Of a DNA stretch of 64,000 nt, positions 1 to 64,000 are shown one piece after another. Below the pieces are notes generated by a model. It was not told where the DNA came from and made no database searches. It saw nothing but the letters and a program-made list of their open reading frames with translations. The DNA is taken from positions 310,001 to 374,000 of IMG/VR virus record IMGVR_UViG_3300027749_002876. One strand, written 5' to 3'. Numbering within the stretch: the stretch's first letter is position 1; the number at the start of each line of letters is the position of its first letter. The position numbers were made by a program, and so were the translations under genes.

Positions 1-641
1 TTATCTGTTCTAATACCAATGTTACCGCCACCTGTAATAACTAAATTACCACCTGTAATCCACATACTTGTACCAGCAATCCCATTGGCAGTACCTGCAC
101 CATTTTGAGTTAGTACACCAGTTAACGTTACTGCGGTTGATTGTGAACCTGCATTAATACTTTGAGTAAACAATGATCCAATATTACCAGTACCAATGTT
201 GGCAGTTCCTGAACTGATATTAGCAGTAGAACTAACTGAAATATTAGTGAAAACACCGTTTGCACCAGTTACATTATTAACGGCAGTGATATTATTTGCT
301 GCCAAATTTCCAGTAACTTGAACTGAACCAAAAGTGGTAGTTGAATTTGCTGAACTTACTGCTAGTGAAACCCATGCATTTGCGTTTGATAATCCGTCTG
401 TTGGGCAAACATACAAAGTATTAGCATTTGTGTTATACCATAATTGACCAGTTAATGGATTTGCAGGTGGCGTAGAATTTGAGAAGTTTTCTAATTGATG
501 TACGAAATTTGTGTCTAATTGCTGACCATAACCAGCATAGTTTCTTCCTGGAAGACCAACTGATGTACTGGTCGTATTTATGGTTCCGTCAGCGATGGTT
601 GTCAGTATAGTTCCATCACTTTTTACAATTGTATATGCCAT
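1..641 (-). CDS. Virion structural/tail fibre-like protein, N-terminal part (runs off window start)
   Basis: Not in the ORF track. Manual translation from ATG at 641: MAYTIVKSDGTILTTIADGTINTTSTSVGLPGRNYAGYGQQLDTNFVHQLENFSNSTPPANPLTGQLWYNT..., open to base 1. GGAG RBS and GATAAATA late promoter (667-674) lie upstream; the C-terminal part is G/N/T-rich like a fibre shaft. Confidence 0.8.
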   Translation of the reverse strand, partial: MAYTIVKSDGTILTTIADGTINTTSTSVGLPGRNYAGYGQQLDTNFVHQLENFSNSTPPANPLTGQLWYNTNANTLYVCPTDGLSNANAWVSLAVSSANSTTTFGSVQVTGNLAANNITAVNNVTGANGVFTNISVSSTANISSGTANIGTGNIGSLFTQSINAGSQSTAVTLTGVLTQNGAGTANGIAGTSMWITGGNLVITGGGNIGIRTD

Positions 642-674
642 CTTGAATTACTCCGGGGTTCTATTTTATTTATC

Positions 675-1295
675 TTAAATTGTCACTAAGTTTGTTAGTG
701 CTTGTATTCTAACTGTATAATCTATTTGAATCTGTCTATTTAAACTCTTTTGGACTGGGTGAAAAATAACATGTGTTAACAATCTTGTTACCACATTGCC
801 GTTAGTATCAGTTCCGTAATTTGCCAATAAACCTAATTCGTCAAAAATATAGCTAGAATCAGTTTGTGTGCTATTATCAAATGCTGCCTGACCTGACGGC
901 TCGCCGTAGTCTAGTAAACATTGTACTAAAATGTCTGTATACACACGGCCTGTCGTGTGCGATACAGTCATTTTATTTCTTGTAGGGTCTAGATTAAAAA
1001 CACTGGTATCATCTACGATTTTAGCGTAGGTTTGATTGTATAGTGCCGCATTCTGCCCTGTTGTATTTGGGGGTAGATAAGTGATAACTCCGGTTTCGTC
1101 AACTGACGCACCACCGTTACCAAATGCCATTTGATAGATTTCTCCGTAACCACGACTGCTTAATGTGTCAGCAATCGCTTCTGACATATTTTCGTAGTTA
1201 ATAGCATTATGCTTATCAACAAAAACTTCGCCGTTGTTAGGGTCATATACCTTTAAAAAACCCTCTACTTTATATGATAGTGTTATTACTGACAT
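675..1295 (-). CDS. Baseplate/tail-fibre attachment protein (tail-collar/gp8-position-like), 206 aa
   Basis: Position after the giant baseplate gene. The motifs MAFGNGG and FDELGL...LLTHVIFHPVQKS resemble tail-collar fibre/baseplate attachment domains (inference). Confidence 0.55.
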   Translation of the reverse strand: MSVITLSYKVEGFLKVYDPNNGEVFVDKHNAINYENMSEAIADTLSSRGYGEIYQMAFGNGGASVDETGVITYLPPNTTGQNAALYNQTYAKIVDDTSVFNLDPTRNKMTVSHTTGRVYTDILVQCLLDYGEPSGQAAFDNSTQTDSSYIFDELGLLANYGTDTNGNVVTRLLTHVIFHPVQKSLNRQIQIDYTVRIQALTNLVTI

Positions 1296-1450
1296 TAGTT
1301 ATCACCCCGTGTTTGAACCAATACTTCTTCAGTATTTGGATCTGTAATTTTTAGAAAAGATGAGAAATAAAACCCTCCGGACTCATTAGGTTTAACTTCT
1401 GCTCTAACCTCAGTTTGAGCATTTTCTGTATTTTCTTGTTTATTATTCAT
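1295..1450 (-). CDS. Small hypothetical protein, 51 aa (MNNKQENTENAQTEVRAEVKPNESGGFYFSSFLKITDPNTEEVLVQTRGDN)
   Basis: Not in the ORF track. Fills the gap exactly; its TAA overlaps the next ATG (TAATG at 1293-1297); a late promoter motif lies 5 nt upstream. Confidence 0.75.
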   Translation of the reverse strand: MNNKQENTENAQTEVRAEVKPNESGGFYFSSFLKITDPNTEEVLVQTRGDN

Positions 1451-1465
1451 TTACTTATTTATCTT

Positions 1466-4400
1466 TCAGGGAACATCGGCATTTAAGAAATTAGCAGGAT
1501 ATGTTGTGCTAATCTGTAAAGGATCACCGTCTACTAGGTTATAGTTGAACGAATTCCAACTAAATCCGTTATAAACATCAGGTAACACATTTGACGATAA
1601 TATCCCGTAAACTGTCGTAAATTTAGGAATATATGTTAGTTTTCCGGTACCATTTGCACCACGTTGCAATCCAGATAAAGTATTCTCATCAAAATTGACA
1701 GTGGTGTAACGTATTTGCTCACCGTTAATATAAATTAAATTACCCAATATTACTGTTACAGTTAAATTATTCCCTACAATAATTGAAGGACTAGTTGGAT
1801 CTATATCTATTACTAATACTGGAGCTGTATTCTCTATTACAATACGATATTCTGCAGGATCAACTAACAAACTTGAGGTATTATTATATACAATAACTTC
1901 TGAAATTGTATTCTTATCACCATTGAGTCCTATACTCATTGTATCATCAACTACTACAGGAGCAGTTTCATTTTGTACAATAGACGCTGTAACTCTGGAT
2001 ACATCTTCTAAATAAATCACATCATCTATATCTTGCAATCCATATGTTAGCCAAGTTCTAGTTAATGAATTAGAACGGAATATTGATTGTTCATTAGACC
2101 TGTTAACATTTTCAATATACACAGTTTCATTAGGTGTAGCAGTTGGTATCATATTTGTAATGGTTACTATATCGCCCGGTTGTATAACAGTTAATATACT
2201 TAAGTTATTTTGTGGGTTTAGATATAAAGCACTTGATGGGACACGTTTTCCATTTACAGTTACCCATAATCTATCAACATTAGTTTGTTCCCACAGTGAT
2301 ACATTCATTGAACCTGTACCAGTTGTTAGTGGGTAAACTGCACCATTACGTACCGCAGTTACATTAAATTCATATACACCGATTAAATCATTTACATAAT
2401 ATATAGCTGTAGCAATACCATTACCAAATCCCACACCTGTTGCAACAAATGTAGTTCCTGGATCGTTACTTAATGAACCAATACTAGTCCAAAATGTAGT
2501 GCCAGTTTCAATAATTTGATAAGTGTTTCCTACAATAAAGCTTCCGGCTGTTACTTGAGATTGAATTCCACCAAACACTGTTCCGGTAAACAATACCGGT
2601 GTACCGAGTATTAACTGCCTGTTGCTTGATACTGTTATAGCATTATTCAATGTAGTTGTAGCGGACGCATTAGTTGTTTCTAATGTGAATATTCTATCAA
2701 ACCAAACATATCCATTTCCTAAATAAGTAGATACTTGTGTTACTGGGTCATTAACATAATACAATGTAGGATTGTATGGAGTAAAGTATAGCCCAATTTG
2801 TGTAGGATTAATTACTTTTGCATAATATGTATTGTTGTTTAATTCAATTGATCCTAATACACCATTGATTCTTACAATATCATTTTCAACCAAGTTGTGT
2901 GGTACACCAGTTGTTATTGTGACTGAATTATTTCCACCAACAGACGCAACCATCAAACCAGTATCTGTTGTCAATTCAAGTGTAGGTCCTGCTACCCCTG
3001 CTACTAATGTTTCAGAAATAGTAAATGAGGTTAAATCTGCAACAGATTTAACATAGTATACTGTTCCGTCTGCATTAATATTACCAAATCCAATTGGAGT
3101 AATATTTCTAAATATAACTGGTTGATTTAGTATGAATCCAGCTGTAGTGCCACATGTAATAATATTAGTTGTATCTGTAGTATTGGTCACCGTAGTAACT
3201 GCTAATGGTTGATTAATTGAATTGTTGATAGCAGTTATATTAGCAACTGTAGGTGGATTAGTAATACCGGTCATTGATCCAGACTCTGTAATCAATGTTA
3301 CGGGTATCCCACCTACATTTTCAGAAACTGCAAACGTAGTAGAATTAAAAATCTCTACAATATAATAAATTTGATTAGCAATAATACCACCTATAGTAGG
3401 ATCATTGAATTTAATAGCGTCATTAACATTTATTGATGTAGTTGATCCTGAACCTAATGTCAAATAGTCTGGGCCGGGCGAATAGTAACCTATATCATAA
3501 TTTAAATCATCAAATCCCGGCTCATGTGTAGCATTGCTAATTGTTAGTACAGTAGTAACTGATCCGGTGAAGCTTCCAGCGTATATAGTATTTAAATATT
3601 GTCTATCAGTCAAATTATATGAAGTAACTGAAAGAATACTTCCTACAGTAGTAATAATTGTTAAACTAAGTGTATTAGTTGATGAATTAATTGTATAATC
3701 TTTATTATTTGTTAATCTCAATCCATTGTATTCAACAATTGCATTATCTGCATTATCCTGCCCCACAAAATTTGTTAATGCAAATTCTGTACTGGCGCTT
3801 GTTAATGTAAATATTTGTACTTCTGGTACAGTGTATCCATACTGTATAGGAGCTGTTTCCCCAAATATAGAAAGTACAACAAAGTCATCATTTTGATTAT
3901 ATTGACTAGAGAATACCAACTTTGCAGTAATACCTTGGTCAACAATTGTAATTGCATAATCATTTGTCACACATAAAGCAATGCCGGATGCGTTATTCAA
4001 TATAACGTCTGTGCCGGCTAAAGAGGACGATACTGTAAATTCATCTGTAAATTCATTATTAATAATAGAAGTAATGTAATATGATTGTAATGGAATGATA
4101 CCTGCCAACACTGTTCCAGTACCAGTACCGGTACCAGTAGCTGTAAATATAACTCCCACAGTATTAGATAATGCACCAATTGCCATGAAGTTAGTTGTCC
4201 CTACAGTTGCTATTTTATATAATTGACCTAGTACAAATGAACCAGCTGTTAGTGTGAAGTTGTTAAATGACATTGCATTACTGAATGTAATTGTATCATT
4301 TACTGCATAATTATCGGTCGAGTTAACAACAATGGTATTAGTTCCGCTATTAGTTTCAGATATTATACCTTGTTCACCTAATACAAGATTTGTACCATTG

Positions 4401-7400
4401 TGTATTACGATAGGATCTGTCCAAACTAATCCGTTTGTTGATTGAATATTAACTAACATTGAACCAGTAGCTGATGTAACATCAAATGCAGGACCTGCTA
4501 TTCCACCTGGATTACTAGTAGATACAGTTATCTTGTTAGTAATATAGCTTATTGTTTTCACATAATATAGTGTATCTGTGGTTATGCCACCAAACACATC
4601 ACCTTGGAATATGATTGATGAATTGACTACAAAGTAATCAACTGTTTCGCACACAATACCATTGTCTAATGCATCTGTTTCAATTGCAATAACTTGTTTA
4701 GGATCAGTAGTTGGTCGTATTACACCGGAACCATTAAATCTACTAGCAGAATAATTACAATTCAATGGCATTTCAACAAAACCAGTAATCATATTATCTA
4801 TAAAAGGTATAGCTTGTGAGTTTGATTTTACTAGTTGGTCTCCGTTTCCTACTTCATATAAATCTATTCTTAAACCATATGTTGAAGTTACGGGGTCACC
4901 TAAGGTAATTATTTTGTTAACCCAATCTACAGTAAAATCATATATTCTAACACTTAGATTAGTAGAGTAATCAATATCAAACAATGCCATACTAGCAGGA
5001 TTTTCTACGATCCCATTGAATGAAAATTCAGTTTGATTTGTACTTGGAATTATTTCTGTAGAAACAACATTAAATCCAACATGACCGTATATAGATGCAT
5101 TCCAATCAGTTCCCGGTCTAGTAGTAACAATCATTGTTAAATTATCAGATATTAGTCCTGGTACTAATTCTTCAGGGCCATATCCTGATAAGAAAGGATC
5201 ACCTTGTACATCATATGCAGTATCTCCAACTGACTCAAAAGCTTTATCTTCTAAGTTAGTATCTATCGTATATTGGTCTTCGGGTGCAAAAGCATTACCC
5301 AAATATGTTCCATTAGGATAAGTAATACCAGTAACTAGTTGAGTTAAATCTAAACCAGGCATGTTAACTGTAGGTTGATAGTATCCAATGATACGATCCA
5401 ACTCATTAAGTTGTCTATCACCACTATCCATTAGTTCCCATTTACCCAATATAAATTCGTTATCATTGTTACTAATGATACATTGCCATACTTTGTTATT
5501 GTATTTTACAATACTTTGATTGAAGTAGAATGGCTCAGGCAAGAATACATAATCACCTAATTGGTATTCTGTTTCTAATGTTATGCCATTTACCGGAACA
5601 GTCATTAATGAATCAGTGTATACTTCACATTCTGTTGCAGTAATAACTTTTAAATAATATTGATTTACTATACCTGCAGGAGTACCCGAACCAATTACAC
5701 TTGTAATGTTTCCATCTGATTCTATTGGCAATAAGAAATTATTATCAGGCGAATAAATGAAATTAGGATTAGCAATAATTACATCAATACCGGAAACTGT
5801 CAACACTAAATCATTTAATGGACTCGTTCCGCCTAAATCAGTACCAGAAATAGTAATAGTATTATCAAATGTATAACCTGAACCCTGATTTACTACCTCT
5901 ATAATGTATCCACCTAGTTTGTTACCAATGTTGAATGTTGGTGGCGAACTTGTATCCGGAGATTGTGTAAATACTGTTTCTTTAATTTGATTAACTGTTA
6001 TTGGTTCAACACTACCGCCTGAACTTGTACTCAGTGTGATATAAGGATTGTCTGCGGTTAGTGTCATTTGACCATTATCAGTTGTTAGTACAAGGTCACC
6101 TCCACCTATTGCATCAGTAATAGTAAATGAGTCACCACCTAAATCATAACTATTAATAAAATATGTTACTAATTCAACTACATTACCAAAAACTGCGCCA
6201 GAGAACGATATTGGCATACCAATATAGAATCCAGTTGTTAGTGTTCCTGAGGCTAATGTGTATTTGTTAGTAGATGAAGATGAGCTTGCAACTTCAACTG
6301 ATATTGTTCCGTTAGATACTACATAGTATTCGGTACCAGCAGTCAATCCACCAATATTTTCAGACAATACAAACGGTAAGTTGTTATATATATTTGTTAG
6401 GCCACCACTTAGATATCTCAAATATAAATAATTACCATTACTTGTAGCGGCTACGGTATCTCTTGTTACTAGATTACCATTTGTACCAGTTACTTCAATA
6501 TATGGTGTGTTATCTAACGTTAATGTTGGGTAGAATGTAAACAATTGACCAGTAACTTGCCCTGGACTTACTGGTAACCCAACATTCATAGTCATCGAAC
6601 CTGTTGCAGTTGTTAATTGAACCGCAGTTGTTTGACTTGTCAATGTACAAGAACCTGAAGCAGTTGTCAACGGTACTGCGCCACCATTAATTACACTAGC
6701 AATGGTAATTGTTGTGCCAGAATCAACACTTCTAATATAGTACACTTGTCCTGCATTAATCCCACCAAAAGTAGTACCAATGAATATAATTGGATCATTT
6801 ACATTTAATTCCAATGTTGAAGATACTGTAATTAAATTACCAGTAGCAGTAGTAGCAGTAACAGATAGTATTAACGGATCAGCTTCAGTTGATATAGTGA
6901 ATGTTTCAATATCAACAATAGTTATGATATAATATGTTTCATTATCAATGATTCCACCAAACACACTGCCAACAAAGTATACTGGTAATCCAACATAGAA
7001 CCCTGAAGTGCCTCCGGTACCAGTTGGTAATAACGGTGATGTTATAAAGTTAGATGTAGTTGCCGTTGCAGTTACATTTAATATACCAGGATAAGCAATA
7101 GTAACAATAGCAGTATTAGTTACTGCACCTGCATAACATGATAATCCGGCTACACTAATTGTTTCCGAATTCAATGTAAATGTACTACCACCCACTGTAG
7201 CAGAAATAGTAAATTCAGATTCACCAATGATAGAAGCTACATAATAAGTTGTATTATTTACTAGATTGGTAGTACCTACCGCCCCGACAAACTTAATTGG
7301 CATTCCAATATAGAAACCAATAGTTGATCCAGATGCATTTGGTTCTTCACTACTATATGATAATGTAATAATATTAGATGCAACTGTTTCACTTACTGTA

Positions 7401-10400
7401 CGAACAAGTGAAGACCATTGTAATACTTGATTATTAGAAACATCTTGTATTTCAAATGTTGCACCTTGTGCGCTAGCTAATATATCAGTAATCGGTGGTT
7501 GTGTGGCTTCTAGGGTAATATTAGAACTAGCAATTTGTGTACTATTATTAAATACTCCGGCGTAGAAACTTCCATAGAAGTTATCAGGTGCCCAGTTAGT
7601 AACTCTTGACGTATAAGTTGTTCTATCAAATCTTAATTTAATATTATTTTCTCTAATAGGGGCAGAAGTAGATACACAGCTTGCTCTTGCACTAACTGCA
7701 ATATTGTTATTATTACCAGATCCAACATTTGTAAATATTATTCGGTCACGGTCTTGTAACGCATCAGCATATGTTGTGTATAACGCAACTACATAGAATG
7801 GACTAGATTCTAATACTGCCAAATAATAATATTGACCATCATCTAATCCACCAATTGGAGTTGTATCTGTTCCTACATAATATTTTATTAAATCACCTGT
7901 TTGCACAAATTGTGTTTGTAAAGTAATTGTTCTACTAGTCAAATCTACAACCGTACTAGAGAATGTGATAATTTCACTTGGGTCAATTATTATCTCAGGC
8001 AATACTTGATATCCATCACCCGGATCAATTACATCAATTCTAAGAATTGTATCTAAATTCATTACGGGCTGTAATATGGCTGCACGTCTTGGAGCCGGAT
8101 ATATAGCGGTATCAATATATGCGATAACCTTAGGAGGTTCAGCATAACCTCTACCACTATTCAATAATAAGATAGGAGGCAAATCAATTATAATTTGTTC
8201 ACCTGGAATATGATTTGTTATAGGTGTATCATTAACACCACGTGTTAATCCACTCAAAGTGCTATAAGCTCTGTCAACACTGCTGTATGCAATTTCTTCA
8301 GTACCAATTAATACAACACCGGTTGTTGGGAAACCATATACATTGTCTACTACCATTGCACTGCTATTCAATGATACAAAAGAAGATAGAATAGTTATTG
8401 GATAATTAGGTACTCCGGTTATACTTAAACCTTGATTGTTGAACCAATTAATATATGATTTACTTTGCCATATAGGATCTGTAGGTAAATATTGATTGAT
8501 ACCACTTGGATTAGAATAAACTAACTCAGGTGTAATATACTGTTCATATTGAGTACTGTATTCTGCTGGCAAATCAAAATCAGTTATATTTCCTAAATAA
8601 TTGTCTGATCCTGTATACTTAAATAAGAAATCTTTAATAACAACATGATAAGGCTTAACCTCATTTAAATATCCAGATAAAAATTCTTGATTATCACTTT
8701 GAAATACTTCAAGTGGTAATAATTCACGAATGGTATGCCCTACATCAATAAATGATGTTTTATTCAACCATGGTAAATAATTTTGACTTTCAATTGTTTC
8801 ACTGACAATATATTCAAATAATAAAATCAATGCATCATTTCTATATTGTAACAAACTACTAGGTAATTCTTCATTCAATGCACGAATAATATAACGTGTT
8901 TCTTCACTAGGGAATGTATCATATGGTGTAGTATCAAAAAAGTTGTCACCAAATCCTAAACGAGCATCAGCATAATCCCACAATGAACTATTAAATTCTA
9001 TTGTGCCATTTTGTAAACCAATACGATTCCAATTTACACCATCATATACATAAGTTTCTTGTAACCCTTCACCATTTTTATTAACTGTGACAATTAATCC
9101 TAGTTGGGCATTGATTGTTGCTAAGTCATAATATGATTCTACAAGCAATGAGGCCCTAGTGTTATTATCATATCCCGGTGCCCACCAATTAATTACTTCC
9201 CAATAATCTTGTGTATTATAAAACAATAACGGAGTTCCTGGCCAATTGGGGTTATCTACAGTAGATGGGTTTATTTCCCCTTTAGTAAACAAGAATTTTA
9301 AACTACTAGTTTCTGTTAATGGATACTGTAACAATACTTCATTATAAAATTTTAAATAATTTTCTAATGCCTTAAATCTATTATAAAAGAAACTTTGACG
9401 TGGACGGGTTAATATACCACTCTGCACCGGTTTTGGTAAGTTAGGATCGGGAACAACTCCGCCGGTTCGATCCACACCACTAAAACTCTCTAACATTTTA
9501 TTATACAATGATTCCGGTACTATGGTAGTACCTGTCCCAGGTAAACCGGGCAAGAAATCATCTGCGTATTTTGAACGAATTAAACTGTACACACTATGTG
9601 ATACATCATCATTTGTACCAGTTGCAAATCCAATATGTAACACTGTATCACTTGCATTAATATTAGATGCACAATTGTACAAACCAAATACATTTGGTTG
9701 TATTGGTGCCATATATGATATACCAGTTGCTAATGGGGTAGAAATATATGACTCACATATAGTATCTGATAGTGTTTTACCTATCTGATTGAATACAATA
9801 TTTGTATTTCTTACCCAATAATAATATACAGGTACAATTGAACCAGTACTATTTAATCTATATTGAACTACATAATTCTCAAAGTTATTTGGTGTTCCAG
9901 GTCCCGGATAAGCAATAGGTTCAACATCACTTGTGATCCAACTACAAACTTTCACATCACTTCCTGGGAACACTCGGCCCCACCACACACTATTATAAAC
10001 CACATCATTACTTTGATGATAGTTTACAAATTTTGTCGTAGATGTGTCAAACCATAACTTTCCTAATTCTCCCGGCCCCCATACAGCAGAGCCTTTATTT
10101 GTTGCGTCAGGACTATTATAATTTGCAGGGTCAGCATTAGATACTATATCTAAATTCTGTCGCACTGCACCTAATATTTTTCCTTGCAAGGGATCAATAT
10201 AATCTAAATTGTCTAATGTATTATTTGTTGTTACACTGTATAATTGAGCATTTTGTATTGCATCCGTATTAACAATAGGGGCAGAATTACGATACACAGA
10301 CCAATCTGGATCGCCGGATGTATTATTGTATATCACAACTTGTCCATTGTCATATCCTGGTCTAAAATTAGGAGTACCAATCATTACATAATTGTTGGTA

Positions 10401-13400
10401 AATTCTAATGCAGTTCCATAATATGGTTGGCTACCGTAGTCAACATTTAATGCATTAACACTTTGTGCATATACGTAAGCGCCAGGATTATTTACAGTTT
10501 CATTGTATACTGACAAATAATCATACATATAGACTGCACCTGCATTAATAAAACTATCTAAAAACTGTGTTGTATTGTTATCAAACAGTGTATCATTGTT
10601 ATAATTTTCATCATCACTTGCATCAAATGTAGTTTCTGCGTATCTAGCAGAAACAGGTGCACTTACCACAAATGAACCTGCTGAATTGAATTTAATTGTA
10701 TGACCAAATTCTGTTCTACCCTGGCTGTGCGGATCATTAATCAATTGCGTTTGTGTATATATTTTTATACCTAATTGGTCTAATACATCTGCATTTAATA
10801 CTGATAATGTTAACTTAGCATTGATATATGCCAAATCTATACTAATAACTTGTATGGTTAAAATATTATCGATTGATGCTGAAGCAGTAACATTTGTAAT
10901 ATTTGCCGCGGCAATTGTATTGGCTACAGTTGTTGCGTTGCCTACAGGTAATGACACTGAATAACCATTAAGTAAAATAGTTGCCGGTTCAGTTAGATTA
11001 CATTCAGCATAACCAGTTATTATACCGTAACTACCGCCACCATATGTATAACGATATACTGCACCTTCTTGATTTTTATTGTTTATTTCAAAAGGAGCAC
11101 CTATTAGTATTTCATTTGCATAAGTATCTACGGCTAAACTGTAACCAAAGTTTGTTCCAACTTCTGGATTAGAATCCATTGAAGTAAATTCTTGCGTTAA
11201 TATAAATTCTGATCCACTAACATTTATAATATCACCTGCTGTTAATGAGCTATAGATGCTTATACTTGATGTAGATACAGCGTATTCATTATCATCAATT
11301 AATGTACCATTAACACTAACAAAGATAGGTTCATCCTGTGCAACCATTGTCATATTACCGGATGAGTTATTCAAAGTTACGGTTGAGCCATTTCTAGTCA
11401 ATGATAGTGTTACAGTAGAACCAATAATTGTTTTGATATAATAAACTTGATTTAATGCTACATTACCATATACATTCCCTGTAAATATTACAGGTGTTCC
11501 GTTTACACCTGCAATTAAACCAGTAACATTATTTAATGTGATAGCATTACTTAATATACTTGATGCAGTTTTTAACAGAATAGTTGGTTGATATATCAAA
11601 GTAAATATTTGTGGAGTATCAGGGAAGCTATTATAAGGAGCTTCAAATGTTTGCACTAATCTTTCAAAAGAATATGCATAACCCAAATCATCAACACCGC
11701 TATCTTGGTAAGGTGCACTTATAATAATATTATTTCCATAATAATTAGTAGAAATAGAATATCCAAAATTATCACCACCATTTGATACGGTGCCAGTACC
11801 TGATTGTGTTGAAGCATTACAAGTAAATTTTATTCCTACTGTATTAGATGATGCTCCTAATGCCACAAAGTCAGTAGTGCCTAAAGATTCTATAACGTAT
11901 ATTCCACCTACATTTAAATTACCAACACCAATGATGTCCGGAGTATTAATGATATTTGAATATTCATATTGGCCGGTAAGTTGAGATTTACGATAAACAT
12001 AAACTAAATTTTGGTCAGATGCAGAAATATACAACCAATTTTGATCTCCGGACAATGCGACAGATGAGCCCCAGTTAACTACAGAATTATTGCTAGGTGA
12101 TTCGATCACTTGATATTCTTGTAATTCATTTATTAACTTATTAATAACTAAATCATAGATATATACTTTTCTGTCAGAATAAGATGCACCGGTTGGTTGT
12201 GATATTACAAATAAATTATCTGTATAAGAAATAGTAGAACCAAAAGAATTACCATTAGTTATTGTTTGTACAATACTAAATGAATTAAACACAGGACTAT
12301 ATGAATAACGATATGCGGCTCCAACTTCAGCATCAGTAACTAAGTATCCTAAATTAGGAGTAATTGCAACTGCACTACCATATGTTATTGATTCAGTTTT
12401 AAATAACTCATCCTCATAAACATAGTTTAAACTCTTGCGATATACAGCCCAAGAGCCGTCATTGTTTTCATCTACCCATACTTTATTTTTTACAAATTCA
12501 CTGTCAAGTAATGGCAATGTATTAATATCTTTAGGTGTCGCAACACGTTGTGATGAGAATTTAAAAGCTACACCTTGACCAAGAATTGTAGTTACAGACG
12601 GTGATAAACTTAATAATATTGTTACTCTAAAATTATCAACAACACTTGAAACAATTCTGTAACCATTAACACTATCATTAAAATTAATAATAGCAAATGG
12701 TTGATACTTAGTTAAATCATGAGGTGTAGCAAATTGCACAGTTACTGTACCATTCATATTATTAACAGCACCTATTACTTGACCAGCACTAGATGGAGTA
12801 TATACTTGCCATGTACTAAGGTAATCTGCTAACCATACATATTCATTTACGTATAATTTAGAAAGTGGTGTAACCGCAGTATTCAACCCATTATAATAAT
12901 ATGCTGAAATTTTTACATCATTAAAATTAACGTATCCAGCATCCGGGAACACTGTGTTTGGAGTATCAGATGGTAATGTAGGCAATACATTAGGGTTATT
13001 GATAGGTCTACCATAATTGAATATTGAATATAGAGGAACTTCTTGCTGTACTCCATCAGTATATACACCGTTAGTTAAGCCAACAATACTAGGATTACTT
13101 GTTAGTAAATTTTGATTCAAACGGAAATCTACAAAGTTATTGTTTAGTACACCACCAAACTCTCCAGTCTTAATGGCCCAGTTATCATAGATATCATAAT
13201 CAATTCCACCTTGTGGTAATGCTAATCCTTTAAAATTATTTGCCGCAACTCTTGTGCCTTTTTCTTTAATAAGATTCTTATAAACATTGACTTGTGTTAT
13301 ATCTGTTAGGTCAGCAAGTGCAAGATAATCACGTGGTCTATATCCAATCAATGACCAACTTAACAAATCACTATCTTGGTCTAAATTACCTTTATTTGTA

Positions 13401-16400
13401 TCATAAAATAGTGTACTTTCATATGAACGTGTGGAACTATTAGGTAACAATCCCTTTTGAATTTCATTATAATCTGTTACTTTCCAATCTTGTTCTTCAA
13501 ATATTTCTTTTGCATTTAATACTTTTAATGCAAACCAATATCTATTTTTATACCTAACGATACTGCCACGAGTATATTTTGAATTAGTACTCCATTCTTC
13601 TATGTTATCTTGATTTAAAACAAACCCCTGTGCATCAACAGTACCGTTCCATTCAGCAGATTTTGTACCTCTGGTTAAAATACGATTTTGTCTTAGTCCG
13701 GTAGTCAAATTATATAAAACATCATTAAACACTGTTACGTTATCAAAAACAATACCATGCTCAAAGTTACTGATATTAAATTGACCATATGCAACAGTAT
13801 CGCCTTCATTTAGTGGTCTAGCACTAAAGAATGTGCTATCACGATTAATAGACAAATCTACACTTTGTATCGGATAGAAATTTTGATTTAATATAAAGTT
13901 TTGTTTTTGTAGTGTCAATGGTTGTACAACATGACTATCTTTATTGATTGTAATTAAATTAGCGGCTGGATTTAAATTAACTAAACTACCTACTTCCCAA
14001 CCAGATTGTGACCAATATAATAATTCAGTAATCATTTGACGCCAGTTAACATCTATACCAGATTCAATTTGGTCAAATAATACACCTTCAGTTAATAAAA
14101 ATTGACCGTAACTGGCAACAAATTGACTTAATGATTGTATATCAACAAATTCTGTACCATAAGGAATTATATTAGTTTTTGTTTCAGTATAATCATTTGA
14201 AATTTGTACTGAAATGTCACCTACGGTGATTTTGTTATAGTTACCATTAATTTTAGGTGTTACTGTTGTAAAATAAGCCGTGTCTTGTGAATTACCAAAG
14301 ACTTTCCAACCTGTACTTGTACTTTGTACAATTATACCACTGTATATAATAGTAGTTGTAGGTATGTTGTCATACAATAGTACACTATAACTTTCATCAG
14401 GAATTAACAATGACGCATTTCTACTGTTTGGTGTTCCTTTTTCTACATAGAATCCAAGCAAACTCTTATCACTAAATCCAGCAAGTCTATAAATTAACCT
14501 TACATCTAAATTATCAAACAAATCAGTAATGTTCTGTGTTGCATTAACACCAACTTGTTTTTCGTAATCAACAATCCAATTAACATAACTTGTCTTAGCA
14601 GTACCAGTACCATATATGGCAACATCACTGATAATCAAATGACTACGATTATTTACTAGATACTGATTAAACTCAGTACTATATTTGTAATTGTCTACAT
14701 CAAACCCTAAGTTAAAAAATTGAGCAGGTTTAGTAAGGGCAAGAATCTTCATTAAATCAAACGGCCAACTACTACTTCTACGATAACTAAATTCTGCAGG
14801 GCCAACATCGCCAACTACCCAATCATTACGGAAAGTTCGTTGACTATAATTACCCATGACAGCATCGAACGGTGATAACAAATTGCCGGCACTGTCTACT
14901 GGTATAACTTGTAACAATTCTTCTCTAATAAATTCAGGTAACACAATTGGATTACCGTTATTCCAATTAATACCCGCAGACATATCTCCCCATAATATTA
15001 AGTTATCACTTGTATAAGGAGCAGGACCGTATCTATTAGTCCACCAACTAGGTTCATCAGTAAAGCCAATCATTTCCCATGGACTTATATTTGGAGTGCT
15101 AGTATCGTAAAAATATTCATATATACCTCTCCAAAAACCTTGTTCAAATGCTTGACCATTAATCTTATTACCTGATTGATTATAGTTGTAACTATACTGG
15201 TCAGTTGATTGATAAAACTGTTTTTTGTATTCAATACGATTTTGTCCAACCCAGTTTAAAAAATACTGGCTATATATTTGTAATACTTCATCATATGAAT
15301 AATCTGTAGTTCTAAAGAATCCAGGTATTACATCATATTTGCTTACTGGAATTAAATCTGACAATTTTAAATTATTGTAAATTCTAGTCTCAAACTCTAA
15401 TAGTGCTTGATCCTTAAAATCAACTAAATATCCATCAATGTAATCACCATACAACTTAGTATAAGAACCATCGTGACCTAATATAAAATATGTAGGTTGT
15501 GAGTAATTAGGATCTAGTACAACGCCGGGTATAAATGAGGGATATAAACCTAACTTAGTTGGTGTATTAGGTATATAACTTCCAAATGTTTGATTGTATT
15601 CTCTAATAGTTACAATATCCCCTGGTAATAAATCTTTTGTAATAGTTAGTGATGGACTATCTGTACTTACTATATAATCTTGGTTAATTATTAATTGAAT
15701 AGTTGAAGTAAAATTATTAACCGTAGTTGTCAAATAAACCAATACACCATAATAATTAGCAGTGTCAAAATTATATATGCGTGTTAATGGATAGATACTT
15801 ACATCTAAAGAATTAGCAAAGGTGTATATATTTGTAGCATATGCTGATTTGTTTGGCAACATATCACTCCAGAAAAAAGGTTCTGAATCAGTTTTATTCG
15901 CAGTAATTTGATCTAATGCATCATCTAATATAGTTGCCGGCGTTTGTCTTGTGGTAAAATCAGTTTTATCTATTGTATAAACCAACAATGATTTAAAATT
16001 TATATATTGTTGACTATTGTATTGTAATGAGTTAAACAAATTGTGATTTGGTGATCTTAACAATGATCCTGGTAATGCCAATGAGGCACTGTTCTGAATA
16101 ATTTTAGTACCCCATGGTACAAGATTTCCCAAATCTCTATAATTGTTTGAACCAAAAATAGTACCAGTTGTGTTTGGATTATTATAGAAAATACTTTGAT
16201 ACTGTCCGCGTATATCGCCTACATTTATTACAGTTACGTCATTATTGAATGGGTTATTTTGTAAGTTGATAGGTATTTGATAATATGCAGTAGCACTTAC
16301 TTGGTCACTTAACAATGTTATTTCAACTACGGTATCAATTAATGGATTAGGTACTGTGAAATTTACAATGGTAGAATTGTCTGTAATAGTAAAAGTGTAA

Positions 16401-19135
16401 GTTGCTGTATCTTGTAATACGTTATTAACATAGACTTGAATATTGGGCCATACTGTATTAGTAGCGGCTGCAATATCACATGTATAGGTTGTAGTTGCTT
16501 CAGACGCAACATAGTTAAAAGAAAATATTTGATATTGACGGCTTTCTGCAACCGCAGTTTGCCAACCCAATTGTCTAACTACCGTTGTTCTAGAGGTATA
16601 ATTATATACATATCCAGTATTAACTTTTTGTGTGATTGGTGATGACCCCTGTACATAATTAAAAGTAGCACTATTTAAAGGTACGTCAAAACTTATATCA
16701 CCCACGTTGTTAACTGAACTATAACGAAGTGGAAACCCTAATATAATATCTTTTATACCTGAACCAATTCCATAGCTGAATAATTTATTTCCTGCAAAAG
16801 ATGTACCAACATATACCTCTTTATTACCAAAACTAACACCGTCATTGTCAAAAACATCAAAATAAGGTGCTTGATTAACAGTTGTTTTTTGTTGTGCTAA
16901 TAACCAAATATTACCATCAAAGTAAAAATCTTTACCTTGATTGTTATAACCCTTGAAAGCAAAAGTACATTCTAGTGGTAATACTAATCCATTTTCTACT
17001 TCTGTAAGCGTAATTACTTGTGTTCCATTACCTTGTATATCAGAAAATCTCACAACATAAATTTTGTCTTTAACACTTGAAGTTGTATCAGCAGAAAATA
17101 CAATTCTTGCACCATCGTATAATGCATAATTGTCATTAGACAAATCATTAGCAATTAATGAAGATGTTGTAGTAGATACAATAGTAGTTACATTATTCCA
17201 TTCTACTGTAAGAATTAAAGTAGTTTCCCCACTGATATTAGTAATTTGTGTATTTCTAGGAAGTACATTAGTGGTATCACTTATGTATTGACCAATTTGA
17301 AAAGCGCCAGTAATATCATCCGTATCTATTGTAATAGTTGTAGTTGTTCCTGTGGCGGCTGCAATGTGAGCAGTATAAGCTGTATATACTTCAACATCTG
17401 GCCAATAGTTTTCTTGTCCAGCCACATACCTAAAGGCATCAGTTGTTCTATCATCAAAGAAATCAATTGGTGCTTTACCTATAACACCGTTATTGAATAA
17501 TCTTAAATTAGGATAAAATTCAATAATAGGGCGTTTAGCTTTATTATCTTGTGTAGCGTAAATTGTTGCAATACTAGGATTATTATTATATGTTGCTGTT
17601 GCATTAATTACGTCTATGTGGAACCATCTATTACTGCGGCTCCATGCATTCTTATCAATGCTATTTCTTGATATGGTAATATAATCTTGATATAAAGGAA
17701 TATATAATGTACTATCAAAATTACCTATATCATATGGCAGTGAATCGTATGGTGTGTACGTTCCTGTAGTAAAGGGTTCTGGAGCAATAAGAGTAGTAGT
17801 ATCTAATAATTGAATAGAGGTGCCCACACCTTCTACGTAATATTCACCTTCTTTATAACTTGTAGGAAAAATATCACCTGAAAAACTTACTTTAAGACCA
17901 TTTGTAAAAACTACACCATTCGGACTAGTATATTGTTCTCTACCTAATATAGTATTAACATCTAATTGATTTGTTGTATTACTTTCAATCAATCTAATAA
18001 TACCTACTTTGTTTGCGCTAGTACCATCTTGGTAATACAATGTATCTAATACTGCACTTAAGTAAGGGATAAGGTTAATTGATCCAGAGGTGTTACGATA
18101 GAAATTTCTTGCTTTCCATTGTGTTCCATAATTCGCTGTGATTTTTTGATTTGTAGGAATACTTCCTGTAGGTTCTAATATCAATAAAATTTCAGATCCT
18201 GAAGTATCATATACTATTGTATAGATTGTAGCCGATACATCTACATCGCCGGTGTTGTAGAACATCACCGTTAAACCTTGTAAACTTGTTACGCCATCTA
18301 TGTTGTTAACAGTGCTTAACAATTGACCATTTATTTGATCAAAGGGCGTAGTGGATACTAAATCTACTAGATTATTCCCGGGGAAATTATAATCATCTTG
18401 TGCATTTTTATATGGAACAGTAAATGTCACTACACCTATTGTGATGCCGTTATTTTCTACACCCAATACATCACGTGTCTGTATGTTGGGTTGTTGTGGG
18501 TCATATCCAGTTATACCAGGTTTACCTTGAATCCAAAATTCTGATGACTGATTTACATTAAATGTATATGTACCGCCACGAATTAATGTCAGTGTTGGGT
18601 TCGTTGTACCGGCTAGATTAATATCACTTGAAATATTATAACCATTAGGTAAACTTTCAACGGTGTAATCAGCCGCAGTGTAAACAATGTCAGTTGAAAT
18701 ATTAACAACTGGTGCACCAGTTGGCAACCAATAATATTGATTAAAGTTAATAATTTTATCTAGGTTGGTAAAACTATCCCATGAGTAGAATTCACTATTA
18801 AACAATCTATCATTGTTATTTGTTATACCGCCTTCTAAACTTAATGCATCAATTATACCAGGATAGCTAATGAAATCCTTAGCTGTGCTAGTATTTGTTT
18901 TTGTAAATACAACGCCTGGATCTAATTGATAATCTGTTCTTGTTTTAGTAGGTTCAACTACGTAACTGTCTTTAGCATTAATACCGTAACCAAATCTGCT
19001 ACCAACATAGCCTTCAATTCGCATCGTGTTTGGTTGGTCAACAATTTGATCCAGTGTTGCACCTAAAAATTGTGCGTTGGTAGGTGTTTGAAATATTTCT
19101 GGTAAAAAGCTTAGTGTTCTAATTCGTGCTGCCAT
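1466..19135 (-). CDS. Giant (5889 aa) multidomain baseplate wedge/appendage protein in the gp7 position
   Basis: Single uninterrupted ORF directly downstream of gp6. Contains YLNEVKPYHVVI, seven FG-GAP-like blades, about 12 G-x-P-x-x-F...YY...FTIS beta modules and three inserted AGSF...GTT.F...GTG modules. Confidence 0.7.
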   Translation of the reverse strand: MAARIRTLSFLPEIFQTPTNAQFLGATLDQIVDQPNTMRIEGYVGSRFGYGINAKDSYVVEPTKTRTDYQLDPGVVFTKTNTSTAKDFISYPGIIDALSLEGGITNNNDRLFNSEFYSWDSFTNLDKIINFNQYYWLPTGAPVVNISTDIVYTAADYTVESLPNGYNISSDINLAGTTNPTLTLIRGGTYTFNVNQSSEFWIQGKPGITGYDPQQPNIQTRDVLGVENNGITIGVVTFTVPYKNAQDDYNFPGNNLVDLVSTTPFDQINGQLLSTVNNIDGVTSLQGLTVMFYNTGDVDVSATIYTIVYDTSGSEILLILEPTGSIPTNQKITANYGTQWKARNFYRNTSGSINLIPYLSAVLDTLYYQDGTSANKVGIIRLIESNTTNQLDVNTILGREQYTSPNGVVFTNGLKVSFSGDIFPTSYKEGEYYVEGVGTSIQLLDTTTLIAPEPFTTGTYTPYDSLPYDIGNFDSTLYIPLYQDYITISRNSIDKNAWSRSNRWFHIDVINATATYNNNPSIATIYATQDNKAKRPIIEFYPNLRLFNNGVIGKAPIDFFDDRTTDAFRYVAGQENYWPDVEVYTAYTAHIAAATGTTTTITIDTDDITGAFQIGQYISDTTNVLPRNTQITNISGETTLILTVEWNNVTTIVSTTTSSLIANDLSNDNYALYDGARIVFSADTTSSVKDKIYVVRFSDIQGNGTQVITLTEVENGLVLPLECTFAFKGYNNQGKDFYFDGNIWLLAQQKTTVNQAPYFDVFDNDGVSFGNKEVYVGTSFAGNKLFSYGIGSGIKDIILGFPLRYSSVNNVGDISFDVPLNSATFNYVQGSSPITQKVNTGYVYNYTSRTTVVRQLGWQTAVAESRQYQIFSFNYVASEATTTYTCDIAAATNTVWPNIQVYVNNVLQDTATYTFTITDNSTIVNFTVPNPLIDTVVEITLLSDQVSATAYYQIPINLQNNPFNNDVTVINVGDIRGQYQSIFYNNPNTTGTIFGSNNYRDLGNLVPWGTKIIQNSASLALPGSLLRSPNHNLFNSLQYNSQQYINFKSLLVYTIDKTDFTTRQTPATILDDALDQITANKTDSEPFFWSDMLPNKSAYATNIYTFANSLDVSIYPLTRIYNFDTANYYGVLVYLTTTVNNFTSTIQLIINQDYIVSTDSPSLTITKDLLPGDIVTIREYNQTFGSYIPNTPTKLGLYPSFIPGVVLDPNYSQPTYFILGHDGSYTKLYGDYIDGYLVDFKDQALLEFETRIYNNLKLSDLIPVSKYDVIPGFFRTTDYSYDEVLQIYSQYFLNWVGQNRIEYKKQFYQSTDQYSYNYNQSGNKINGQAFEQGFWRGIYEYFYDTSTPNISPWEMIGFTDEPSWWTNRYGPAPYTSDNLILWGDMSAGINWNNGNPIVLPEFIREELLQVIPVDSAGNLLSPFDAVMGNYSQRTFRNDWVVGDVGPAEFSYRRSSSWPFDLMKILALTKPAQFFNLGFDVDNYKYSTEFNQYLVNNRSHLIISDVAIYGTGTAKTSYVNWIVDYEKQVGVNATQNITDLFDNLDVRLIYRLAGFSDKSLLGFYVEKGTPNSRNASLLIPDESYSVLLYDNIPTTTIIYSGIIVQSTSTGWKVFGNSQDTAYFTTVTPKINGNYNKITVGDISVQISNDYTETKTNIIPYGTEFVDIQSLSQFVASYGQFLLTEGVLFDQIESGIDVNWRQMITELLYWSQSGWEVGSLVNLNPAANLITINKDSHVVQPLTLQKQNFILNQNFYPIQSVDLSINRDSTFFSARPLNEGDTVAYGQFNISNFEHGIVFDNVTVFNDVLYNLTTGLRQNRILTRGTKSAEWNGTVDAQGFVLNQDNIEEWSTNSKYTRGSIVRYKNRYWFALKVLNAKEIFEEQDWKVTDYNEIQKGLLPNSSTRSYESTLFYDTNKGNLDQDSDLLSWSLIGYRPRDYLALADLTDITQVNVYKNLIKEKGTRVAANNFKGLALPQGGIDYDIYDNWAIKTGEFGGVLNNNFVDFRLNQNLLTSNPSIVGLTNGVYTDGVQQEVPLYSIFNYGRPINNPNVLPTLPSDTPNTVFPDAGYVNFNDVKISAYYYNGLNTAVTPLSKLYVNEYVWLADYLSTWQVYTPSSAGQVIGAVNNMNGTVTVQFATPHDLTKYQPFAIINFNDSVNGYRIVSSVVDNFRVTILLSLSPSVTTILGQGVAFKFSSQRVATPKDINTLPLLDSEFVKNKVWVDENNDGSWAVYRKSLNYVYEDELFKTESITYGSAVAITPNLGYLVTDAEVGAAYRYSYSPVFNSFSIVQTITNGNSFGSTISYTDNLFVISQPTGASYSDRKVYIYDLVINKLINELQEYQVIESPSNNSVVNWGSSVALSGDQNWLYISASDQNLVYVYRKSQLTGQYEYSNIINTPDIIGVGNLNVGGIYVIESLGTTDFVALGASSNTVGIKFTCNASTQSGTGTVSNGGDNFGYSISTNYYGNNIIISAPYQDSGVDDLGYAYSFERLVQTFEAPYNSFPDTPQIFTLIYQPTILLKTASSILSNAITLNNVTGLIAGVNGTPVIFTGNVYGNVALNQVYYIKTIIGSTVTLSLTRNGSTVTLNNSSGNMTMVAQDEPIFVSVNGTLIDDNEYAVSTSSISIYSSLTAGDIINVSGSEFILTQEFTSMDSNPEVGTNFGYSLAVDTYANEILIGAPFEINNKNQEGAVYRYTYGGGSYGIITGYAECNLTEPATILLNGYSVSLPVGNATTVANTIAAANITNVTASASIDNILTIQVISIDLAYINAKLTLSVLNADVLDQLGIKIYTQTQLINDPHSQGRTEFGHTIKFNSAGSFVVSAPVSARYAETTFDASDDENYNNDTLFDNNTTQFLDSFINAGAVYMYDYLSVYNETVNNPGAYVYAQSVNALNVDYGSQPYYGTALEFTNNYVMIGTPNFRPGYDNGQVVIYNNTSGDPDWSVYRNSAPIVNTDAIQNAQLYSVTTNNTLDNLDYIDPLQGKILGAVRQNLDIVSNADPANYNSPDATNKGSAVWGPGELGKLWFDTSTTKFVNYHQSNDVVYNSVWWGRVFPGSDVKVCSWITSDVEPIAYPGPGTPNNFENYVVQYRLNSTGSIVPVYYYWVRNTNIVFNQIGKTLSDTICESYISTPLATGISYMAPIQPNVFGLYNCASNINASDTVLHIGFATGTNDDVSHSVYSLIRSKYADDFLPGLPGTGTTIVPESLYNKMLESFSGVDRTGGVVPDPNLPKPVQSGILTRPRQSFFYNRFKALENYLKFYNEVLLQYPLTETSSLKFLFTKGEINPSTVDNPNWPGTPLLFYNTQDYWEVINWWAPGYDNNTRASLLVESYYDLATINAQLGLIVTVNKNGEGLQETYVYDGVNWNRIGLQNGTIEFNSSLWDYADARLGFGDNFFDTTPYDTFPSEETRYIIRALNEELPSSLLQYRNDALILLFEYIVSETIESQNYLPWLNKTSFIDVGHTIRELLPLEVFQSDNQEFLSGYLNEVKPYHVVIKDFLFKYTGSDNYLGNITDFDLPAEYSTQYEQYITPELVYSNPSGINQYLPTDPIWQSKSYINWFNNQGLSITGVPNYPITILSSFVSLNSSAMVVDNVYGFPTTGVVLIGTEEIAYSSVDRAYSTLSGLTRGVNDTPITNHIPGEQIIIDLPPILLLNSGRGYAEPPKVIAYIDTAIYPAPRRAAILQPVMNLDTILRIDVIDPGDGYQVLPEIIIDPSEIITFSSTVVDLTSRTITLQTQFVQTGDLIKYYVGTDTTPIGGLDDGQYYYLAVLESSPFYVVALYTTYADALQDRDRIIFTNVGSGNNNNIAVSARASCVSTSAPIRENNIKLRFDRTTYTSRVTNWAPDNFYGSFYAGVFNNSTQIASSNITLEATQPPITDILASAQGATFEIQDVSNNQVLQWSSLVRTVSETVASNIITLSYSSEEPNASGSTIGFYIGMPIKFVGAVGTTNLVNNTTYYVASIIGESEFTISATVGGSTFTLNSETISVAGLSCYAGAVTNTAIVTIAYPGILNVTATATTSNFITSPLLPTGTGGTSGFYVGLPVYFVGSVFGGIIDNETYYIITIVDIETFTISTEADPLILSVTATTATGNLITVSSTLELNVNDPIIFIGTTFGGINAGQVYYIRSVDSGTTITIASVINGGAVPLTTASGSCTLTSQTTAVQLTTATGSMTMNVGLPVSPGQVTGQLFTFYPTLTLDNTPYIEVTGTNGNLVTRDTVAATSNGNYLYLRYLSGGLTNIYNNLPFVLSENIGGLTAGTEYYVVSNGTISVEVASSSSSTNKYTLASGTLTTGFYIGMPISFSGAVFGNVVELVTYFINSYDLGGDSFTITDAIGGGDLVLTTDNGQMTLTADNPYITLSTSSGGSVEPITVNQIKETVFTQSPDTSSPPTFNIGNKLGGYIIEVVNQGSGYTFDNTITISGTDLGGTSPLNDLVLTVSGIDVIIANPNFIYSPDNNFLLPIESDGNITSVIGSGTPAGIVNQYYLKVITATECEVYTDSLMTVPVNGITLETEYQLGDYVFLPEPFYFNQSIVKYNNKVWQCIISNNDNEFILGKWELMDSGDRQLNELDRIIGYYQPTVNMPGLDLTQLVTGITYPNGTYLGNAFAPEDQYTIDTNLEDKAFESVGDTAYDVQGDPFLSGYGPEELVPGLISDNLTMIVTTRPGTDWNASIYGHVGFNVVSTEIIPSTNQTEFSFNGIVENPASMALFDIDYSTNLSVRIYDFTVDWVNKIITLGDPVTSTYGLRIDLYEVGNGDQLVKSNSQAIPFIDNMITGFVEMPLNCNYSASRFNGSGVIRPTTDPKQVIAIETDALDNGIVCETVDYFVVNSSIIFQGDVFGGITTDTLYYVKTISYITNKITVSTSNPGGIAGPAFDVTSATGSMLVNIQSTNGLVWTDPIVIHNGTNLVLGEQGIISETNSGTNTIVVNSTDNYAVNDTITFSNAMSFNNFTLTAGSFVLGQLYKIATVGTTNFMAIGALSNTVGVIFTATGTGTGTGTVLAGIIPLQSYYITSIINNEFTDEFTVSSSLAGTDVILNNASGIALCVTNDYAITIVDQGITAKLVFSSQYNQNDDFVVLSIFGETAPIQYGYTVPEVQIFTLTSASTEFALTNFVGQDNADNAIVEYNGLRLTNNKDYTINSSTNTLSLTIITTVGSILSVTSYNLTDRQYLNTIYAGSFTGSVTTVLTISNATHEPGFDDLNYDIGYYSPGPDYLTLGSGSTTSINVNDAIKFNDPTIGGIIANQIYYIVEIFNSTTFAVSENVGGIPVTLITESGSMTGITNPPTVANITAINNSINQPLAVTTVTNTTDTTNIITCGTTAGFILNQPVIFRNITPIGFGNINADGTVYYVKSVADLTSFTISETLVAGVAGPTLELTTDTGLMVASVGGNNSVTITTGVPHNLVENDIVRINGVLGSIELNNNTYYAKVINPTQIGLYFTPYNPTLYYVNDPVTQVSTYLGNGYVWFDRIFTLETTNASATTTLNNAITVSSNRQLILGTPVLFTGTVFGGIQSQVTAGSFIVGNTYQIIETGTTFWTSIGSLSNDPGTTFVATGVGFGNGIATAIYYVNDLIGVYEFNVTAVRNGAVYPLTTGTGSMNVSLWEQTNVDRLWVTVNGKRVPSSALYLNPQNNLSILTVIQPGDIVTITNMIPTATPNETVYIENVNRSNEQSIFRSNSLTRTWLTYGLQDIDDVIYLEDVSRVTASIVQNETAPVVVDDTMSIGLNGDKNTISEVIVYNNTSSLLVDPAEYRIVIENTAPVLVIDIDPTSPSIIVGNNLTVTVILGNLIYINGEQIRYTTVNFDENTLSGLQRGANGTGKLTYIPKFTTVYGILSSNVLPDVYNGFSWNSFNYNLVDGDPLQISTTYPANFLNADVP

Positions 19136-19161
19136 TATAACTCTCTGGTATTATATAGTAC

Positions 19162-22100
19162 TTATCTTATTTGTAATTGCACCGGTGTGAGTGCCGCAAT
19201 TACTAATACATCATTTGCAGTTGCACCATTTACAAAAATCTCAAACGGTGCTGATTTAATTTCATATAAATCACCAAAACTCATTGTAGGATCATTTGGT
19301 ACAAGAACAACTGAACTTACTAAATCACCTAATTGTGCATGTAAGTATGCACTTAATTCTGAGAAATAGAATGTATCTCCAAATCCCCAATTGTTAATAT
19401 TGAAATAACTATTCATTGCAGATAATACTGCACTGCGTATTTCACTATCACTTGCGTTGGTTGATTGAGATTTAATTACCTTAACAGTTCCCTGTAATTG
19501 TGTAGGTGCCTTTGTACCAAACAGTGGAAGAAAACGAACACTATTAGGTATTACACTATCAGTTAACATTTTATATTCATCTAAATTACCATACGCTTGT
19601 TGTAATTCATTAATAGTTGGTTCATTTGGTTTTGCAATAGTACCAGTGGTATCTTGAATCCAATTAGTATACTCAGTGTAATATGCTTGAGTTACCAAAT
19701 ATAAATCAATAATATTTGTTGTAGTAGGATCAATACGTGTGGTATTGTTACTATTATGTCTATATTGATATGCTAATTCTTGTCTGCCTGGTTTCATTAA
19801 ATATTGAGGTTGAATGACTACTATATAATATGGTGTGGTTACTGAAGTATCTTGTACTGTTGTATAAAATATATTATCACTATATGCGTAAAATATTTGT
19901 CCTAATGGATATTCATACTTAATTACTTCAATAGTAGATAATGTAGGATATTGATATACTACATCACTTGTAGGTATTAATTGATAACGAGATAAATTAA
20001 CAGCATCTTCTATCAATTCAAAAAATGTGTAGATACCTGTATTAATTCCACCAGTCACATAACCAGTCACAGTTTGAAAAAAATCAGGATCAGTTACAAT
20101 TTCTTTATTGTTTACATCTATACTTGCTACTTGAACTTCAAAATCATTAACATAACCATCACTTTCAATAGTTTGACCAATTACATTAACCAGTACAGGT
20201 CTCGCTAATGGATAATTACTAGTAGGTTGAGTATTTGATGGTAATACTTTAATGTAATCTGCTAATATCTTTCCAGTAAATGGATCATAAACTAATTTAC
20301 CACTCTCATAATAGAAGCGTGTATCAGCAACACTACCAAAATAATAACGTAATGACCTGTATGATATCTGATATCTATTACTACCTACACTATTAAAGTT
20401 TACAAACCAACCAGATGCATCATATGCATCAATTGACCAACGGTCTTGAGTGATTAATAAAGCATTATTAAATTTTAAACTGAAACTTTGATTTAATTCC
20501 ATTCTAATAACACATTCATTTATTACTATTGTAGGAAGTGTGTTCCCAAATGCGGGAATAACTTGAGTAATAATGGCCCCACTAGGTATAAATCCATTTA
20601 ACGTTATCGGACCCGATCCATTACTAAAGTTACCAGTTCCATTATTATAGCCATCACCTATTACACTTAATACAGTTGTCCAATAGAATGTTGTATCACT
20701 GGTACTTGCAATACCATATACTAATCTATTGGTTGTGTCAAAATAAGTACCCGGTGGGGCAGTAACTTTAATCAATGCACCTTTAGTAACATATTTCATG
20801 TTATGTGTATTGTATGTACCAGTAGCTATTGGAGTATTAGCTGATCCATCTATATTATAAAAATAACCTGTATTACTATTTGCATCTACTGTACTTGTAT
20901 TCCAATATACAACACCATCGCCTGATGCAACATTGATATTATATCGTGGGTAATTCTGTAGATAATATTGCTTTGCACGATTATCAGCTAGTGCAAGTGC
21001 TAATGAATCTGTTAGAAATTTAATAATATCACCGGTGTTTGTAATTGTTAATAATAGATATCCATTATCACCATTTTGATATAGACCACCGTCATTTGCA
21101 AATGAATTCGTGCTGGAGTATTTTCCTGTAGGATCAAGTAGGTCTAAGTTTTTAGACACACCAATAGAACTGCGATTAATAGCGGCACTTTTAATAATTG
21201 AACTGTATAATGTATATGGGAAATTTGTGTAATCTTCACCATTAACCATTCTATTCTGTGTATAGTAGCGAGCAGGAGCACGTAGTTTAATGTTTGCTAA
21301 TGATTCTCTGGCTTGCGCTGTTGAAGCTGGTGTTTGTAATGATAATCCTATAGTGAGTGCTTCTGTTCGTCCTGCTCTGCTAATATACTGTATTGTTACT
21401 TGTATCCCTTGCATTTCAGTTGGATCAATAGTATATGTCAATGCATTACCGCCACGTACATATGCTCTAAAAGTTCCCACTGGTGCTTCGGAAAATACTC
21501 CATCACCAAAAGTATAGCTAACTTGGTCGTTGAATCTTGATACAACTGAGAATACTTTTTTATAACTAGTCTCTGTTTGTAAATTAGCATTTGCATAAAC
21601 GCTGTCTACTAGTCTCCAGAGTGTTCTACCACCATTGCTAGAATTTAATTGGTATAACCAGGTGTCTGTGTTATTGATACCTTGAATATCAATATCAACT
21701 ACTTGGTTACTAATCTGTTGAGCTAAGTTAAAATCATAACTCTGTAACGTTCCTTGTTTAAAATAAAAGAAGAAACCTGTATTTGGACTACCGTAACCTA
21801 ATTTGTCATTACGATACATCATGTTCATCTTACCAGTTGGTGCAGGTGGAATCTCATACACAGAATCTTGGTCTAAACTAGTAACACTAACTAATTCAAA
21901 ATTCATATTTATGGTATCTACTGTACTACTAAATGGTACGATAGGTAAGTTGGCAGGAGGAATATTTAATGAATATTCATCCGTCTTTACTCCCAATAAT
22001 TCTTGGCTATTTCCAGGACGACCAACACGCTGACTGTTAATCAATGCACTATTGATAATTGTGTTAAACTGCTCTAACCAACCAGCATTTGCAGGATCAT

Positions 22101-22533
22101 TCCAAAGAATAGTTTGATTACTCAAATTGATCCCGTTAACATCTGTGATATTTTCTGTGGTACTAATGTTTATTACTTTCAGATAACCCTGACCTGCAAT
22201 ATTACGCTTAGGATTATAGCTTACTAAGTTAGCTAATTTGATAACACTGTCTCTACGCTCGGCAGTGTCAATGAAGTTTTCACGGGTGTTTAAGTCATTA
22301 CGGAAAGCTAAACCCTGTCCCATAAATGCAATAACGTCTAATATTGCAATAAATTCACTAGATTCAATATAATCATTAAATGTCTCAGGATAATAAGTAC
22401 GCAAATAATCTATGAAACTCTTGCGTAGGGTTTCATAATCGTAGCTTTTAAAATCGGCTTCACGAAAGGTTTGATAGATTTGTTGCCAATTCTGAACACC
22501 AAATATTGCTGATTGTCGGGATGATGTTGCCAT
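19162..22533 (-). CDS. gp6: Baseplate wedge protein gp6-like (baseplate J family), 1123 aa
   Basis: N-terminus DFKSYDYETLRKSFIDYLR...FNDYIESSE...AERRDSVIKLA; FGDGVF; ESLANIKLRAP..Y..QNRMVNGEDY are typical gp6 motifs. Confidence 0.9.
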   Translation of the reverse strand: MATSSRQSAIFGVQNWQQIYQTFREADFKSYDYETLRKSFIDYLRTYYPETFNDYIESSEFIAILDVIAFMGQGLAFRNDLNTRENFIDTAERRDSVIKLANLVSYNPKRNIAGQGYLKVINISTTENITDVNGINLSNQTILWNDPANAGWLEQFNTIINSALINSQRVGRPGNSQELLGVKTDEYSLNIPPANLPIVPFSSTVDTINMNFELVSVTSLDQDSVYEIPPAPTGKMNMMYRNDKLGYGSPNTGFFFYFKQGTLQSYDFNLAQQISNQVVDIDIQGINNTDTWLYQLNSSNGGRTLWRLVDSVYANANLQTETSYKKVFSVVSRFNDQVSYTFGDGVFSEAPVGTFRAYVRGGNALTYTIDPTEMQGIQVTIQYISRAGRTEALTIGLSLQTPASTAQARESLANIKLRAPARYYTQNRMVNGEDYTNFPYTLYSSIIKSAAINRSSIGVSKNLDLLDPTGKYSSTNSFANDGGLYQNGDNGYLLLTITNTGDIIKFLTDSLALALADNRAKQYYLQNYPRYNINVASGDGVVYWNTSTVDANSNTGYFYNIDGSANTPIATGTYNTHNMKYVTKGALIKVTAPPGTYFDTTNRLVYGIASTSDTTFYWTTVLSVIGDGYNNGTGNFSNGSGPITLNGFIPSGAIITQVIPAFGNTLPTIVINECVIRMELNQSFSLKFNNALLITQDRWSIDAYDASGWFVNFNSVGSNRYQISYRSLRYYFGSVADTRFYYESGKLVYDPFTGKILADYIKVLPSNTQPTSNYPLARPVLVNVIGQTIESDGYVNDFEVQVASIDVNNKEIVTDPDFFQTVTGYVTGGINTGIYTFFELIEDAVNLSRYQLIPTSDVVYQYPTLSTIEVIKYEYPLGQIFYAYSDNIFYTTVQDTSVTTPYYIVVIQPQYLMKPGRQELAYQYRHNSNNTTRIDPTTTNIIDLYLVTQAYYTEYTNWIQDTTGTIAKPNEPTINELQQAYGNLDEYKMLTDSVIPNSVRFLPLFGTKAPTQLQGTVKVIKSQSTNASDSEIRSAVLSAMNSYFNINNWGFGDTFYFSELSAYLHAQLGDLVSSVVLVPNDPTMSFGDLYEIKSAPFEIFVNGATANDVLVIAALTPVQLQIR

Positions 22534-22581
22534 AGTTATTCTCTTTTAAGTATTTATCTTAAATGAAAACCACGGTTTTTG

Positions 22582-23031
22582 TTATTGTACTGTAGCAGTA
22601 TTGGTTAAATTATTGAAGAAAACACTTAATATTTCAGCATTGTTAAAGGGTGCAATAGCCAACTCTACTTCAAGTAGTATACCATTTTCCTGTGTATAAC
22701 TCTTTACTGTATTGATGATTAATCTAGGATCATTGTTACCAATTCTACGTATCTCATTTTCAAGCGTGAATCTAGTGTCGGCATCATTTGGCTCAAAAAT
22801 ATGACTCCAAATAGTAGAACCATATCCTGGATTACCAACTTTCTGTCCTTGTTGAATGTTTAATGCATTAACAAAATCTCTGATTACCAATGCTTCATCT
22901 ACAATACGATACTTTTTACCCGGAATAGTTGGCTTTAATACACCGCCTGTACCACCGTCTATGCCAGTACTGGCATTAGTTGTTTTTGGTTCATTGGCAC
23001 CTATTGTTGAAAATCCTATATATGTTGGCAT
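22582..23031 (-). CDS. gp25: Baseplate wedge protein gp25-like
   Basis: RDFVNALNIQQGQKVGNPGYGSTIWSHIFEP...DPRL matches the GPW/gp25 pattern; lies between gp5 and gp6. Confidence 0.9.
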   Translation of the reverse strand: MPTYIGFSTIGANEPKTTNASTGIDGGTGGVLKPTIPGKKYRIVDEALVIRDFVNALNIQQGQKVGNPGYGSTIWSHIFEPNDADTRFTLENEIRRIGNNDPRLIINTVKSYTQENGILLEVELAIAPFNNAEILSVFFNNLTNTATVQ

Positions 23032-23073
23032 GTTTTATCCTATAGTATATTTATGTTACTGCGTTTAAGACTT

Positions 23074-26000
23074 TTATAAGGCTTTTAGCTCTTCTCCTAA
23101 AGCCAACCATTTATTTCTCAATTCATCAAGTTGAGGATCACCTGCAGGAAGTTCATTTTTTGCTTTACTATATGCTAATCTAGCCGCTCTGACTTCATCA
23201 ACTTTTGCTATCAACTTCTGAGTTTTTTCATATTGTTCGTTAAGACTATCTCTGATTTTGTCAGAGCTTGATGTATCTCCTGTAGTCGCAGGATTACCAT
23301 TATAATTAGGCAACGGTATCTTACTGCTACCAAATACACTAGCTAATTGGCTTGTCAATGATGTACGGTCATTTGTATTGATACCAACAACAGGTAATGT
23401 AATTTGTACTGCACCACCTGAACTTAATGATGCAATAGAACTATTTAACTTTGAGGCCAATGCGGGACTTAGTCCAATACTTGCTAATGCTTGCAATGAT
23501 GCTCCCGGAGCTTTTAATTTATCTATTAAACTACTTGCACCACCTGCTAAATTACCAGTGCTGATAGATGCAGTGACTTGTGATATTGCTCCTGATATAC
23601 TACTAGCACCCGGTATTGAATTAAGTGCACCTTTTGCACCATTGATAACAGTTGCCACTGCATTCTGTGCTCCTGGTAAACCACTTAATCCGGTAGAAGC
23701 GTTCCCGGGTAATAATGCCCCAATTGAACTAACTGCATTTTGTGCAAGACTTGCGGCGTTTGATGCGGCTGCCACACCAGTCGTTACTGCTTTAGTAACA
23801 CTATCCAATCCGTTAATTGCCGATGACGCGGCTCCTGATGCAATACTTACGGCATCTATTCCTGAATTTGAGGCTGCAGATTTTAATACTCCGGCAACGT
23901 CACTTGCTTCTGTTCCGGATGCTTGTACATCTGCCGCCGCTTTATCGGCAATTTGTTTTAAGTTCTGAGGTACACCTGCTTTAAGTGCCGGGAATCCTTT
24001 AGTAATTGCGGCGAATGCTGATCCAGCAATGCCTTTTGCGCTATCAAATATACCAGACAGTCCCGGAATACCTCCTTTTGCCAATCCAGATAATGATCCT
24101 GCTATTGAACTTAGTCCTCCAATACTTGATTCGGCTAAATTTGCCGCAAAATTACCTGAGGTTATTGATCCAGTCACACTACCTATTAATCCATTCACCG
24201 ATTTACCAACTACAGATCCAACATCAGATATACCTTTTCCTAAACTACCAGATGCTGTTTTCATAAAGTTAACCGTATTAGATAATCCGGCTGTAGCTGT
24301 TGCAGTGATTATACCAGCCACTACCCCGGATGATTCTTTACCTGTCATAACACCTGATTGTGTTAGTTGTGTTTGTGCTTGTTGGAACGTAGAGACCTGT
24401 GTTTTAACTTGACTAGTAGTACTAGCTATATAAGCTTGTAAATTCTCTGCATCTGGCATGCCTGTAAATAAATTGGCAGTCATTGCTTCCTCAACTGTTT
24501 TTCCCTGAGAAATTAATGATGCAATCAATACTGCTGATCCAGGTTTTAGTATGCCAGCTGATTCCATTTGTTGAGGACTTTGTGCTAATTTACCAACAGC
24601 CGCAAATTTACCTGTTGCTGTTTCTACTACACTAGCGCCAATTGCAGTTGCGGCTGCAGCCGGGCCTGATTGAGCCATAGCCGCTACTTGTCCAACCATA
24701 GTTGTTGTAACGTTTTTATCTAATACTTTACTAATTGCACCAGTAACTGGAACTGTCGCAGATACACTTGCAGTTACAGGTGTGTTAGGGGTATTAGCTA
24801 CTTGTGCATTTACTGCTGTGACTGCCGCAGAAGGGGGACTTGGGAAATTGGCACTGGCATTATTATCTACCTTAACATCTACTCCCTGATTTGCACTAGA
24901 CCATGGTGCATGTGCAGGTGCTCTACTTGCAATACTAAACAATGCTCCAGGAGCGGCTGCCCAACCTTTAGTTGAATCATACAAGGTATCAGTATGTGCT
25001 ACGACCGTGATTGGTTTGACTTCAGCTGGTACAAGTCCGGCTGAGCCTGTATTTAAATTAACTTTACTACCATTAACAAATGCAGCCGCTGTACTAGCAA
25101 AACTTGCTTCACCGGCACTTGCTAAACTCATTCCGGCGCCAACTTTTAATGTATATTTACCTAATGATTGCATACTGTAATCAGTACCAATTCTAAAATC
25201 AGTTTTCTTATCACTATTAATTGTTACATTTTCACCATAAAGATTAAAATCTTTTTTGGCATGCATATTGATGTTGTTATCAGCATGTAAATTCAAATCA
25301 CCTTGTGTTCTAATATTAACTGAGTTGGTAGCATACATATCAATAGTACCTTCTTTGCCCAACTCTATCCAACTTTGTCCATTAGCGTGAATGATGTGTA
25401 AACATTGACCATCATCACTCATTAATATTTGATGACCTAAACTACTACGTATTCTTACCAATTGGTCTCTACCTAATAAATCACCATCATCCATTACTAC
25501 TGAATGACCTACCCTACGTGAAGTTATTTTTAAATTACTTTGTTGACCCTCGCCTGTTGCGGCATCAGCAATTGTTTCATCTGTAAAGCCACCTTCATAT
25601 ATAGGTCTACCGGGAGTATTAACTCCCCAACCAACACGACTAGGACTTTCACGTTGTGCTGATGTACCAATTGTACCTCTAATTGTATCTCTAATTAAAC
25701 CTTGTTGATTTAATACGCCGGCAAGATAACTGTTGACTGGTTTAGGTTCATTAAAAAATGCAGGACTACTATTGATTGCATTATTGTTTGTATTGATGTT
25801 AGTAACCGGCAATTTCTTTGCACCACCATAACTGTTTGCCTCACCTGAATTAGTAACTACTGTTTCAGTTGATCCATTTGCTGGCACCATAAACAATGCT
25901 TCTGGTTGTGGAACACAACCAATCCAATATCCATAATTAGGGTCACCGTTAATAAAAATACATATTACAGTTGTACCTAAATCAGGTGGACTATTCCACA

Positions 26001-26289
26001 TACCATAACTAACAGGATTCTGTAAATATGTTCCATAACCTGTCTTATCACCTGTACCCCCAGTCAATCCATAAAAAGGTGACATATAACTAACTGTAAT
26101 CCAACAGTTGCTATCAGAAGGATCTACACCTCCCATATCAGCAACATAAACTCGCAAACGACCACTTCGTATAGGATCAATATTATCTTTTACTACCCCA
26201 AACACAGGCACAGAACTAACTACTGCACCACCTGCACCTAATTTATCTGCGCTTGGTGCGCCTTTGGGTTTAAAGATATTATTTGCCAT
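23074..26289 (-). CDS. gp5: Baseplate hub/central spike gp5-like (Vgr OB-fold + beta-helix) with long Ala/Gly/Ser-rich C-terminal extension, 1071 aa
   Basis: GVVKDNIDPIRSGRLRVY...W....SPFYG...PPDLGTTVICIFINGD...YWIG OB-fold; GHSVVMDDG/GHQILMSDD and beta-helix repeats (DLNLHADNNINMHA). Confidence 0.85.
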   Translation of the reverse strand: MANNIFKPKGAPSADKLGAGGAVVSSVPVFGVVKDNIDPIRSGRLRVYVADMGGVDPSDSNCWITVSYMSPFYGLTGGTGDKTGYGTYLQNPVSYGMWNSPPDLGTTVICIFINGDPNYGYWIGCVPQPEALFMVPANGSTETVVTNSGEANSYGGAKKLPVTNINTNNNAINSSPAFFNEPKPVNSYLAGVLNQQGLIRDTIRGTIGTSAQRESPSRVGWGVNTPGRPIYEGGFTDETIADAATGEGQQSNLKITSRRVGHSVVMDDGDLLGRDQLVRIRSSLGHQILMSDDGQCLHIIHANGQSWIELGKEGTIDMYATNSVNIRTQGDLNLHADNNINMHAKKDFNLYGENVTINSDKKTDFRIGTDYSMQSLGKYTLKVGAGMSLASAGEASFASTAAAFVNGSKVNLNTGSAGLVPAEVKPITVVAHTDTLYDSTKGWAAAPGALFSIASRAPAHAPWSSANQGVDVKVDNNASANFPSPPSAAVTAVNAQVANTPNTPVTASVSATVPVTGAISKVLDKNVTTTMVGQVAAMAQSGPAAAATAIGASVVETATGKFAAVGKLAQSPQQMESAGILKPGSAVLIASLISQGKTVEEAMTANLFTGMPDAENLQAYIASTTSQVKTQVSTFQQAQTQLTQSGVMTGKESSGVVAGIITATATAGLSNTVNFMKTASGSLGKGISDVGSVVGKSVNGLIGSVTGSITSGNFAANLAESSIGGLSSIAGSLSGLAKGGIPGLSGIFDSAKGIAGSAFAAITKGFPALKAGVPQNLKQIADKAAADVQASGTEASDVAGVLKSAASNSGIDAVSIASGAASSAINGLDSVTKAVTTGVAAASNAASLAQNAVSSIGALLPGNASTGLSGLPGAQNAVATVINGAKGALNSIPGASSISGAISQVTASISTGNLAGGASSLIDKLKAPGASLQALASIGLSPALASKLNSSIASLSSGGAVQITLPVVGINTNDRTSLTSQLASVFGSSKIPLPNYNGNPATTGDTSSSDKIRDSLNEQYEKTQKLIAKVDEVRAARLAYSKAKNELPAGDPQLDELRNKWLALGEELKAL

Positions 26290-26304
26290 ATTAATTATTT
26301 ACTG

Positions 26305-28959
26305 TTATACACCTTCACCGGGTCTTGTTCTAGTATTCAATGTAGTGTTTTGTGTTTCTCTACCAGCATCAGGGCTTTGAGCATTAGCAACGCCGGATTG
26401 TGTTAATCCTACACTTTGAACACTGTCATCATTTGCTACACCTTGTCTTGTATTTTCTGTTGTAGTAGTATTTGGTGTACTACTGTATGAAAGTGAAGTA
26501 TTATCCGCTAGATAGTTAGCGGCTACGGCTGCATCTACTCCGGCAAATTCGTTGTCAGGAGTATAACCTGATGAAGCTGAGGTAGTGCTTCCTTTACCTG
26601 GTGTTGGTCCATCTCCACCTTGATTTGTACTTGTACGTACATCTGATCCTCCTAAGTCTATTCTTCTAGGATCGGATGCGGCAAACGCGGATCTTGCATT
26701 ATTTGCATTTTCTTTTGTTAATGTTACTCCGGTTCTTGCAGCCACTTTATCTGTAATATTTGCTCTTCCACCAAGTGCCGCCGCTGGAGTACCTAATACT
26801 CCAGGGAAATCATTGATACAACAAGTTAATGTTTGCTGGAATTTACCACTTTTAAAACTATGTTCTACATCAAGAACCATATAGCTAACACCTTTAACTT
26901 TATTAGCTACTGCGGCAGGATAATTCCAAAAATATATAGATTCATTGATACTCATCAATCCATCACTGTTGTAATAATCTTGTGCTTCTTTAAAATCTAT
27001 TTCAATAAAAACATGACCACCGTTTGGATTAATAGTAAATCCATCACTACCGTAAAATTGATTGTATACTTGATTAACACTCTGGGGTGTTTCTTGTGAC
27101 AAATAATCCGGATCACCCATAATGGTAATTTTTGCTTTGGCGTATGCACCCGGGTCGAATAAACTAGTCATGTAAGCATTTTGTGCTTCCATACCAACAT
27201 TCAATCCACCCTGAGATTCTATATTTTGTAACTTTCCTGCATATACAGGTACCGTTGCACCACCAGCTGTACTAGCTGGATCACCGTCAGGAGACAACGC
27301 TACGTTAAAATAAGTATTATCCATAGTCTGCTCATAAGATAGTATCTCACTATTCTTTCCAGTGAACCAATATTCATATCGTTTATGAGGGCCATAATAT
27401 TTGCTAGATTTTGTATAAGGAGATTTGGCTGCAGGAGTTTCATATGGTTGTATGACGTACGTGATGTTGTAGGCAAAATCACCCACATTTTCATCAAACC
27501 CTAAACATATAATTTCTGGATTTATATTATACCATCTGATAGGTGGTACATCTTTTTTAACAGCAACTTCAAGACTACCGGTGTCTTCATCAGGTTCTTC
27601 GCTTGCAAGAAATATAACTTTAAGTGCATCAGCCATGTATGAACTTTGTTTAATAATATTATTAATTGCCTGTACTATGGGAATACCATATGCAAATGAT
27701 ATTGTTTTTCTAGTTGTGTCTGCTACTGCTTTATTACTAGTTGATTCATTTACTTCCTTAGAATTATTTGCCCTACTCATTGGTGTTCTAGCTTTATCTA
27801 AATCCGCATCAGTAACCATTCTTGCATTTTTTAGTAAATCACTATCACCTATAAATCTAACACTGTATACATTTGGTATTTTAATTCTTTTTTCTCTATA
27901 TAATGTATTCTGAGTTTCATTTATTGTTTGTAGTAAACTAGTGATACCATTACCATTACCAATCAATGCTTCTTCAACCGTTCCGGCCACAATTGGTGTA
28001 TAATTATCAACTATTCCCCTAGCTGTGCCCATACTAACTGATGTTGATGTTACAGCTCCTTCTAGATTATAAGTTGTTGCACCACCATTAATCTTAAATT
28101 TCATTTTTGTTAACAGTATATCATAAAATCTTTCATATACACCACTAGCATCCGGGCTTGTATTTAATGTATCATCTGCAAATACTTGACTCGCATTTGC
28201 TATATTTCCGTTTTTATCATACCCTTGAAATCTAATACCTAATACAAAAAATTGTTTACTCCCGTTAACGGCCTTTTCATAATTTTTTAATTTACTATTT
28301 TTAACTAAACTATCTCTTGCTCTTTTTAATTTGGTAATAAAAGAAAAACCATATGGTTCATATATACTAAATGACAGTGTTGTTACGTTAGATTCACTAT
28401 GAGTGCTTTTAGCATTTGTAGCCGTTTTAATTTTTAAATCATCAATATAAAAATCTAACTCAAAACCCGGTGCTCTTTTACTTGCAGTATTATTAATGCC
28501 TCCTGATTGTGCAATTAAAAACGCACCACCATTTGTTGCTTGCCCACTAGCGTCTGTTGCTGATAGTGCATTAATATTTTTTCTATTTGATTTTTGAAAT
28601 GCATTATATGCATCCGGTGTTATCATATACAAGCTTAATTGATATGTATAACTGCTAAAATTACCTAATGGGTTTTGTAATCTACTTCCAGGTTTAGCTG
28701 TTTTCCCTACACCTTTATCAACTACATCATTTCCTGCAGGAGATTGTGCGTTACCTGCTTGTGTTTGTCCTGCAAAACTTTTATTGACCGTTTCAACTTC
28801 ACTACTACCGGTTGCAGTAGCATTATTTTCTTTAGCGGCAACATTTTTAGCTTCTTTTTTATCATAACTGGTATCGTCACCTCCTGGAGTACCACCTAAA
28901 TTATTATTGTCAGGGGTAGAGGATATTATAATACCTAGCTCATCTGTTTCAATTGGCAT
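26305..28959 (-). CDS. Baseplate hub/tail protein (gp27/late control D-like), 884 aa
   Basis: NPL..FSSYTYQLSLY, IYEPYGFSF, AKITIMGDPDYL and YMVLDVEHSFKSGKFQQTL resemble hub proteins; lies between gp53 and gp5. Confidence 0.6.
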   Translation of the reverse strand: MPIETDELGIIISSTPDNNNLGGTPGGDDTSYDKKEAKNVAAKENNATATGSSEVETVNKSFAGQTQAGNAQSPAGNDVVDKGVGKTAKPGSRLQNPLGNFSSYTYQLSLYMITPDAYNAFQKSNRKNINALSATDASGQATNGGAFLIAQSGGINNTASKRAPGFELDFYIDDLKIKTATNAKSTHSESNVTTLSFSIYEPYGFSFITKLKRARDSLVKNSKLKNYEKAVNGSKQFFVLGIRFQGYDKNGNIANASQVFADDTLNTSPDASGVYERFYDILLTKMKFKINGGATTYNLEGAVTSTSVSMGTARGIVDNYTPIVAGTVEEALIGNGNGITSLLQTINETQNTLYREKRIKIPNVYSVRFIGDSDLLKNARMVTDADLDKARTPMSRANNSKEVNESTSNKAVADTTRKTISFAYGIPIVQAINNIIKQSSYMADALKVIFLASEEPDEDTGSLEVAVKKDVPPIRWYNINPEIICLGFDENVGDFAYNITYVIQPYETPAAKSPYTKSSKYYGPHKRYEYWFTGKNSEILSYEQTMDNTYFNVALSPDGDPASTAGGATVPVYAGKLQNIESQGGLNVGMEAQNAYMTSLFDPGAYAKAKITIMGDPDYLSQETPQSVNQVYNQFYGSDGFTINPNGGHVFIEIDFKEAQDYYNSDGLMSINESIYFWNYPAAVANKVKGVSYMVLDVEHSFKSGKFQQTLTCCINDFPGVLGTPAAALGGRANITDKVAARTGVTLTKENANNARSAFAASDPRRIDLGGSDVRTSTNQGGDGPTPGKGSTTSASSGYTPDNEFAGVDAAVAANYLADNTSLSYSSTPNTTTTENTRQGVANDDSVQSVGLTQSGVANAQSPDAGRETQNTTLNTRTRPGEGV

Positions 28960-29271
28960 TTATAATCCTAATACTTGTTTTAACGTTGCAGGATCTGGTA
29001 AATATATACTAGTACCTGTAGTAAAATCAAAAAATGGATCAGCTAATGTATTTGGATTTCTACTTGAAAATACCCACCATAATTTTGGATTACTGTATAA
29101 GTCATATGCTAACATATCAGGACGTAAATTATATGTTTGTGTGATTTCCCAATATCTGTCACTACCTAATTTAGGAATAGGTCTATCCACTAGTACATCT
29201 AAAAATCTATTATTCACTACACCTGTAGCAAAATAAGGACTTGATGCTGGATATAAACTGTTATTAGACAT
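28960..29271 (-). CDS. gp53: gp53-like baseplate wedge protein (LysM-like fold), ~103 aa
   Basis: YNLRPDMLAYDLYSNPKLWWVF...N...DPFFDF..G..IYLP motif. Likely start is ATG 29271, coupled to the upstream TAA (TAATG), rather than the track start at 29277. Confidence 0.85.
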   Translation of the reverse strand: MSNNSLYPASSPYFATGVVNNRFLDVLVDRPIPKLGSDRYWEITQTYNLRPDMLAYDLYSNPKLWWVFSSRNPNTLADPFFDFTTGTSIYLPDPATLKQVLGL

Positions 29272-31070
29272 TACCAAATACCTCCGCCCGAACGTTTAGT
29301 TCCTCGTAATAATTCACCTGTCGCATACTCTTTAAGACTAAATTTATTGCTGATATCATTTCGTGTAACAATAGGTAGGCATGTGATTTGTAATTGTAAT
29401 TTTGTAGGTATATATGTTGCTTCACTGTTAATCATTGTATTTTGTGTTTGAAAGTTTGGAACTTTGGGTGATAAACCATTCATTGCAGTTCTCACTACTT
29501 TAGGGGCAAACGTATTTAATGCGGGTTTTTGTTGAGATATATTTACTCCCGGTTGATTAGTTTGACTACCTGCTCGAATGTAATCTACATCGGTTGGAGT
29601 AGAATACGTAAAATTAGTTACAACTACTGGATGTGCATCATACGTATATGCTCCAAAACCACTCAAATAACACAACGGTGGGGGTACTCCGTTATTTGGA
29701 TTCTTGTCTTGCCCATAAAACATTTTAGTAACACTACGGAAAAAATGTATCACAGCTAATAAGTAAGTTGCTTCAATAGTATCCTGTGCAGTAAAATCCG
29801 CAGTAATACTAACAGTATCTACACTGCTTCCTTTATATTGATAAATTTTATAATTACTATGTACTAATTCACTTGTATCATATCCAGCACTGTATGTAAC
29901 TGAAATTGCCGGGGTGTATGGAAAGATTACGCCATCAGTAGCCATTAATGGTTGTAATATACCTGCTTTGCCGTCCGGTACTTTATATAAATAATCAGCA
30001 CCGGGCGCCAAACTTAATCTTGCTCGCCAATCTGGTTTCTGTTGAAAACTAGCACTATCGTCTCTGGTAGCTGTACTTTGAGTGTTCTTTAACGCAGTTG
30101 ATATACCTTTAGGTGCAGCTTGATTTACCGCATCAATTGCAGCCTGTGTATTAGCTTCATTACCACGTTCAGCGGCTGCTTGTCTGGCAGCTTCAAATGG
30201 ATCTTCAGTGGTAATATCAGTAGGTGATGAATTTTGTATCTCTGCACCAATGTTTGTATTAGGGTCACTGTTAAGACTGATTGTTTGTTGTTTTGCTATT
30301 GCTTCATCAACTCCAGCAAAATCACCCATGTCTGCAATTTTCTTTTGTTTAGCAACTTGTTCATCAACTCCAGCAAATTCATCAATTTCTGTATTTGCCG
30401 GTGCTTTTGCTACATTAACGTTTTGAATGTCTGCACCAATATTAGTATTTGGATCACTGTTTAACCCTATCTCTTGTTGGGGTTGGGGTATATTTAATGT
30501 CTGAGTATCATTACCAATATTAGTATTAGGATCAGTATTTGGATCTATAAGTTGTTGAGGAGACGCATTAGCATCTAGGAAGGCAACGTTTGTAGCCGCG
30601 TTTTGTCCAGTAGCAGGTACTGTTGCGTTTTCAATCGGAGGAAGTGGCACTGTAGTAACGGTGGTATTAGTCTGATTGGGAGTAACAGTTTCAGGCGGAG
30701 TAGTTGTGTTTGTGTTTGGAGGTCCAGATGATGCTGTTCCTGCCTGTGTGTTAGCATTATTTATAGTTGCTCTTAGTTGAAATAGTTGTGATGTTAATGT
30801 GGATCTTACATACACCGCTGTTTTGTCTATATTTTGCTTGATAGCGTTTGTTTCTGCCTCTAGTGCAACTAACACTGGATCTCTAGGATTATAACGGTTA
30901 CCCTGAGATGTTATAAAGTCACTTATCTTTTGTCCGTTGGCCAGTAATTGCTGTTCCAATGCAGTAATTTGCGCTTCACCTTGTGTCTTTTGTAGGTTGA
31001 CCGCATCCAACTGTGCCTGTGCATTGGCTGCAACTTGTTTCCATTCTTCGGTTGTGGTTGGGTTTGCCAT
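29271..31070 (-). CDS. gp48/gp54-like baseplate-tail tube initiator with long low-complexity N-terminal region, 599 aa
   Basis: C-terminal domain GVIFPYTPAI...HSNY...FTAQ...LAVIHFFRSVTKMFYG...PPPLCYLSGFG is typical of tube-initiator proteins; the N-terminal half is Q/N/T/P-rich with internal repeats. Confidence 0.65.
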   Translation of the reverse strand: MANPTTTEEWKQVAANAQAQLDAVNLQKTQGEAQITALEQQLLANGQKISDFITSQGNRYNPRDPVLVALEAETNAIKQNIDKTAVYVRSTLTSQLFQLRATINNANTQAGTASSGPPNTNTTTPPETVTPNQTNTTVTTVPLPPIENATVPATGQNAATNVAFLDANASPQQLIDPNTDPNTNIGNDTQTLNIPQPQQEIGLNSDPNTNIGADIQNVNVAKAPANTEIDEFAGVDEQVAKQKKIADMGDFAGVDEAIAKQQTISLNSDPNTNIGAEIQNSSPTDITTEDPFEAARQAAAERGNEANTQAAIDAVNQAAPKGISTALKNTQSTATRDDSASFQQKPDWRARLSLAPGADYLYKVPDGKAGILQPLMATDGVIFPYTPAISVTYSAGYDTSELVHSNYKIYQYKGSSVDTVSITADFTAQDTIEATYLLAVIHFFRSVTKMFYGQDKNPNNGVPPPLCYLSGFGAYTYDAHPVVVTNFTYSTPTDVDYIRAGSQTNQPGVNISQQKPALNTFAPKVVRTAMNGLSPKVPNFQTQNTMINSEATYIPTKLQLQITCLPIVTRNDISNKFSLKEYATGELLRGTKRSGGGIW

Positions 31071-31143
31071 AATATGTTGTTATCCTTACACATATTTATC
31101 TACTAAATAAAGTAGTATTTTTACCCTTTCCATCACAAAATAG

Positions 31144-31172
31144 TTGCTATTCTGCAACAATAATGTTATACT
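31144..31172 (+). promoter_or_regulatory. Sigma70-type promoter for the gp55-like gene
   Basis: TTGCTA-17 nt-TATACT with extended TGn; an inverted repeat GTTGC-N6-GCAAC overlaps the -35. Confidence 0.65.
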
Positions 31173-31197
31173 TACATCAACATAATAACGGAGAACT

Positions 31198-32103
31198 ATG
31201 TCCCTACCCTCACGCAAACCTGTCAACTATTTAAATAATAAAGACATTCTAAAAGAAATTCACGAAAGTAAAAACGCTTATTGCTACTTCACCGACCCAA
31301 GCTATCATCGCTATGATTTCATTGTAGACATGCCTCAATCTAGTATGGAAGACAGCTTAGAATATGCTTTCAAACCAGAAACTATTCAACAAGCAAAAGA
31401 AACACGTGCATTACGTCTTAGTTTAGAACAAGGGTCTAAAGATGCTGTTAGTCCGGATTCAATTTTAGTTACAGATTTAGTATTTCGTGTAATGACTTGG
31501 GATCACGTTCCGGTCGCACCAAAACAGCCACGTAAAACAGTTAAAAAGAAAACAGCGAAGGATATCTTTGATTTTGAAGAACCAGATCCAGACGAAATAT
31601 TTGCTGACTTAGAGGATAATACTACTAAAGCTGAAGTAGATGATATGGTTCATGTTAAGGTAAACTTTCCACCGTTCCAGCATTACAAAATTGATGAAAA
31701 TAATACATTCAAATGTGTAGGTAAAAGCCATTGGGACGGTGATTTAGAAACAGGTGTCTTTAATAAAGAACACGGCAAAATCACAAACAAACTTGCCCGT
31801 ATGTATATTATGATGTGCGAAAAATATGCAATGAAATATAATTGGCGCGGGTATACTTACAATGATGAGATGCGTAATAGTGCCATCTTACAATTAACAT
31901 ACGTTGGTTTACGTTTCAATGAAGCTAAAAGTGCAAACCCATTTGCTTACTACACAGCCGCTATCACTAATAGTTTCTGTAGAGTATTGAATACAGAAAA
32001 ACGTAATCAAAACATACGTGATGATATACTAGAAATCAATGGTCTCAATCCTAGTTGGTCACGACAGGGTATTGGGTCTAGTTCCACAGTATACGAAGAA
32101 TAA
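31198..32103 (+). CDS. gp55: Late-transcription sigma factor, gp55-like, 301 aa
   Basis: YLNNKDILKEI at the N-terminus; NWRGYTYNDEM...LRFNEAKSANPFAYYTAAITNSF.R.LN.EKRNQ is the gp55 core; GGAG RBS. Confidence 0.9.
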   Translation: MSLPSRKPVNYLNNKDILKEIHESKNAYCYFTDPSYHRYDFIVDMPQSSMEDSLEYAFKPETIQQAKETRALRLSLEQGSKDAVSPDSILVTDLVFRVMTWDHVPVAPKQPRKTVKKKTAKDIFDFEEPDPDEIFADLEDNTTKAEVDDMVHVKVNFPPFQHYKIDENNTFKCVGKSHWDGDLETGVFNKEHGKITNKLARMYIMMCEKYAMKYNWRGYTYNDEMRNSAILQLTYVGLRFNEAKSANPFAYYTAAITNSFCRVLNTEKRNQNIRDDILEINGLNPSWSRQGIGSSSTVYEE

Positions 32104-32117
32104 TTTAACCAAAGCCG

Positions 32118-40672: not shown

Positions 40673-42463
40673 ATGACATATAAAAAACACTTTACCAGAG
40701 TTAATCAATCAGGACAAATGAGCCCATTAGGTGGCGGCAGTGTCACTGGTGCATGGAACGGACCCGGACAAAATGCTACTAACTATAGCAATCAAGATTT
40801 TGGTTATAAAAACTATGGAAGTCGACTACCAGAAGTATATACAGGTCACCCAAATCGTATTGAACGCTATAATCAATATGAAATGATGGATGTTGATGCT
40901 GAAATTAACGCATGTTTAGATATCATTAGTGAATTCAGTACTCAAAAGAATGAACATAATAAGACTCCATTCAGTTTAGAATGGCGTGAAGATCCTACTC
41001 CACATGAAGTAGAAATGTTAAAAACTCAACTACAGCAATGGTGTAAGTTGAATGAAATGGAAACACGTATCTTTAAAATCTTTAGAAATTGTTTAAAGTA
41101 CGGGGATCAAGTTTTTGTACGTGACCCAGAAAACTTTAAGTTATATTGGGTAGATATGACTAAGGTTATTAAAGTTATTGTAAATGAAAGTGAAGGTAAA
41201 AAACCTGAACAATATGTTATCAAAGACTTAAACATTAACTTAGAAAATCTAGTCGTAGCACAGAAAACAAACACAGACTTTGCCGCTAATCCAGCAACTG
41301 GTATGGGCGGTACAGGTGGCGGCGGAACCGGCGGTGGTGGAGGTTATACTGTTCCAAGTATGCCGTATAACACAACTGGATCAAGATTTAGTTTAGGATT
41401 TAACGAAGCCGCTATTGATAGTAAACATGTGGTACATTTAAGTTTAACAGAAGGACTAGATCGTTTTTGGCCATTTGGACAAAGTATTTTAGAGAATATC
41501 TTTAAAGTTTATAAGCAAAAAGAATTACTAGAAGACGCGGTTCTTATCTATCGTGTACAACGTGCACCAGAACGTAGAGTTTTTAAGATTGACGTTGGTA
41601 ATATGCCAAGTCATATGGCTATGGCTTTTGTTGAACGTATTAAGAATGAGATTCATCAAAGACGTATTCCAAGTACGCATGGTGGCGGTAGTATGGTTGA
41701 TGCATCATATAATCCATTAAGTATGAACGAAGATTACTTCTTCCCGGTAACCGCTGATGGTAGAGGATCTAGTGTTGATTTATTACCCGGTGGACAAAAT
41801 TTGGGTGAAATTGATGACTTGCGTTACTTTAATAACAGATTAGCACGTGGACTACGTGTTCCAAGTAGTTATTTACCTACTGGTCCTGATGATAATGTTA
41901 CTCCTATGAGTGATGGTCGTGTTGGTACAGCAATGATTCAAGAATTTCGTTTCAATCAATATTGCGAACGATTACAGAACTACATGGTTAGAAAACTTGA
42001 TGAAGAATTCAAGCTATTCTTACGTTGGAGAGGACTGAATATTGACAGTGGACTATTTAATTTAACATTTAATCCACCACAAAACTTTGCAGCCTATCGT
42101 CAAAGTGAGTTAGATACCGCACGTATGAGTTCATTTACAGCAATTGAAGCTTACCCATATATGAGTAAACGTTTTGCTATGGAACGATTCTTAGGACTAA
42201 CTGAAGAAGAAATTAATAAGAATGAGAAAATGTGGCGTGAGGAAAATGATAAAGAGATTGTAGTTGAGCCACAAGGTAATGATTTACGTAGTATTGGTGT
42301 ATCAGTGGGTGACATTGAAACTGATATACAAACTGGTGAAGAAGCTACTGCCGCAGAAGCACCGCCCGTTGATCAGGCATTAGATGCAGCCGGTCAAGTA
42401 CCAGTACCAGGACAAGCACAACCGGGACAAAATATGCCGGCTCCAGGTGGCACTGGCATGTAA
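40673..42463 (+). CDS. gp20: Portal protein gp20, 596 aa
   Basis: LEDAVLIYRVQRAPERRVFKIDVGNMP, EDYFFP...GRGSSVDLLPGGQNLGEIDDLRYF..RL.RGLRVP. Confidence 0.96.
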   Translation: MTYKKHFTRVNQSGQMSPLGGGSVTGAWNGPGQNATNYSNQDFGYKNYGSRLPEVYTGHPNRIERYNQYEMMDVDAEINACLDIISEFSTQKNEHNKTPFSLEWREDPTPHEVEMLKTQLQQWCKLNEMETRIFKIFRNCLKYGDQVFVRDPENFKLYWVDMTKVIKVIVNESEGKKPEQYVIKDLNINLENLVVAQKTNTDFAANPATGMGGTGGGGTGGGGGYTVPSMPYNTTGSRFSLGFNEAAIDSKHVVHLSLTEGLDRFWPFGQSILENIFKVYKQKELLEDAVLIYRVQRAPERRVFKIDVGNMPSHMAMAFVERIKNEIHQRRIPSTHGGGSMVDASYNPLSMNEDYFFPVTADGRGSSVDLLPGGQNLGEIDDLRYFNNRLARGLRVPSSYLPTGPDDNVTPMSDGRVGTAMIQEFRFNQYCERLQNYMVRKLDEEFKLFLRWRGLNIDSGLFNLTFNPPQNFAAYRQSELDTARMSSFTAIEAYPYMSKRFAMERFLGLTEEEINKNEKMWREENDKEIVVEPQGNDLRSIGVSVGDIETDIQTGEEATAAEAPPVDQALDAAGQVPVPGQAQPGQNMPAPGGTGM

Positions 42464-42492
42464 TTAGATAAATACATTATAGGAAATACCAA

Positions 42493-42717
42493 GTGAAATT
42501 ATTTGAAATGTTCGATGAGGCAGTTGCAGGTTATCAAGACGTTAGTGCTGATAACAGTCAACCAAAGTGGAAAGAAAGCCGTAAGACTAAACTAACATTG
42601 AAACAAATACGTAAACTACGTAAGATGAATGATGTACGTAACTATGAAAAAGTTAGCTATTTAAAAAAGATACATCAGCAATATGCACCAAAAGCAGAAG
42701 GTGCACCAACAGTTTAA
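42493..42717 (+). CDS. Small head-module protein, 74 aa (prohead core-like)
   Basis: GTG start with AGGA RBS; late promoter 42467-42474; position between portal and core genes; RKTKLTLKQIRKLRKMNDVR basic helix. Confidence 0.7.
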   Translation: MKLFEMFDEAVAGYQDVSADNSQPKWKESRKTKLTLKQIRKLRKMNDVRNYEKVSYLKKIHQQYAPKAEGAPTV

Positions 42718-42746
42718 TGAGTAGTTTAAACAAAAACGTTAAAAAT

Positions 42747-42771
42747 CAGCACATATTGTGCTGTTTTTTTT
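42747..42771 (+). terminator. Rho-independent terminator
   Basis: CAGCACA-TAT-TGTGCTG followed by T8. Confidence 0.8.
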
Positions 42772-42821
42772 GATACCCACTAAATAACTCTACAAAGCCA
42801 TTTTACATTCAGGAGACCACA

Positions 42822-43652
42822 ATGGACAACAAAAAATTTGAACAACTTATTGATTTGATTATCAATGAGAACGAAGAACAAGCACGTGCATTATTTCACG
42901 ATATCGTAGTTGAGAAAAGCCGCGAAATCTATGAAGATATGATGGACGATGAAATGGAAGAAGGCATGGGCGGTCAAGTCGGTCAAATGATGGACGAGAT
43001 TTCAGTCGAAGAACAAGGCATGGTAGAAGCTGAAGATGACGATTTAGATTTTGATTCTGATGAAGATGAAGTAATCGACATTGAAGATGGTGAAGATGAC
43101 ATGGATGGTGAAGAAAACCTAGAAGACCGTGTCGTTGACTTAGAAGATAAGTTAGACCAATTAATGGCTGAATTTGAAGAAATCATGGCTGGCGATGATG
43201 AAGAAGTCGATAGTGATGAATCTGACAGTGAGTTTGATGATGATGCTGAAGAAGCCGGCGCAGACTTAACACAAGATATGGAACAAGACCATGATGATAT
43301 GGACGAAGCAATGATGGAAGCTATTGCATTGAAGAAAGTTTCTGTAACTCATGGTGACAATGGTCAAAATACAAAAAGCACAAACTTAGCAAATAGCGGA
43401 CAAGCTGGTATGGATAGTAGACCAGTTAAGTTCAGTGGTGCTAGTGAGTCAGTTCCAACAGGACCAAAAGGCCCAAGTAATGCATATGCAAAAGGTGAAT
43501 CAAGTGTTAAAGGTGCAGGATCATTTAAGAATAGCCCAGCACAAAACAATGCAGACTTAGAAAAAGCACCAGCCCCGTCAAAGGGTGACAATGGTGTAAA
43601 TTCTAGAAGTCCAGTAGCAGAATCACGTAACTCTACAAAGCGTAGAGTATAA
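42822..43652 (+). CDS. Highly acidic prohead core/internal scaffold-like protein, 276 aa
   Basis: D/E-rich with a basic C-terminal tail; immediately upstream of the prohead protease as in T4-like head modules; AGGAG RBS. Confidence 0.65.
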   Translation: MDNKKFEQLIDLIINENEEQARALFHDIVVEKSREIYEDMMDDEMEEGMGGQVGQMMDEISVEEQGMVEAEDDDLDFDSDEDEVIDIEDGEDDMDGEENLEDRVVDLEDKLDQLMAEFEEIMAGDDEEVDSDESDSEFDDDAEEAGADLTQDMEQDHDDMDEAMMEAIALKKVSVTHGDNGQNTKSTNLANSGQAGMDSRPVKFSGASESVPTGPKGPSNAYAKGESSVKGAGSFKNSPAQNNADLEKAPAPSKGDNGVNSRSPVAESRNSTKRRV

Positions 43653-43667
43653 TAGGAATCTAAGAGA

Positions 43668-44312
43668 ATGGCTTTGTATCTCAAAGAGCACTTGACATTT
43701 GACCGCGCCGGAATGGTTGTGGAAAGTGTCAGTGAAGGTGACAAGAAGAACCTTTATATGAAGGGAATCTTCATTCAGGGTGGGGTAAAGAACGCTAATG
43801 AGCGTGTTTACCCTGTTTCTGAGATTGAAGCCGCAGTCGGAACTCTTAATGAACAAATTACAAGTGGTTACTCAGTATTAGGTGAAGTAGATCACCCAGA
43901 CGATTTAAAGATTAACTTAGACCGTGTATCACATATGATTACAAGCATGTGGATGGATGGTGCTAATGGATTCGGCAAATTAAAGATTTTACCAACTCCA
44001 ATGGGAGAACTTGTAACAACTATGTTACAAAGTGGTGTGAAACTCGGCGTATCAAGTCGTGGCAGCGGTAACGTTGACGACATGAACGGCAAAGTTAGTG
44101 ACTTTGAAATAGTCACTGTGGATATTGTTGCACAACCTAGCGCACCAAATGCTTATCCTAAAGCAATCTATGAAGGTATGATGAATATGCGTCATGGTCA
44201 TAAATTGTTGGATATTGCAAAGGACGCAAGAGGCGACAAGAAAGTAGAGAAGTACTTGAAAGAGGAAGTAATGCGCCTTATCAAGGATCTCAAAATTAAC
44301 AAAGGGGAATAA
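43668..44312 (+). CDS. gp21: Prohead protease gp21, 214 aa
   Basis: GIFIQGGVKNANERVYP, LGEVDHP, LGVSSRGSG and DIVAQPSAPNAY. Confidence 0.96.
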   Translation: MALYLKEHLTFDRAGMVVESVSEGDKKNLYMKGIFIQGGVKNANERVYPVSEIEAAVGTLNEQITSGYSVLGEVDHPDDLKINLDRVSHMITSMWMDGANGFGKLKILPTPMGELVTTMLQSGVKLGVSSRGSGNVDDMNGKVSDFEIVTVDIVAQPSAPNAYPKAIYEGMMNMRHGHKLLDIAKDARGDKKVEKYLKEEVMRLIKDLKINKGE

Positions 44313-44314
44313 GC

Positions 44315-45418
44315 ATGTTTGATGCTATCAAGCCATTACTTGACAGTGGACTTATCAATGAAGACACCGGTGCTCAGTTAAATGAAGCATGGGAAGCTAA
44401 GTTAGATGAAGCTCGCCAACAAGTTCGTGCAGAATTACACGAAGAATTCGCACAACGTTATGAACATGACAGAAGCGTGATGGTTGAAGCCCTTGACAAG
44501 ATGGTTACAGAAAGCCTATCAGAAGAAATTGAAGAATTTCACACTGAGAAGCAAGCAATGAACGAAGACCGTGTGAAAGCACAAATGAAACTACGTGAAA
44601 GTGCAACAAAATTCAATGATTTTATGGTTACTAAACTAGCCGAAGAAATCCGTGAACTACGTTCAGATCGTATGATTCAAAAAGAAAGTCAACAAAAGCT
44701 AGAGCAATTTATTGTTCATGCTTTAGCCCGTGAAATCAAAGAGTTCGCTCAAGATAAACAGGCTGTGGTTGAAGCTAAGGTTAAGTTAGTTGCAGAAGGT
44801 CGTCAACAATTAGAAAAACTTAAAGCACGTTTTGTTGCTGAAAGTGCTAAGAAGTTGTCTATCGCTGTAGCAGGACAGTTAAAGGGTGAATTAGGTCAGT
44901 TGAAAGAAGATATCAAAATTGCAAAAGAAAACAGTTTTGGTCGTAAGATTTTTGAAAGTTTTGCAGGTGAATTTTCAGTTACTCATTTAAATGATAAAGC
45001 TGAAACAAGAAAACTAATGCAAAAATTAGAAGATAAAGATCGTCAATTAGCTGAATCCATTACACAAATCAACAACAGTAAAAAGTTAGTTGAATCAAAA
45101 GAACGTGAAGTTCGTATTATCAAAGAGTCAAATATTCGTGAGAAGACTATGACTGAGTTACTTTCTACTCTTAACGAGGAAAAAGCAAAGGTAATGCAGG
45201 ACTTACTAGAAAGTGTGCAAACAGGTAAACTGCAAGCAACTTTCGATAAGTATCTACCAGCAGTACTAAACACTGGCGTTGTTAAAAAAGCTCAAAAAGC
45301 TAGTTTAACTGAGTCAAAGATGATTAGTGAAGTTACTGGGGATAAAGCTGCCAAACAAGAAGTTGATATGGAACAACGTGACAACGTTATAGATATCAAG
45401 CGTCTGGCAGGGCTTTAA
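44315..45418 (+). CDS. gp22: Prohead scaffold protein gp22, 367 aa
   Basis: Coiled coil, E/K-rich, between protease and capsid genes; GRKIFESF and C-terminal IKRLAGL. Confidence 0.85.
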   Translation: MFDAIKPLLDSGLINEDTGAQLNEAWEAKLDEARQQVRAELHEEFAQRYEHDRSVMVEALDKMVTESLSEEIEEFHTEKQAMNEDRVKAQMKLRESATKFNDFMVTKLAEEIRELRSDRMIQKESQQKLEQFIVHALAREIKEFAQDKQAVVEAKVKLVAEGRQQLEKLKARFVAESAKKLSIAVAGQLKGELGQLKEDIKIAKENSFGRKIFESFAGEFSVTHLNDKAETRKLMQKLEDKDRQLAESITQINNSKKLVESKEREVRIIKESNIREKTMTELLSTLNEEKAKVMQDLLESVQTGKLQATFDKYLPAVLNTGVVKKAQKASLTESKMISEVTGDKAAKQEVDMEQRDNVIDIKRLAGL

Positions 45419-45448
45419 ATCAAAGACATAAATTTAGGAGAAATATAA

Positions 45449-46651
45449 ATGTCAAAAGTTCTATTAGAAAGCCGTTGGGACGAGACCAAGGAAGCTCTGT
45501 TAGAAGGCTTAAAGGGCACTCGCCGCTCAACTATGGGTGTTATCTTAGAAAATACTAAGAAACAACTACTTGCTGAATCTTCAGTAGGTACAACTACAGC
45601 TGGTAACATCGCTACACTAAACCGTGTGATTCTTCCAGTTATTCGTCGTGTCATGCCAACCGTTATCGCTAACGAATTGGTAGGTGTACAACCAATGACA
45701 GGACCAGTTGGTCAAATTCACACACTACGTGTACGTTATGCAAATAGCTTAGTGGATAACAGTGCCGCTCAAACTAGCGTTACAGCTGGTCAAGAAGCAT
45801 TGAGTCCATTCACAATTGCTCAGGCATATTCACGTCAGCCAAGTGGCGCCGCTGGTGATACAGCAACAGGCTACACTGGTAACAACACTGCTGCCTTAGA
45901 AGGCAACGGTGGTCGTCAAATCAGCGTACAAATCTTACGTCAAGCTGTTGAAGCTAAGTCACGTAAGTTGCAAGCACGTTGGACATTTGAGGCAGCACAA
46001 GATGCACAGAGTCAACATGGTATTGACGTTGAAGCAGAAATCATGGCAGCATTAGCACAAGAAATTACTGCTGAAATTGACCAAGAGATTCTATTGTCGT
46101 TAGCGACATTGGCATCTACTGAGTACACATTCAACCAAGCTACTGTATCAGGTACAGCTACTTACGTTGGTGACGAACACGCTGCCTTAGCTGTTCTAAT
46201 CAACCGTGTTGCTAACTTGATCGCCCAACGTACACGTCGTGGCGCAGGTAACTGGGCTGTTGTATCTCCAGCAAGTTTGACAGTATTGCAATCTGCAACT
46301 ACTTCAGCGTTTGCTCGTACAACAGAAGGTACATTCGAAGCTCCAACTAACACTAAGTTCGTTGGTACATTGAACGGTGCTATGCGTGTATTCGTTAACA
46401 GTTATGCTCCTGATACACAACCTGTATTGGTTGGTTATAAAGGTTCAAGCGAAACTGATGCAGCCGCATTCTATTGCCCATACATTCCATTAATGAGCAG
46501 TGGAGTTGTATTGGATCCATCAACATTCGAACCAGTCGTATCATTTATGACAAGGTACGGATACATCGAATTAACGAATACGGCCAGCTCATTTGGTAAC
46601 GCTGCCGATTACGTTGGAGAAATTGCGGTTCAGAACCTTACGTTTCAGTGA
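45449..46651 (+). CDS. gp23: Major capsid protein gp23, 400 aa
   Basis: VIRRVMPTVIANELVGVQPMTGPVGQIHTLRVRY, VEAKSRKLQARWTFEAAQD, FYCPYIPL, FMTRYG. Confidence 0.98.
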   Translation: MSKVLLESRWDETKEALLEGLKGTRRSTMGVILENTKKQLLAESSVGTTTAGNIATLNRVILPVIRRVMPTVIANELVGVQPMTGPVGQIHTLRVRYANSLVDNSAAQTSVTAGQEALSPFTIAQAYSRQPSGAAGDTATGYTGNNTAALEGNGGRQISVQILRQAVEAKSRKLQARWTFEAAQDAQSQHGIDVEAEIMAALAQEITAEIDQEILLSLATLASTEYTFNQATVSGTATYVGDEHAALAVLINRVANLIAQRTRRGAGNWAVVSPASLTVLQSATTSAFARTTEGTFEAPTNTKFVGTLNGAMRVFVNSYAPDTQPVLVGYKGSSETDAAAFYCPYIPLMSSGVVLDPSTFEPVVSFMTRYGYIELTNTASSFGNAADYVGEIAVQNLTFQ

Positions 46652-46692
46652 AATTCACTACATTTTAATATCTTTACAGATATTATTAAATC

Positions 46693-46718
46693 AAAAGGGT
46701 GCTTTGGCACCCTTTTTT
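46693..46718 (+). terminator. Rho-independent terminator after the capsid gene
   Basis: AAAAGGGTGC-TTTG-GCACCCTTTTTT. Confidence 0.9.
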
Positions 46719-46719
46719 G

Positions 46720-46748
46720 TTGTCCTTTATTAAGTAATAGTATATAAT
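46720..46748 (+). promoter_or_regulatory. Sigma70-type promoter for the homing endonuclease gene
   Basis: TTGTCC-17 nt-TATAAT; a late-type AATAAATA (46763-46770) also precedes the ATG. Confidence 0.55.
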
Positions 46749-46775
46749 GAAACGCAGCCGATAATAAATAACTCT

Positions 46776-47756
46776 ATGAAACATTTTATATACAAGACAA
46801 CTCACACAAACGGAAAATACTACATAGGTAGACATAGCACTACTAACCTTGAAGATGGATATCTAGGTTCAGGAAAGTGGGTATCACAAATCAAAAAGAA
46901 GGATAAGTTAGTCCGAGAAATAGTTGAGTTTGTAGATTCATTTGAGGAACTAATAATAAAAGAAGATGAATATTTAGCAGAACATTACGGTAAACCTAAC
47001 TGTATGAATATGAGTAATAAAAGCACAGGCGCAGCCACTGGATTAGCTAATCCTATGACACGTGATGAAGTTAAATCAAAATTTCAAGGGGACAATCATT
47101 GGTCCCATAAGAATCCTGAAATGTTTGCAGAAAAACTAGCAGGAGATAATCATTGGATGAATAAAGATCCAGAACGAAAAGAAGATTTTATAAAAAACAA
47201 CCCCAACCTAGATGGTAGAAACGCAAAGGCAGCAATGAAAAACGGTAAACACAATAGTATCACTAACAATCCAAGTACTATCAACGCACTAAATGGTACT
47301 CATCATTGGCAGAATGGTAAAGCGCCAAACTATGAAGGTAAGCTAAACAAGAAGTTGATTGAAGAAGGTCGTCATAACTTTTTAGGACCAGACACAAATC
47401 AAAAACGAATAGATGAGGGAACACACAACTTTGTAGGTTCAGCCGCAAATCTAAAGATGTTAGCAGAAGGTAAACATCCATCACAACGAAAGATGACTTG
47501 TAGTTGTGGTAAGACTGTTAGTAGTAGTATGTATAAAAGATGGCACGGAGATAACTGTAAAATGAAAGTAATAAAAATGAATTCAAGACAATATGAAAAA
47601 ATGCGTAATGAACAACTACGAGAAACAATGGAGAAAGCAGGCATAACAGATTATACAAATGTATGTCTAAGTGCAGACCAACAAGAATATGAAGTTACAC
47701 TAAAAGATGGAACAGAAGTTATTATTCCTAGTGGATTACCCTATCATTATGATTGA
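46776..47756 (+). mobile_element. Free-standing GIY-YIG (Seg-like) homing endonuclease gene, 326 aa
   Basis: FIYKTT...KYYIGRH......YLGSG; repeated G-x-H-(N/H/P)-(F/W) DNA-binding-like units; terminal CSCGK...RWHGDNCK motif. Confidence 0.9.
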
Positions 47757-47800
47757 TTAGCATAAATACAATATCTCAACGGGATGGGAAGTTTACAATC

Positions 47801-47824
47801 AAGCACTATTCGTAGTGCTTTTTT
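47801..47824 (+). terminator. Rho-independent terminator with UUCG loop
   Basis: AAGCACTA-TTCG-TAGTGCTT-TTTT. Confidence 0.88.
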
Positions 47825-47868
47825 GTTATCTACATTATTTTGCTAAATACTTCAAAGGAAAACATACT

Positions 47869-48822
47869 ATGGAAATTACTGGTGGAATGACATTTTTAGG
47901 TGGTATGACGGTAACACAACAACCCCCACCCACAAATAAAGCTATTTTTGGATTTGGTGATACTGGGTCAGTAACAGCAATAACAAACCTAGTCAGCAAC
48001 ACTGGTGTAGTTGCTAATGATACAACAGGGGTTGGTACTGCTAGAAGCGGAGTAGCGGCCGCTGGTTATGGAACAGATAAAGCTATATTTGGTTATGGAT
48101 TAACCAGTATAAGTGTATCAATAACTAATCTTGTTTCTAACACAGGTGTGGTTGGTAATGATGTTACTGGAGTTGGTACTACTAGACAACAATTAGCAGC
48201 CGCAGGTTATGGCACTGATAAAGCTATATTTGGTTATGGTTATAATAATAGCAGTGGTGCTAAATCAACGACCAACTTAGTATCAAACACTGGTGTTGTT
48301 GCCACAGATACAACAGGTGTAGGTACTGCTAGATATGGAATAGCAGCATCCGGGTACGGTAGCTCCGGACAAGCAATATTTGGATATGGATATGCACCAG
48401 CACTCACACCAAGCTATACATCAATAACTAACCTAGTATCAAATACCGGTGTAGTAGCTACTGATACCACAGGTGTTGGTACTGTAAGACAATTTCCTGC
48501 TGCCGCAGGCTATGGCACAGATAAAGCTATATTTGGATATGGTCAAATTGGCAACCCGACCTACGCTTATGTATCGATGACTAATCTAGTCTCAAATACT
48601 GGTGTTGTTGCAACAGATACGACAGGTGTCGGCACGATTAGAACTGGGCTGGCAGCAGCCATATACGGTAGTTCTGGGCAAGCAATATTTGGATATGGTA
48701 CAAATGCTAGTAATCAATCAATAACCAACTTAGTAAGTAATACTGGTGTCGTTGCTACTGATACGACTGGGGTTGGCACTGCTAGAAGTTATCTTGCAGC
48801 CGCAAATTACGGACTAGCATAA
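47869..48822 (+). CDS. Six-bladed Kelch-like beta-propeller protein 1 (~317 aa)
   Basis: Six repeats of AIFGYG-loop-TNLVSNTGVVATDTTGVGTAR-xxx-AAxGYG. Start reassigned to ATG 47869 (AAGGA RBS, GCTAAATA promoter at 47842-47849). Confidence 0.8.
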   Translation: MEITGGMTFLGGMTVTQQPPPTNKAIFGFGDTGSVTAITNLVSNTGVVANDTTGVGTARSGVAAAGYGTDKAIFGYGLTSISVSITNLVSNTGVVGNDVTGVGTTRQQLAAAGYGTDKAIFGYGYNNSSGAKSTTNLVSNTGVVATDTTGVGTARYGIAASGYGSSGQAIFGYGYAPALTPSYTSITNLVSNTGVVATDTTGVGTVRQFPAAAGYGTDKAIFGYGQIGNPTYAYVSMTNLVSNTGVVATDTTGVGTIRTGLAAAIYGSSGQAIFGYGTNASNQSITNLVSNTGVVATDTTGVGTARSYLAAANYGLA

Positions 48823-48840
48823 AATAAAAGGAAATATATT

Positions 48841-49767
48841 ATGGACTTTACAGGTGGACTAACATTTACAGGTGGATTGAGTGTAACTCCTCAACCCCCG
48901 CCTTCAAGCAAGGCTATATTTGGATATGGTAATAACGATTCCGTTGATTTATCAATGACTAACTTAGTATCAAACACCGGTGTTGTTGCTACTGACACAA
49001 CGGGCGTTGGTACTGCAAGACAAAATTTATCGGCAACAACCTATGGTACTGATAAAGCTATTTTTGGTTATGGTGATGTTTCGGGTTCATACTCATCATT
49101 AACTAACCTAGTAAGTAATACCGGTGTTGTTGCTACTAATACTGCAGGTGTTGGCACTGCTAGAGGATATCGTTCGGCCGCAGTTTATGGTTCAAGTGGT
49201 CAAGCTATGTTTATTTATGGAGTTAATAATAACTCGATTAATTTGGTTAGTAACACAGGTGTGGTGTCTACAGACTCCGCAGGAGCAGGCTCTGGTAGAG
49301 CATCTACTTCAGCTGCCGGCTACGGCACAGACAAAGCTATTATTGGATTTGGATGGGACGGTAGTAGTGGTTATTTTTCAACAACCAATCTAGTATCAAA
49401 TACAGGTGTAGTAGCAGGTGATACTACCGGTGTAGCAACTGCTAGGGGATTTCTTTCAGCCGCAGGATATGGCACTGATAAAGCTATCTTTGGATATGGT
49501 CAAAGTAGTGGGTATTATTCAATAACTAACTTAGTAAGTAATACCGGTGTTATGGCTACTGACACTGCAGGAGTAGGTACTGCTAGAAGTAAGCTATCAG
49601 CCGCAATATATGACGTAGATAAAGCTATATTTGGATATGGTGATAAACCAGGTGGATTAACATCATTAACCAACAAAGTATCAAATACGGGCATTGTTGC
49701 TAGTGACACTACTGGAGTAGGCACTGCTAGAAAAGGATCGGCAGCGGCAGGTTACGGTTACGCATAA
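48841..49767 (+). CDS. Six-bladed Kelch-like beta-propeller protein 2 (308 aa)
   Basis: Six copies of the same repeat; MDFTGGLTFTGGLSVTPQPPP leader; AAGGA RBS. Confidence 0.8.
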   Translation: MDFTGGLTFTGGLSVTPQPPPSSKAIFGYGNNDSVDLSMTNLVSNTGVVATDTTGVGTARQNLSATTYGTDKAIFGYGDVSGSYSSLTNLVSNTGVVATNTAGVGTARGYRSAAVYGSSGQAMFIYGVNNNSINLVSNTGVVSTDSAGAGSGRASTSAAGYGTDKAIIGFGWDGSSGYFSTTNLVSNTGVVAGDTTGVATARGFLSAAGYGTDKAIFGYGQSSGYYSITNLVSNTGVMATDTAGVGTARSKLSAAIYDVDKAIFGYGDKPGGLTSLTNKVSNTGIVASDTTGVGTARKGSAAAGYGYA

Positions 49768-49800
49768 TCTAACAAACACAAAACAAAAGGATAATATATT

Positions 49801-50736
49801 ATGGATTTTACAGGTGGATTAACATTTACAGGTGGATTGAGTGTAACTCCTCAACCTCCTCCCCCTTCAAGCAAGGCTATATTTGGTTATGGATACATTA
49901 CATCAATAACTAATCTAGTATCAAATACAGGTGTAGTTGCTACTGATACTGCAGGTGTTGGTACTGCCAGAGGTGAACTTGCTGCCGCAGGATATGGAAC
50001 AGATAAAGCTATTTTTGGATTTGGCTTTGCATATGCCTGGATAAATACGACCAACCGAGTAAGTAATACAGGTGTTGTTGCCACTGATGGACAATCTGCT
50101 GGTACTGGCAGAAATATACTTGCTGCCGCAGGATATGGAACAGATAAAGCTATTTTTGGATTTGGCTTTTATTATAATAGCGGTGAGGGGTCTATCACCA
50201 CTAACGTGACCAACCTAGTAAGTAATACAGGTGTGGTTGCTAATAATACCACAGGTGTTGGTAGTGCTAGAAACAGCCTTGCTGCCACAGGTTATGGAAC
50301 TGATAAAGCTATGTTTGGATATGGCGGTGGAGGTGGTCCAACTAACTTAGTATCAAATACGGGTGTTGTAGCTACTGATGTATCCAGAGTTGGTACTGAT
50401 AGAGCATTACTCGCAGCCGCAGTCTATGGCACTGATAAAGCTATCTTTGGATATGGTACCGGTACCGCTTTATTTTCAGTGACCAACAAAGTATCAAACA
50501 CGGGTGTAGTAGCTACTGATACCACTGGTGTGGGTACTGCTAGATACGGATTAGCAGCCGCTGGGTACGGTGTTGATACTGCTATATTTGGATATGGAAA
50601 TATCGACCGTTTAAACGAAACCCTACCGGTATCAATGACCAATCTAGTATCAAACACCGGTGTAGTTGCTACAGACACAACTGGTGTCGGTACTGCTAGA
50701 TTTAAATTAGCAGCCGCAAGTTACGGCTTAGCATAA
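49801..50736 (+). CDS. Six-bladed Kelch-like beta-propeller protein 3 (311 aa)
   Basis: Six copies of the repeat; leader identical to protein 2 up to the proline linker. Confidence 0.8.
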   Translation: MDFTGGLTFTGGLSVTPQPPPPSSKAIFGYGYITSITNLVSNTGVVATDTAGVGTARGELAAAGYGTDKAIFGFGFAYAWINTTNRVSNTGVVATDGQSAGTGRNILAAAGYGTDKAIFGFGFYYNSGEGSITTNVTNLVSNTGVVANNTTGVGSARNSLAATGYGTDKAMFGYGGGGGPTNLVSNTGVVATDVSRVGTDRALLAAAVYGTDKAIFGYGTGTALFSVTNKVSNTGVVATDTTGVGTARYGLAAAGYGVDTAIFGYGNIDRLNETLPVSMTNLVSNTGVVATDTTGVGTARFKLAAASYGLA

Positions 50737-50799
50737 ACAAACAAATCAAAGTATATACACAGCCTTTTTTTGATAAATAATAGCAAAGGATAATACATT

Positions 50800-51735
50800 A
50801 TGGAAATTACTGGTGGAATGACATTTAGTGGTGGTATGGTTGTGACACAGCAACCTCCTCCCCCTTCAAATAAAGCTATTTTTGGATATGGTCTTATTAC
50901 CGCGGCGGTAACAGCAATAACCAATCTAGTATCAAATACAGGCGTTGTTGCTACTGATACAACTGGTGTTGGAACTACTAGACAAAATCTAGCGGCCGCG
51001 GGCTATGGCACTAACAAAGCTATATTTGGTTATGGTCAACCTAGTGGGATGACAAATATAACCAATCTAGTATCAAATACAGGCGTTGTTGCTACTGATA
51101 CAGCAGGTGTAGGCACTGCAAGACGCTTTCTTGCAGCCGCAGGTTATGGAAGTGATAAAGCTATATTTGGATACGGAGGACCTGATGGTGGTTATTATTC
51201 ACTAACCAACCTAGTAACAAATACTGGTGTTGTTGGCAATGATGTCACAGGTGTAGGCACCGGTCGATATGGATTAACAGCCTCAGTGTATGGTACCGAT
51301 AAGGCCATATTTGGATATGGGTTTAATGGTTCAGCAATGACAACAACAACTAACCTAGTATCAAATACGGGTGTAGTGTCTACTGATACTGCAGGTGCCG
51401 GCACAGCCAGATATCAGCTAGCAGCCGCAGGGTATGGAACTGATAAAGCTATATTTGGCTATGGAACCACTGACCAGACGAATGGTTTATCAATTACTAA
51501 TCTAGTAAGTAACACAGGTGTAGTTGCTACTAATACAACAGGTGTTGGAACTGCTAGATGGGGTCTTGCAGCCGCAAGTTATGGTGTTGATACTGCTATA
51601 TTTGGATATGGAAATGGTCCATCTTTTGTATCAATGACCAATAAAGTATCAAACACCGGTGTAGTAGCAACGGATACGACAGGAGTTGGTACTGCTAGAA
51701 GCCAACTTGCAGCCTCAAGTTACGGTTACGCATAA
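50800..51735 (+). CDS. Six-bladed Kelch-like beta-propeller protein 4 (311 aa)
   Basis: Six copies of the repeat; MEITGGMTF leader like protein 1; own late promoter GATAAATA (50772-50779). Confidence 0.8.
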   Translation: MEITGGMTFSGGMVVTQQPPPPSNKAIFGYGLITAAVTAITNLVSNTGVVATDTTGVGTTRQNLAAAGYGTNKAIFGYGQPSGMTNITNLVSNTGVVATDTAGVGTARRFLAAAGYGSDKAIFGYGGPDGGYYSLTNLVTNTGVVGNDVTGVGTGRYGLTASVYGTDKAIFGYGFNGSAMTTTTNLVSNTGVVSTDTAGAGTARYQLAAAGYGTDKAIFGYGTTDQTNGLSITNLVSNTGVVATNTTGVGTARWGLAAASYGVDTAIFGYGNGPSFVSMTNKVSNTGVVATDTTGVGTARSQLAASSYGYA

Positions 51736-51753
51736 TCTCACAAACACAAAAAC

Positions 51754-51776
51754 AAAGGCTCTACAGAGCCTTTTTT
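51754..51776 (+). terminator. Rho-independent terminator closing the propeller array
   Basis: AAAGGCTCT-AC-AGAGCCTTTTTT. Confidence 0.8.
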
Positions 51777-51808
51777 CTTATCTAAAATTTATTAGACTAT
51801 ATAATACT

Positions 51809-52186
51809 ATGATGATACACGCTCCAATCTCAATCGGTGAACTAATAGATAAAATCACTATATTAAAAATCAAGTCTATCTTAATTGTAGATACAATCAA
51901 ACTTAAAAACATAGAACAAGAACTACAACTATTAGAAGAACTAAAAGATAGTCTTAATTTAGATATTGACACACTTGAAGAACTACAGTCTAAGCTTTAT
52001 GGTGTAAACTTAGAGTTATGGCACATTGAGAACTATAAACGAGAATGTGAAAAGAATCAAACTTTTGATGGTAAATTCATTGACTCGGCACGACAAGTAT
52101 ATCTTAAAAACGATTTACGTGCTGAAATCAAACATAGTATCAACACAATGTTTGGTAGCACTATCGTTGAAGAAAAAAGCTATTAA
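51809..52186 (+). CDS. Conserved phage hypothetical protein (DUF6165-like), ~125 aa
   Basis: PISIGELIDKITILKIK...NLELWHIE...RE.E...F...ARQVYLKND.RAEIK. Start at 51809 or 51812, after TATAAT (51800-51805). Confidence 0.65.
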   Translation: MMIHAPISIGELIDKITILKIKSILIVDTIKLKNIEQELQLLEELKDSLNLDIDTLEELQSKLYGVNLELWHIENYKRECEKNQTFDGKFIDSARQVYLKNDLRAEIKHSINTMFGSTIVEEKSY

Positions 52187-52548
52187 ATTGTTAAATCAGT
52201 ATCAATAGTTATATCTAAAATACTCTTACGCTTTTCTTTTAGTTTCTTTTGGTACACTCTATTACAATTGGCACACAATGTTTTAAGATTACGTTTATCT
52301 TTATTCTTCTTGTCACCGTCTTTATATACAATGTCTAATTGACATTTATCTTCTGGTATAAAACCACACTTCTCACACTTGTCTTTCTTCTGTAACAAGT
52401 AACCATACGTGCTGTTATATGCACCTTTAGCACAATCAACACAATACTTGTGCCACTTGGTAAAGCCATGTTTACTCACACCGTTAGGTTTTGCTAATGA
52501 TACTCTACAATGAGAACATAGGGGTCTGTTTGGCTGTCGTGTAAGCAT
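52183..52548 (-). CDS. Zn-finger protein with degenerate HNH-like domain, 121 aa
   Basis: CSHC, HKYCVDC, CEKC...QLDIVYKDG...NLKTLCANCNR; HNH-like scaffold lacking the catalytic His. Confidence 0.7.
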   Translation of the reverse strand: MLTRQPNRPLCSHCRVSLAKPNGVSKHGFTKWHKYCVDCAKGAYNSTYGYLLQKKDKCEKCGFIPEDKCQLDIVYKDGDKKNKDKRNLKTLCANCNRVYQKKLKEKRKSILDITIDTDLTI

Positions 52549-52644
52549 TATATATTTAATAAAAAAGCACTAATAGGATTTTTTTTAGTGGGAAGAAATT
52601 ATACCTAACTGATAAATATATAATAGACAATATTAGGATGAACA

Positions 52645-55600
52645 ATGGCATTTGAACCTTTCGGTTTAGTCGGTGGTGTAACAGTAGGAATACCACCAAT
52701 ATTGGTAATAGACAGTAACGGCAATGTAACTTCTAACCGTGGTAACATTGCGAACCTATCTACGGCAGTTATTACTTCATCAGGTAATATTACTGCCCCG
52801 TTCTTTATTGGTAATGTCGTTGGAAATGTATCTGGAAATTTCGTAGTTCCTGGCACAAATACCAGTGTTATCTTTAACCAAGAAGGTAATGCAGGGGCCA
52901 GTGATAATCTACAGTTTAACTATTCTACAAATGTATTAAGTTTAACGGGTAATCTAACTGTTACTAATATTTTAACAGATAATTATCTATACGCTAACGG
53001 TGCTCCGTACGTATTTGCGGCACAAGCGTCCGGAACTAATACACAGATACAATTCAATACAGCTGGATTACTAGATGCTAGCGCAAACTTAACATTTAAT
53101 AATAGTACTCAAACATTTGCTACGAATAATATTTCTGCTACTACAGCGGTAATTACTACGATTCAATCAGCCAATGTAACAGCTACCGGTAATGTAGTAG
53201 CCGCAAATGTTATTGCTAATTTTATTGGTAATTTATCTAATGCTAATAGTGTTTCAGCTAACTATTTTACTGGCGTACTAACAACAAATGCACAACCTAA
53301 CATTACCAGTGTTGGTACATTATCAGGATTAACACTAGCAGGGAACATTATTCCAGCCGCTGATAATCTATATAATTTGGGTAGCAATGTAGCTCGCTGG
53401 AACGATTTATACTTAAGTGGCAATACTATCTATTTAGGTAATGCTACGATAGAAGCAAATAGTACAGCTTTAATTTTCACTAATCCAAATGGTTCTAATT
53501 ATGTATTTGGTGGAAATGATTTCTCAATAACCGGAAATATATCAGCCGGCGGCAATTTAAGTATAGGGAACATATCTGCTGGTAACTTAGTATCAGCTAA
53601 TTTTCTAACAGGTAGACTAACTACTGAATCACAACCTAATATTACTACAGTTGGAGTATTGGGTAATTTATCAGTAGCTGGTAATATCAATACTGGTAAC
53701 ATCAGTGCTGTCACTAGAGTTACAGCAAATCAAATATCTGGACTATTAATTACAGGTTATCAACCAAATGTTACCAGTGTTGGTACATTAGCATCATTGA
53801 ATGTAACTGGTAATATAACCACTACCAGTGGTGTATTTATTGGTAATGGTAGTGGACTATCTCAAATAGTTGCAGCCAACATTGTTGGATCTGTACCAAA
53901 TGCCGCTTATGCTAGTAATGCAGGTTTTGCTACACAGGCTGCACAGTCCGATTTAGCAAGTGTAGCCAATATTGCTAGTGTAGCTAATACAGCAACAACT
54001 GCGGGAACTGTTACAACTAACGCACAACCTAACATTACAAGTGTTGGCACATTAACTACATTAAATGTTACAGGTAATGTCAATGCTAATAATTTTGTAG
54101 GTAATTTTGTAGGTAATATTACCAGTGCAAATTTTGCATATTATGCAGGCAACGTTACTGTAGCTTCTCAACCCAATATTACAAGTGTTGGTACATTAAC
54201 TTCATTAGCTGTAAATGGACCCATAACAGCCGCAAATATCACTGCTAACACAGGTAGATTTACTGGTAATGGTAGTGGACTATCTCAATTACAGGCCTCA
54301 AATATTGTTGGTACTGTTGCTAATGCAACATATGCGGTGACAGCCGGAACAACAACAACTGCCGGTACTGTTACTACAAATGCACAGTCTAATATTACTT
54401 CTGTTGGTACACTAACATCACTGGCGGTAACTGGAAACATTGCTGGTGGAAATATAGCTGGTGGAAATTTAGTTTCTGCTACATACTTTACTGGAACAAT
54501 TTTAACTAGCTCACAACCCAATATTACTAATGTTGGAACACTATCATTATTAAATGTAACTGGAAATGTAACAGCCGCAAATATTACTGCCAGTACTGGT
54601 AGATTTGCAGGTAATGGCAGTGGATTAACAAACTTATCTGGGGCAAATGTAGTTGGTACTGTTGCTAATGCAACATATGCATTAACAGCTGGGTTTACTA
54701 CAACAGCCGGAACAGTAACAGATAATGCACAACCCAATATCACTTCAGTTGGTACACTACTATCACTAGCTGTAAGTGGAAATATTACTGGTTTAAATGT
54801 AGCTGGTGGTAATTTAGTTTCTGCTAATTATGTAACCGGAACATTAACAACTCAGGCTCAACCAAATATTACGTCAGTTGGCACACTTTCATTATTAAAT
54901 GTAACTGGAAACGTAACATCAGCAAATATTACAGTTACTACTGGTAGATTTGCAGGTAATGGTAGTGGTTTATCTCAACTTTCTGGGGCAAATGTAGTTG
55001 GTGATGTAGCTAATGCAACATATGCAACAAATGCAGGTAGTTCAACTACTGCAGGCACAGTAACAACTAATGCACAACCTAACATTACAAGTGTTGGTAC
55101 ATTAACATCATTAGATGTAACTGGAAATATTACTGGTACAAATGTAACTGGTGCTAACTTAGTTTCTGCTAATTTCTTAACCGGTACATTAACAACAAAT
55201 TCTCAACCTAACATCACTTCAGTTGGAACATTAACTTCACTTGCTGTAAGTGGAACTATTACAGCCGCAAATATTACTGCTACTACTGGTAAATTCACAG
55301 GTAATGGTAGAGGATTATCACAATTAACAGGATCTAACGTTATTGGCACAGTGGCCAATGCGACATATGCACTTAATGCAGGTAATTCAATTACATCTAA
55401 TACTGTAATTGATAACGCACAACCCAATATTACGTCAGTTGGAACATTAACTTCATTGATAGTAAGTGGAAATATTACTGGAGCTAATATTACTGGTGGT
55501 AATTTAGTTTCTGCTAATTTCTTAACCGGTACATTAACAACAAGTGCTCAATCTAACATTACAAGTACAGGTACATTATCATTATTAAACGTAAGTGGTA

Positions 55601-58002
55601 ATATTACAGCTACAAACATTACTGCTAATACTGGTAGATTTGCGGGTAATGGTAGTGGACTAAGTCAATTAACAGGTGCTAACGTTTTAGGTACCGTGGC
55701 TAATGCAACATTTGCAGTATCAGCTGGATCATCAAATACGTCCGGTACTGTAACAACCAATACTCAACCTAACATTACAAGTGTTGGTACACTAACTACT
55801 TTAACAAGTTCAGGTAATATTACAGCACCGTATTTTATTGGTAATGTTGTTGGAAATATATCTGGGAATTTTGTAGTTCCCGGTACAAACACCAGTGTTA
55901 TCTTTAATCAAGAAGGCAATGCAGGCGCAAGTGATGCGCTTAGGTTTAACTATTCTAGCAATGTTTTAACAGCAAATGGTAATATTATTGCTACTTATTT
56001 TATTGGTAATGGTAGTGGATTATCACAACTAACTGGTTCTAATGTAGTTGGAACAGTAGCCAATGCAACGTTCTCGGTATCAGCAGGGTCATCAAATACA
56101 GCAGGTACTGTTACTACAAATGCACAGCCTAACATTACTTCAGTTGGAACATTAACATCATTAGTTGTAACTGGAAATATTACTGGTGCTAATGTAGCAG
56201 GTGGTAATTTAGTTTCTGCTAATTATGTTACTGGTACACTAACAACAAATTATCAACCTAACATTACAAGTGTTGGTACATTGACTGGTTTGTCAAGTTC
56301 AGGTAATATCACAGCTCCATACTTCTTTGGTAATTTAATAGGTAATATAGATGATGCTAATTATGCATACTATGCAGGAAATGTAGTTAATCCATTACAG
56401 CCAAATATTACAACAGTGGGCATATTAACTAGTTTAAGTGTATCTGGTAATATTATAGGTGGTAACTTAGTAAGTGCTAATTTCTTAACTGGTACACTTA
56501 CTACACAAACACAAGCTAATATACATACAGTTGGTAATTTAGAATTCTTAAATATTGACACAAGTTTACCAGGAGCCAATGGTAATATAACTTTTAATGG
56601 TAGTATGAGTGGTACTGGCCCGCAAAGTGATATTGATATTACCGGTGACCTTTATGTTAGTAACATCTATTCTACAATTGTAGCCGGAGTACTTAGTACA
56701 AATGAACAACCAAATGTAACATTAGTTGGTACATTAACAGAATTGACAGTACGAGGTCCTGTTGATTTAGGTAGTGTATCTAATTTAACAATTACAGGTG
56801 GTAATGCAAATTATGTATTGTCTACTAATGGTTCAGGTAATTTATCTTGGCAACCAGCAGGTGGTGGATCAGCCGGCGGAACTAACACTCAAGTGCAGTT
56901 TAATAATCTAGGTTTATTAGATGGTAATTCATCATTTACATTTAATAATACAACTAAGACACTAACTGTATTAGGAAATATTACATCAAATAGTACAATT
57001 CAAAGTAGTAGATTTATATCAAATGTAGCAAATGGAACTAGTCCTTTTGTAGTTACATCTACTACAAAAGTAGCAAATTTAAGTGTAGAAACTGCAAATA
57101 CTGCAACATTTGCAACCAGTTCAACAAATTCAAATGTTGCATTAACTGTAGCAAATGCATCACAACCTAACATTACTTCAGTTGGTACATTAACTGCACT
57201 AAATGTTAATGGTACAGGAAGTATTACAGGTAATATACGAGTAGGTAATTTAGATACAAATGGTACAATAGTATCAACTAATTCAACTGTTGTTGGAAAT
57301 GCAAATGTTAATGGTACTTTACAAGTAGGTAGTGTTGGACAATTAAGAGTGTTAGGTACTGTTAACACTGATGGATCTTCTAATGTGAATTTGGGCAATG
57401 TTTCAAATCTTCATATTAGCGGTGGAATAAACGGATACGTATTAAGCACTGACGGTGCAGGTAACTTAAGTTGGGCAACTGGTGGCGGTGGCGGTGGCAA
57501 CGGAGTACCTGGTGGGTCAAACACACAAGTACAGTATAATGACGGTGGTGTATTTGGCGGTAGTTCTTTCTTAACATTTAATGAAGTAACAAATACTTTA
57601 CAAGTAGCTGGTAATTTAGTAGCAAATAGCACTCAAGTTGGTGCCGGGATTTACAAATTTTCAACACAATATGTTTATTTTGCAACAACTACATCTACTG
57701 CATCCAGTCAAGTTTTATGGACTACTTTGGCATCAAATGTTTCAGGAGTAGACTTTCATATTATAGCAACAGATGTCACGGGTGCAACAAGACAGTCAGT
57801 TAAAATATCATCATTGTTATATGGAAATATTGTTGCTTTCAATGAATATGGTGGGTTACAAATAAATGGGGGAACTGGATCATTCTCAGTTGACTATAAT
57901 GCAGGTAATATTATTGTTCAACCAAGTGTACGATTGTTAGTTACTCCTGACTCGTCAAATTCAACAACTTACAAAATGACAATTACGGAGTATGCCCCAT
58001 GA
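52645..58002 (+). CDS. Long tail fibre-like protein with about 20 QPNITSVG repeats, 1785 aa
   Basis: G/N/T/A/S/V-rich repeats, NTQVQFN-type modules, globular C-terminal domain; late promoter 52611-52618. Confidence 0.85.
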   Translation: MAFEPFGLVGGVTVGIPPILVIDSNGNVTSNRGNIANLSTAVITSSGNITAPFFIGNVVGNVSGNFVVPGTNTSVIFNQEGNAGASDNLQFNYSTNVLSLTGNLTVTNILTDNYLYANGAPYVFAAQASGTNTQIQFNTAGLLDASANLTFNNSTQTFATNNISATTAVITTIQSANVTATGNVVAANVIANFIGNLSNANSVSANYFTGVLTTNAQPNITSVGTLSGLTLAGNIIPAADNLYNLGSNVARWNDLYLSGNTIYLGNATIEANSTALIFTNPNGSNYVFGGNDFSITGNISAGGNLSIGNISAGNLVSANFLTGRLTTESQPNITTVGVLGNLSVAGNINTGNISAVTRVTANQISGLLITGYQPNVTSVGTLASLNVTGNITTTSGVFIGNGSGLSQIVAANIVGSVPNAAYASNAGFATQAAQSDLASVANIASVANTATTAGTVTTNAQPNITSVGTLTTLNVTGNVNANNFVGNFVGNITSANFAYYAGNVTVASQPNITSVGTLTSLAVNGPITAANITANTGRFTGNGSGLSQLQASNIVGTVANATYAVTAGTTTTAGTVTTNAQSNITSVGTLTSLAVTGNIAGGNIAGGNLVSATYFTGTILTSSQPNITNVGTLSLLNVTGNVTAANITASTGRFAGNGSGLTNLSGANVVGTVANATYALTAGFTTTAGTVTDNAQPNITSVGTLLSLAVSGNITGLNVAGGNLVSANYVTGTLTTQAQPNITSVGTLSLLNVTGNVTSANITVTTGRFAGNGSGLSQLSGANVVGDVANATYATNAGSSTTAGTVTTNAQPNITSVGTLTSLDVTGNITGTNVTGANLVSANFLTGTLTTNSQPNITSVGTLTSLAVSGTITAANITATTGKFTGNGRGLSQLTGSNVIGTVANATYALNAGNSITSNTVIDNAQPNITSVGTLTSLIVSGNITGANITGGNLVSANFLTGTLTTSAQSNITSTGTLSLLNVSGNITATNITANTGRFAGNGSGLSQLTGANVLGTVANATFAVSAGSSNTSGTVTTNTQPNITSVGTLTTLTSSGNITAPYFIGNVVGNISGNFVVPGTNTSVIFNQEGNAGASDALRFNYSSNVLTANGNIIATYFIGNGSGLSQLTGSNVVGTVANATFSVSAGSSNTAGTVTTNAQPNITSVGTLTSLVVTGNITGANVAGGNLVSANYVTGTLTTNYQPNITSVGTLTGLSSSGNITAPYFFGNLIGNIDDANYAYYAGNVVNPLQPNITTVGILTSLSVSGNIIGGNLVSANFLTGTLTTQTQANIHTVGNLEFLNIDTSLPGANGNITFNGSMSGTGPQSDIDITGDLYVSNIYSTIVAGVLSTNEQPNVTLVGTLTELTVRGPVDLGSVSNLTITGGNANYVLSTNGSGNLSWQPAGGGSAGGTNTQVQFNNLGLLDGNSSFTFNNTTKTLTVLGNITSNSTIQSSRFISNVANGTSPFVVTSTTKVANLSVETANTATFATSSTNSNVALTVANASQPNITSVGTLTALNVNGTGSITGNIRVGNLDTNGTIVSTNSTVVGNANVNGTLQVGSVGQLRVLGTVNTDGSSNVNLGNVSNLHISGGINGYVLSTDGAGNLSWATGGGGGGNGVPGGSNTQVQYNDGGVFGGSSFLTFNEVTNTLQVAGNLVANSTQVGAGIYKFSTQYVYFATTTSTASSQVLWTTLASNVSGVDFHIIATDVTGATRQSVKISSLLYGNIVAFNEYGGLQINGGTGSFSVDYNAGNIIVQPSVRLLVTPDSSNSTTYKMTITEYAP

Positions 58003-58047
58003 TGTATTATAAAATTCAGATAAATATGATTAATAAAGGAAAAGATT

Positions 58048-61000
58048 ATGGCAATTAAACCATTTAACTCGGTCGCTGGCTTCTCAGTTGGAGAAATACC
58101 AGCCAACGTTGTATTAGCAAATGGTGACATAATTACCGGCAACATACAAGCTAATGCAAATATAACTGCTAATGGTAACATTACAGCTAACTTCTTTTTG
58201 GGTAACGGTGCTTACTTAACAGGTATTGATGCTACTAGTATTCAAAACGGTAATAGTAATGTCAAAGTTTATGCTAATGCAAACATAGCAATTAGTTCTG
58301 CAGGAAACGCAAACGTAGCCATTGTGACTGGCACAGGACTTATTGTAGCCGGCACATTCAGTGCATCCGGCAATGCTACTGCAGGTAATTTAAGTACAGT
58401 TGGTAATGTAAGTTCAGGTAACTTAATAGCAACTGGATTATTAAGCGTAATAGGTAATGCTAATGTTGGAAACATTGGTGCTTACAATGGTACATTTACT
58501 ACTATAACAGGAACACTCACAACTAACGCACAGCCTAATATTACAAGTGTTGGTGCATTAGCAAGTGTATCAATCATTGGTAATGCTAATATTGGCAATA
58601 TTGGATCAGCTGGTGTAATTACTGCAGTGGGCAATATTGGTGCAGGAAACATATCAACAACTGGATTAATAACAGTAGCTGGTAATGCCAACATAGGTAA
58701 TATTGGTACAGGTGGATTTATTACTGCTACTGGTAATATTACCGGTAGCAATTTAATCACAGCAGGAAATACAACTACTTCTAATGCAACAGTTAATTTA
58801 GAATTATCAGGTAACACAGCAAACTTTACAGGAAACGTATACGCACCAAACTTCATTGGTAACGTAGTTGGTAATATTTCTGGTAACATTGTCATTCCTG
58901 GAGCTAATACAGGTGTTGTATTTAACGATCAAGGAAATGCTAATACAAGCACAGCGTTTACATTTAATAAAATATCAAATGCAGTATCAATAAGTGGTAA
59001 CATCACTGCCGCTAACATATCAACCGGTGGCTTAATTACTGCGACTGGTAATATCACCGGTGCTAATTTAATAACAGGTGGACTAATTACTGCTACTGGT
59101 AACATTACTGGTGCTAATATAATAACTGGTGGTATAGTAACTGCCACCGGTAATGGTACATTTGGCAACATTAGCACAGCTGGATTAATTACTATTACTG
59201 GTAATGTAACTGGTGGTAACTTAACTACAGGTGGTTCACTGTCTGTAACGGGTAACGCTAACGTAGGTAATTTGGGCGCTACAAATCTAGTATCAACAGT
59301 AGTAACTGCATCAGGTAATATCACCGGTGGCAACTTAACTACAGGTGGAGTATTAACTGTAAATGGTACAGCAGATAGTCTTATTGCAGGCAATTTAAAT
59401 ATCACTGGTAAATGGATAAACAATGTAGGTTATCCAGTACTGGTAACTGATGCAGCCTCAAAACAATATGTAGATAACATGGTATCAAGTGGTATCAGTT
59501 ATCACCAACCAGTCAATGTTGCAACTACAACCACTCTAGCAATAGCTACTAGCGGTACTACTACATATAACTCACCAAATGGTGCGGCAAATGGTATTGG
59601 TGCTTATATCAGTACAACAGGTACATATAATTTAATTGATGGTGCTAATGTACAAACTGTAGGCACACGCATCTTAGTTAAAGATGAAGCTAATGCTACA
59701 TGGAATGGCGTTTACACATATGCCAACACAACAGCTATTGTACGCTCAACTGATGCAGACGAGTATGGTCCAGATAGTACAGAACAATTAAGTATCAATG
59801 ATTACTTTTTTACTCAAGGTGGTATAGTTAATATAGGTACTGGTTTTGTAGTTAGTTCTCCGCCTGGAGTAATTATATTTGGTACTTCAAATATCACATT
59901 TAGTATATTCAGTGGATCTCAAGTATATACTGCTGGAACTGGTATTAATATTGTAGGCACTGTAATCAGCGCAAATGCAAGTCAAACACAAGTTACAGCA
60001 GTCGGTACATTAACTTCATTGAGTGTGTCAGGTAATTCTAATATTGGTAATATTGGTACAGGGGTAGTTACTGCAACCGGTAATGGTACATTCGCTAATA
60101 TTAGTACAGGTGGATTAATTACTGCAATCGGTAATATCACCGGTGCTAACGTCATAACAGGTGGATTGATTACTGCTACTGGTAACATCACTGGTGGTAA
60201 TATTATAACAGCCGGCATTGTTTCTGCAACTGGTAATGGTACATTTGGTAATATTAGTACAACTGGATCAGGTGGAAATATTACTGGTGCTAATGTAGTA
60301 TCAGCAAATACATTCACTGCTACTGCTAATATTACCGGTGGTAATATTATTACTGGTGGTATTATCAGTGCATCTGGTAACCTAACATCATTAAATGCTA
60401 ATTTAGGTAACTTAGCTACAGCAAATTTTATAAACGTATCAAGCAATTTAAATGTTACTAATACAGCAAATGTAGGTAATCTACGTACAGACCATCTATT
60501 GTATGCAAACGGTCAACCTTGGGATTTACAAGAAGCTGCCGGCTCTAATAGACAGATTCAGTTTAATGATGGTAACAACAACTTTGCCGCAAATGCTAAT
60601 CTTACATATGATTATGTTACTAGCAATTTAACAGTTATTGGTAACGTTATTGCTACCACTTTTGTTGGTAATGTATCTGGTAATATTTCAGGTAATATTG
60701 TTATCCCTGGTGCTAACACAGGTGTTGTATTTAATGACAACGGCAATGCCAATACAAGCACAGCGTTTACATTTAATAAAGTATCAAATGTAGTAGCTCT
60801 TTCAGGAAATCTTACTCTTGGTACTACTACAATTGCAACAGGAACTACAACAACTACTTCAATTACTGCTAATCAAACCATTGTACAATTTAGTACAACT
60901 GGTATAGCGGCTATGGAGTTTTTAGTTAAGGGTGTAGATTCTACTGGTTCTAAATATAGTGTGTCAACTGTTACCGCAGTAACAAATGGATCAACAGTCG

Positions 61001-61143
61001 ATTATGTAACATATGCAACAGCATCTTTAAACGCAACAACAGGCTCATTAGCAGTTAATGTAGTAGGCGGCAATGTAGCATTGCAAGTTACTCCAGCAAC
61101 TAGTAATAGTACAGTTTGGACAACACAAGTGAGATTTATTTAA
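58048..61143 (+). CDS. Tail fibre-like protein with GNIT/TGG repeats, 1031 aa
   Basis: Repeats of GGLITATGNITG; DAASKQYVD fibre motif; C-terminal domain similar to that of the 1785-aa fibre; late promoter 58019-58026. Confidence 0.85.
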   Translation: MAIKPFNSVAGFSVGEIPANVVLANGDIITGNIQANANITANGNITANFFLGNGAYLTGIDATSIQNGNSNVKVYANANIAISSAGNANVAIVTGTGLIVAGTFSASGNATAGNLSTVGNVSSGNLIATGLLSVIGNANVGNIGAYNGTFTTITGTLTTNAQPNITSVGALASVSIIGNANIGNIGSAGVITAVGNIGAGNISTTGLITVAGNANIGNIGTGGFITATGNITGSNLITAGNTTTSNATVNLELSGNTANFTGNVYAPNFIGNVVGNISGNIVIPGANTGVVFNDQGNANTSTAFTFNKISNAVSISGNITAANISTGGLITATGNITGANLITGGLITATGNITGANIITGGIVTATGNGTFGNISTAGLITITGNVTGGNLTTGGSLSVTGNANVGNLGATNLVSTVVTASGNITGGNLTTGGVLTVNGTADSLIAGNLNITGKWINNVGYPVLVTDAASKQYVDNMVSSGISYHQPVNVATTTTLAIATSGTTTYNSPNGAANGIGAYISTTGTYNLIDGANVQTVGTRILVKDEANATWNGVYTYANTTAIVRSTDADEYGPDSTEQLSINDYFFTQGGIVNIGTGFVVSSPPGVIIFGTSNITFSIFSGSQVYTAGTGINIVGTVISANASQTQVTAVGTLTSLSVSGNSNIGNIGTGVVTATGNGTFANISTGGLITAIGNITGANVITGGLITATGNITGGNIITAGIVSATGNGTFGNISTTGSGGNITGANVVSANTFTATANITGGNIITGGIISASGNLTSLNANLGNLATANFINVSSNLNVTNTANVGNLRTDHLLYANGQPWDLQEAAGSNRQIQFNDGNNNFAANANLTYDYVTSNLTVIGNVIATTFVGNVSGNISGNIVIPGANTGVVFNDNGNANTSTAFTFNKVSNVVALSGNLTLGTTTIATGTTTTTSITANQTIVQFSTTGIAAMEFLVKGVDSTGSKYSVSTVTAVTNGSTVDYVTYATASLNATTGSLAVNVVGGNVALQVTPATSNSTVWTTQVRFI

Positions 61144-61153
61144 GAAGTAAGAA

Positions 61154-62404
61154 ATGGCAATAAAACCTTTTAATGCAGTAGCTGGTTTCAGTGTAGGTGA
61201 TGGCAACAACAAAGTTGTAATAGATGCCGACGGTAATCTATTAAACACATCTCAAAACATTATCTACGTAGGTAAAAATGGTAATGATAGTAACACCGGT
61301 ACGATAAACAATCCGTTTTTAACTATCAAGGCCGCAATGACTGCGGCTGCGGCCGGAAACATTTCAGTTCATGTTGCTCCGGGTACTTATACTGAAGCTA
61401 ACCCTATTACTATTCCATCTAATGTAGCGTTGATGGGAGACAATTTAAGAAATGTTACTGTAATACCGCAAACACCATCCTCTGATTTGTTTTATATGAC
61501 AAATGGTTGTTATGTTTGGGGTATCACAATTAAAAACTATACTGCTAATGGATTTAGCTATAACCCAGCAACGCCATCACAGAATGTATTTGTAAGCCCA
61601 TACATACAGAATTTAACATCAAGTACTACAACTGGTACTGCTGTTTATATTGACGGAGCTAATGTTAGTAGCATAAGCACTAAAGCAATGATTGTAGGAT
61701 TCTTTACAATTATTAATCGTGGTGGTAAAGGTATTCATATTTTAAATTCAGGTTACAGTCAGTTAGTTAATATTTACACTATTGCCTGTGATATTGGTAT
61801 TAAAGTAGAGTCAGGTGGATTCTGTACTTTAAATGGTAGTGATTGTTCTATTGGTAACTATGGTTTAGTCGCAGATGGTGTTGGACCATTACAAACATCC
61901 GGTACATTAGAATCAGAACTGTATGGAACATTTGTACTTAATAGTTTGACTAATGGTCAACCTCACGTAAATACGGTTGTGTTAGTCGCTGGTGATCCCA
62001 ACTATTATACAATTGATACTATTTTACCTAATCAACCAAGTGCTGGAAAATCAACAGTAGTTATACAACAAGTTTTTACTCAAACTGTTGCTCCGGGAAC
62101 AAATGTTGAATTTTACACAAGAAGCTCAATTATAGCAAGTGCTCACACATTTGAATATGTGGGTGCAGGAACTAATCCTGCAACAGCATTACCACAGTAT
62201 GGTGGTATACCAATTGAAGCAAATGAAGTTGTAGCTACAAATGGAGCAGTCATAACGTTTACAAGTACAGACCAAAAAGGAAATTTTAAAGTAGGTAATG
62301 GATTTACAATTAATCAAGCTACTGGAACCATTACTGGTACCGATTTTTACCAAAGTTTATTTGCTCAAATGACACCATTCATATTGGCGTTGGGTAACGA
62401 TTAA
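61154..62404 (+). CDS. Tailspike-like parallel beta-helix protein (pectin-lyase-like), 416 aa
   Basis: IYVGKNGNDSNTGTINNPFLTIKAAM...VHVAPGTYTE...ALMGDNLRNVTVIP is a typical beta-helix entry motif. Confidence 0.7.
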   Translation: MAIKPFNAVAGFSVGDGNNKVVIDADGNLLNTSQNIIYVGKNGNDSNTGTINNPFLTIKAAMTAAAAGNISVHVAPGTYTEANPITIPSNVALMGDNLRNVTVIPQTPSSDLFYMTNGCYVWGITIKNYTANGFSYNPATPSQNVFVSPYIQNLTSSTTTGTAVYIDGANVSSISTKAMIVGFFTIINRGGKGIHILNSGYSQLVNIYTIACDIGIKVESGGFCTLNGSDCSIGNYGLVADGVGPLQTSGTLESELYGTFVLNSLTNGQPHVNTVVLVAGDPNYYTIDTILPNQPSAGKSTVVIQQVFTQTVAPGTNVEFYTRSSIIASAHTFEYVGAGTNPATALPQYGGIPIEANEVVATNGAVITFTSTDQKGNFKVGNGFTINQATGTITGTDFYQSLFAQMTPFILALGND

Positions 62405-62423
62405 GAAAGAATAAAGGAATAAC

Positions 62424-62762
62424 ATGCCAGCAGCATTAAATAATTTTAGAACAACATTAGCAGATATTACAACTACTACAGCCAATGTATACACTCCACC
62501 TATAGGTTATTCTACAGTTGTTTTGATGGCACAAATTAGTAATATTGGTGTAGGAACAATACAAATATCAGCCGGGGTATATCGTACTGGTAACTACACA
62601 TCACTAGTCAAAGAGGCTAGTGTGCCTATTAATGACGCTAGTACAGTACTAACTGGAAGATTGATTTTAAATTACGGAGATATATTGCAATTTACAAGTA
62701 GTGATGATACTAGCGCACAGTTAGTATTGAGTTATTTAGAAACATTGGTTACCGGATCATAA
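62424..62762 (+). CDS. Small virion structural protein, 112 aa
   Basis: AAGGA RBS; all-beta composition (VYTPP..STVVLMAQISN...LILNYGDILQ); within the fibre operon. Confidence 0.6.
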   Translation: MPAALNNFRTTLADITTTTANVYTPPIGYSTVVLMAQISNIGVGTIQISAGVYRTGNYTSLVKEASVPINDASTVLTGRLILNYGDILQFTSSDDTSAQLVLSYLETLVTGS

Positions 62763-62765
62763 AAT

Positions 62766-64000
62766 ATGGCAATGAATAACTCAAAGCTGTTAAGTGGTCG
62801 TGCTCCGGTTACTCCTTATAGTAACCTGTCAAACGACCGCTACCAGTTCTTAGGGCTTAGTCAAGCAGAACCAAGTCTTGGTGCGGGTGCAGATAACTCG
62901 GTATTGACAATAAGCACAAGTAATACTAGAGTTTGGAGTAACACCCTAAGTCTAAGTTCACTGACAGTTAATGGTGCAAGCAATCTTGGAAACATAGCCA
63001 ATGTACATATATTTGGTGGAGCCAATGGCCAACTAATTCAAACAGATGGTAGTGGTAATCTAATATTTGCTGATCCTGCAGTTAATACTAGTGCGGCACC
63101 AATGCCCTTCTACGTCCCTGTAGGAGAAACATATTATGTTCCCACTAACTTTCAAGGATTATTTACAGTTCCTATTGAGATTGACGGTGCGTTAGAAGTA
63201 GATGGTATATTAGCTGAAGTTGGTACTGCTATTAACTCACTTAATAGCCAAGTTATATTTGATGATAACGGTGAGTTAACCGGTAATACAGGATTCACAT
63301 TCGATACAGTATCAGGTAATTTATCAGTTCCTGGATCAGGAATATTTACTGGTAGCTTATTGCCTAGCGCAAATATTATATATGATTTAGGTAATACAAC
63401 CAATCGTTGGAACGATTTATATCTATCCGGTACTACAATTTATATTGGCAACAGTACAATTTCTACTGCAGGTGCAAATCTTGTTTTTACTAACGGCAAT
63501 GGTGGACAATTCGTACTAAGTGGAAATGCAAACACAACTAGCTTTTCTAGCGCCAATGGCTCAAGTGTACTAACACTACGTGAAACAGACATAACTTTTA
63601 CTGCTAACGGTAATGCAAATATCTTTAAAATTACTGGTACTGGTGTAAATGTAGCTGGAACATTAAGTTCAACTGGAAACGCCGCAGTCAGTGGTATATT
63701 AACTGACAATTATTATTACGCTAATGGTCAACCATTGGATGTGGGTGGTATACCCGGTGGTTCAAATACAACTATTCAATTCAATAATAACGGTGAATTT
63801 GCTGGAAGTAATAATCTAACATTTAATAGTACAGCCAACTTATTAACATTAAACGGAAATATAGCCGCAAGTAATGCTAATTTGGGTAATATTGTTACTG
63901 CTAACTATCTAGTATCAAATAGCGGATGTGTTCTTATTGGGAACGGAGCTATTGCAGTTATTGGTAACGCAGCCGGCTTTTTTAACTCAGGTATAACAGA
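62766..64000 (+). CDS. Tail fibre-like protein, N-terminal part (runs off window end)
   Basis: Not in the ORF track. ATG 62766 MAMNNSKLLSGRAPVTP...RYQFLGLSQAEPSLG..., open to the window end; shares RWNDLYLSG.TIY.GN and GGSNTTIQFN modules with the 1785-aa fibre. Confidence 0.85.
   Translation, partial: MAMNNSKLLSGRAPVTPYSNLSNDRYQFLGLSQAEPSLGAGADNSVLTISTSNTRVWSNTLSLSSLTVNGASNLGNIANVHIFGGANGQLIQTDGSGNLIFADPAVNTSAAPMPFYVPVGETYYVPTNFQGLFTVPIEIDGALEVDGILAEVGTAINSLNSQVIFDDNGELTGNTGFTFDTVSGNLSVPGSGIFTGSLLPSANIIYDLGNTTNRWNDLYLSGTTIYIGNSTISTAGANLVFTNGNGGQFVLSGNANTTSFSSANGSSVLTLRETDITFTANGNANIFKITGTGVNVAGTLSSTGNAAVSGILTDNYYYANGQPLDVGGIPGGSNTTIQFNNNGEFAGSNNLTFNSTANLLTLNGNIAASNANLGNIVTANYLVSNSGCVLIGNGAIAVIGNAAGFFNSGIT

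What the first reader, a model, noticed from the sequence alone, without database searches (positions are those of the whole stretch)
47761..47824. Tiny late transcription unit with no ORF: candidate ~55-nt small RNA carrying GGGAUGGGAAG
Seen: late promoter CATAAATA (47761-47768), then ~30 nt (ATATCTCAACGGGATGGGAAGTTTACAATC), then a UUCG-capped terminator (47801-47824). A second late promoter for the propeller genes follows (47842). Established: CsrA/RsmA-sequestering sRNAs display GGA motifs, and purine-rich GGGA tracts can also mimic Shine-Dalgarno sequences. Inference: a dedicated phage sRNA (RNA-binding-protein sponge or antisense regulator), or the native capsid-gene 3' element displaced by endonuclease insertion.
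Basis: partly seen in the sequence, partly recalled or inferred. Interest (0 to 1): 0.6.

Follow-up and report, generated by a model that had tools for sequence, protein, structure and literature searches.

The report
Conserved phage capsid-gene tail RNA, now stand-alone
The tiny promoter-to-terminator unit is a real, single-copy RNA element (invariant GGGAUGGGAAG plus a terminator) that normally ends the capsid mRNA in related freshwater jumbo phages; here a selfish endonuclease gene cut it off from the capsid gene and it carries its own late promoter, which suggests the short RNA itself has a function that is still unknown.

Summary
CATAAATA sits at 47761-47768, GGGATGGGAAG at 47781-47791 and a UUCG-capped terminator at 47801-47824. 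There is no conserved ORF, and the next gene has its own late promoter at 47842.

NATAAATA is a real late-promoter-like signal in this genome, 18-24x enriched upstream of genes. This is the only clear promoter-then-terminator unit without an ORF among 128 intergenic sites.

The 11-mer followed by a terminator occurs in at least 118 distinct IMG/VR sequences and once per long genome. In 56 relatives it lies 9-49 nt after the capsid (gp23-like) stop codon. In about 40 others it follows a small virion-module gene.

In 14 relatives an insert, usually a homing-endonuclease gene, separates it from the capsid gene. In 11 of these a late-promoter word sits 20-28 nt upstream of the motif, against 0 of 56 direct cases (p about 1e-10).

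It is the native capsid 3' element, displaced by a GIY-YIG endonuclease cassette and re-equipped as a roughly 51-nt late RNA gene.

Transcription and function are not shown. The CsrA-decoy idea fits the motif's shape but fails the multi-site criterion, and the host is unknown. Rfam and the literature hold no match.

The parts
45449..46651 (+). Major capsid protein gene (gp23-like). In most relatives this is the gene whose mRNA ends in the element.
   Evidence: Pfam Gp23 E=3e-98 and PHROG 138. Cultured relatives are 62-67% identical.
46693..46722 (+). Intrinsic terminator directly after the capsid gene (term1). It cuts the capsid mRNA off from everything downstream.
   Evidence: Terminator scan: 10-bp stem followed by a T-run. 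Every insertion-bearing relative has such a terminator 22-65 nt after the capsid stop codon.
46763..46770 (+). Late-promoter word AATAAATA, 5 nt before the endonuclease ATG (leaderless-type spacing).
46776..47756 (+). Free-standing GIY-YIG-type homing endonuclease gene, present or absent among close relatives.
   Evidence: PHROG 314 homing endonuclease E=1.9e-24. Pfam GIY-YIG is only weak, E=0.06, below its cut-off. Among the 80 capsid-anchored relatives it is found only in L015 and L019; a homologue also lies in L166.
47761..47768 (+). Late-promoter word CATAAATA of the small unit. The predicted start is about 47773-47775.
   Evidence: Enrichment. Spacing calibration: TAAATA-to-ATG distance peaks at 4-5 nt. 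The same 'ATAAATACAATATCTCAA' junction occurs in L003, L009, L012 and L162 behind different endonuclease genes.
47774..47780 (+). Pyrimidine-rich 5' flank (TCTCAAC) that can pair with the 3' half of the motif.
   Evidence: Fold. Family profile: position -4 is C in 80%, -3 and -2 are pyrimidines in 82-88%, and G is nearly absent from -9 to -1.
47781..47791 (+). Invariant motif GGGATGGGAAG, a single copy in the 524-kb contig.
   Evidence: unique in the contig. (invariant). (at least 120 IMG/VR loci). (one copy in each of 5 long relatives; the reversed control found none).
47792..47800 (+). A/C-rich spacer (TTTACAATC).
   Evidence: Spacers in the family are 3-12 nt and A/C-rich.
47801..47824 (+). 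Intrinsic terminator with an 8-bp stem, UUCG loop and U-run (term2). This is the 3' end of the small RNA and of the endonuclease mRNA.
   Evidence: 118 of 122 distinct family members have a hairpin of -6 kcal/mol or better at this place, with many different stems.
47842..47850 (+). Separate late promoter (GCTAAATAC) of the downstream gene that starts at 47869.
   Evidence: Its promoter score is at the 90th percentile of gene-proximal sites.

Best explanation
Positions 47761-47824 hold a stand-alone late gene for a roughly 51-nt non-coding RNA (about 47773 to 47824). Its body is a conserved, single-copy RNA module of a clade of freshwater jumbo myophages. The module has a short pyrimidine tract, the invariant GGGAUGGGAAG, a short A/C-rich spacer and an intrinsic terminator.

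In most relatives the module is simply the last 40-60 nt of the major-capsid mRNA, or of another late virion-gene mRNA. It is then made in large amounts without a promoter of its own.

In this genome a GIY-YIG homing-endonuclease cassette (upstream terminator, late promoter, gene) lies between the capsid gene and the module. A late promoter 12 nt upstream of the motif now transcribes the module on its own. The endonuclease mRNA should also end in it.

Shown: the anatomy, the conservation, the single-copy status, the change of host gene, and the link between separation and a promoter.

Inferred: that the promoter fires; that the RNA accumulates; that it acts in trans by presenting the purine motif to a partner, probably with GGGA in the loop of a 4-6-bp hairpin. 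My best guess for the partner is a GGA-binding host protein of the CsrA type or another RNA-binding protein. That step is speculative.
For: The promoter word is a real signal: ATAAATA is 17.9x enriched upstream of genes. The arrangement is unique in the contig.

The motif is invariant in 31 aligned relatives whose flanks average 62% column identity, and in 118 distinct sequences overall. The terminator stems differ freely while staying paired.

Position: 9-49 nt after the capsid stop codon in 56 distinct loci, and 4-24 nt after the stop codon of small virion-module ORFs in about 40 loci.

There is one copy per genome in 6 long records. In two relatives whose capsid protein is 77-78% identical, the capsid 3'UTR lacks the motif. 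The single copy lies elsewhere on the contig, 128 kb away behind a 105-aa gene in G001.

In 14 loci with an insert, a late-promoter word lies at -20 to -28 in 11, against 0 of 56 direct loci. Fisher p = 1.7e-10, or 5e-8 after collapsing to junction classes.

All of these loci carry an extra terminator straight after the capsid gene, so the capsid mRNA no longer reaches the module. In most of them a TAAATA-type late-promoter word also follows the module's terminator, ahead of the next gene; L009 has none.

Different endonuclease families (GIY-YIG, SegE-like, HNH+NUMOD3) sit upstream of the same promoter-motif junction. L012 has lost the endonuclease gene but kept the promoter and module.

The predicted RNA folds into two hairpins, -12 kcal/mol, z = -2.6.
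Against: No transcript was observed. Metatranscriptome contigs cover the capsid gene but nothing at 46608-47813, and contigs cannot show a 50-nt RNA.

The promoter scores only at the 25th percentile of gene-proximal sites.

Three insertion loci (L004, L193, L166) lack a promoter word.

The small 5' hairpin is no more stable than shuffled controls (-4.56 against -4.08 kcal/mol). Its 3' arm is invariant, so covariation cannot be tested.

No partner is identified. No complementary site exists in phage translation-start regions: the best is -12.8 kcal/mol, against a mean minimum of -14.4 for shuffled seeds.

Cultured relatives (PA5oct, an Asteriusvirus, a Vibrio phage and Phosso) lack the motif, so nothing can be carried over from studied phages.
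Confidence: 0.55

Rival explanations
1. The element acts only in cis, as a 3'UTR element that stabilises or tunes the mRNA it ends. In the window it now serves the endonuclease mRNA or is a relic, and the CATAAATA word is not a working promoter.
For: In about 95 loci the module is plainly the 3' end of a protein-coding late mRNA and has no promoter of its own. The endonuclease mRNA in the window would end in it. The promoter score is modest.
Against: A promoter word appears at a fixed distance in 11 of 14 separated loci and in none of 56 direct ones. The module is intact in every separated locus, including L012 where no gene is left upstream. It changes host gene between genomes while staying single-copy, which a gene-specific cis element would not be expected to do.
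Confidence: 0.2
2. It is a lambda-like late leader: promoter, short terminated transcript (as in pR'-6S-tR'), then read-through into the downstream genes when an antiterminator acts on the hairpin.
For: The order promoter, about 50 nt, terminator, genes matches that layout. The GGGA-capped hairpin could in principle be a boxB-like protein site.
Against: The downstream gene has its own strong late promoter after the terminator. Downstream genes differ in almost every relative. In 56 relatives there is no promoter and the module simply ends the capsid mRNA.
Confidence: 0.05
3. The 11-mer is a DNA site, such as a homing-endonuclease recognition or recombination anchor, or a packaging or replication signal, and not an RNA element.
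For: It is single-copy per genome. At least four kinds of insert, mostly endonuclease genes, lie immediately upstream of it.
Against: In the capsid-anchored loci, which were not selected for a terminator, it always lies on the sense strand between a stop codon or late promoter and a terminator. It is conserved in about 95 loci that have no endonuclease gene. It gains a promoter when separated. A DNA site needs none of these.
Confidence: 0.07
4. It is a micro-ORF: the ATG inside the motif starts a 20-codon peptide.
For: ATG at 47784 opens a 20-codon frame.
Against: There is no spaced SD. In 118 relatives the frame gives 101 different first-8-residue peptides and lengths from 3 to more than 22 codons. 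Only Met-Gly, which lies within the motif itself, is shared.
Confidence: 0.02

Closest known systems
3'UTR-derived bacterial sRNAs, both those with an internal promoter (DapZ, MicL) and those processed from the mRNA (CpxQ, SroC). From my own knowledge; cf. references 68-70 in PMC9163698.
   Same: A short conserved single-stranded segment lies just upstream of the parent gene's intrinsic terminator and shares that terminator. Both ways of making the RNA seem to occur in this one family: riding on the mRNA in most relatives, and an own promoter here.
   Different: No RNA species, chaperone or target has been shown. The seed is purine-rich and finds no phage target. The weak Rfam DapZ match (11.8 bits against a 56-bit gathering score) is noise.
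CsrA/RsmA-sequestering RNAs (CsrB, RsmZ) and single high-affinity CsrA hairpins (SELEX consensus RUACARGGAUGU; ANGGAN hexaloop), as reviewed in PMC7652899.
   Same: In 54% of family members the sequence reads Y-A-GGGAUG, which fits ARGGAUG. A short pyrimidine:G stem can present the GGA in a loop of 4-6 nt.
   Different: There is one loop GGA plus one GGA in the stem, not 5-22 sites. The window's copy has C rather than A before the GGGA. The phage encodes no CsrA and the host is unknown. No binding was tested.
Late small non-coding RNAs of lytic phages, for example the LUZ7 intergenic sRNA1-3 (PMC9163698).
   Same: Short, ORF-less transcripts made late from an intergenic spot in the structural region. 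Some have their own start site and some are processed.
   Different: Those were seen experimentally but have no known conserved motif. This one is seen only by comparative genomics but has an invariant 11-mer in at least 118 distinct sequences.
Free-standing homing endonuclease genes next to the capsid gene: T4 segD after gene 23 (from memory) and the PA5oct Hef-like endonuclease after its capsid gene.
   Same: An endonuclease gene with its own late promoter is inserted just downstream of the capsid gene and is polymorphic among relatives.
   Different: Here the insertion splits a conserved RNA module from its gene, and the module is found with a promoter of its own. I know of no description of this for T4 or PA5oct.

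Membership tests
Any Rfam 15 family | Covariance-model score at or above the family's gathering score | tested here: not met
   The best matches are 17.4 bits on the minus strand (RsaE, gathering score 79) and, on the plus strand, 15.7 bits (rimP leader, gathering score 47); DapZ reaches 11.8 bits (gathering score 56). All have E > 0.5.
CsrA-sequestering sRNA (CsrB/RsmZ type) | Many (about 5-22) GGA motifs, mostly in hairpin loops | tested here: not met
   Only two overlapping GGA in 51 nt, and at most one in a loop.
CsrA-sequestering sRNA (CsrB/RsmZ type) | A single site that fits the high-affinity consensus (A-R-GGA-U-G in a short hairpin loop) | tested here: inconclusive
   It fits in the 54% of family members that have A at -1. 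The window has C at -1. The hairpin is no more stable than shuffles (consensus from PMC7652899).
CsrA-sequestering sRNA (CsrB/RsmZ type) | A CsrA-family protein present in the phage or host and bound by the RNA | not testable with these tools
   No PF02599 match in the phage contig. The host is unknown. The beta-type two-piece tmRNA hints at a lineage in which CsrA is uncommon (PMC13443453).
3'UTR-derived sRNA | Lies between a stop codon and the gene's own intrinsic terminator, with a conserved segment upstream of the hairpin | tested here: met
   56 loci after the capsid gene and about 40 after small virion-module ORFs. The 11-mer is invariant.
3'UTR-derived sRNA | A stable short RNA species detected and bound by Hfq or ProQ | not testable with these tools
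   Only Logan contigs of RNA runs were on hand, and none lies on 46608-47813.
T4-type late promoter | A TATAAATA-like word about 5-7 nt upstream of the start, enriched before late genes | tested here: met
   17.9-24.5x enrichment. 84 of 128 intergenic sites have a start codon within 30 nt downstream. Spacing peaks at 4-5 nt and at 16-27 nt.
T4-type late promoter | A phage late sigma (gp55-like) and clamp-dependent activation | not tested
   I did not search the contig for gp55, gp33 or gp45 homologues.
Intrinsic (Rho-independent) terminator | A G+C-rich hairpin followed by a U-run | tested here: met
   8-bp stem, UUCG loop and T6. A hairpin of -6 kcal/mol or better follows the motif in 118 of 122 family members, which the search pattern required to carry a T-run.
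Lambda-type late leader (pR'-6S RNA-tR') | Downstream late genes depend on read-through from the leader promoter | tested here: not met
   The downstream gene has its own late promoter. Downstream genes vary between relatives. 56 relatives have no leader promoter.
Free-standing GIY-YIG homing endonuclease (ORF 46776-47756) | A GIY-YIG catalytic domain, and presence/absence polymorphism between conserved flanks | tested here: met
   PHROG 314 E=1.9e-24. Pfam GIY-YIG is only E=0.06, below its cut-off. Present in only 2 of the 80 capsid-anchored relatives (L015, L019).

The most novel reading that the evidence does not exclude
Freshwater jumbo phages carry a one-hairpin decoy RNA that rides on their most abundant late mRNA, or on its own late promoter once an endonuclease gene has split it off. 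It titrates a host GGA-binding post-transcriptional regulator (CsrA-like or a still unknown one) late in infection, for example to free the phage's own AAGGA-type ribosome-binding sites. That would be a new class of phage anti-regulator RNA. It would also be a case in which selfish-gene invasion turned a 3'UTR into an independent RNA gene.
Probability: 0.15. Interest if true: 0.8.

Novelty: new member of a known kind. Interest (0 to 1): 0.6.

Why it matters
Few phage small RNAs are known, and almost none come with comparative support. This one is an undescribed RNA family with an invariant 11-nt core. It occurs in at least 118 distinct sequences from lake viromes, at one copy per genome.

The family also records a natural experiment. 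At least four kinds of insert, mostly homing-endonuclease genes, have separated the element from the capsid mRNA in different lineages. In most of those lineages the element is then found with a late promoter of its own. That is unusually direct comparative evidence that the RNA end-piece itself, and not only the mRNA it terminates, is under selection.

The element gives a concrete, short RNA to test for protein binding. It also marks this phage clade in metagenomes. The limit is that neither the host nor a cultured phage carrying the motif is available.

Tried and rejected
1. Near-identical DNA search in GenBank phages found no match. Cultured relatives of the capsid protein (PA5oct, an Asteriusvirus, Vibrio phage 2.275.O, Phosso) have a hairpin plus terminator after the capsid gene but no GGGATGGGAAG.

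2. Rfam, run on 16 kb and again on 141 nt with lax filters, gave nothing near any threshold. The minus-strand RsaE match arises only because UCCCAUCCC is the complement of the motif.

3. Antisense targets. No site in the contig complements the 11-mer with one mismatch or fewer on an mRNA-sense strand near a start codon. Duplex energies against the translation-start regions of all called genes in the 347-kb unit are weaker than for shuffled seeds.

4. Energy test of the 5' mini-hairpin gave no better result than shuffles. RNAalifold on the MAFFT alignment predicted nothing, because the variable terminators were misaligned.

5. RNA evidence. Four metatranscriptome runs were laid as contigs. They cover the capsid gene and, in X6, 47879-48081 with exact matches, but nothing on 46608-47813. 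This is uninformative for a 51-nt RNA.

6. A CsrA gene in the phage: none.

7. Host inference through the phage's two-piece beta-type tmRNA. The first genome scan found nothing. The second hit mostly Chloroflexota, plus a few Rhodocyclaceae whose high G+C (from my own knowledge) does not fit a 37% G+C phage. No host is named.

8. The identity of the small ORFs that carry the element in other genomes: no Pfam or PHROG match. The Atlas gave only weak tail-sheath-like leads at 0.77, below a usable score.

9. A literature search for the motif string returned only unrelated primers and miRNAs.

10. A packaging or origin site was considered and set aside. In the capsid-anchored loci the motif is always co-oriented with a terminator, and it gains a promoter when separated.

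Full report
**What the window is.** The window is G000:C1:310001-374000 of a 524,565-bp IMG/VR virus contig with 36.7% G+C. Around the finding lie a T4-type head module:
- prohead protease, 43668-44312
- scaffold-like ORF, 44315-45418
- gp23-family major capsid protein, 45449-46651

The capsid protein is 62-67% identical to those of jumbo myophages of Vibrio, Sinorhizobium, Pseudomonas (PA5oct) and E. coli (Asteriusvirus). Runs that hold the stretch are freshwater and lake metagenomes.

**Checking the observation.**
- The stop codon of ORF 46776-47756 is at 47754-47756.
- CATAAATA is at 47761-47768 and GGGATGGGAAG at 47781-47791.
- An 8-bp stem with a UUCG loop and a T-run lies at 47801-47824. 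The scan reports it as a terminator.
- A second late-promoter word, CTAAATA at 47843-47849, lies 19 nt before the ATG at 47869.

As a bare word, CATAAATA is not over-represented in the window. Genome-wide, though, ATAAATA is 17.9x enriched in oriented upstream intergenic DNA: GATAAATA 24.5x, CATAAATA 21.5x, GCATAAAT 20.2x.

Of 128 intergenic NATAAATA sites, 84 have a start codon within 30 nt. Only two have a terminator-like hairpin before the next gene, and the other one is a leader hairpin directly before an SD and ATG. The promoter-to-terminator unit without an ORF is therefore real and exceptional in this genome.

The only reading frame is 20 codons from the ATG inside the motif. It has no spaced SD and is not conserved.

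**Where the RNA would start.** The distance from TAAATA to the ATG of called genes is bimodal. One peak is at 4-5 nt (42 genes, no room for an SD). The other is broad, at 16-27 nt. The first peak places the start about 5-6 nt after the word, as for T4 late promoters (from my own knowledge). For this unit that gives a start near 47773-47775 and an RNA of about 51 nt. It folds into a small 5' hairpin plus the terminator, at -12 kcal/mol and z = -2.6.

**Relatives: the element is the native end of the capsid mRNA.** A capsid-protein scan of IMG/VR gave 80 loci at 77-97% identity.
- The genes downstream of the capsid gene differ in nearly every locus. The endonuclease ORF is present in only two of them.
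- A BLAST of the 141-nt intergenic stretch found the element at 94-99% identity in L003, L009 and L012. Its core was found in many others.
- Anchoring on the motif showed GGGATGGGAAG in 33 of about 78 loci, mostly 9-49 nt after the capsid stop codon. It is followed by a 3-12-nt A/C-rich spacer and by a G+C-rich hairpin whose sequence changes from locus to locus while staying paired.
- In the alignment, ten consecutive positions of the motif are the only invariant block apart from the T-run.

Pooled, there are 122 distinct 100-nt contexts, and 118 of them have a hairpin of -6 kcal/mol or better.

**Single copy, and not tied to the capsid gene.** The 11-mer occurs once in this contig. It also occurs once in each of five long relatives of 110-374 kb, and the reversed control word found none.

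In G001 (299.6 kb) the capsid protein is 78% identical, but its 3'UTR has only a terminator. The single motif copy lies 128 kb away, 15 nt after the stop codon of a 105-aa ORF that has its own late promoter. G006 is similar: its capsid 3'UTR lacks the motif, and the copy (L103) lies elsewhere on the contig.

About 40 further loci carry the motif 4-24 nt after small (105-250 aa) Ala/Thr/Gly-rich ORFs. These fall into two sequence clusters and sit in virion modules. None matches Pfam or PHROGs.

**What happens when the element is separated from the capsid gene.** Among distinct capsid-linked loci, 56 have the direct layout and 14 have an insert of 132-2082 nt. Every insertion locus has the same order:
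1. capsid stop codon
2. a terminator 22-65 nt downstream
3. in most loci, a late-promoter word before the inserted ORF(s)
4. the inserted ORF(s)
5. the motif
6. the second terminator

The inserts are of several kinds:
- GIY-YIG: the window, L019 and L166
- SegE-like GIY-YIG with NUMOD3: L061 and L009
- HNH with NUMOD3: L003, L052, L162, L163 and L193
- a 490-aa nuclease-like ORF: L155 (on the opposite strand in L133)
- an unknown 179-aa ORF: L004 and L193

In 11 of the 14 loci an NNTAAATA word lies 20-28 nt upstream of the motif. None of the 56 direct loci has one. Fisher p = 1.7e-10, or 5e-8 after collapsing to seven junction classes with a promoter word against two without.

The junction 'ATAAATACAATATCTCAA' is shared by the window, L003, L009, L012 and L162, although the gene upstream differs. 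L012 keeps only the last 20 nt of an HNH gene, yet it retains the promoter and the module.

In most loci a TAAATA-type late-promoter word follows the second terminator, ahead of the next gene; L009 has no clear one. The promoter in front of the motif is therefore mostly not needed for downstream expression.

The simplest reading is that the module has to be transcribed late. When the capsid mRNA can no longer supply it, a dedicated promoter does.

**Shape of the RNA.** Upstream of the motif, the 118 sequences show a position-specific pyrimidine tract:
- position -4 is C in 80%
- positions -3 and -2 are pyrimidines in 82% and 88%
- position -1 is A in 54% and C in 39%
- G is almost absent from -9 to -1

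This tract can pair with G6-G8 (and with A9 and A10) of the motif, leaving GGGA in a loop of 4-6 nt.

A split variant in L006, L007, L017 and L018 keeps GGGA and GGGAAG but inserts a hairpin between them. It also keeps a CUUCU(U) tract able to pair with GGGAAG. This fits the same architecture.

The support is limited. The 3' arm never varies, so there is no covariation to count. The hairpin is also no more stable than with shuffled flanks.

**What it might do.** I could not establish a function.
- Base-pairing to phage mRNAs is not supported.
- The loop-presented A/C-GGGA-U-G resembles one CsrA-type site: the SELEX consensus RUACARGGAUGU, the CsrB repeat CAGGA(U/A/C)G and the RsmE ANGGAN hexaloop (PMC7652899).
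- Against the CsrA idea, there is a single such hairpin, the window's copy has C at -1, and the phage has no CsrA gene.
- The only host hint is a phage-borne two-piece tmRNA of the betaproteobacterial type, with tag ANDSQFSIAA. That points to a group in which CsrA is uncommon (PMC13443453). The hint is weak, and a scan for matching bacterial tmRNAs named no credible host.

I therefore hold the general model at about 0.55: a stand-alone late RNA derived from a conserved 3'UTR module, acting through its invariant purine motif. The CsrA-decoy version stands at about 0.15.

**Rivals.**
- A purely cis-acting 3'UTR element fits most loci. It does not explain the promoter gain, the retention in L012, or the change of host gene.
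- A lambda-like leader-attenuator is contradicted by the independent downstream promoters and by the promoter-less direct layout.
- A DNA site (endonuclease target or packaging signal) does not explain the fixed strand, the position between stop codon and terminator, or the promoter gain.
- A micro-ORF is excluded by its lack of conservation.

**Expression data.** Four lake metatranscriptomes were laid as Logan contigs. They carry many capsid-gene fragments. One run (X6) has exact matches to this phage on the capsid gene and on 47879-48081. Nothing lies on 46608-47813. Contigs cannot report a 51-nt RNA, so this neither supports nor refutes transcription.

**Novelty.** Rfam 15 has no family for it. 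The motif string does not appear in a relevant paper. The kind of element is known: a small phage RNA, or a 3'UTR-derived sRNA. The family is new, and so is the evolutionary pattern in which endonuclease invasion converts a 3'UTR into an RNA gene.

Noticed in passing
G000:C1 whole contig (outside the window): 172,924-177,012 against 520,477-524,565, and 1-173,000 against 397,000-512,000: The 524-kb record looks like a mis-join and not one genome. A 4,089-bp direct repeat at 99.6% identity links position 172,924 to the contig end, which implies a unit of about 347.5 kb. The first 173 kb or so is an inverted copy, 75-90% identical, of 397-512 kb, and it includes a second tRNA array. The window lies inside the 347-kb unit.
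   Followed up: partly
Genome-wide; in the window, for example 46763-46778: The distance from the late-promoter word TAAATA to the ATG is bimodal: 42 genes at 4-5 nt with no room for an SD, against a broad peak at 16-27 nt. This suggests that many late mRNAs of this phage are leaderless.
   Followed up: partly
G000:C1:288480-288896 (L206:204-606, minus strand): A phage-encoded permuted (two-piece) tmRNA. It scores above the gathering threshold for Rfam beta_tmRNA (95.4 bits) and tmRNA_permuted (98.9 bits). The tag is ANDSQFSIAA.
   Followed up: partly
G000:C1:115,293-126,526 (minus strand) and from 417,045 onward (plus strand): ARAGORN reports 57 genes: 56 tRNAs in two mirrored arrays and the tmRNA. 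The mirrored arrays are consistent with the contig joining two related genomes.
   Followed up: no
Diverged copies lie at genome 218-220 kb, 269.7-272.5 kb and 287.5-288.5 kb.
   Followed up: no
window 1466-19135 (minus strand): A single open reading frame of 5,889 codons, followed by ORFs of 1,123, 1,071 and 884 codons on the same strand.
   Followed up: no
L003, L004, L009, L019, L052, L061, L133, L155, L162, L163, L166, L193; PA5oct (L203): The spot just downstream of the capsid gene is a hot spot for selfish genes. At least four unrelated kinds of insert, three of them endonuclease families, occupy it in different relatives. PA5oct also has a Hef-like endonuclease gene right after its capsid gene.
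   Followed up: partly
L006, L007, L017, L018 (30-90 nt after the capsid stop codon): A split version of the motif: GGGA(G/A), then an inserted hairpin CACAGAC-UACG-GUCUGUG, then (G/A)GGAAG, then the terminator.
   Followed up: partly
Genome-wide upstream regions: A second enriched upstream signal, GGTTGACAATAAAT ... TATAATAGAATCTTAAAC, looks like a sigma-70-type early promoter with a conserved start region.
   Followed up: no
window 47733-47833, minus strand: A weak Rfam RsaE/RoxS match (17.4 bits, E=0.63) arises because the complement of the motif, UCCCAUCCC, equals the C-rich seed of that Firmicute sRNA. The motif would therefore be a perfect 9-nt mimic of a target for such C-rich sRNAs.
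   Followed up: no
G000:C1:233850-234272 (minus strand): A 140-aa ORF is weakly similar (36-40% identity) to the small ORFs that carry the motif in other genomes. Here it ends in a strong terminator without the motif.
   Followed up: partly

What the first reader, a model, noticed from the sequence alone, without database searches (positions are those of the whole stretch)
47869..51760. All four combinations of two N-termini and two C-termini: active recombinational shuffling in the propeller array
Seen: leaders are type A (MEITGGMTF, genes 1 and 4) or type B (MDFTGGLTF, genes 2 and 3). Ends are YGLA (genes 1 and 3) or YGYA (genes 2 and 4), giving A-LA, B-YA, B-LA and A-YA. The DNA after genes 2 and 4 is nearly identical (ggttacgcataatct..caaacacaaaa.caaa.gg). 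Genes 3 and 4 share a YGVDTAIFGYGN...VSMTN last blade. Gene 3 has a near-exact ~50-nt internal duplicate (~49978 and ~50119). After gene 3 only the right half of the terminator found after gene 4 (cagcc-T7) seems to remain. Inference: unequal crossing-over or gene conversion through the conserved framework swaps blades between paralogues, a possible RT-independent route to diversification.
Basis: partly seen in the sequence, partly recalled or inferred. Interest (0 to 1): 0.62.

Follow-up and report, generated by a model that had tools for sequence, protein, structure and literature searches.

The report
Old propeller gene family, not active shuffling
The four neighbouring genes are real, but they are old, well-diverged members of a 17-copy family of six-bladed propeller (lectin-like) proteins in a 525-kb phage, and nothing shows that they are swapping blades with each other now.

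Summary

The interpretation mostly fails.
- The window lies in a 524,565-bp phage with 17 copies of this family at 8 loci. Public data hold more than 2,200 relatives.
- The "C-terminal type" is one codon, and that codon varies freely across the family.
- The DNA shared after genes 2 and 4 is a family-wide cassette-boundary motif.
- YGVDTAIFGYG occurs in 5 of 16 full-length copies (a sixth has YGLDTAIFGYG).
- The four genes are only 66-72% identical in DNA, and their bodies form a star tree.
- PHI is not significant, and the longest tract shared between them outside the leader is 33 nt.
- Two other assemblies carry the same array at 100% and 99.99% identity.

Some recombination signals are real, but they are of other kinds.
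- Long exact tracts are 20-30 times enriched between blades of the same gene.
- Leaders are a separate module, also found on other adhesin-type domains.
- The locus holds 1, 3, 4 or 5 copies in close relatives, and none of those copies is an orthologue.

The proteins model as six-bladed Kelch/PLL-lectin-like propellers with hypervariable loops. They are probably late-expressed virion adhesins.

The parts
46776..47756 (+). GIY-YIG-type homing endonuclease gene between the major capsid gene and the array
   Evidence: phrog_314 homing endonuclease, E=1.9e-24. Weak Pfam GIY-YIG hit. Relatives carry homing endonucleases of other families in the same slot.
47801..47826 (+). Intrinsic terminator closing the endonuclease gene, upstream of gene 1
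   Evidence: 8-bp stem plus T-run. -12.1 kcal/mol, z=-5.4.
47842..47849 (+). GCTAAATA, a weak variant of the GATAAATA late-promoter-like motif, 19 nt before the gene 1 start
   Evidence: Its function is inferred only from the family-wide pattern.
47869..48822 (+). Gene 1 (c09): 317 aa, MEITGG leader, Pro-rich linker, six propeller units, ends YGLA
48841..49767 (+). Gene 2 (c10): 308 aa, MDFTGG leader, six units, ends YGYA. No promoter motif of its own; 18-nt spacer with a ribosome-binding site.
49768..49790 (+). CA-rich 3' motif (TCTAACAAACACAAAACAAAAGG) that runs into the ribosome-binding site of gene 3. This is a family-wide cassette boundary.
   Evidence: The same motif follows c03, c04, c05, c06, c10 and c12 at four loci.
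49801..50736 (+). Gene 3 (c11): 311 aa, MDFTGG leader, six units, ends YGLA
   Evidence: Its closest paralogue overall is c06, at another locus, with 74% nt identity.
49977..50028 (+). First copy of the exact 52-nt repeat (framework of unit 1 of gene 3)
50118..50169 (+). Second copy of the exact 52-nt repeat (unit 2 of gene 3), read as an intragenic conversion tract
   Evidence: Enrichment of such tracts within genes is shown.
50748..50771 (+). Decayed terminator after gene 3. It aligns with the gene 4 terminator, but the left arm is mutated and no hairpin forms.
   Evidence: 0 kcal/mol. Not called by the terminator scan. Sequence.
50772..50779 (+). GATAAATA late-promoter-like motif 20 nt before the gene 4 start
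   Evidence: Genome-wide, 34 of 77 GATAAATA sites are followed by a ribosome-binding site, ATG and ORF, against 0-7% for 12 permuted controls. The motif precedes many fibre-like genes.
50800..51735 (+). Gene 4 (c12): 311 aa, MEITGG leader, six units, ends YGYA; the copy that was modelled
50917..50961 (+). First copy of an exact 45-nt intragenic repeat in gene 4 (the second copy is at 51058-51102)
51736..51779 (+). CA-rich 3' motif followed by the intact terminator of the array
   Evidence: (-10.6 kcal/mol, z=-5.2)
52183..52548 (-). HNH endonuclease gene bounding the array on the far side; conserved in relatives
   Evidence: PHROG HNH hits. 75-80% aa identity in L024, L065 and L072.
52645..58002 (+). 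1785-aa repetitive fibre-like protein with GATAAATA at 52611-52618. It is the conserved neighbour of the array.

Best explanation
The four genes belong to a large, old multigene family: 17 copies in this 524,565-bp phage and thousands in public metagenomes.

Each protein has three parts. A leader of about 20 aa comes first, then a Pro-rich linker, then a six-bladed Kelch/PLL-lectin-like beta-propeller. The propeller framework is nearly invariant. Two patches per blade are hypervariable: the loop after FGYG and the two residues after GTAR.

The genes are arranged as cassettes. A cassette carries a GATAAATA late-promoter-like motif or a read-through spacer, a ribosome-binding site, the gene, a CA-rich 3' motif and usually a terminator. 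They lie beside giant fibre genes. I infer that they are late-expressed, virion-displayed adhesins that probably bind glycans. I also infer that the leader is the docking module and that the variable loops form the binding face.

The 'four combinations' pattern needs no recent recombination. Leader type is a real module shared by neighbouring genes. The C-end 'type' is a single fast-changing codon. The shared 3' DNA and the VDT blade are family-wide traits.

The family evolves by birth, death and replacement of whole cassettes between related phages. Short conversion tracts of 40-63 nt act mainly between blades of one gene.

Shown: the anatomy, family size, divergence levels, tract statistics and synteny. 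Inferred: virion display, glycan binding, the docking role of the leader, and a possible role of the flanking homing endonucleases in turnover.
For: Family size: 17 copies; more than 2,210 homologues; 511 loci in IMG/VR.

Fold:
- The AF2 model is all-beta.
- The top Foldseek hits are six-bladed Kelch domains, TM 0.72-0.80.
- The ESM Atlas model has pTM 0.89, with neighbours named PLL-like or Kelch.
- A profile of the family hits the Photorhabdus lectins PLL2 and PHL at E=2e-5 and 1e-4, with a repeated GTDxA motif.

Variability: framework identity is 81% aa, against 14.5% in the 28% of columns that are variable.

Adhesin context:
- Homologues occur fused to Mtd_N, fn3 and Laminin_G_3.
- The same leader sits on Gly_rich_2, fn3 and LamG proteins.
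- GATAAATA precedes the propeller genes and many fibre-like genes.

Age and lack of exchange among the four:
- DNA identity is 64-74% for all pairs.
- The share of identical codons at identical residues is 0.53-0.655, against 0.44 expected from codon usage.
- The body tree is a star.
- PHI p=0.15.
- No long tract is shared between genes of one array.
- The array is identical in L009 and L010.

Intragenic tracts.

Turnover:
- The locus holds 1, 3, 4 or 5 copies in relatives with 94-95% identical MCP.
- The c16 locus holds 1 to 3 copies.
- Syntenic copies sit at the paralogue baseline (identical-codon share 0.51-0.62), while the capsid and most flanking genes are at 0.69-0.77.
Against: - My own AF2 model has only moderate confidence (pLDDT 63).
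- No Pfam or PHROG family hits the four proteins directly.
- The Trp residues that bind sugar in PLL lectins are absent from the consensus, so glycan binding is not established.
- Virion location rests on gene context and a promoter-like motif only.
- A star tree with near-saturated silent sites cannot exclude ancient recombination among the four genes.
- The middle part weakly disfavours a gene 1 + gene 4 clade (p=0.047, uncorrected).
- The three assemblies carrying the same array may come from related samples, and consensus contigs hide rare variants.
Confidence: 0.7

Rival explanations
1. Unequal crossing-over or gene conversion through the conserved framework is now swapping blades and termini between the four paralogues and so diversifying them.
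For: - All four N/C combinations exist.
- The conserved framework offers homology.
- Genes 3 and 4 are somewhat more alike in unit 5: 76% over the unit, and 82-84% in 90-nt windows.
- Exact-tract evidence shows that conversion does happen in this family.
Against: - The paralogues are 66-72% identical, with no tract over 33 nt between them outside the leader.
- PHI is not significant.
- Site patterns are not clustered once codons and the leader are accounted for, p=0.15.
- Same-array gene pairs show no excess of long tracts, 0 of 456.
- All 16 full-length copies keep exactly six units, so there is no sign of unequal crossing-over.
- The array is identical in two other assemblies.
- The C-end marker is one codon, and the 3' flank is a family-wide motif.
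Confidence: 0.08
2. Ancient modular exchange. Leaders, up to the Pro-rich linker, were recombined onto different propeller bodies long ago. This produced the A-B-B-A leader order, independent of how the bodies are related, and nothing has happened since.
For: - The 5' part groups genes by leader and rejects clades seen in the middle part: c06+c08 p=0.0007, c07+c12 p=0.001.
- The middle part rejects the five MAD-leader genes as one clade, p=0.002.
- Across several arrays, leaders are 81-94% identical between neighbours while the bodies are at baseline.
- The same leader is found on unrelated C-terminal domains.
Against: - For the four genes themselves, the body data do not reject the leader groupings: A p=0.18, B p=0.41.
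- The clades tested were chosen after seeing the trees.
- Stronger purifying selection on the leader and its mRNA start region could raise identity without any exchange.
Confidence: 0.35
3. Targeted hypermutation by a diversity-generating retroelement or a similar system makes the variable loops.
For: Hypervariability is confined to short patches on a conserved scaffold. Some homologues carry the Mtd_N domain of the Bordetella phage tropism protein.
Against: - The genome has no reverse transcriptase.
- Loops differ in length, from 6 to 15 residues, not only by substitution.
- No template repeat was seen.
- The array is identical between assemblies.
Confidence: 0.02
4. Assembly artefact. Repeats were mis-joined, creating false chimeric genes.
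For: The sequence is a metagenomic contig with many paralogous repeats. The contig end repeats an internal 4.1-kb region at 99.6% identity.
Against: - Paralogues differ at about 30% of bases, far too much for assemblers to confuse them.
- The longest shared tracts are 63 nt or less.
- All four frames are open and have the same architecture.
- Two other contigs give the same array.
Confidence: 0.02

Closest known systems
Kelch-repeat six-bladed beta-propellers (KLHL12, KLHL17, Keap1 Kelch domains; Kelch-like proteins of jumbo phages such as BcepSaruman, RP12 and CBB)
   Same: The predicted fold matches: six four-stranded blades with a period of about 47 aa, TM 0.72-0.80. In Kelch domains the loop after the GG doublet and the loop that carries the conserved Arg both lie on the ligand-binding face (my knowledge of Kelch architecture). 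The two hypervariable patches here sit at the corresponding sequence positions. Kelch-like proteins of other large phages appear among the structural matches, and other matches from large phages are annotated as virion structural proteins.
   Different: No Pfam Kelch family hits the proteins. Blade sequences are unusually uniform. There is no BTB or other eukaryote-type partner domain. The proteins carry a short leader and a Pro-rich linker instead.
PLL/PHL family of Photorhabdus beta-propeller lectins (PF26607 Beta-prop_PLL)
   Same: This is the only family of solved structures found by sequence profile, at E=2e-5 and 1e-4. The match is a GTDxA-plus-strand motif repeated in every blade. ESM Atlas neighbours carry PF26607. 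PLL lectins are multivalent sugar binders (PMC6943638).
   Different: PLL lectins have seven blades, and their sites lie between blades and use Trp stacking (PMC6943638). Here there are six blades and no conserved Trp, and variability lies in loops rather than in inter-blade grooves.
Fungal HNWD (het-d/het-e) WD40 repeats with high internal conservation
   Same: Here too the framework is conserved, the patches are hypervariable, and conversion tracts link blades of one gene.
   Different: HNWD repeats are 80-100% identical and vary in number (PMC11761791). Here blades average 73.5% nt identity (maximum 91%). The number of units is fixed at six in all 16 full-length copies. No exchange between paralogues is detectable.
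Modular phage receptor-binding proteins (conserved N-terminal anchor, exchangeable distal domain; phages carrying several such proteins)
   Same: One leader type is joined to different distal domains: propeller, Gly_rich_2, fn3 and Laminin_G. The genes sit beside giant fibre genes behind a shared late-promoter-like motif. Turnover between close relatives is rapid.
   Different: The anchor is only about 20 residues long. There are 17 paralogues of one distal fold in a single genome. No virion or host data exist.

Membership tests
Kelch-type six-bladed beta-propeller (fold class) | Six blades of four antiparallel strands closing a ring | tested here: met
   All-beta model with repeated strand pattern. 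The 50 listed Foldseek matches are nearly all six-bladed Kelch domains or Kelch-derived designs, TM 0.67-0.81. Six NLVSNTG units plus an N-terminal half-unit in all 16 full-length copies.
Kelch-type six-bladed beta-propeller (fold class) | Match to Pfam Kelch sequence models | tested here: not met
   No Pfam family at E<=0.1 for any of the four proteins.
PLL-like beta-propeller lectins (PF26607) | Detectable sequence homology to PLL/PHL repeats | tested here: met
   Profile A1 against PDB sequences: PLL2 E=2.2e-5, PHL E=1.3e-4, with a repeated GTDxA alignment. Atlas neighbour cluster with PF26607.
PLL-like beta-propeller lectins (PF26607) | Seven blades | tested here: not met
   Six units per protein. 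Best structural matches are six-bladed.
PLL-like beta-propeller lectins (PF26607) | Trp residues forming sugar sites between adjacent blades (PMC6943638) | tested here: not met
   No Trp in the family consensus. The PLL Trp positions align with F/Y/G or L/V here.
PLL-like beta-propeller lectins (PF26607) | Carbohydrate binding | not testable with these tools
   Needs glycan arrays or ITC on expressed protein.
Concerted-evolution repeat receptors (HNWD-type, high internal conservation) | Repeats 80-100% identical within a gene | tested here: not met
   Same-gene blade framework identity averages 73.7%; the maximum for any pair is 91%.
Concerted-evolution repeat receptors (HNWD-type, high internal conservation) | Repeat-number variation through unequal crossing-over | tested here: not met
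   All 16 full-length copies have six units. The one short copy (c15, 123 aa, 2 units) looks like a remnant.
Concerted-evolution repeat receptors (HNWD-type, high internal conservation) | Conversion tracts between repeats | tested here: met
   Within genes only: 11 of 241 against 10 of 4512 blade pairs share 35 nt or more, p=1e-9. Replicated in 63 genes of relatives, p=1e-22.
Concerted-evolution repeat receptors (HNWD-type, high internal conservation) | Exchange between paralogues | tested here: not met
   0 of 456 same-array blade pairs from different genes share 35 nt or more. PHI p=0.15 for the four genes.
Diversity-generating retroelement target | Reverse transcriptase in the genome | tested here: not met
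   No RVT_1 match in the 524,565-bp record; the search rang in 3 of the 14 control genomes.
Modular phage receptor-binding/adhesin proteins | Shared N-terminal module on different distal domains | tested here: met
   Same leader pattern on Gly_rich_2, Gly_rich_2+fn3 and Laminin_G_3 proteins in this genome and in relatives.
Modular phage receptor-binding/adhesin proteins | Presence in the virion and binding to the host surface | not testable with these tools
   Only context is available: fibre-gene neighbours and a late-promoter-like motif.
T4-type late transcription unit | TATAAATA-like element just upstream of late genes | tested here: inconclusive
   GATAAATA is followed by a ribosome-binding site and ORF at 34 of 77 sites, against 0-7% for controls. 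It precedes fibre-like genes. It is not enriched in raw count in the window. The late sigma factor was not sought, and there is no expression data.

The most novel reading that the evidence does not exclude
The family may be a germline repertoire of glycan-binding propellers that a huge phage keeps diverse without a reverse transcriptase. In this reading, short conversion tracts move variable patches between blades. Some tracts do span the two hypervariable residues after GTAR. Whole cassettes, bounded by conserved promoter, spacer and terminator motifs and flanked by homing endonuclease genes, are exchanged between loci and between co-infecting relatives. That would be a phage counterpart of fungal HNWD repeats or of antigenic-variation cassette systems.
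Probability: 0.15. Interest if true: 0.7.

Novelty: new variant of a known kind. Interest (0 to 1): 0.35.

Why it matters
The specific claim of ongoing blade shuffling among these four genes should not be carried forward.

What remains is still useful. A 525-kb phage devotes 17 genes to one rigid six-bladed scaffold with about nine hypervariable positions per blade. It places them behind a shared late-promoter-like motif next to giant fibre genes, and it replaces them faster than the surrounding genome. If they are virion adhesins, this is an unusually large set of paralogous receptor-binding modules and a clue to host range or surface attachment in uncultured freshwater megaphages. The excess of conversion tracts within genes is a clean, testable example of how a uniform repeat framework is maintained.

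Tried and rejected
- Pfam and PHROG scans of the four proteins gave nothing.
- DNA search of the array against GenBank phages found no match. The capsid flank matched only large Rak2/GAP32-type and Pseudomonas jumbo phages, at 67-69% identity.
I did not attempt it another way and did not use read laying.
- One scan of metagenome contigs with the 27-nt type-A leader found only the genome's own contig.
- IMG/VR scans with genes 1 and 4 found no orthologue at intermediate divergence. Hits were either 100% identical (the same phage) or at most 72%. Ortholog-based recombination tests were therefore impossible.
- Blade-position signal is almost absent: same-position blades are 74.9% identical, different-position blades 73.2%. 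Blade-by-blade trees would be uninformative, so I used tract statistics instead.
- Shared loop motifs at different blade positions, for example loop 5 of gene 1 and loop 1 of c16, looked like swaps. They are only 65-67% identical in DNA, so if they are homologous they are ancient.
- Clustering of site patterns at the nucleotide level (p=0.0002) disappeared once sites were merged by codon and the leader was removed (p=0.15).
- Literature searches found no description of this phage family.

Full report
**1. What is there.** Four tandem + strand genes lie at 47869-48822, 48841-49767, 49801-50736 and 50800-51735. They encode proteins of 317, 308, 311 and 311 aa. Each protein starts with a leader of about 20 residues: MEITGGMTF in genes 1 and 4, MDFTGGLTF in genes 2 and 3. 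A Pro-rich linker follows, then KAIFGYG, and then six units of about 47 residues. The unit consensus is NLVSNTGVVATDTTGVGTAR-xx-LAAAGYGTDKAIFGYG-loop. The last unit is cut short at YGLA (genes 1, 3) or YGYA (genes 2, 4).

- The DNA after genes 2 and 4 is alike.
- Genes 3 and 4 share YGVDTAIFGYGN...VSMTN.
- An exact 52-nt duplicate lies in gene 3 at 49977-50028 and 50118-50169.
- After gene 3 only a decayed copy of the terminator remains. It has no fold, against -10.6 kcal/mol for the hairpin after gene 4.

**2. The context changes the reading.** The window is bases 310001-374000 of a 524,565-bp virus record. Just upstream of the array are a scaffold gene, a Gp23-type major capsid gene (Pfam E=3e-98) and a GIY-YIG-type homing endonuclease gene. 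Downstream are a DUF6165 gene, an HNH endonuclease gene and a 1785-aa fibre-like gene.

The genome holds 17 members of the family at 8 places: 16 full-length copies and one of 123 aa. There are at least six leader types:
- MEITGG x2
- MDFTGG x3, one of them at another locus
- MDIGAG x2
- MADxxF x5
- M[EQ]FSG x2
- MxxTITGG x3

There are about nine different C-ends, including YGYA x5, YGLA x2 and YGLS x2. Public data hold more than 2,210 homologues and 511 matching stretches in IMG/VR.

**3. The three pieces of evidence for 'type' swapping are weak.**
- First, the C-terminal 'type' is one codon: CTA in gene 1, TTA in gene 3, TAC in genes 2 and 4. This position varies even between neighbours with the same leader.
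- Second, the DNA after genes 2 and 4 is a family-wide boundary motif, TCT[A/C]ACAAACA(C)AAAACAAAGG. The same motif follows c03, c04, c05 and c06 at other loci. It runs either into the next gene's ribosome-binding site or into a terminator.
- Third, YGVDTAIFGYG sits at the same blade position in 5 of 16 full-length copies, and a sixth has YGLDTAIFGYG.

**4. Tests for exchange among the four genes.**
- Pairwise DNA identity is 66-72%. By segment, only the leader stands out: 82% for genes 1/4 and 84% for genes 2/3.
- Informative sites split 34/22/36 among the three possible pairings. The leader alone gives 3/0/12, and the C-terminal unit gives 3/3/2.
- PHI gives p=0.15 for the four genes. For all 16 copies it is p=0.03, and it is not significant at third positions.
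- Apparent clustering of site patterns vanishes when sites are merged by codon and the leader is excluded, p=0.15.
- The body tree of the 16 copies is a star. Eleven of 13 inner branches are unsupported and end branches are about 0.3.
- AU tests on the body do not reject the A, B, YGLA or YGYA groupings (p=0.18-0.41). They do reject the four array genes as one clade, p=0.019.
- By partition, the 5' part supports the leader groups and rejects the alternatives (p=0.003-0.004).
- At identical residues, the share of identical codons is 0.53-0.655 for all pairs, against 0.44 expected from codon usage. The duplications are therefore old and of similar age.
- Two other IMG/VR contigs carry the whole array at 100% and 99.99% identity over 12.6 and 16.9 kb. 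They may come from related samples.

**5. Recombination that is visible.**

(a) Tracts within genes. Blade frameworks average 73.5% identity (sd 5%). Position in the gene matters hardly at all: 74.9% for the same position, 73.2% for different positions. Yet the longest exact tracts (63, 60, 57, 52, 45 nt) join blades of the same gene.
- Tracts of 35 nt or more occur in 11 of 241 intragenic blade pairs, against 10 of 4512 intergenic pairs (p=1e-9).
- None occurs among 456 pairs from different genes of one array.
- The pattern repeats in 63 independent genes from relatives. Twenty-one of them have an internal repeat of 40 nt or more, and the rate per blade pair is 31-fold higher than between genes (p=1e-22).
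- The 52-nt repeat in gene 3 and a 45-nt repeat in gene 4 are examples.
- Some tracts include the two variable residues after GTAR.

(b) Leader and body. The 5' part rejects clades that the middle part supports (p=0.0007 and p=0.001). The middle part rejects the five MAD-leader genes as one clade (p=0.002). These clades were chosen after seeing the trees. Across several arrays the first 90 nt are 81-94% identical between neighbours, while the bodies are at baseline. The same leader also heads proteins with Gly_rich_2, fn3 and Laminin_G_3 domains.

(c) Cassette turnover.
- In relatives whose capsid protein is 94-95% identical, the same slot holds 1, 3 or 5 propeller genes, sometimes with a Gly_rich_2 or a Laminin_G protein.
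- None of these genes is an orthologue of genes 1-4.
- At the c16 locus relatives have 2 or 3 copies against one here.
- Syntenic copies show identical-codon shares of 0.51-0.62, which is the paralogue baseline. The capsid and most flanking genes are at 0.69-0.77.
- Homing endonuclease genes of different families fill the slot between the capsid gene and the array in each relative. In T4 such genes promote local gene conversion (my knowledge). A role for them here is inference.

**6. What the proteins are.**
- My AF2 model is all-beta with moderate confidence, pLDDT 63 and pTM 0.61.
- Its best matches are six-bladed Kelch domains, TM 0.72-0.80.
- The ESM Atlas holds a model of the same protein with pTM 0.89. 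Its neighbours are named PLL-like beta-propeller or Kelch.
- A profile of the family reaches the Photorhabdus lectins PLL2 and PHL through a GTDxA motif repeated in each blade.
- Those lectins have seven blades and Trp-lined sites between blades (PMC6943638). Here there are six blades and no conserved Trp.
- Variability is confined to 28% of the alignment columns. These are 14.5% identical, against 81% in the framework. They are the loop after FGYG and the two residues after GTAR.
- In Kelch domains the corresponding loops form the ligand-binding face. That mapping is inferred and was not measured on coordinates.
- Homologues fused to Mtd_N, fn3 or Laminin_G_3, and structural matches from other large phages annotated as virion structural proteins, fit a surface adhesin role.

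**7. Expression signals.** GATAAATA is followed within 60 nt by a ribosome-binding site, ATG and an ORF at 34 of 77 sites. Twelve permuted control words reach 0-7%. The motif precedes 8 family copies, including gene 4, and many long fibre-like genes. Gene 1 has a weaker variant, and genes 2 and 3 have none. The likely transcription units are therefore genes 1-2-3, with read-through of the decayed terminator, and gene 4 with its own start. Intact terminators lie at 47801-47826 and 51754-51779.

**8. Verdict.** The idea of active shuffling between these paralogues is not supported. The family does bear marks of recombination, but of other kinds: conversion between blades of one gene, a modular leader, and replacement of whole cassettes between related phages. 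No reverse transcriptase is present.

**9. Limits.** No read-level population data could be obtained. No orthologues at intermediate divergence exist in the collections searched. Function is inferred from fold and context.

Noticed in passing
Genome G000 (outside the window): 17.8-152.6 kb against 512.1-399.2 kb: Fourteen blocks of 1.5 kb or more, at 69-86% identity, are mirrored in inverted, collinear order. It looks like an ancient inverted duplication of an arm of about 135 kb in this 525-kb phage. The capsid and scaffold genes are single copy.
   Followed up: partly
Genome G000: 520477-524565 against 172924-177012: The last 4,089 bp of the record repeat an internal region directly at 99.6% identity. 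This is either a recent duplication or an assembly join at the contig end.
   Followed up: no
L074:5866-9036 against G000 518090-521260: In one relative the capsid flank is 83% identical to this genome, but the next 3.2 kb is 98.7% identical to a distant locus of this genome (the c17 propeller locus). This points to a recent transfer between related phages.
   Followed up: partly
window 46776-47756 (+) and 52183-52548 (-): The array is bracketed by a GIY-YIG-type and an HNH-type homing endonuclease gene. Relatives carry endonucleases of other PHROG families in the first slot.
   Followed up: partly
window 50772, 52611, 58019 and genome-wide: GATAAATA behaves like a late-promoter element. It lies upstream of propeller genes and of many long fibre-like genes with related N-termini (MAFEPFGLVGG..., MA[LI][QK]PFNSV[SA]GFSVGE...).
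   Followed up: partly
window 52645-58002 and 58048-61143: A 1785-aa and a 1031-aa fibre-like protein carry many internal repeats (NAQPNITSVGTL...). A shifted self-match at 73.7% identity lies inside the first gene, at genome 364161-366156.
   Followed up: no
Genome G000 170790-171644 and 273073-275283; L024:9904-10752; L065:9965-10894; L074:5116-7110: Proteins with the same type of leader but other bodies: Gly_rich_2, Gly_rich_2 plus fn3, and three Laminin_G_3 domains.
   Followed up: yes
Genome G000 454912-455283: A 123-aa family member with the leader and only two units; probably a remnant.
   Followed up: no
window 48527-48565 (gene 1, loop 5) against genome copy c16, loop 1: Similar 13-residue loops (GNPT[YF]A.VSMT) occur at different blade positions in two genes, but they are only 65% identical in DNA. 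This is either an ancient blade rearrangement or convergence.
   Followed up: partly
window 1-30000 against 30000-64000: GC skew and AT skew change sign near 30 kb, matching a switch in coding strand.
   Followed up: no

What the first reader, a model, noticed from the sequence alone, without database searches (positions are those of the whole stretch)
47869..51735. Four-gene array of six-bladed Kelch-like propellers with a frozen scaffold and 24 unique hypervariable loops (antibody-like binder library)
Seen: four tandem late genes, each with exactly six ~45-50 aa repeats. The framework (AIFGYG / TNLVSNTGVVATDTTGVGTAR / AAxGYGTD) is almost invariant. The segment after GYG differs in all 24 repeats (5-14 aa, e.g. 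YAPALTPSYTSI, WDGSSGYFST, FYYNSGEGSITTNV, NIDRLNETLPVSM), and the three residues after the Arg also vary (SGV, QFP, GYR, WGL...). The loops are rich in Tyr/Ser/Gly/Asn/Thr. Established: Kelch blades follow R-x-x-h-AA...h-h-h-GG, and the loop after the GG plus the residues around the Arg form the same ligand-binding face. Inference: a diversifying virion-displayed adhesin/receptor-binding family, or a set of host-protein binders, built like an antibody or VLR scaffold and located next to the capsid gene.
Basis: partly seen in the sequence, partly recalled or inferred. Interest (0 to 1): 0.88.

Follow-up and report, generated by a model that had tools for sequence, protein, structure and literature searches.

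The report
Phage Kelch-like propeller binder gene array
A huge (about 524 kb) uncultured phage carries four neighbouring late genes for small six-bladed propeller proteins whose scaffold is almost invariant and whose loops on one face all differ; they belong to a large, unnamed, phage-only family that most likely serves as virion-borne binding heads, but binding has not been shown.

Summary
Four tandem + strand genes (47869-51735) each encode a ~23-aa N-terminal peptide, a Pro linker and six 44-53 aa repeats. All 24 post-GYG loops are unique. Only two residues after the invariant Arg vary, not three.

AlphaFold gives a confident six-bladed propeller (pLDDT 93.6). Its best solved matches are Kelch domains, but no Pfam, PHROG or NCBIfam model matches. 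Strand order puts both variable elements on one face and both chain ends on the other.

The family is large, phage-restricted and unnamed: 640 clusters at 50% identity, more than 522 IMG/VR loci, and 7 MAG loci in 185,579 genomes. Many relatives carry the propeller at the C-terminus of tail-fibre proteins. Sister phages (capsid protein 94% identical) hold 1-5 copies in the same slot, none above 72% identical to these.

The framework is under strong purifying selection. The loops evolve near neutrality and are Tyr-rich with a fibre-like composition. There is no DGR, and six other assemblies show no variation in the parts of the array they cover.

Best reading: modular virion adhesin heads on a docking peptide. 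Function is inferred, not shown.

The parts
47801..47820 (+). Terminator-like hairpin plus T-run after the homing endonuclease gene. It marks the 5' border of the array's transcription unit.
   Evidence: 8-bp stem, then a T-run
47843..47849 (+). Late-promoter-like motif CTAAATA, 20 nt upstream of the g1 start codon.
   Evidence: The MTAAATA motif is depleted in the window (36 found, 65 expected). What remains sits mostly 15-40 nt upstream of structural genes in the correct orientation.
47869..48822 (+). g1, 317 aa: N-terminal peptide (aa 1-23, 47869-47937), then a six-bladed Kelch-like propeller.
   Evidence: The RBS and start region are conserved across all four genes (repeat D6). The exact protein occurs on 7 contigs.
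48841..49767 (+). g2, 308 aa: N-terminal peptide plus six blades. Blade 3 is degenerate.
49801..50736 (+). g3, 311 aa: N-terminal peptide plus six blades. This is the protein that was modelled.
50773..50779 (+). Second late-promoter-like motif ATAAATA, 21 nt upstream of g4.
50800..51735 (+). g4, 311 aa: N-terminal peptide plus six blades.
51754..51773 (.). Bidirectional terminator-like hairpin that closes the array.
46776..47756 (+). Homing endonuclease gene between the capsid gene and the array (phrog_314). I read its N-terminus as GIY-YIG-like from the sequence motif. Sister phages carry different endonuclease genes at this same border.
45449..46651 (+). Major capsid protein. This is the upstream anchor of the variable slot.
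52645..58002 (+). 1785-aa repetitive fibre-like protein. This is the downstream anchor of the slot. Sister phages have 1573-2191 aa counterparts here.

Best explanation
Each of the four genes encodes a small 'lollipop' protein with three parts:
- a ~20-aa N-terminal docking peptide of the form M-x-[IF]-T-G-G-[ML]-T-F-x-G-G-[ML]-x-V-T;
- a short proline linker;
- a closed six-bladed Kelch-like beta-propeller.

In each blade, strand A is LAAAG, strand B is KAIFGYG, strand C is (S)ITNLV and strand D is GVVATD. The C-terminal strand A completes the first blade.

Both chain ends leave from the conserved face, which carries the YGTDK and SNTG turns. The opposite face is built from six hypervariable B-C loops and six hypervariable residue pairs just after the invariant Arg. 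That face therefore points away from the attachment point.

I propose that the docking peptide fixes the protein to a phage-specific site on the virion (fibre, baseplate, whisker or capsid; which one is unknown). The variable face then binds a host-surface ligand, most likely a glycan or an outer-surface protein. Several paralogs would give one virion several specificities.

Diversity arises over evolutionary time through gene turnover, recombination and fast loop evolution in a cargo slot between the capsid and fibre genes. It does not come from a programmed hypermutation system.

Shown: the anatomy, the fold, the selection pattern, the late-type regulatory signals, the phage-restricted distribution, and the fusion of relatives to tail-fibre modules.

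Inferred: virion attachment, binding through the variable face, and the nature of the ligand.
For: Fold:
- AF2 on a 60-sequence alignment gives pLDDT 93.6 and pTM 0.89.
- Foldseek against the PDB returns Kelch domains at the top: 6hrl E=1.8e-13, TM 0.73/0.79, also KLHL12 and Keap1.
- Foldseek against BFVD returns uncharacterised uncultured-phage proteins at 50-64% identity, and Kelch-annotated jumbo-phage proteins.

Topology and face:
- In Keap1 the B-C and D-A loops form the ligand pocket (PMC12314335).

Selection:
- Across the 24 blades the framework has pS 0.54 and pN 0.12.
- In pairs of intermediate divergence, framework omega is 0.08-0.2 and loop omega about 0.8-1.0, with indels. In one pair the post-Arg doublet has pN 0.50 against pS 0.05.
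- Family-wide, the post-Arg positions carry 3.6-3.8 bits, and 1594 of 1699 loop cores are unique.
- The variable residues are 56% S/T/G/N/Y, like this phage's own fibres (53%) and unlike its head proteins (28%). Tyr is enriched fourfold, 9.8% against 2.5-2.7%.

Virion link:
- Relatives carry the propeller C-terminal to Mtd_N, fn3, Laminin_G_3 and tail-fibre PHROGs 5073, 6320, 366 and 8745.
- The array lies in the structural module: portal, protease, scaffold and capsid upstream, fibres downstream.
- It has a late-promoter-like motif and is bracketed by terminators.
- In the related jumbo phage CBB, one of three Kelch-like proteins (CBB_552) was found in virions by mass spectrometry (PMC5259590). 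That protein is an analogue, not a detectable homologue.

Docking peptide:
- N-peptide identity is 0.56 within a locus and 0.35 between loci. Propeller identity is 0.70 and 0.71.
- The same peptide heads non-propeller proteins. One of them, a 668-aa protein in this same genome, carries baseplate-wedge and virion-structural modules.

Turnover and distribution:
- Sister phages (capsid protein 94% identical) carry 1, 3 or 5 copies in the same slot, and none is more than 72% identical to g1-g4.
- The family is phage-restricted: more than 522 IMG/VR loci against 7 MAG loci in 185,579 species genomes.
Against: - There is no direct evidence that g1-g4 are in the virion or bind anything.
- They have no fibre shaft, and no recognised trimerisation or attachment domain.
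- The first 23 residues are modelled without secondary structure, at pLDDT about 73.
- Other copies in the same genome sit among replication and nucleotide-metabolism genes. Position next to the capsid gene is therefore not a rule for this family.
- A loop omega of about 1 fits relaxed constraint as well as it fits diversifying selection.
- The extreme, family-wide conservation of every blade goes beyond what a Kelch fold needs. The conserved parts may themselves be functional sites (see rival 1).
- The one-face claim rests on strand topology. It was not measured on coordinates.
Confidence: 0.6

Rival explanations
1. Multivalent lectin whose binding sites lie in the conserved framework. Six near-identical sites between blades, built from the invariant Arg, Asp/Asn, Tyr and Thr of the 'frozen' scaffold, would bind one common sugar with avidity, as in the PLL, AAL and RSL propeller lectins. 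The variable loops would only modulate access or add secondary contacts. This still makes the protein a virion adhesin, but the paratope is the scaffold, not the loops.
For: - The only sequence hit in the PDB is the PLL2 propeller lectin.
- 9 of the 120 listed relatives carry a precomputed Pfam hit to PF26607. That accession was identified as Beta-prop_PLL, and graded 'faint', for one of them.
- PLL lectins have near-identical blades with binding sites between the blades (PMC6943638).
- Every blade here is conserved far beyond what the fold requires, in 1701 blades.
- Synonymous divergence between blades is large, so selection is what maintains this conservation.
Against: - The PLL2 hit is not significant (E=0.06), and the one PF26607 hit that was inspected is graded 'faint'.
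- PLL lectins have seven blades and use conserved Trp residues. This family has six blades and no conserved Trp.
- Foldseek ranks Kelch domains first, not lectin propellers.
- This model does not explain why the top-face positions are near maximal entropy and Tyr-rich.
Confidence: 0.2
2. Virion decoration or structural filler with no specific ligand. The propeller is a rigid module added to the capsid or fibres for stability or bulk, and the loops vary only because they are unconstrained.
For: - Loop omega is about 1, with frequent indels.
- The array is invariant across six other assemblies.
- Copy number ranges from 1 to 5 among close relatives, which suggests the genes are dispensable.
Against: - The variable residues are not compositionally neutral for a 35-40% GC genome. 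K+R+E+D is 9% against 27% in head proteins, and Tyr is enriched fourfold.
- In one gene pair the post-Arg doublet changed at 7 of 10 codons with almost no synonymous change.
- In long relatives the module sits at the distal C-terminal end of tail-fibre proteins, which is where receptor-binding domains sit.
Confidence: 0.1
3. Intracellular or injected host-protein binders. Like eukaryotic and poxvirus Kelch proteins, the top face would capture host proteins during infection instead of acting on the outside of the virion.
For: - The Kelch fold is a classic peptide-binding adaptor.
- Some copies in this genome lie among non-structural genes.
- The proteins are small and soluble, with no shaft.
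Against: - There is no BTB or other effector-coupling domain.
- The array has late-promoter-like signals and sits in a structural module.
- Relatives are fused to tail-fibre modules.
- The same N-terminal peptide is found on a protein with baseplate-wedge and virion-structural modules.
Confidence: 0.07
4. Enzymatic propeller, such as a sialidase-like depolymerase or a galactose-oxidase-like enzyme, acting on host surface polymers.
For: - Six-bladed propellers include sialidases and endosialidase tailspikes (background knowledge).
- Some low-ranked BFVD hits are annotated as galactose oxidase or BNR repeat proteins.
Against: - The residues that line the top-face centre, where propeller enzymes have their active sites, are exactly the hypervariable ones.
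- There is no Asp-box register and no match to any enzyme family.
- The best structural matches are non-enzymatic Kelch adaptors.
Confidence: 0.03

Closest known systems
Eukaryotic Kelch-repeat domains (Keap1, KLHL12/17/20)
   Same: Six four-stranded blades of about 47 aa. Each blade has a hydrophobic strand ending in G-x-G (Kelch has GG), an invariant Arg before strand A, and small residues in the inner strand. The B-C and D-A loops lie on one face. TM-scores are 0.7-0.8.
   Different: - No significant Kelch HMM match: the best Pfam Kelch E-value for g1-g4 is 0.12, and only 2 of the 60 aligned family sequences score E<=1.
- No conserved Trp and no BTB/BACK domains.
- The blades are about 75-90% identical to one another, whereas Kelch blades are normally very divergent.
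- The family occurs only in phages.
Kelch-like proteins of jumbo phages (Pectobacterium phage CBB CBB_550/552/554, Burkholderia phage BcepSaruman, phiKZ-like virion proteins)
   Same: Propeller proteins in very large myophages. CBB belongs to the same Rak2-like capsid lineage. CBB_552 was found in the virion by mass spectrometry (PMC5259590). They resemble the model structurally.
   Different: No detectable sequence similarity: tblastn of g3 against 50,697 phage records finds nothing. Foldseek TM is only 0.43-0.74. A frozen scaffold with hypervariable loops, tandem arrays and a shared N-terminal peptide have not been described for them.
T-even gp38-type adhesins (conserved glycine-rich motifs framing hypervariable segments)
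   Same: A conserved scaffold presents short hypervariable segments at the distal tip of a fibre. These segments set receptor specificity and differ between related phages. This is the closest functional analogy, and it rests on background knowledge that I did not test here.
   Different: The fold is entirely different (polyglycine-II sandwich against beta-propeller). gp38 is a single copy attached to gp37. Here there are multi-gene arrays with their own docking peptide.
DGR-diversified receptor-binding proteins (Bordetella phage BPP-1 Mtd)
   Same: A phage binding protein with an invariant scaffold and a variable ligand-binding surface. Some relatives even carry the Mtd_N domain at their N-terminus.
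   Different: - No reverse transcriptase and no template/variable repeat pair.
- The loops vary in length.
- The fold is a propeller, not a C-type lectin.
- There is no variation within the population.
PLL-family seven-bladed propeller lectins of Photorhabdus
   Same: Highly self-similar blades, and a G-T-D-x-A-hydrophobic-aromatic hairpin motif. There are weak sequence hints.
   Different: Seven blades, Trp-based sites between the blades, and a bacterial secreted lectin. The similarity is below significance.

Membership tests
Kelch-repeat beta-propeller (fold level) | Repeats of about 44-56 aa, each forming a four-stranded antiparallel blade, usually six closed into a propeller | tested here: met
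   Repeat spacing is 44-53 aa. The AF2 model has pLDDT 93.6 with four strands per repeat. Foldseek's top 50 PDB hits are Kelch or Kelch-derived designs, with TM up to 0.79.
Kelch-repeat beta-propeller (Pfam Kelch families) | Significant match to a Kelch HMM (Kelch_1-6, PF24681) above the gathering score | tested here: not met
   The best hit is PF24681 at E=0.12, 12 bits against a cut-off of 50. Only 2 of 60 family members reach E<=1.
Kelch-repeat beta-propeller (sequence signature) | A hydrophobic strand followed by GG, then conserved Tyr and Trp, and Arg before strand A | tested here: inconclusive
   AIFGYG (G-Y-G in place of GG) and the invariant Arg are present. There is no conserved Trp. 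Tyr is conserved in the A-B turn (GYG), which is a different position.
Phage tail-fibre / receptor-binding protein distal domain | The domain sits at the C-terminal end of proteins that carry recognised fibre or shaft modules | tested here: met
   This holds for relatives: Mtd_N, fn3, Laminin_G_3, and tail-fibre PHROGs 5073, 6320, 366 and 8745 N-terminal to the propeller. g1-g4 themselves have only a ~23-aa peptide and a Pro linker.
Phage tail-fibre / receptor-binding protein distal domain | Presence in the virion and binding to a host receptor | not testable with these tools
   The phage is uncultured and no proteomic or binding data exist. The only supports are a late-promoter-like motif and the analogy with CBB_552.
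Diversity-generating retroelement target (Mtd-like) | A nearby reverse transcriptase and a template repeat that differs from the variable repeat at adenines, with a variable region of fixed length | tested here: not met
   None of the window ORFs that were scanned is a reverse transcriptase. The repeats within the array are only the 60-86% identical framework copies. Loops range from 6 to 15 aa.
PLL-type propeller lectin (PF26607 Beta-prop_PLL) | Seven blades, a significant sequence match, and conserved Trp in the inter-blade sugar sites | tested here: not met
   Six blades. PDB profile search gives E=0.06. The one relative whose PF26607 hit was inspected has only a 'faint' hit. No conserved Trp. 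Sugar binding itself cannot be tested here.
Programmed or population-level hypervariable locus (antibody/VLR-like) | Sequence variation at the loops among members of one population or genome lineage | tested here: not met
   L001 has 0 mismatches in 15.6 kb and L002 has 2 in 20.9 kb, neither inside the array. Four more assemblies have 0 mismatches over g1 and part of g2.

The most novel reading that the evidence does not exclude
This phage-only family is a natural repeat-protein binder scaffold. It is a rigid six-bladed propeller whose top face acts as a paratope, made of six loops of free length plus twelve free residues. That paratope has been re-specified thousands of times across phages. 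Huge phages would mount panels of these heads on their virions through interchangeable N-terminal docking peptides. Arrays in a cargo slot flanked by homing endonucleases would be exchanged between phages to re-target adsorption. The position-specific synonymous codon conservation of the framework might also help recombination shuffle blades or loops.
Probability: 0.3. Interest if true: 0.8.

Novelty: new variant of a known kind. Interest (0 to 1): 0.6.

Why it matters
If the reading is right, three things follow.
- It names and explains a large family that currently has no model in Pfam, PHROGs or NCBIfam. The family has at least 640 clusters at 50% identity and thousands of metagenomic proteins, and it recurs in multi-copy arrays in huge freshwater and marine phages.
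- It gives a testable handle on how uncultured giant phages recognise hosts: a docking peptide plus exchangeable heads.
- It offers a compact, very confidently folding scaffold with a naturally validated map of which positions tolerate any sequence or length. That is the kind of information used to design binder scaffolds.

It also shows that the 'frozen scaffold, variable loops' look does not by itself mean an active diversification mechanism.

Tried and rejected
- Annotated phages: tblastn of g3 against 50,697 GenBank phage records found no match.
- Family libraries: Pfam, PHROGs and NCBIfam scans of g1-g4 gave nothing significant.
- DGR or programmed diversification: rejected. There is no reverse transcriptase and no template repeat, loop length varies, and six other assemblies are identical over the parts of the array they cover.
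- Recent tandem duplication or gene conversion as the cause of the invariant framework: rejected. Mean pS is 0.54. Codon identity at same-residue columns is 0.59 within a gene against 0.55 between unrelated loci. Blades show no positional orthology.
- Homology of the downstream 1031-aa protein to the ~1000-aa proteins that follow the capsid region in PA5oct and Vibrio phage 2.275.O: not found.
- Literature: searches for phage Kelch receptor-binding proteins, for huge-phage Kelch proteins, and for PF26607/PF26696 found nothing relevant beyond the CBB paper.
- PF26696 'PTL_trimer': I could not interpret it, because the Photorhabdus TNF-like lectin paper uses a different abbreviation.
- Mapping variability onto 3D coordinates: not possible, because the model coordinates are not exposed. 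I used strand topology instead.

Full report
**1. What is in the sequence**

Four + strand ORFs lie head to tail: g1 47869-48822 (317 aa), g2 48841-49767 (308 aa), g3 49801-50736 (311 aa) and g4 50800-51735 (311 aa). All four share a conserved ribosome-binding and start region (repeat D6).

Each protein has three parts:
- an N-terminal peptide of the form M-[ED]-[IF]-T-G-G-[ML]-T-F-x-G-G-[ML]-x-V-T;
- a Q/P-P-P-P linker;
- six repeats spaced 44-53 aa apart.

All 24 segments after AIFGYG differ. They are 6-15 aa long, or 3-12 aa if the semi-conserved S-[ILM]-T end is not counted.

After the invariant Arg only two residues are hypervariable (3.2 and 3.0 bits). The third is Leu in 18 of 24 blades. 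Of the 35 scored framework columns, 27 carry less than 1 bit and 10 of those are invariant. Apart from the two post-Arg positions, six more columns lie between 1.0 and 1.9 bits.

Two positions vary after the Arg, not three. A few blades (g2 blade 3, g3 blades 2 and 4) are degenerate.

**2. The invariant framework is not a duplication artefact**

- Framework DNA of the 24 blades is on average 76% identical. Pairwise pS is 0.54 and pN is 0.12.
- Blades show no positional orthology between the four genes. The four proteins are 60-70% identical to each other, which is no closer than they are to relatives from unrelated contigs.
- Codon identity at same-residue framework columns is 0.59 within a gene, 0.57 within a locus and 0.55 between loci. 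Concerted evolution is therefore at most weak, and purifying selection on the protein is what keeps the scaffold.
- One complication: codon choice is position-specific and conserved across the family. Examples are ACC, CTA, AGA, GCC, ATA and GGA at particular columns, each far above this phage's background usage. Overall codon identity is 0.55 against an expected 0.44. I cannot explain this.

**3. Fold**

AlphaFold2 on a 60-sequence alignment with g3 first gave pLDDT 93.6 and pTM 0.89.

Foldseek against the PDB returned Kelch domains and Kelch-derived designs in all top 50 places. The best was KLHL17 (6hrl) at E=1.8e-13 and TM 0.73/0.79.

By sequence, however, the family is not a Pfam Kelch member. 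The best E-value is 0.12, and only 2 of 60 members reach E<=1. It has no PHROG or NCBIfam model either.

The DSSP strand order gives this blade layout:
- strand A = LAAAG;
- A-B turn = YGTDK;
- strand B = AIFGYG;
- B-C loop = the variable segment;
- strand C = (S)ITNLV;
- C-D turn = SNTG;
- strand D = GVVATD;
- D-A loop = TTGVGTAR plus the two variable residues.

In an up-and-down four-stranded sheet the B-C and D-A loops lie on one face and the A-B and C-D turns on the other. Three consequences follow:
- Both variable elements share one face. In Keap1 that face forms the ligand pocket (PMC12314335).
- The chain enters at strand B of the first blade and ends after the last strand A. Both termini, and hence the Pro linker and N-peptide, leave from the conserved face.
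- The C-terminal strand A closes the first blade.

These points are inferred from topology. I had no access to the model coordinates.

**4. The family**

- An exhaustive HMMER search found 640 cluster representatives (50% identity) at E<=1e-3, and 251 at E<=1e-30.
- The word-indexed search found more than 2226 proteins. None carries an informative name.
- IMG/VR holds more than 522 confirmed loci. The 185,579 GTDB species genomes hold only 7, all on MAG contigs. The family is in effect phage-only.
- Across 1701 unique blades from 349 proteins the same columns are conserved and the same positions vary. The post-Arg positions carry 3.8 and 3.6 bits. Loop lengths mostly fall between 5 and 19 aa, and 1594 of 1699 loop cores are unique.
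- Among 83 unique propeller domains, 3148 of 3172 pairwise identities fall between 60 and 75%. That is the floor set by the invariant scaffold.

**5. Evidence on function**

(a) Domain position in relatives. Many relatives are long proteins with the propeller at the C-terminus. Upstream of it they carry Mtd_N, fn3 or Laminin_G_3 domains, tail-fibre PHROGs 5073, 6320, 366 and 8745, or baseplate-wedge/virion-structural modules. That is where receptor-binding heads sit.

(b) Genomic context. Upstream lie portal, a 276-aa protein, prohead protease, scaffold and major capsid protein, then a homing endonuclease gene. Downstream lie DUF6165, an HNH gene on the opposite strand, a 1785-aa repetitive fibre, a 1031-aa fibre-like protein and a 416-aa tail-fibre protein.

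(c) Regulation. A motif [AC]TAAATA resembles the T4 late promoter TATAAATA. It is depleted in the window overall (36 found, 65 expected). What remains sits mostly 15-40 nt upstream of structural genes in the right orientation, including g1 (47843) and g4 (50773). Terminator-like hairpins at 47801-47820 and 51754-51773 bracket the array.

(d) Selection pattern, measured in three gene pairs of intermediate divergence:
- Framework omega is 0.08-0.2.
- B-C loop omega is 0.8-1.0, with indels.
- In the L056/L057 pair the post-Arg doublet changed at 7 of 10 codons, with pN 0.50 against pS 0.05.

(e) Composition. The variable residues are 56% S/T/G/N/Y, like the phage's own fibres (53%) and unlike its head proteins (28%). 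They are poor in charged residues. Tyr is enriched fourfold.

(f) Precedent. In the Rak2-like jumbo phage CBB, one of three Kelch-like proteins (CBB_552) was found in virions by mass spectrometry (PMC5259590). Those proteins are structural analogues only.

**6. The N-terminal peptide**

Within a locus, N-peptides are 56% identical. Between loci they are 35% identical. The propellers are 70% and 71% identical in the same comparison.

The same kind of peptide also heads proteins with quite different bodies:
- a glycine-rich domain;
- an AGWFGGG...RITYA repeat protein;
- a 668-aa protein of this same genome with baseplate-wedge and virion-structural modules.

A short peptide that tracks the phage and not the head, on several head types, is what a docking or adaptor element should look like. 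The idea resembles the N-terminal tail of the adenovirus fibre (an analogy from background knowledge). The docking partner is unknown.

**7. Turnover, not hypermutation**

The window's capsid protein is 64-67% identical to those of Vibrio phage 2.275.O, PA5oct and other Rak2-like jumbo phages. The order portal, protease, scaffold, capsid is conserved, but what follows the capsid gene differs in each phage.

Sister contigs with 94% identical capsid protein (protease 92.5%, scaffold 83%) carry different contents in the same slot. In each case a different homing endonuclease gene sits at the capsid-proximal border. The propeller content is:
- one propeller gene (L074, L075);
- three propeller genes plus a protein with another head type (L044);
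- five propeller genes plus a glycine-rich-head protein (L017).

None of these is more than 72% identical to g1-g4.

The window most likely comes from IMG/VR contig UViG_3300027749_002876. That contig is 524,565 bp, the same length as the longest contig that carries g1. It has at least four more full copies and one truncated copy elsewhere, among DNA-polymerase-like and nucleotide-metabolism genes.

The array shows no variation within the population:
- L001 is identical over 15.6 kb.
- L002 has 2 mismatches in 20.9 kb, neither inside the array.
- Four further assemblies are identical over g1 and part of g2.

There is no reverse transcriptase and no template repeat. The 'library' therefore exists at the level of the phage pan-genome, not inside one population.

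**8. Interpretation**

- The virion-adhesin reading is the best explanation, but it rests on indirect evidence (confidence about 0.6).
- The 'antibody-like diversifying' wording overstates what is seen.
- The main rival is a multivalent lectin whose sites lie in the conserved inter-blade framework. The hints are a PLL2 hit at E=0.06, a 'faint' Beta-prop_PLL Pfam hit in the one relative inspected (nine listed relatives carry that Pfam accession), and blade conservation far beyond what the fold needs. This rival is compatible with a virion adhesin, but it moves the binding site.
- Decoration without a ligand, intracellular host-protein capture, and enzymatic activity are less likely, for the reasons given under each rival.

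**9. Novelty**

Propeller domains in phage receptor-binding proteins, and Kelch-like proteins in jumbo phages, are already known. So are conserved scaffolds that frame hypervariable segments, as in gp38 adhesins and DGR targets.

What I did not find described in the papers searched is this combination:
- a specific, very large, phage-only family with no model in Pfam, PHROGs or NCBIfam and no informative name in any source checked;
- near-identical blades combined with top-face positions at almost maximal entropy;
- multi-gene arrays in a cargo slot;
- a shared N-terminal docking peptide.

I rate it a new variant of a known kind, with interest 0.6.

Noticed in passing
window 1466-19135 (- strand): A single 5889-aa ORF. 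It matches phrog_10938 'virion structural protein' (E=7e-200 for the N-terminal half). It sits beside a baseplate wedge gene (19162-22533), a gp25-like gene (22582-23031) and a baseplate hub/lysozyme gene (23074-26289).
   Followed up: partly
window-wide; e.g. 37441, 40649, 42780, 47843, 50773, 52612, 58020 (+) and 22551, 23048, 31093, 37456 (-): The 7-mer [AC]TAAATA is under-represented: 36 copies against 65 expected, and all 100 shuffles have at least 36. The copies that remain cluster 15-40 nt upstream of structural genes in the correct orientation. This is probably the phage's late promoter, resembling T4 TATAAATA.
   Followed up: partly
window 47869-51735 and 405 blades in 41 other loci: Synonymous codon choice in the blade framework is position-specific and conserved across the family. 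Examples (family against background): Thr ACC 52% vs 7%, Leu CTA 51% vs 16%, Arg AGA 83% vs 25%, the middle Ala GCC 62% vs 13%, Gly GGA 65% vs 24%. The cause is unknown. Candidates are translation pacing for blade folding, homology for recombination, or residual ancestry.
   Followed up: partly
L017:13622-14470; L044:5710-6639; L065:1080-3086; L019:7720-8724; L061:9439-11391; L063:592-1497: The same kind of N-terminal peptide (M-x-[IV]-T-[IF]-x-G-G-[ILV]-[TS]-[FIL]-x-G-G...P-P) heads proteins with other bodies. These include a glycine-rich domain, an AGWFGGG...STVQRITYA repeat protein, and a 668-aa protein with baseplate-wedge/virion-structural modules. This suggests a general 'docking peptide plus exchangeable head' system.
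   Followed up: partly
window 46776-47756 (+) and 52183-52548 (-); L017:6925-7701; L074:2515-3258; L044:1299-2087: The slot between the capsid gene and the array holds a different homing-endonuclease-type gene in each sister phage. By sequence motif they look like GIY-YIG or HNH types. The window has a second gene, with weak HNH-endonuclease PHROG hits, at the 3' side of the array. These may drive the turnover of the cassette.
   Followed up: no
L027:8816-12130 and L065:3971-4921, 9995-10948 (same 524,565-bp IMG/VR contig): The same genome has at least four more full-length propeller genes and one truncated copy (123 aa, 2 blades). They lie outside the structural module, among genes I read by eye as DNA-polymerase-like, PP-loop ATPase-like and deaminase-like.
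   Followed up: partly
window 52645-58002: The 1785-aa fibre-like protein contains 19 copies of a P-N-I-T-S-V-G-like motif, with alternating 43/72-aa spacing. Its N-terminus (..F-G-L-V-G-G-V-T-V-G-I-P-P..) loosely resembles the propeller proteins' N-peptide. Sister phages have 1573-2191 aa counterparts that start with F-N-S-[LF]-G-G-Y-S-[IV]-G-I-P-P.
   Followed up: no
L089:303-4821: An unrelated metagenomic contig carries four tandem ~370-aa genes (376, 377, 366 and 375 aa). The queried gene is a family member, and it and its upstream neighbour carry a precomputed PF26696 'PTL_trimer' hit, apparently in the N-terminal extension. If all four are family members, tandem arrays are common and some members are probably trimeric. 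I did not confirm the other three genes.
   Followed up: no
window 45922 and 54543: These are the only two nucleotide differences between the window and a 20.9-kb stretch from another metagenome (L002). One lies in the capsid gene and one in the 1785-aa fibre gene. The population is very clonal.
   Followed up: no
window 32039-35238: A pair of recombination-nuclease genes resembling SbcD (Metallophos) and SbcC (phrog_77), plus a PDDEXK endonuclease gene (35272-35838), sit between the baseplate and tail/head gene blocks.
   Followed up: no
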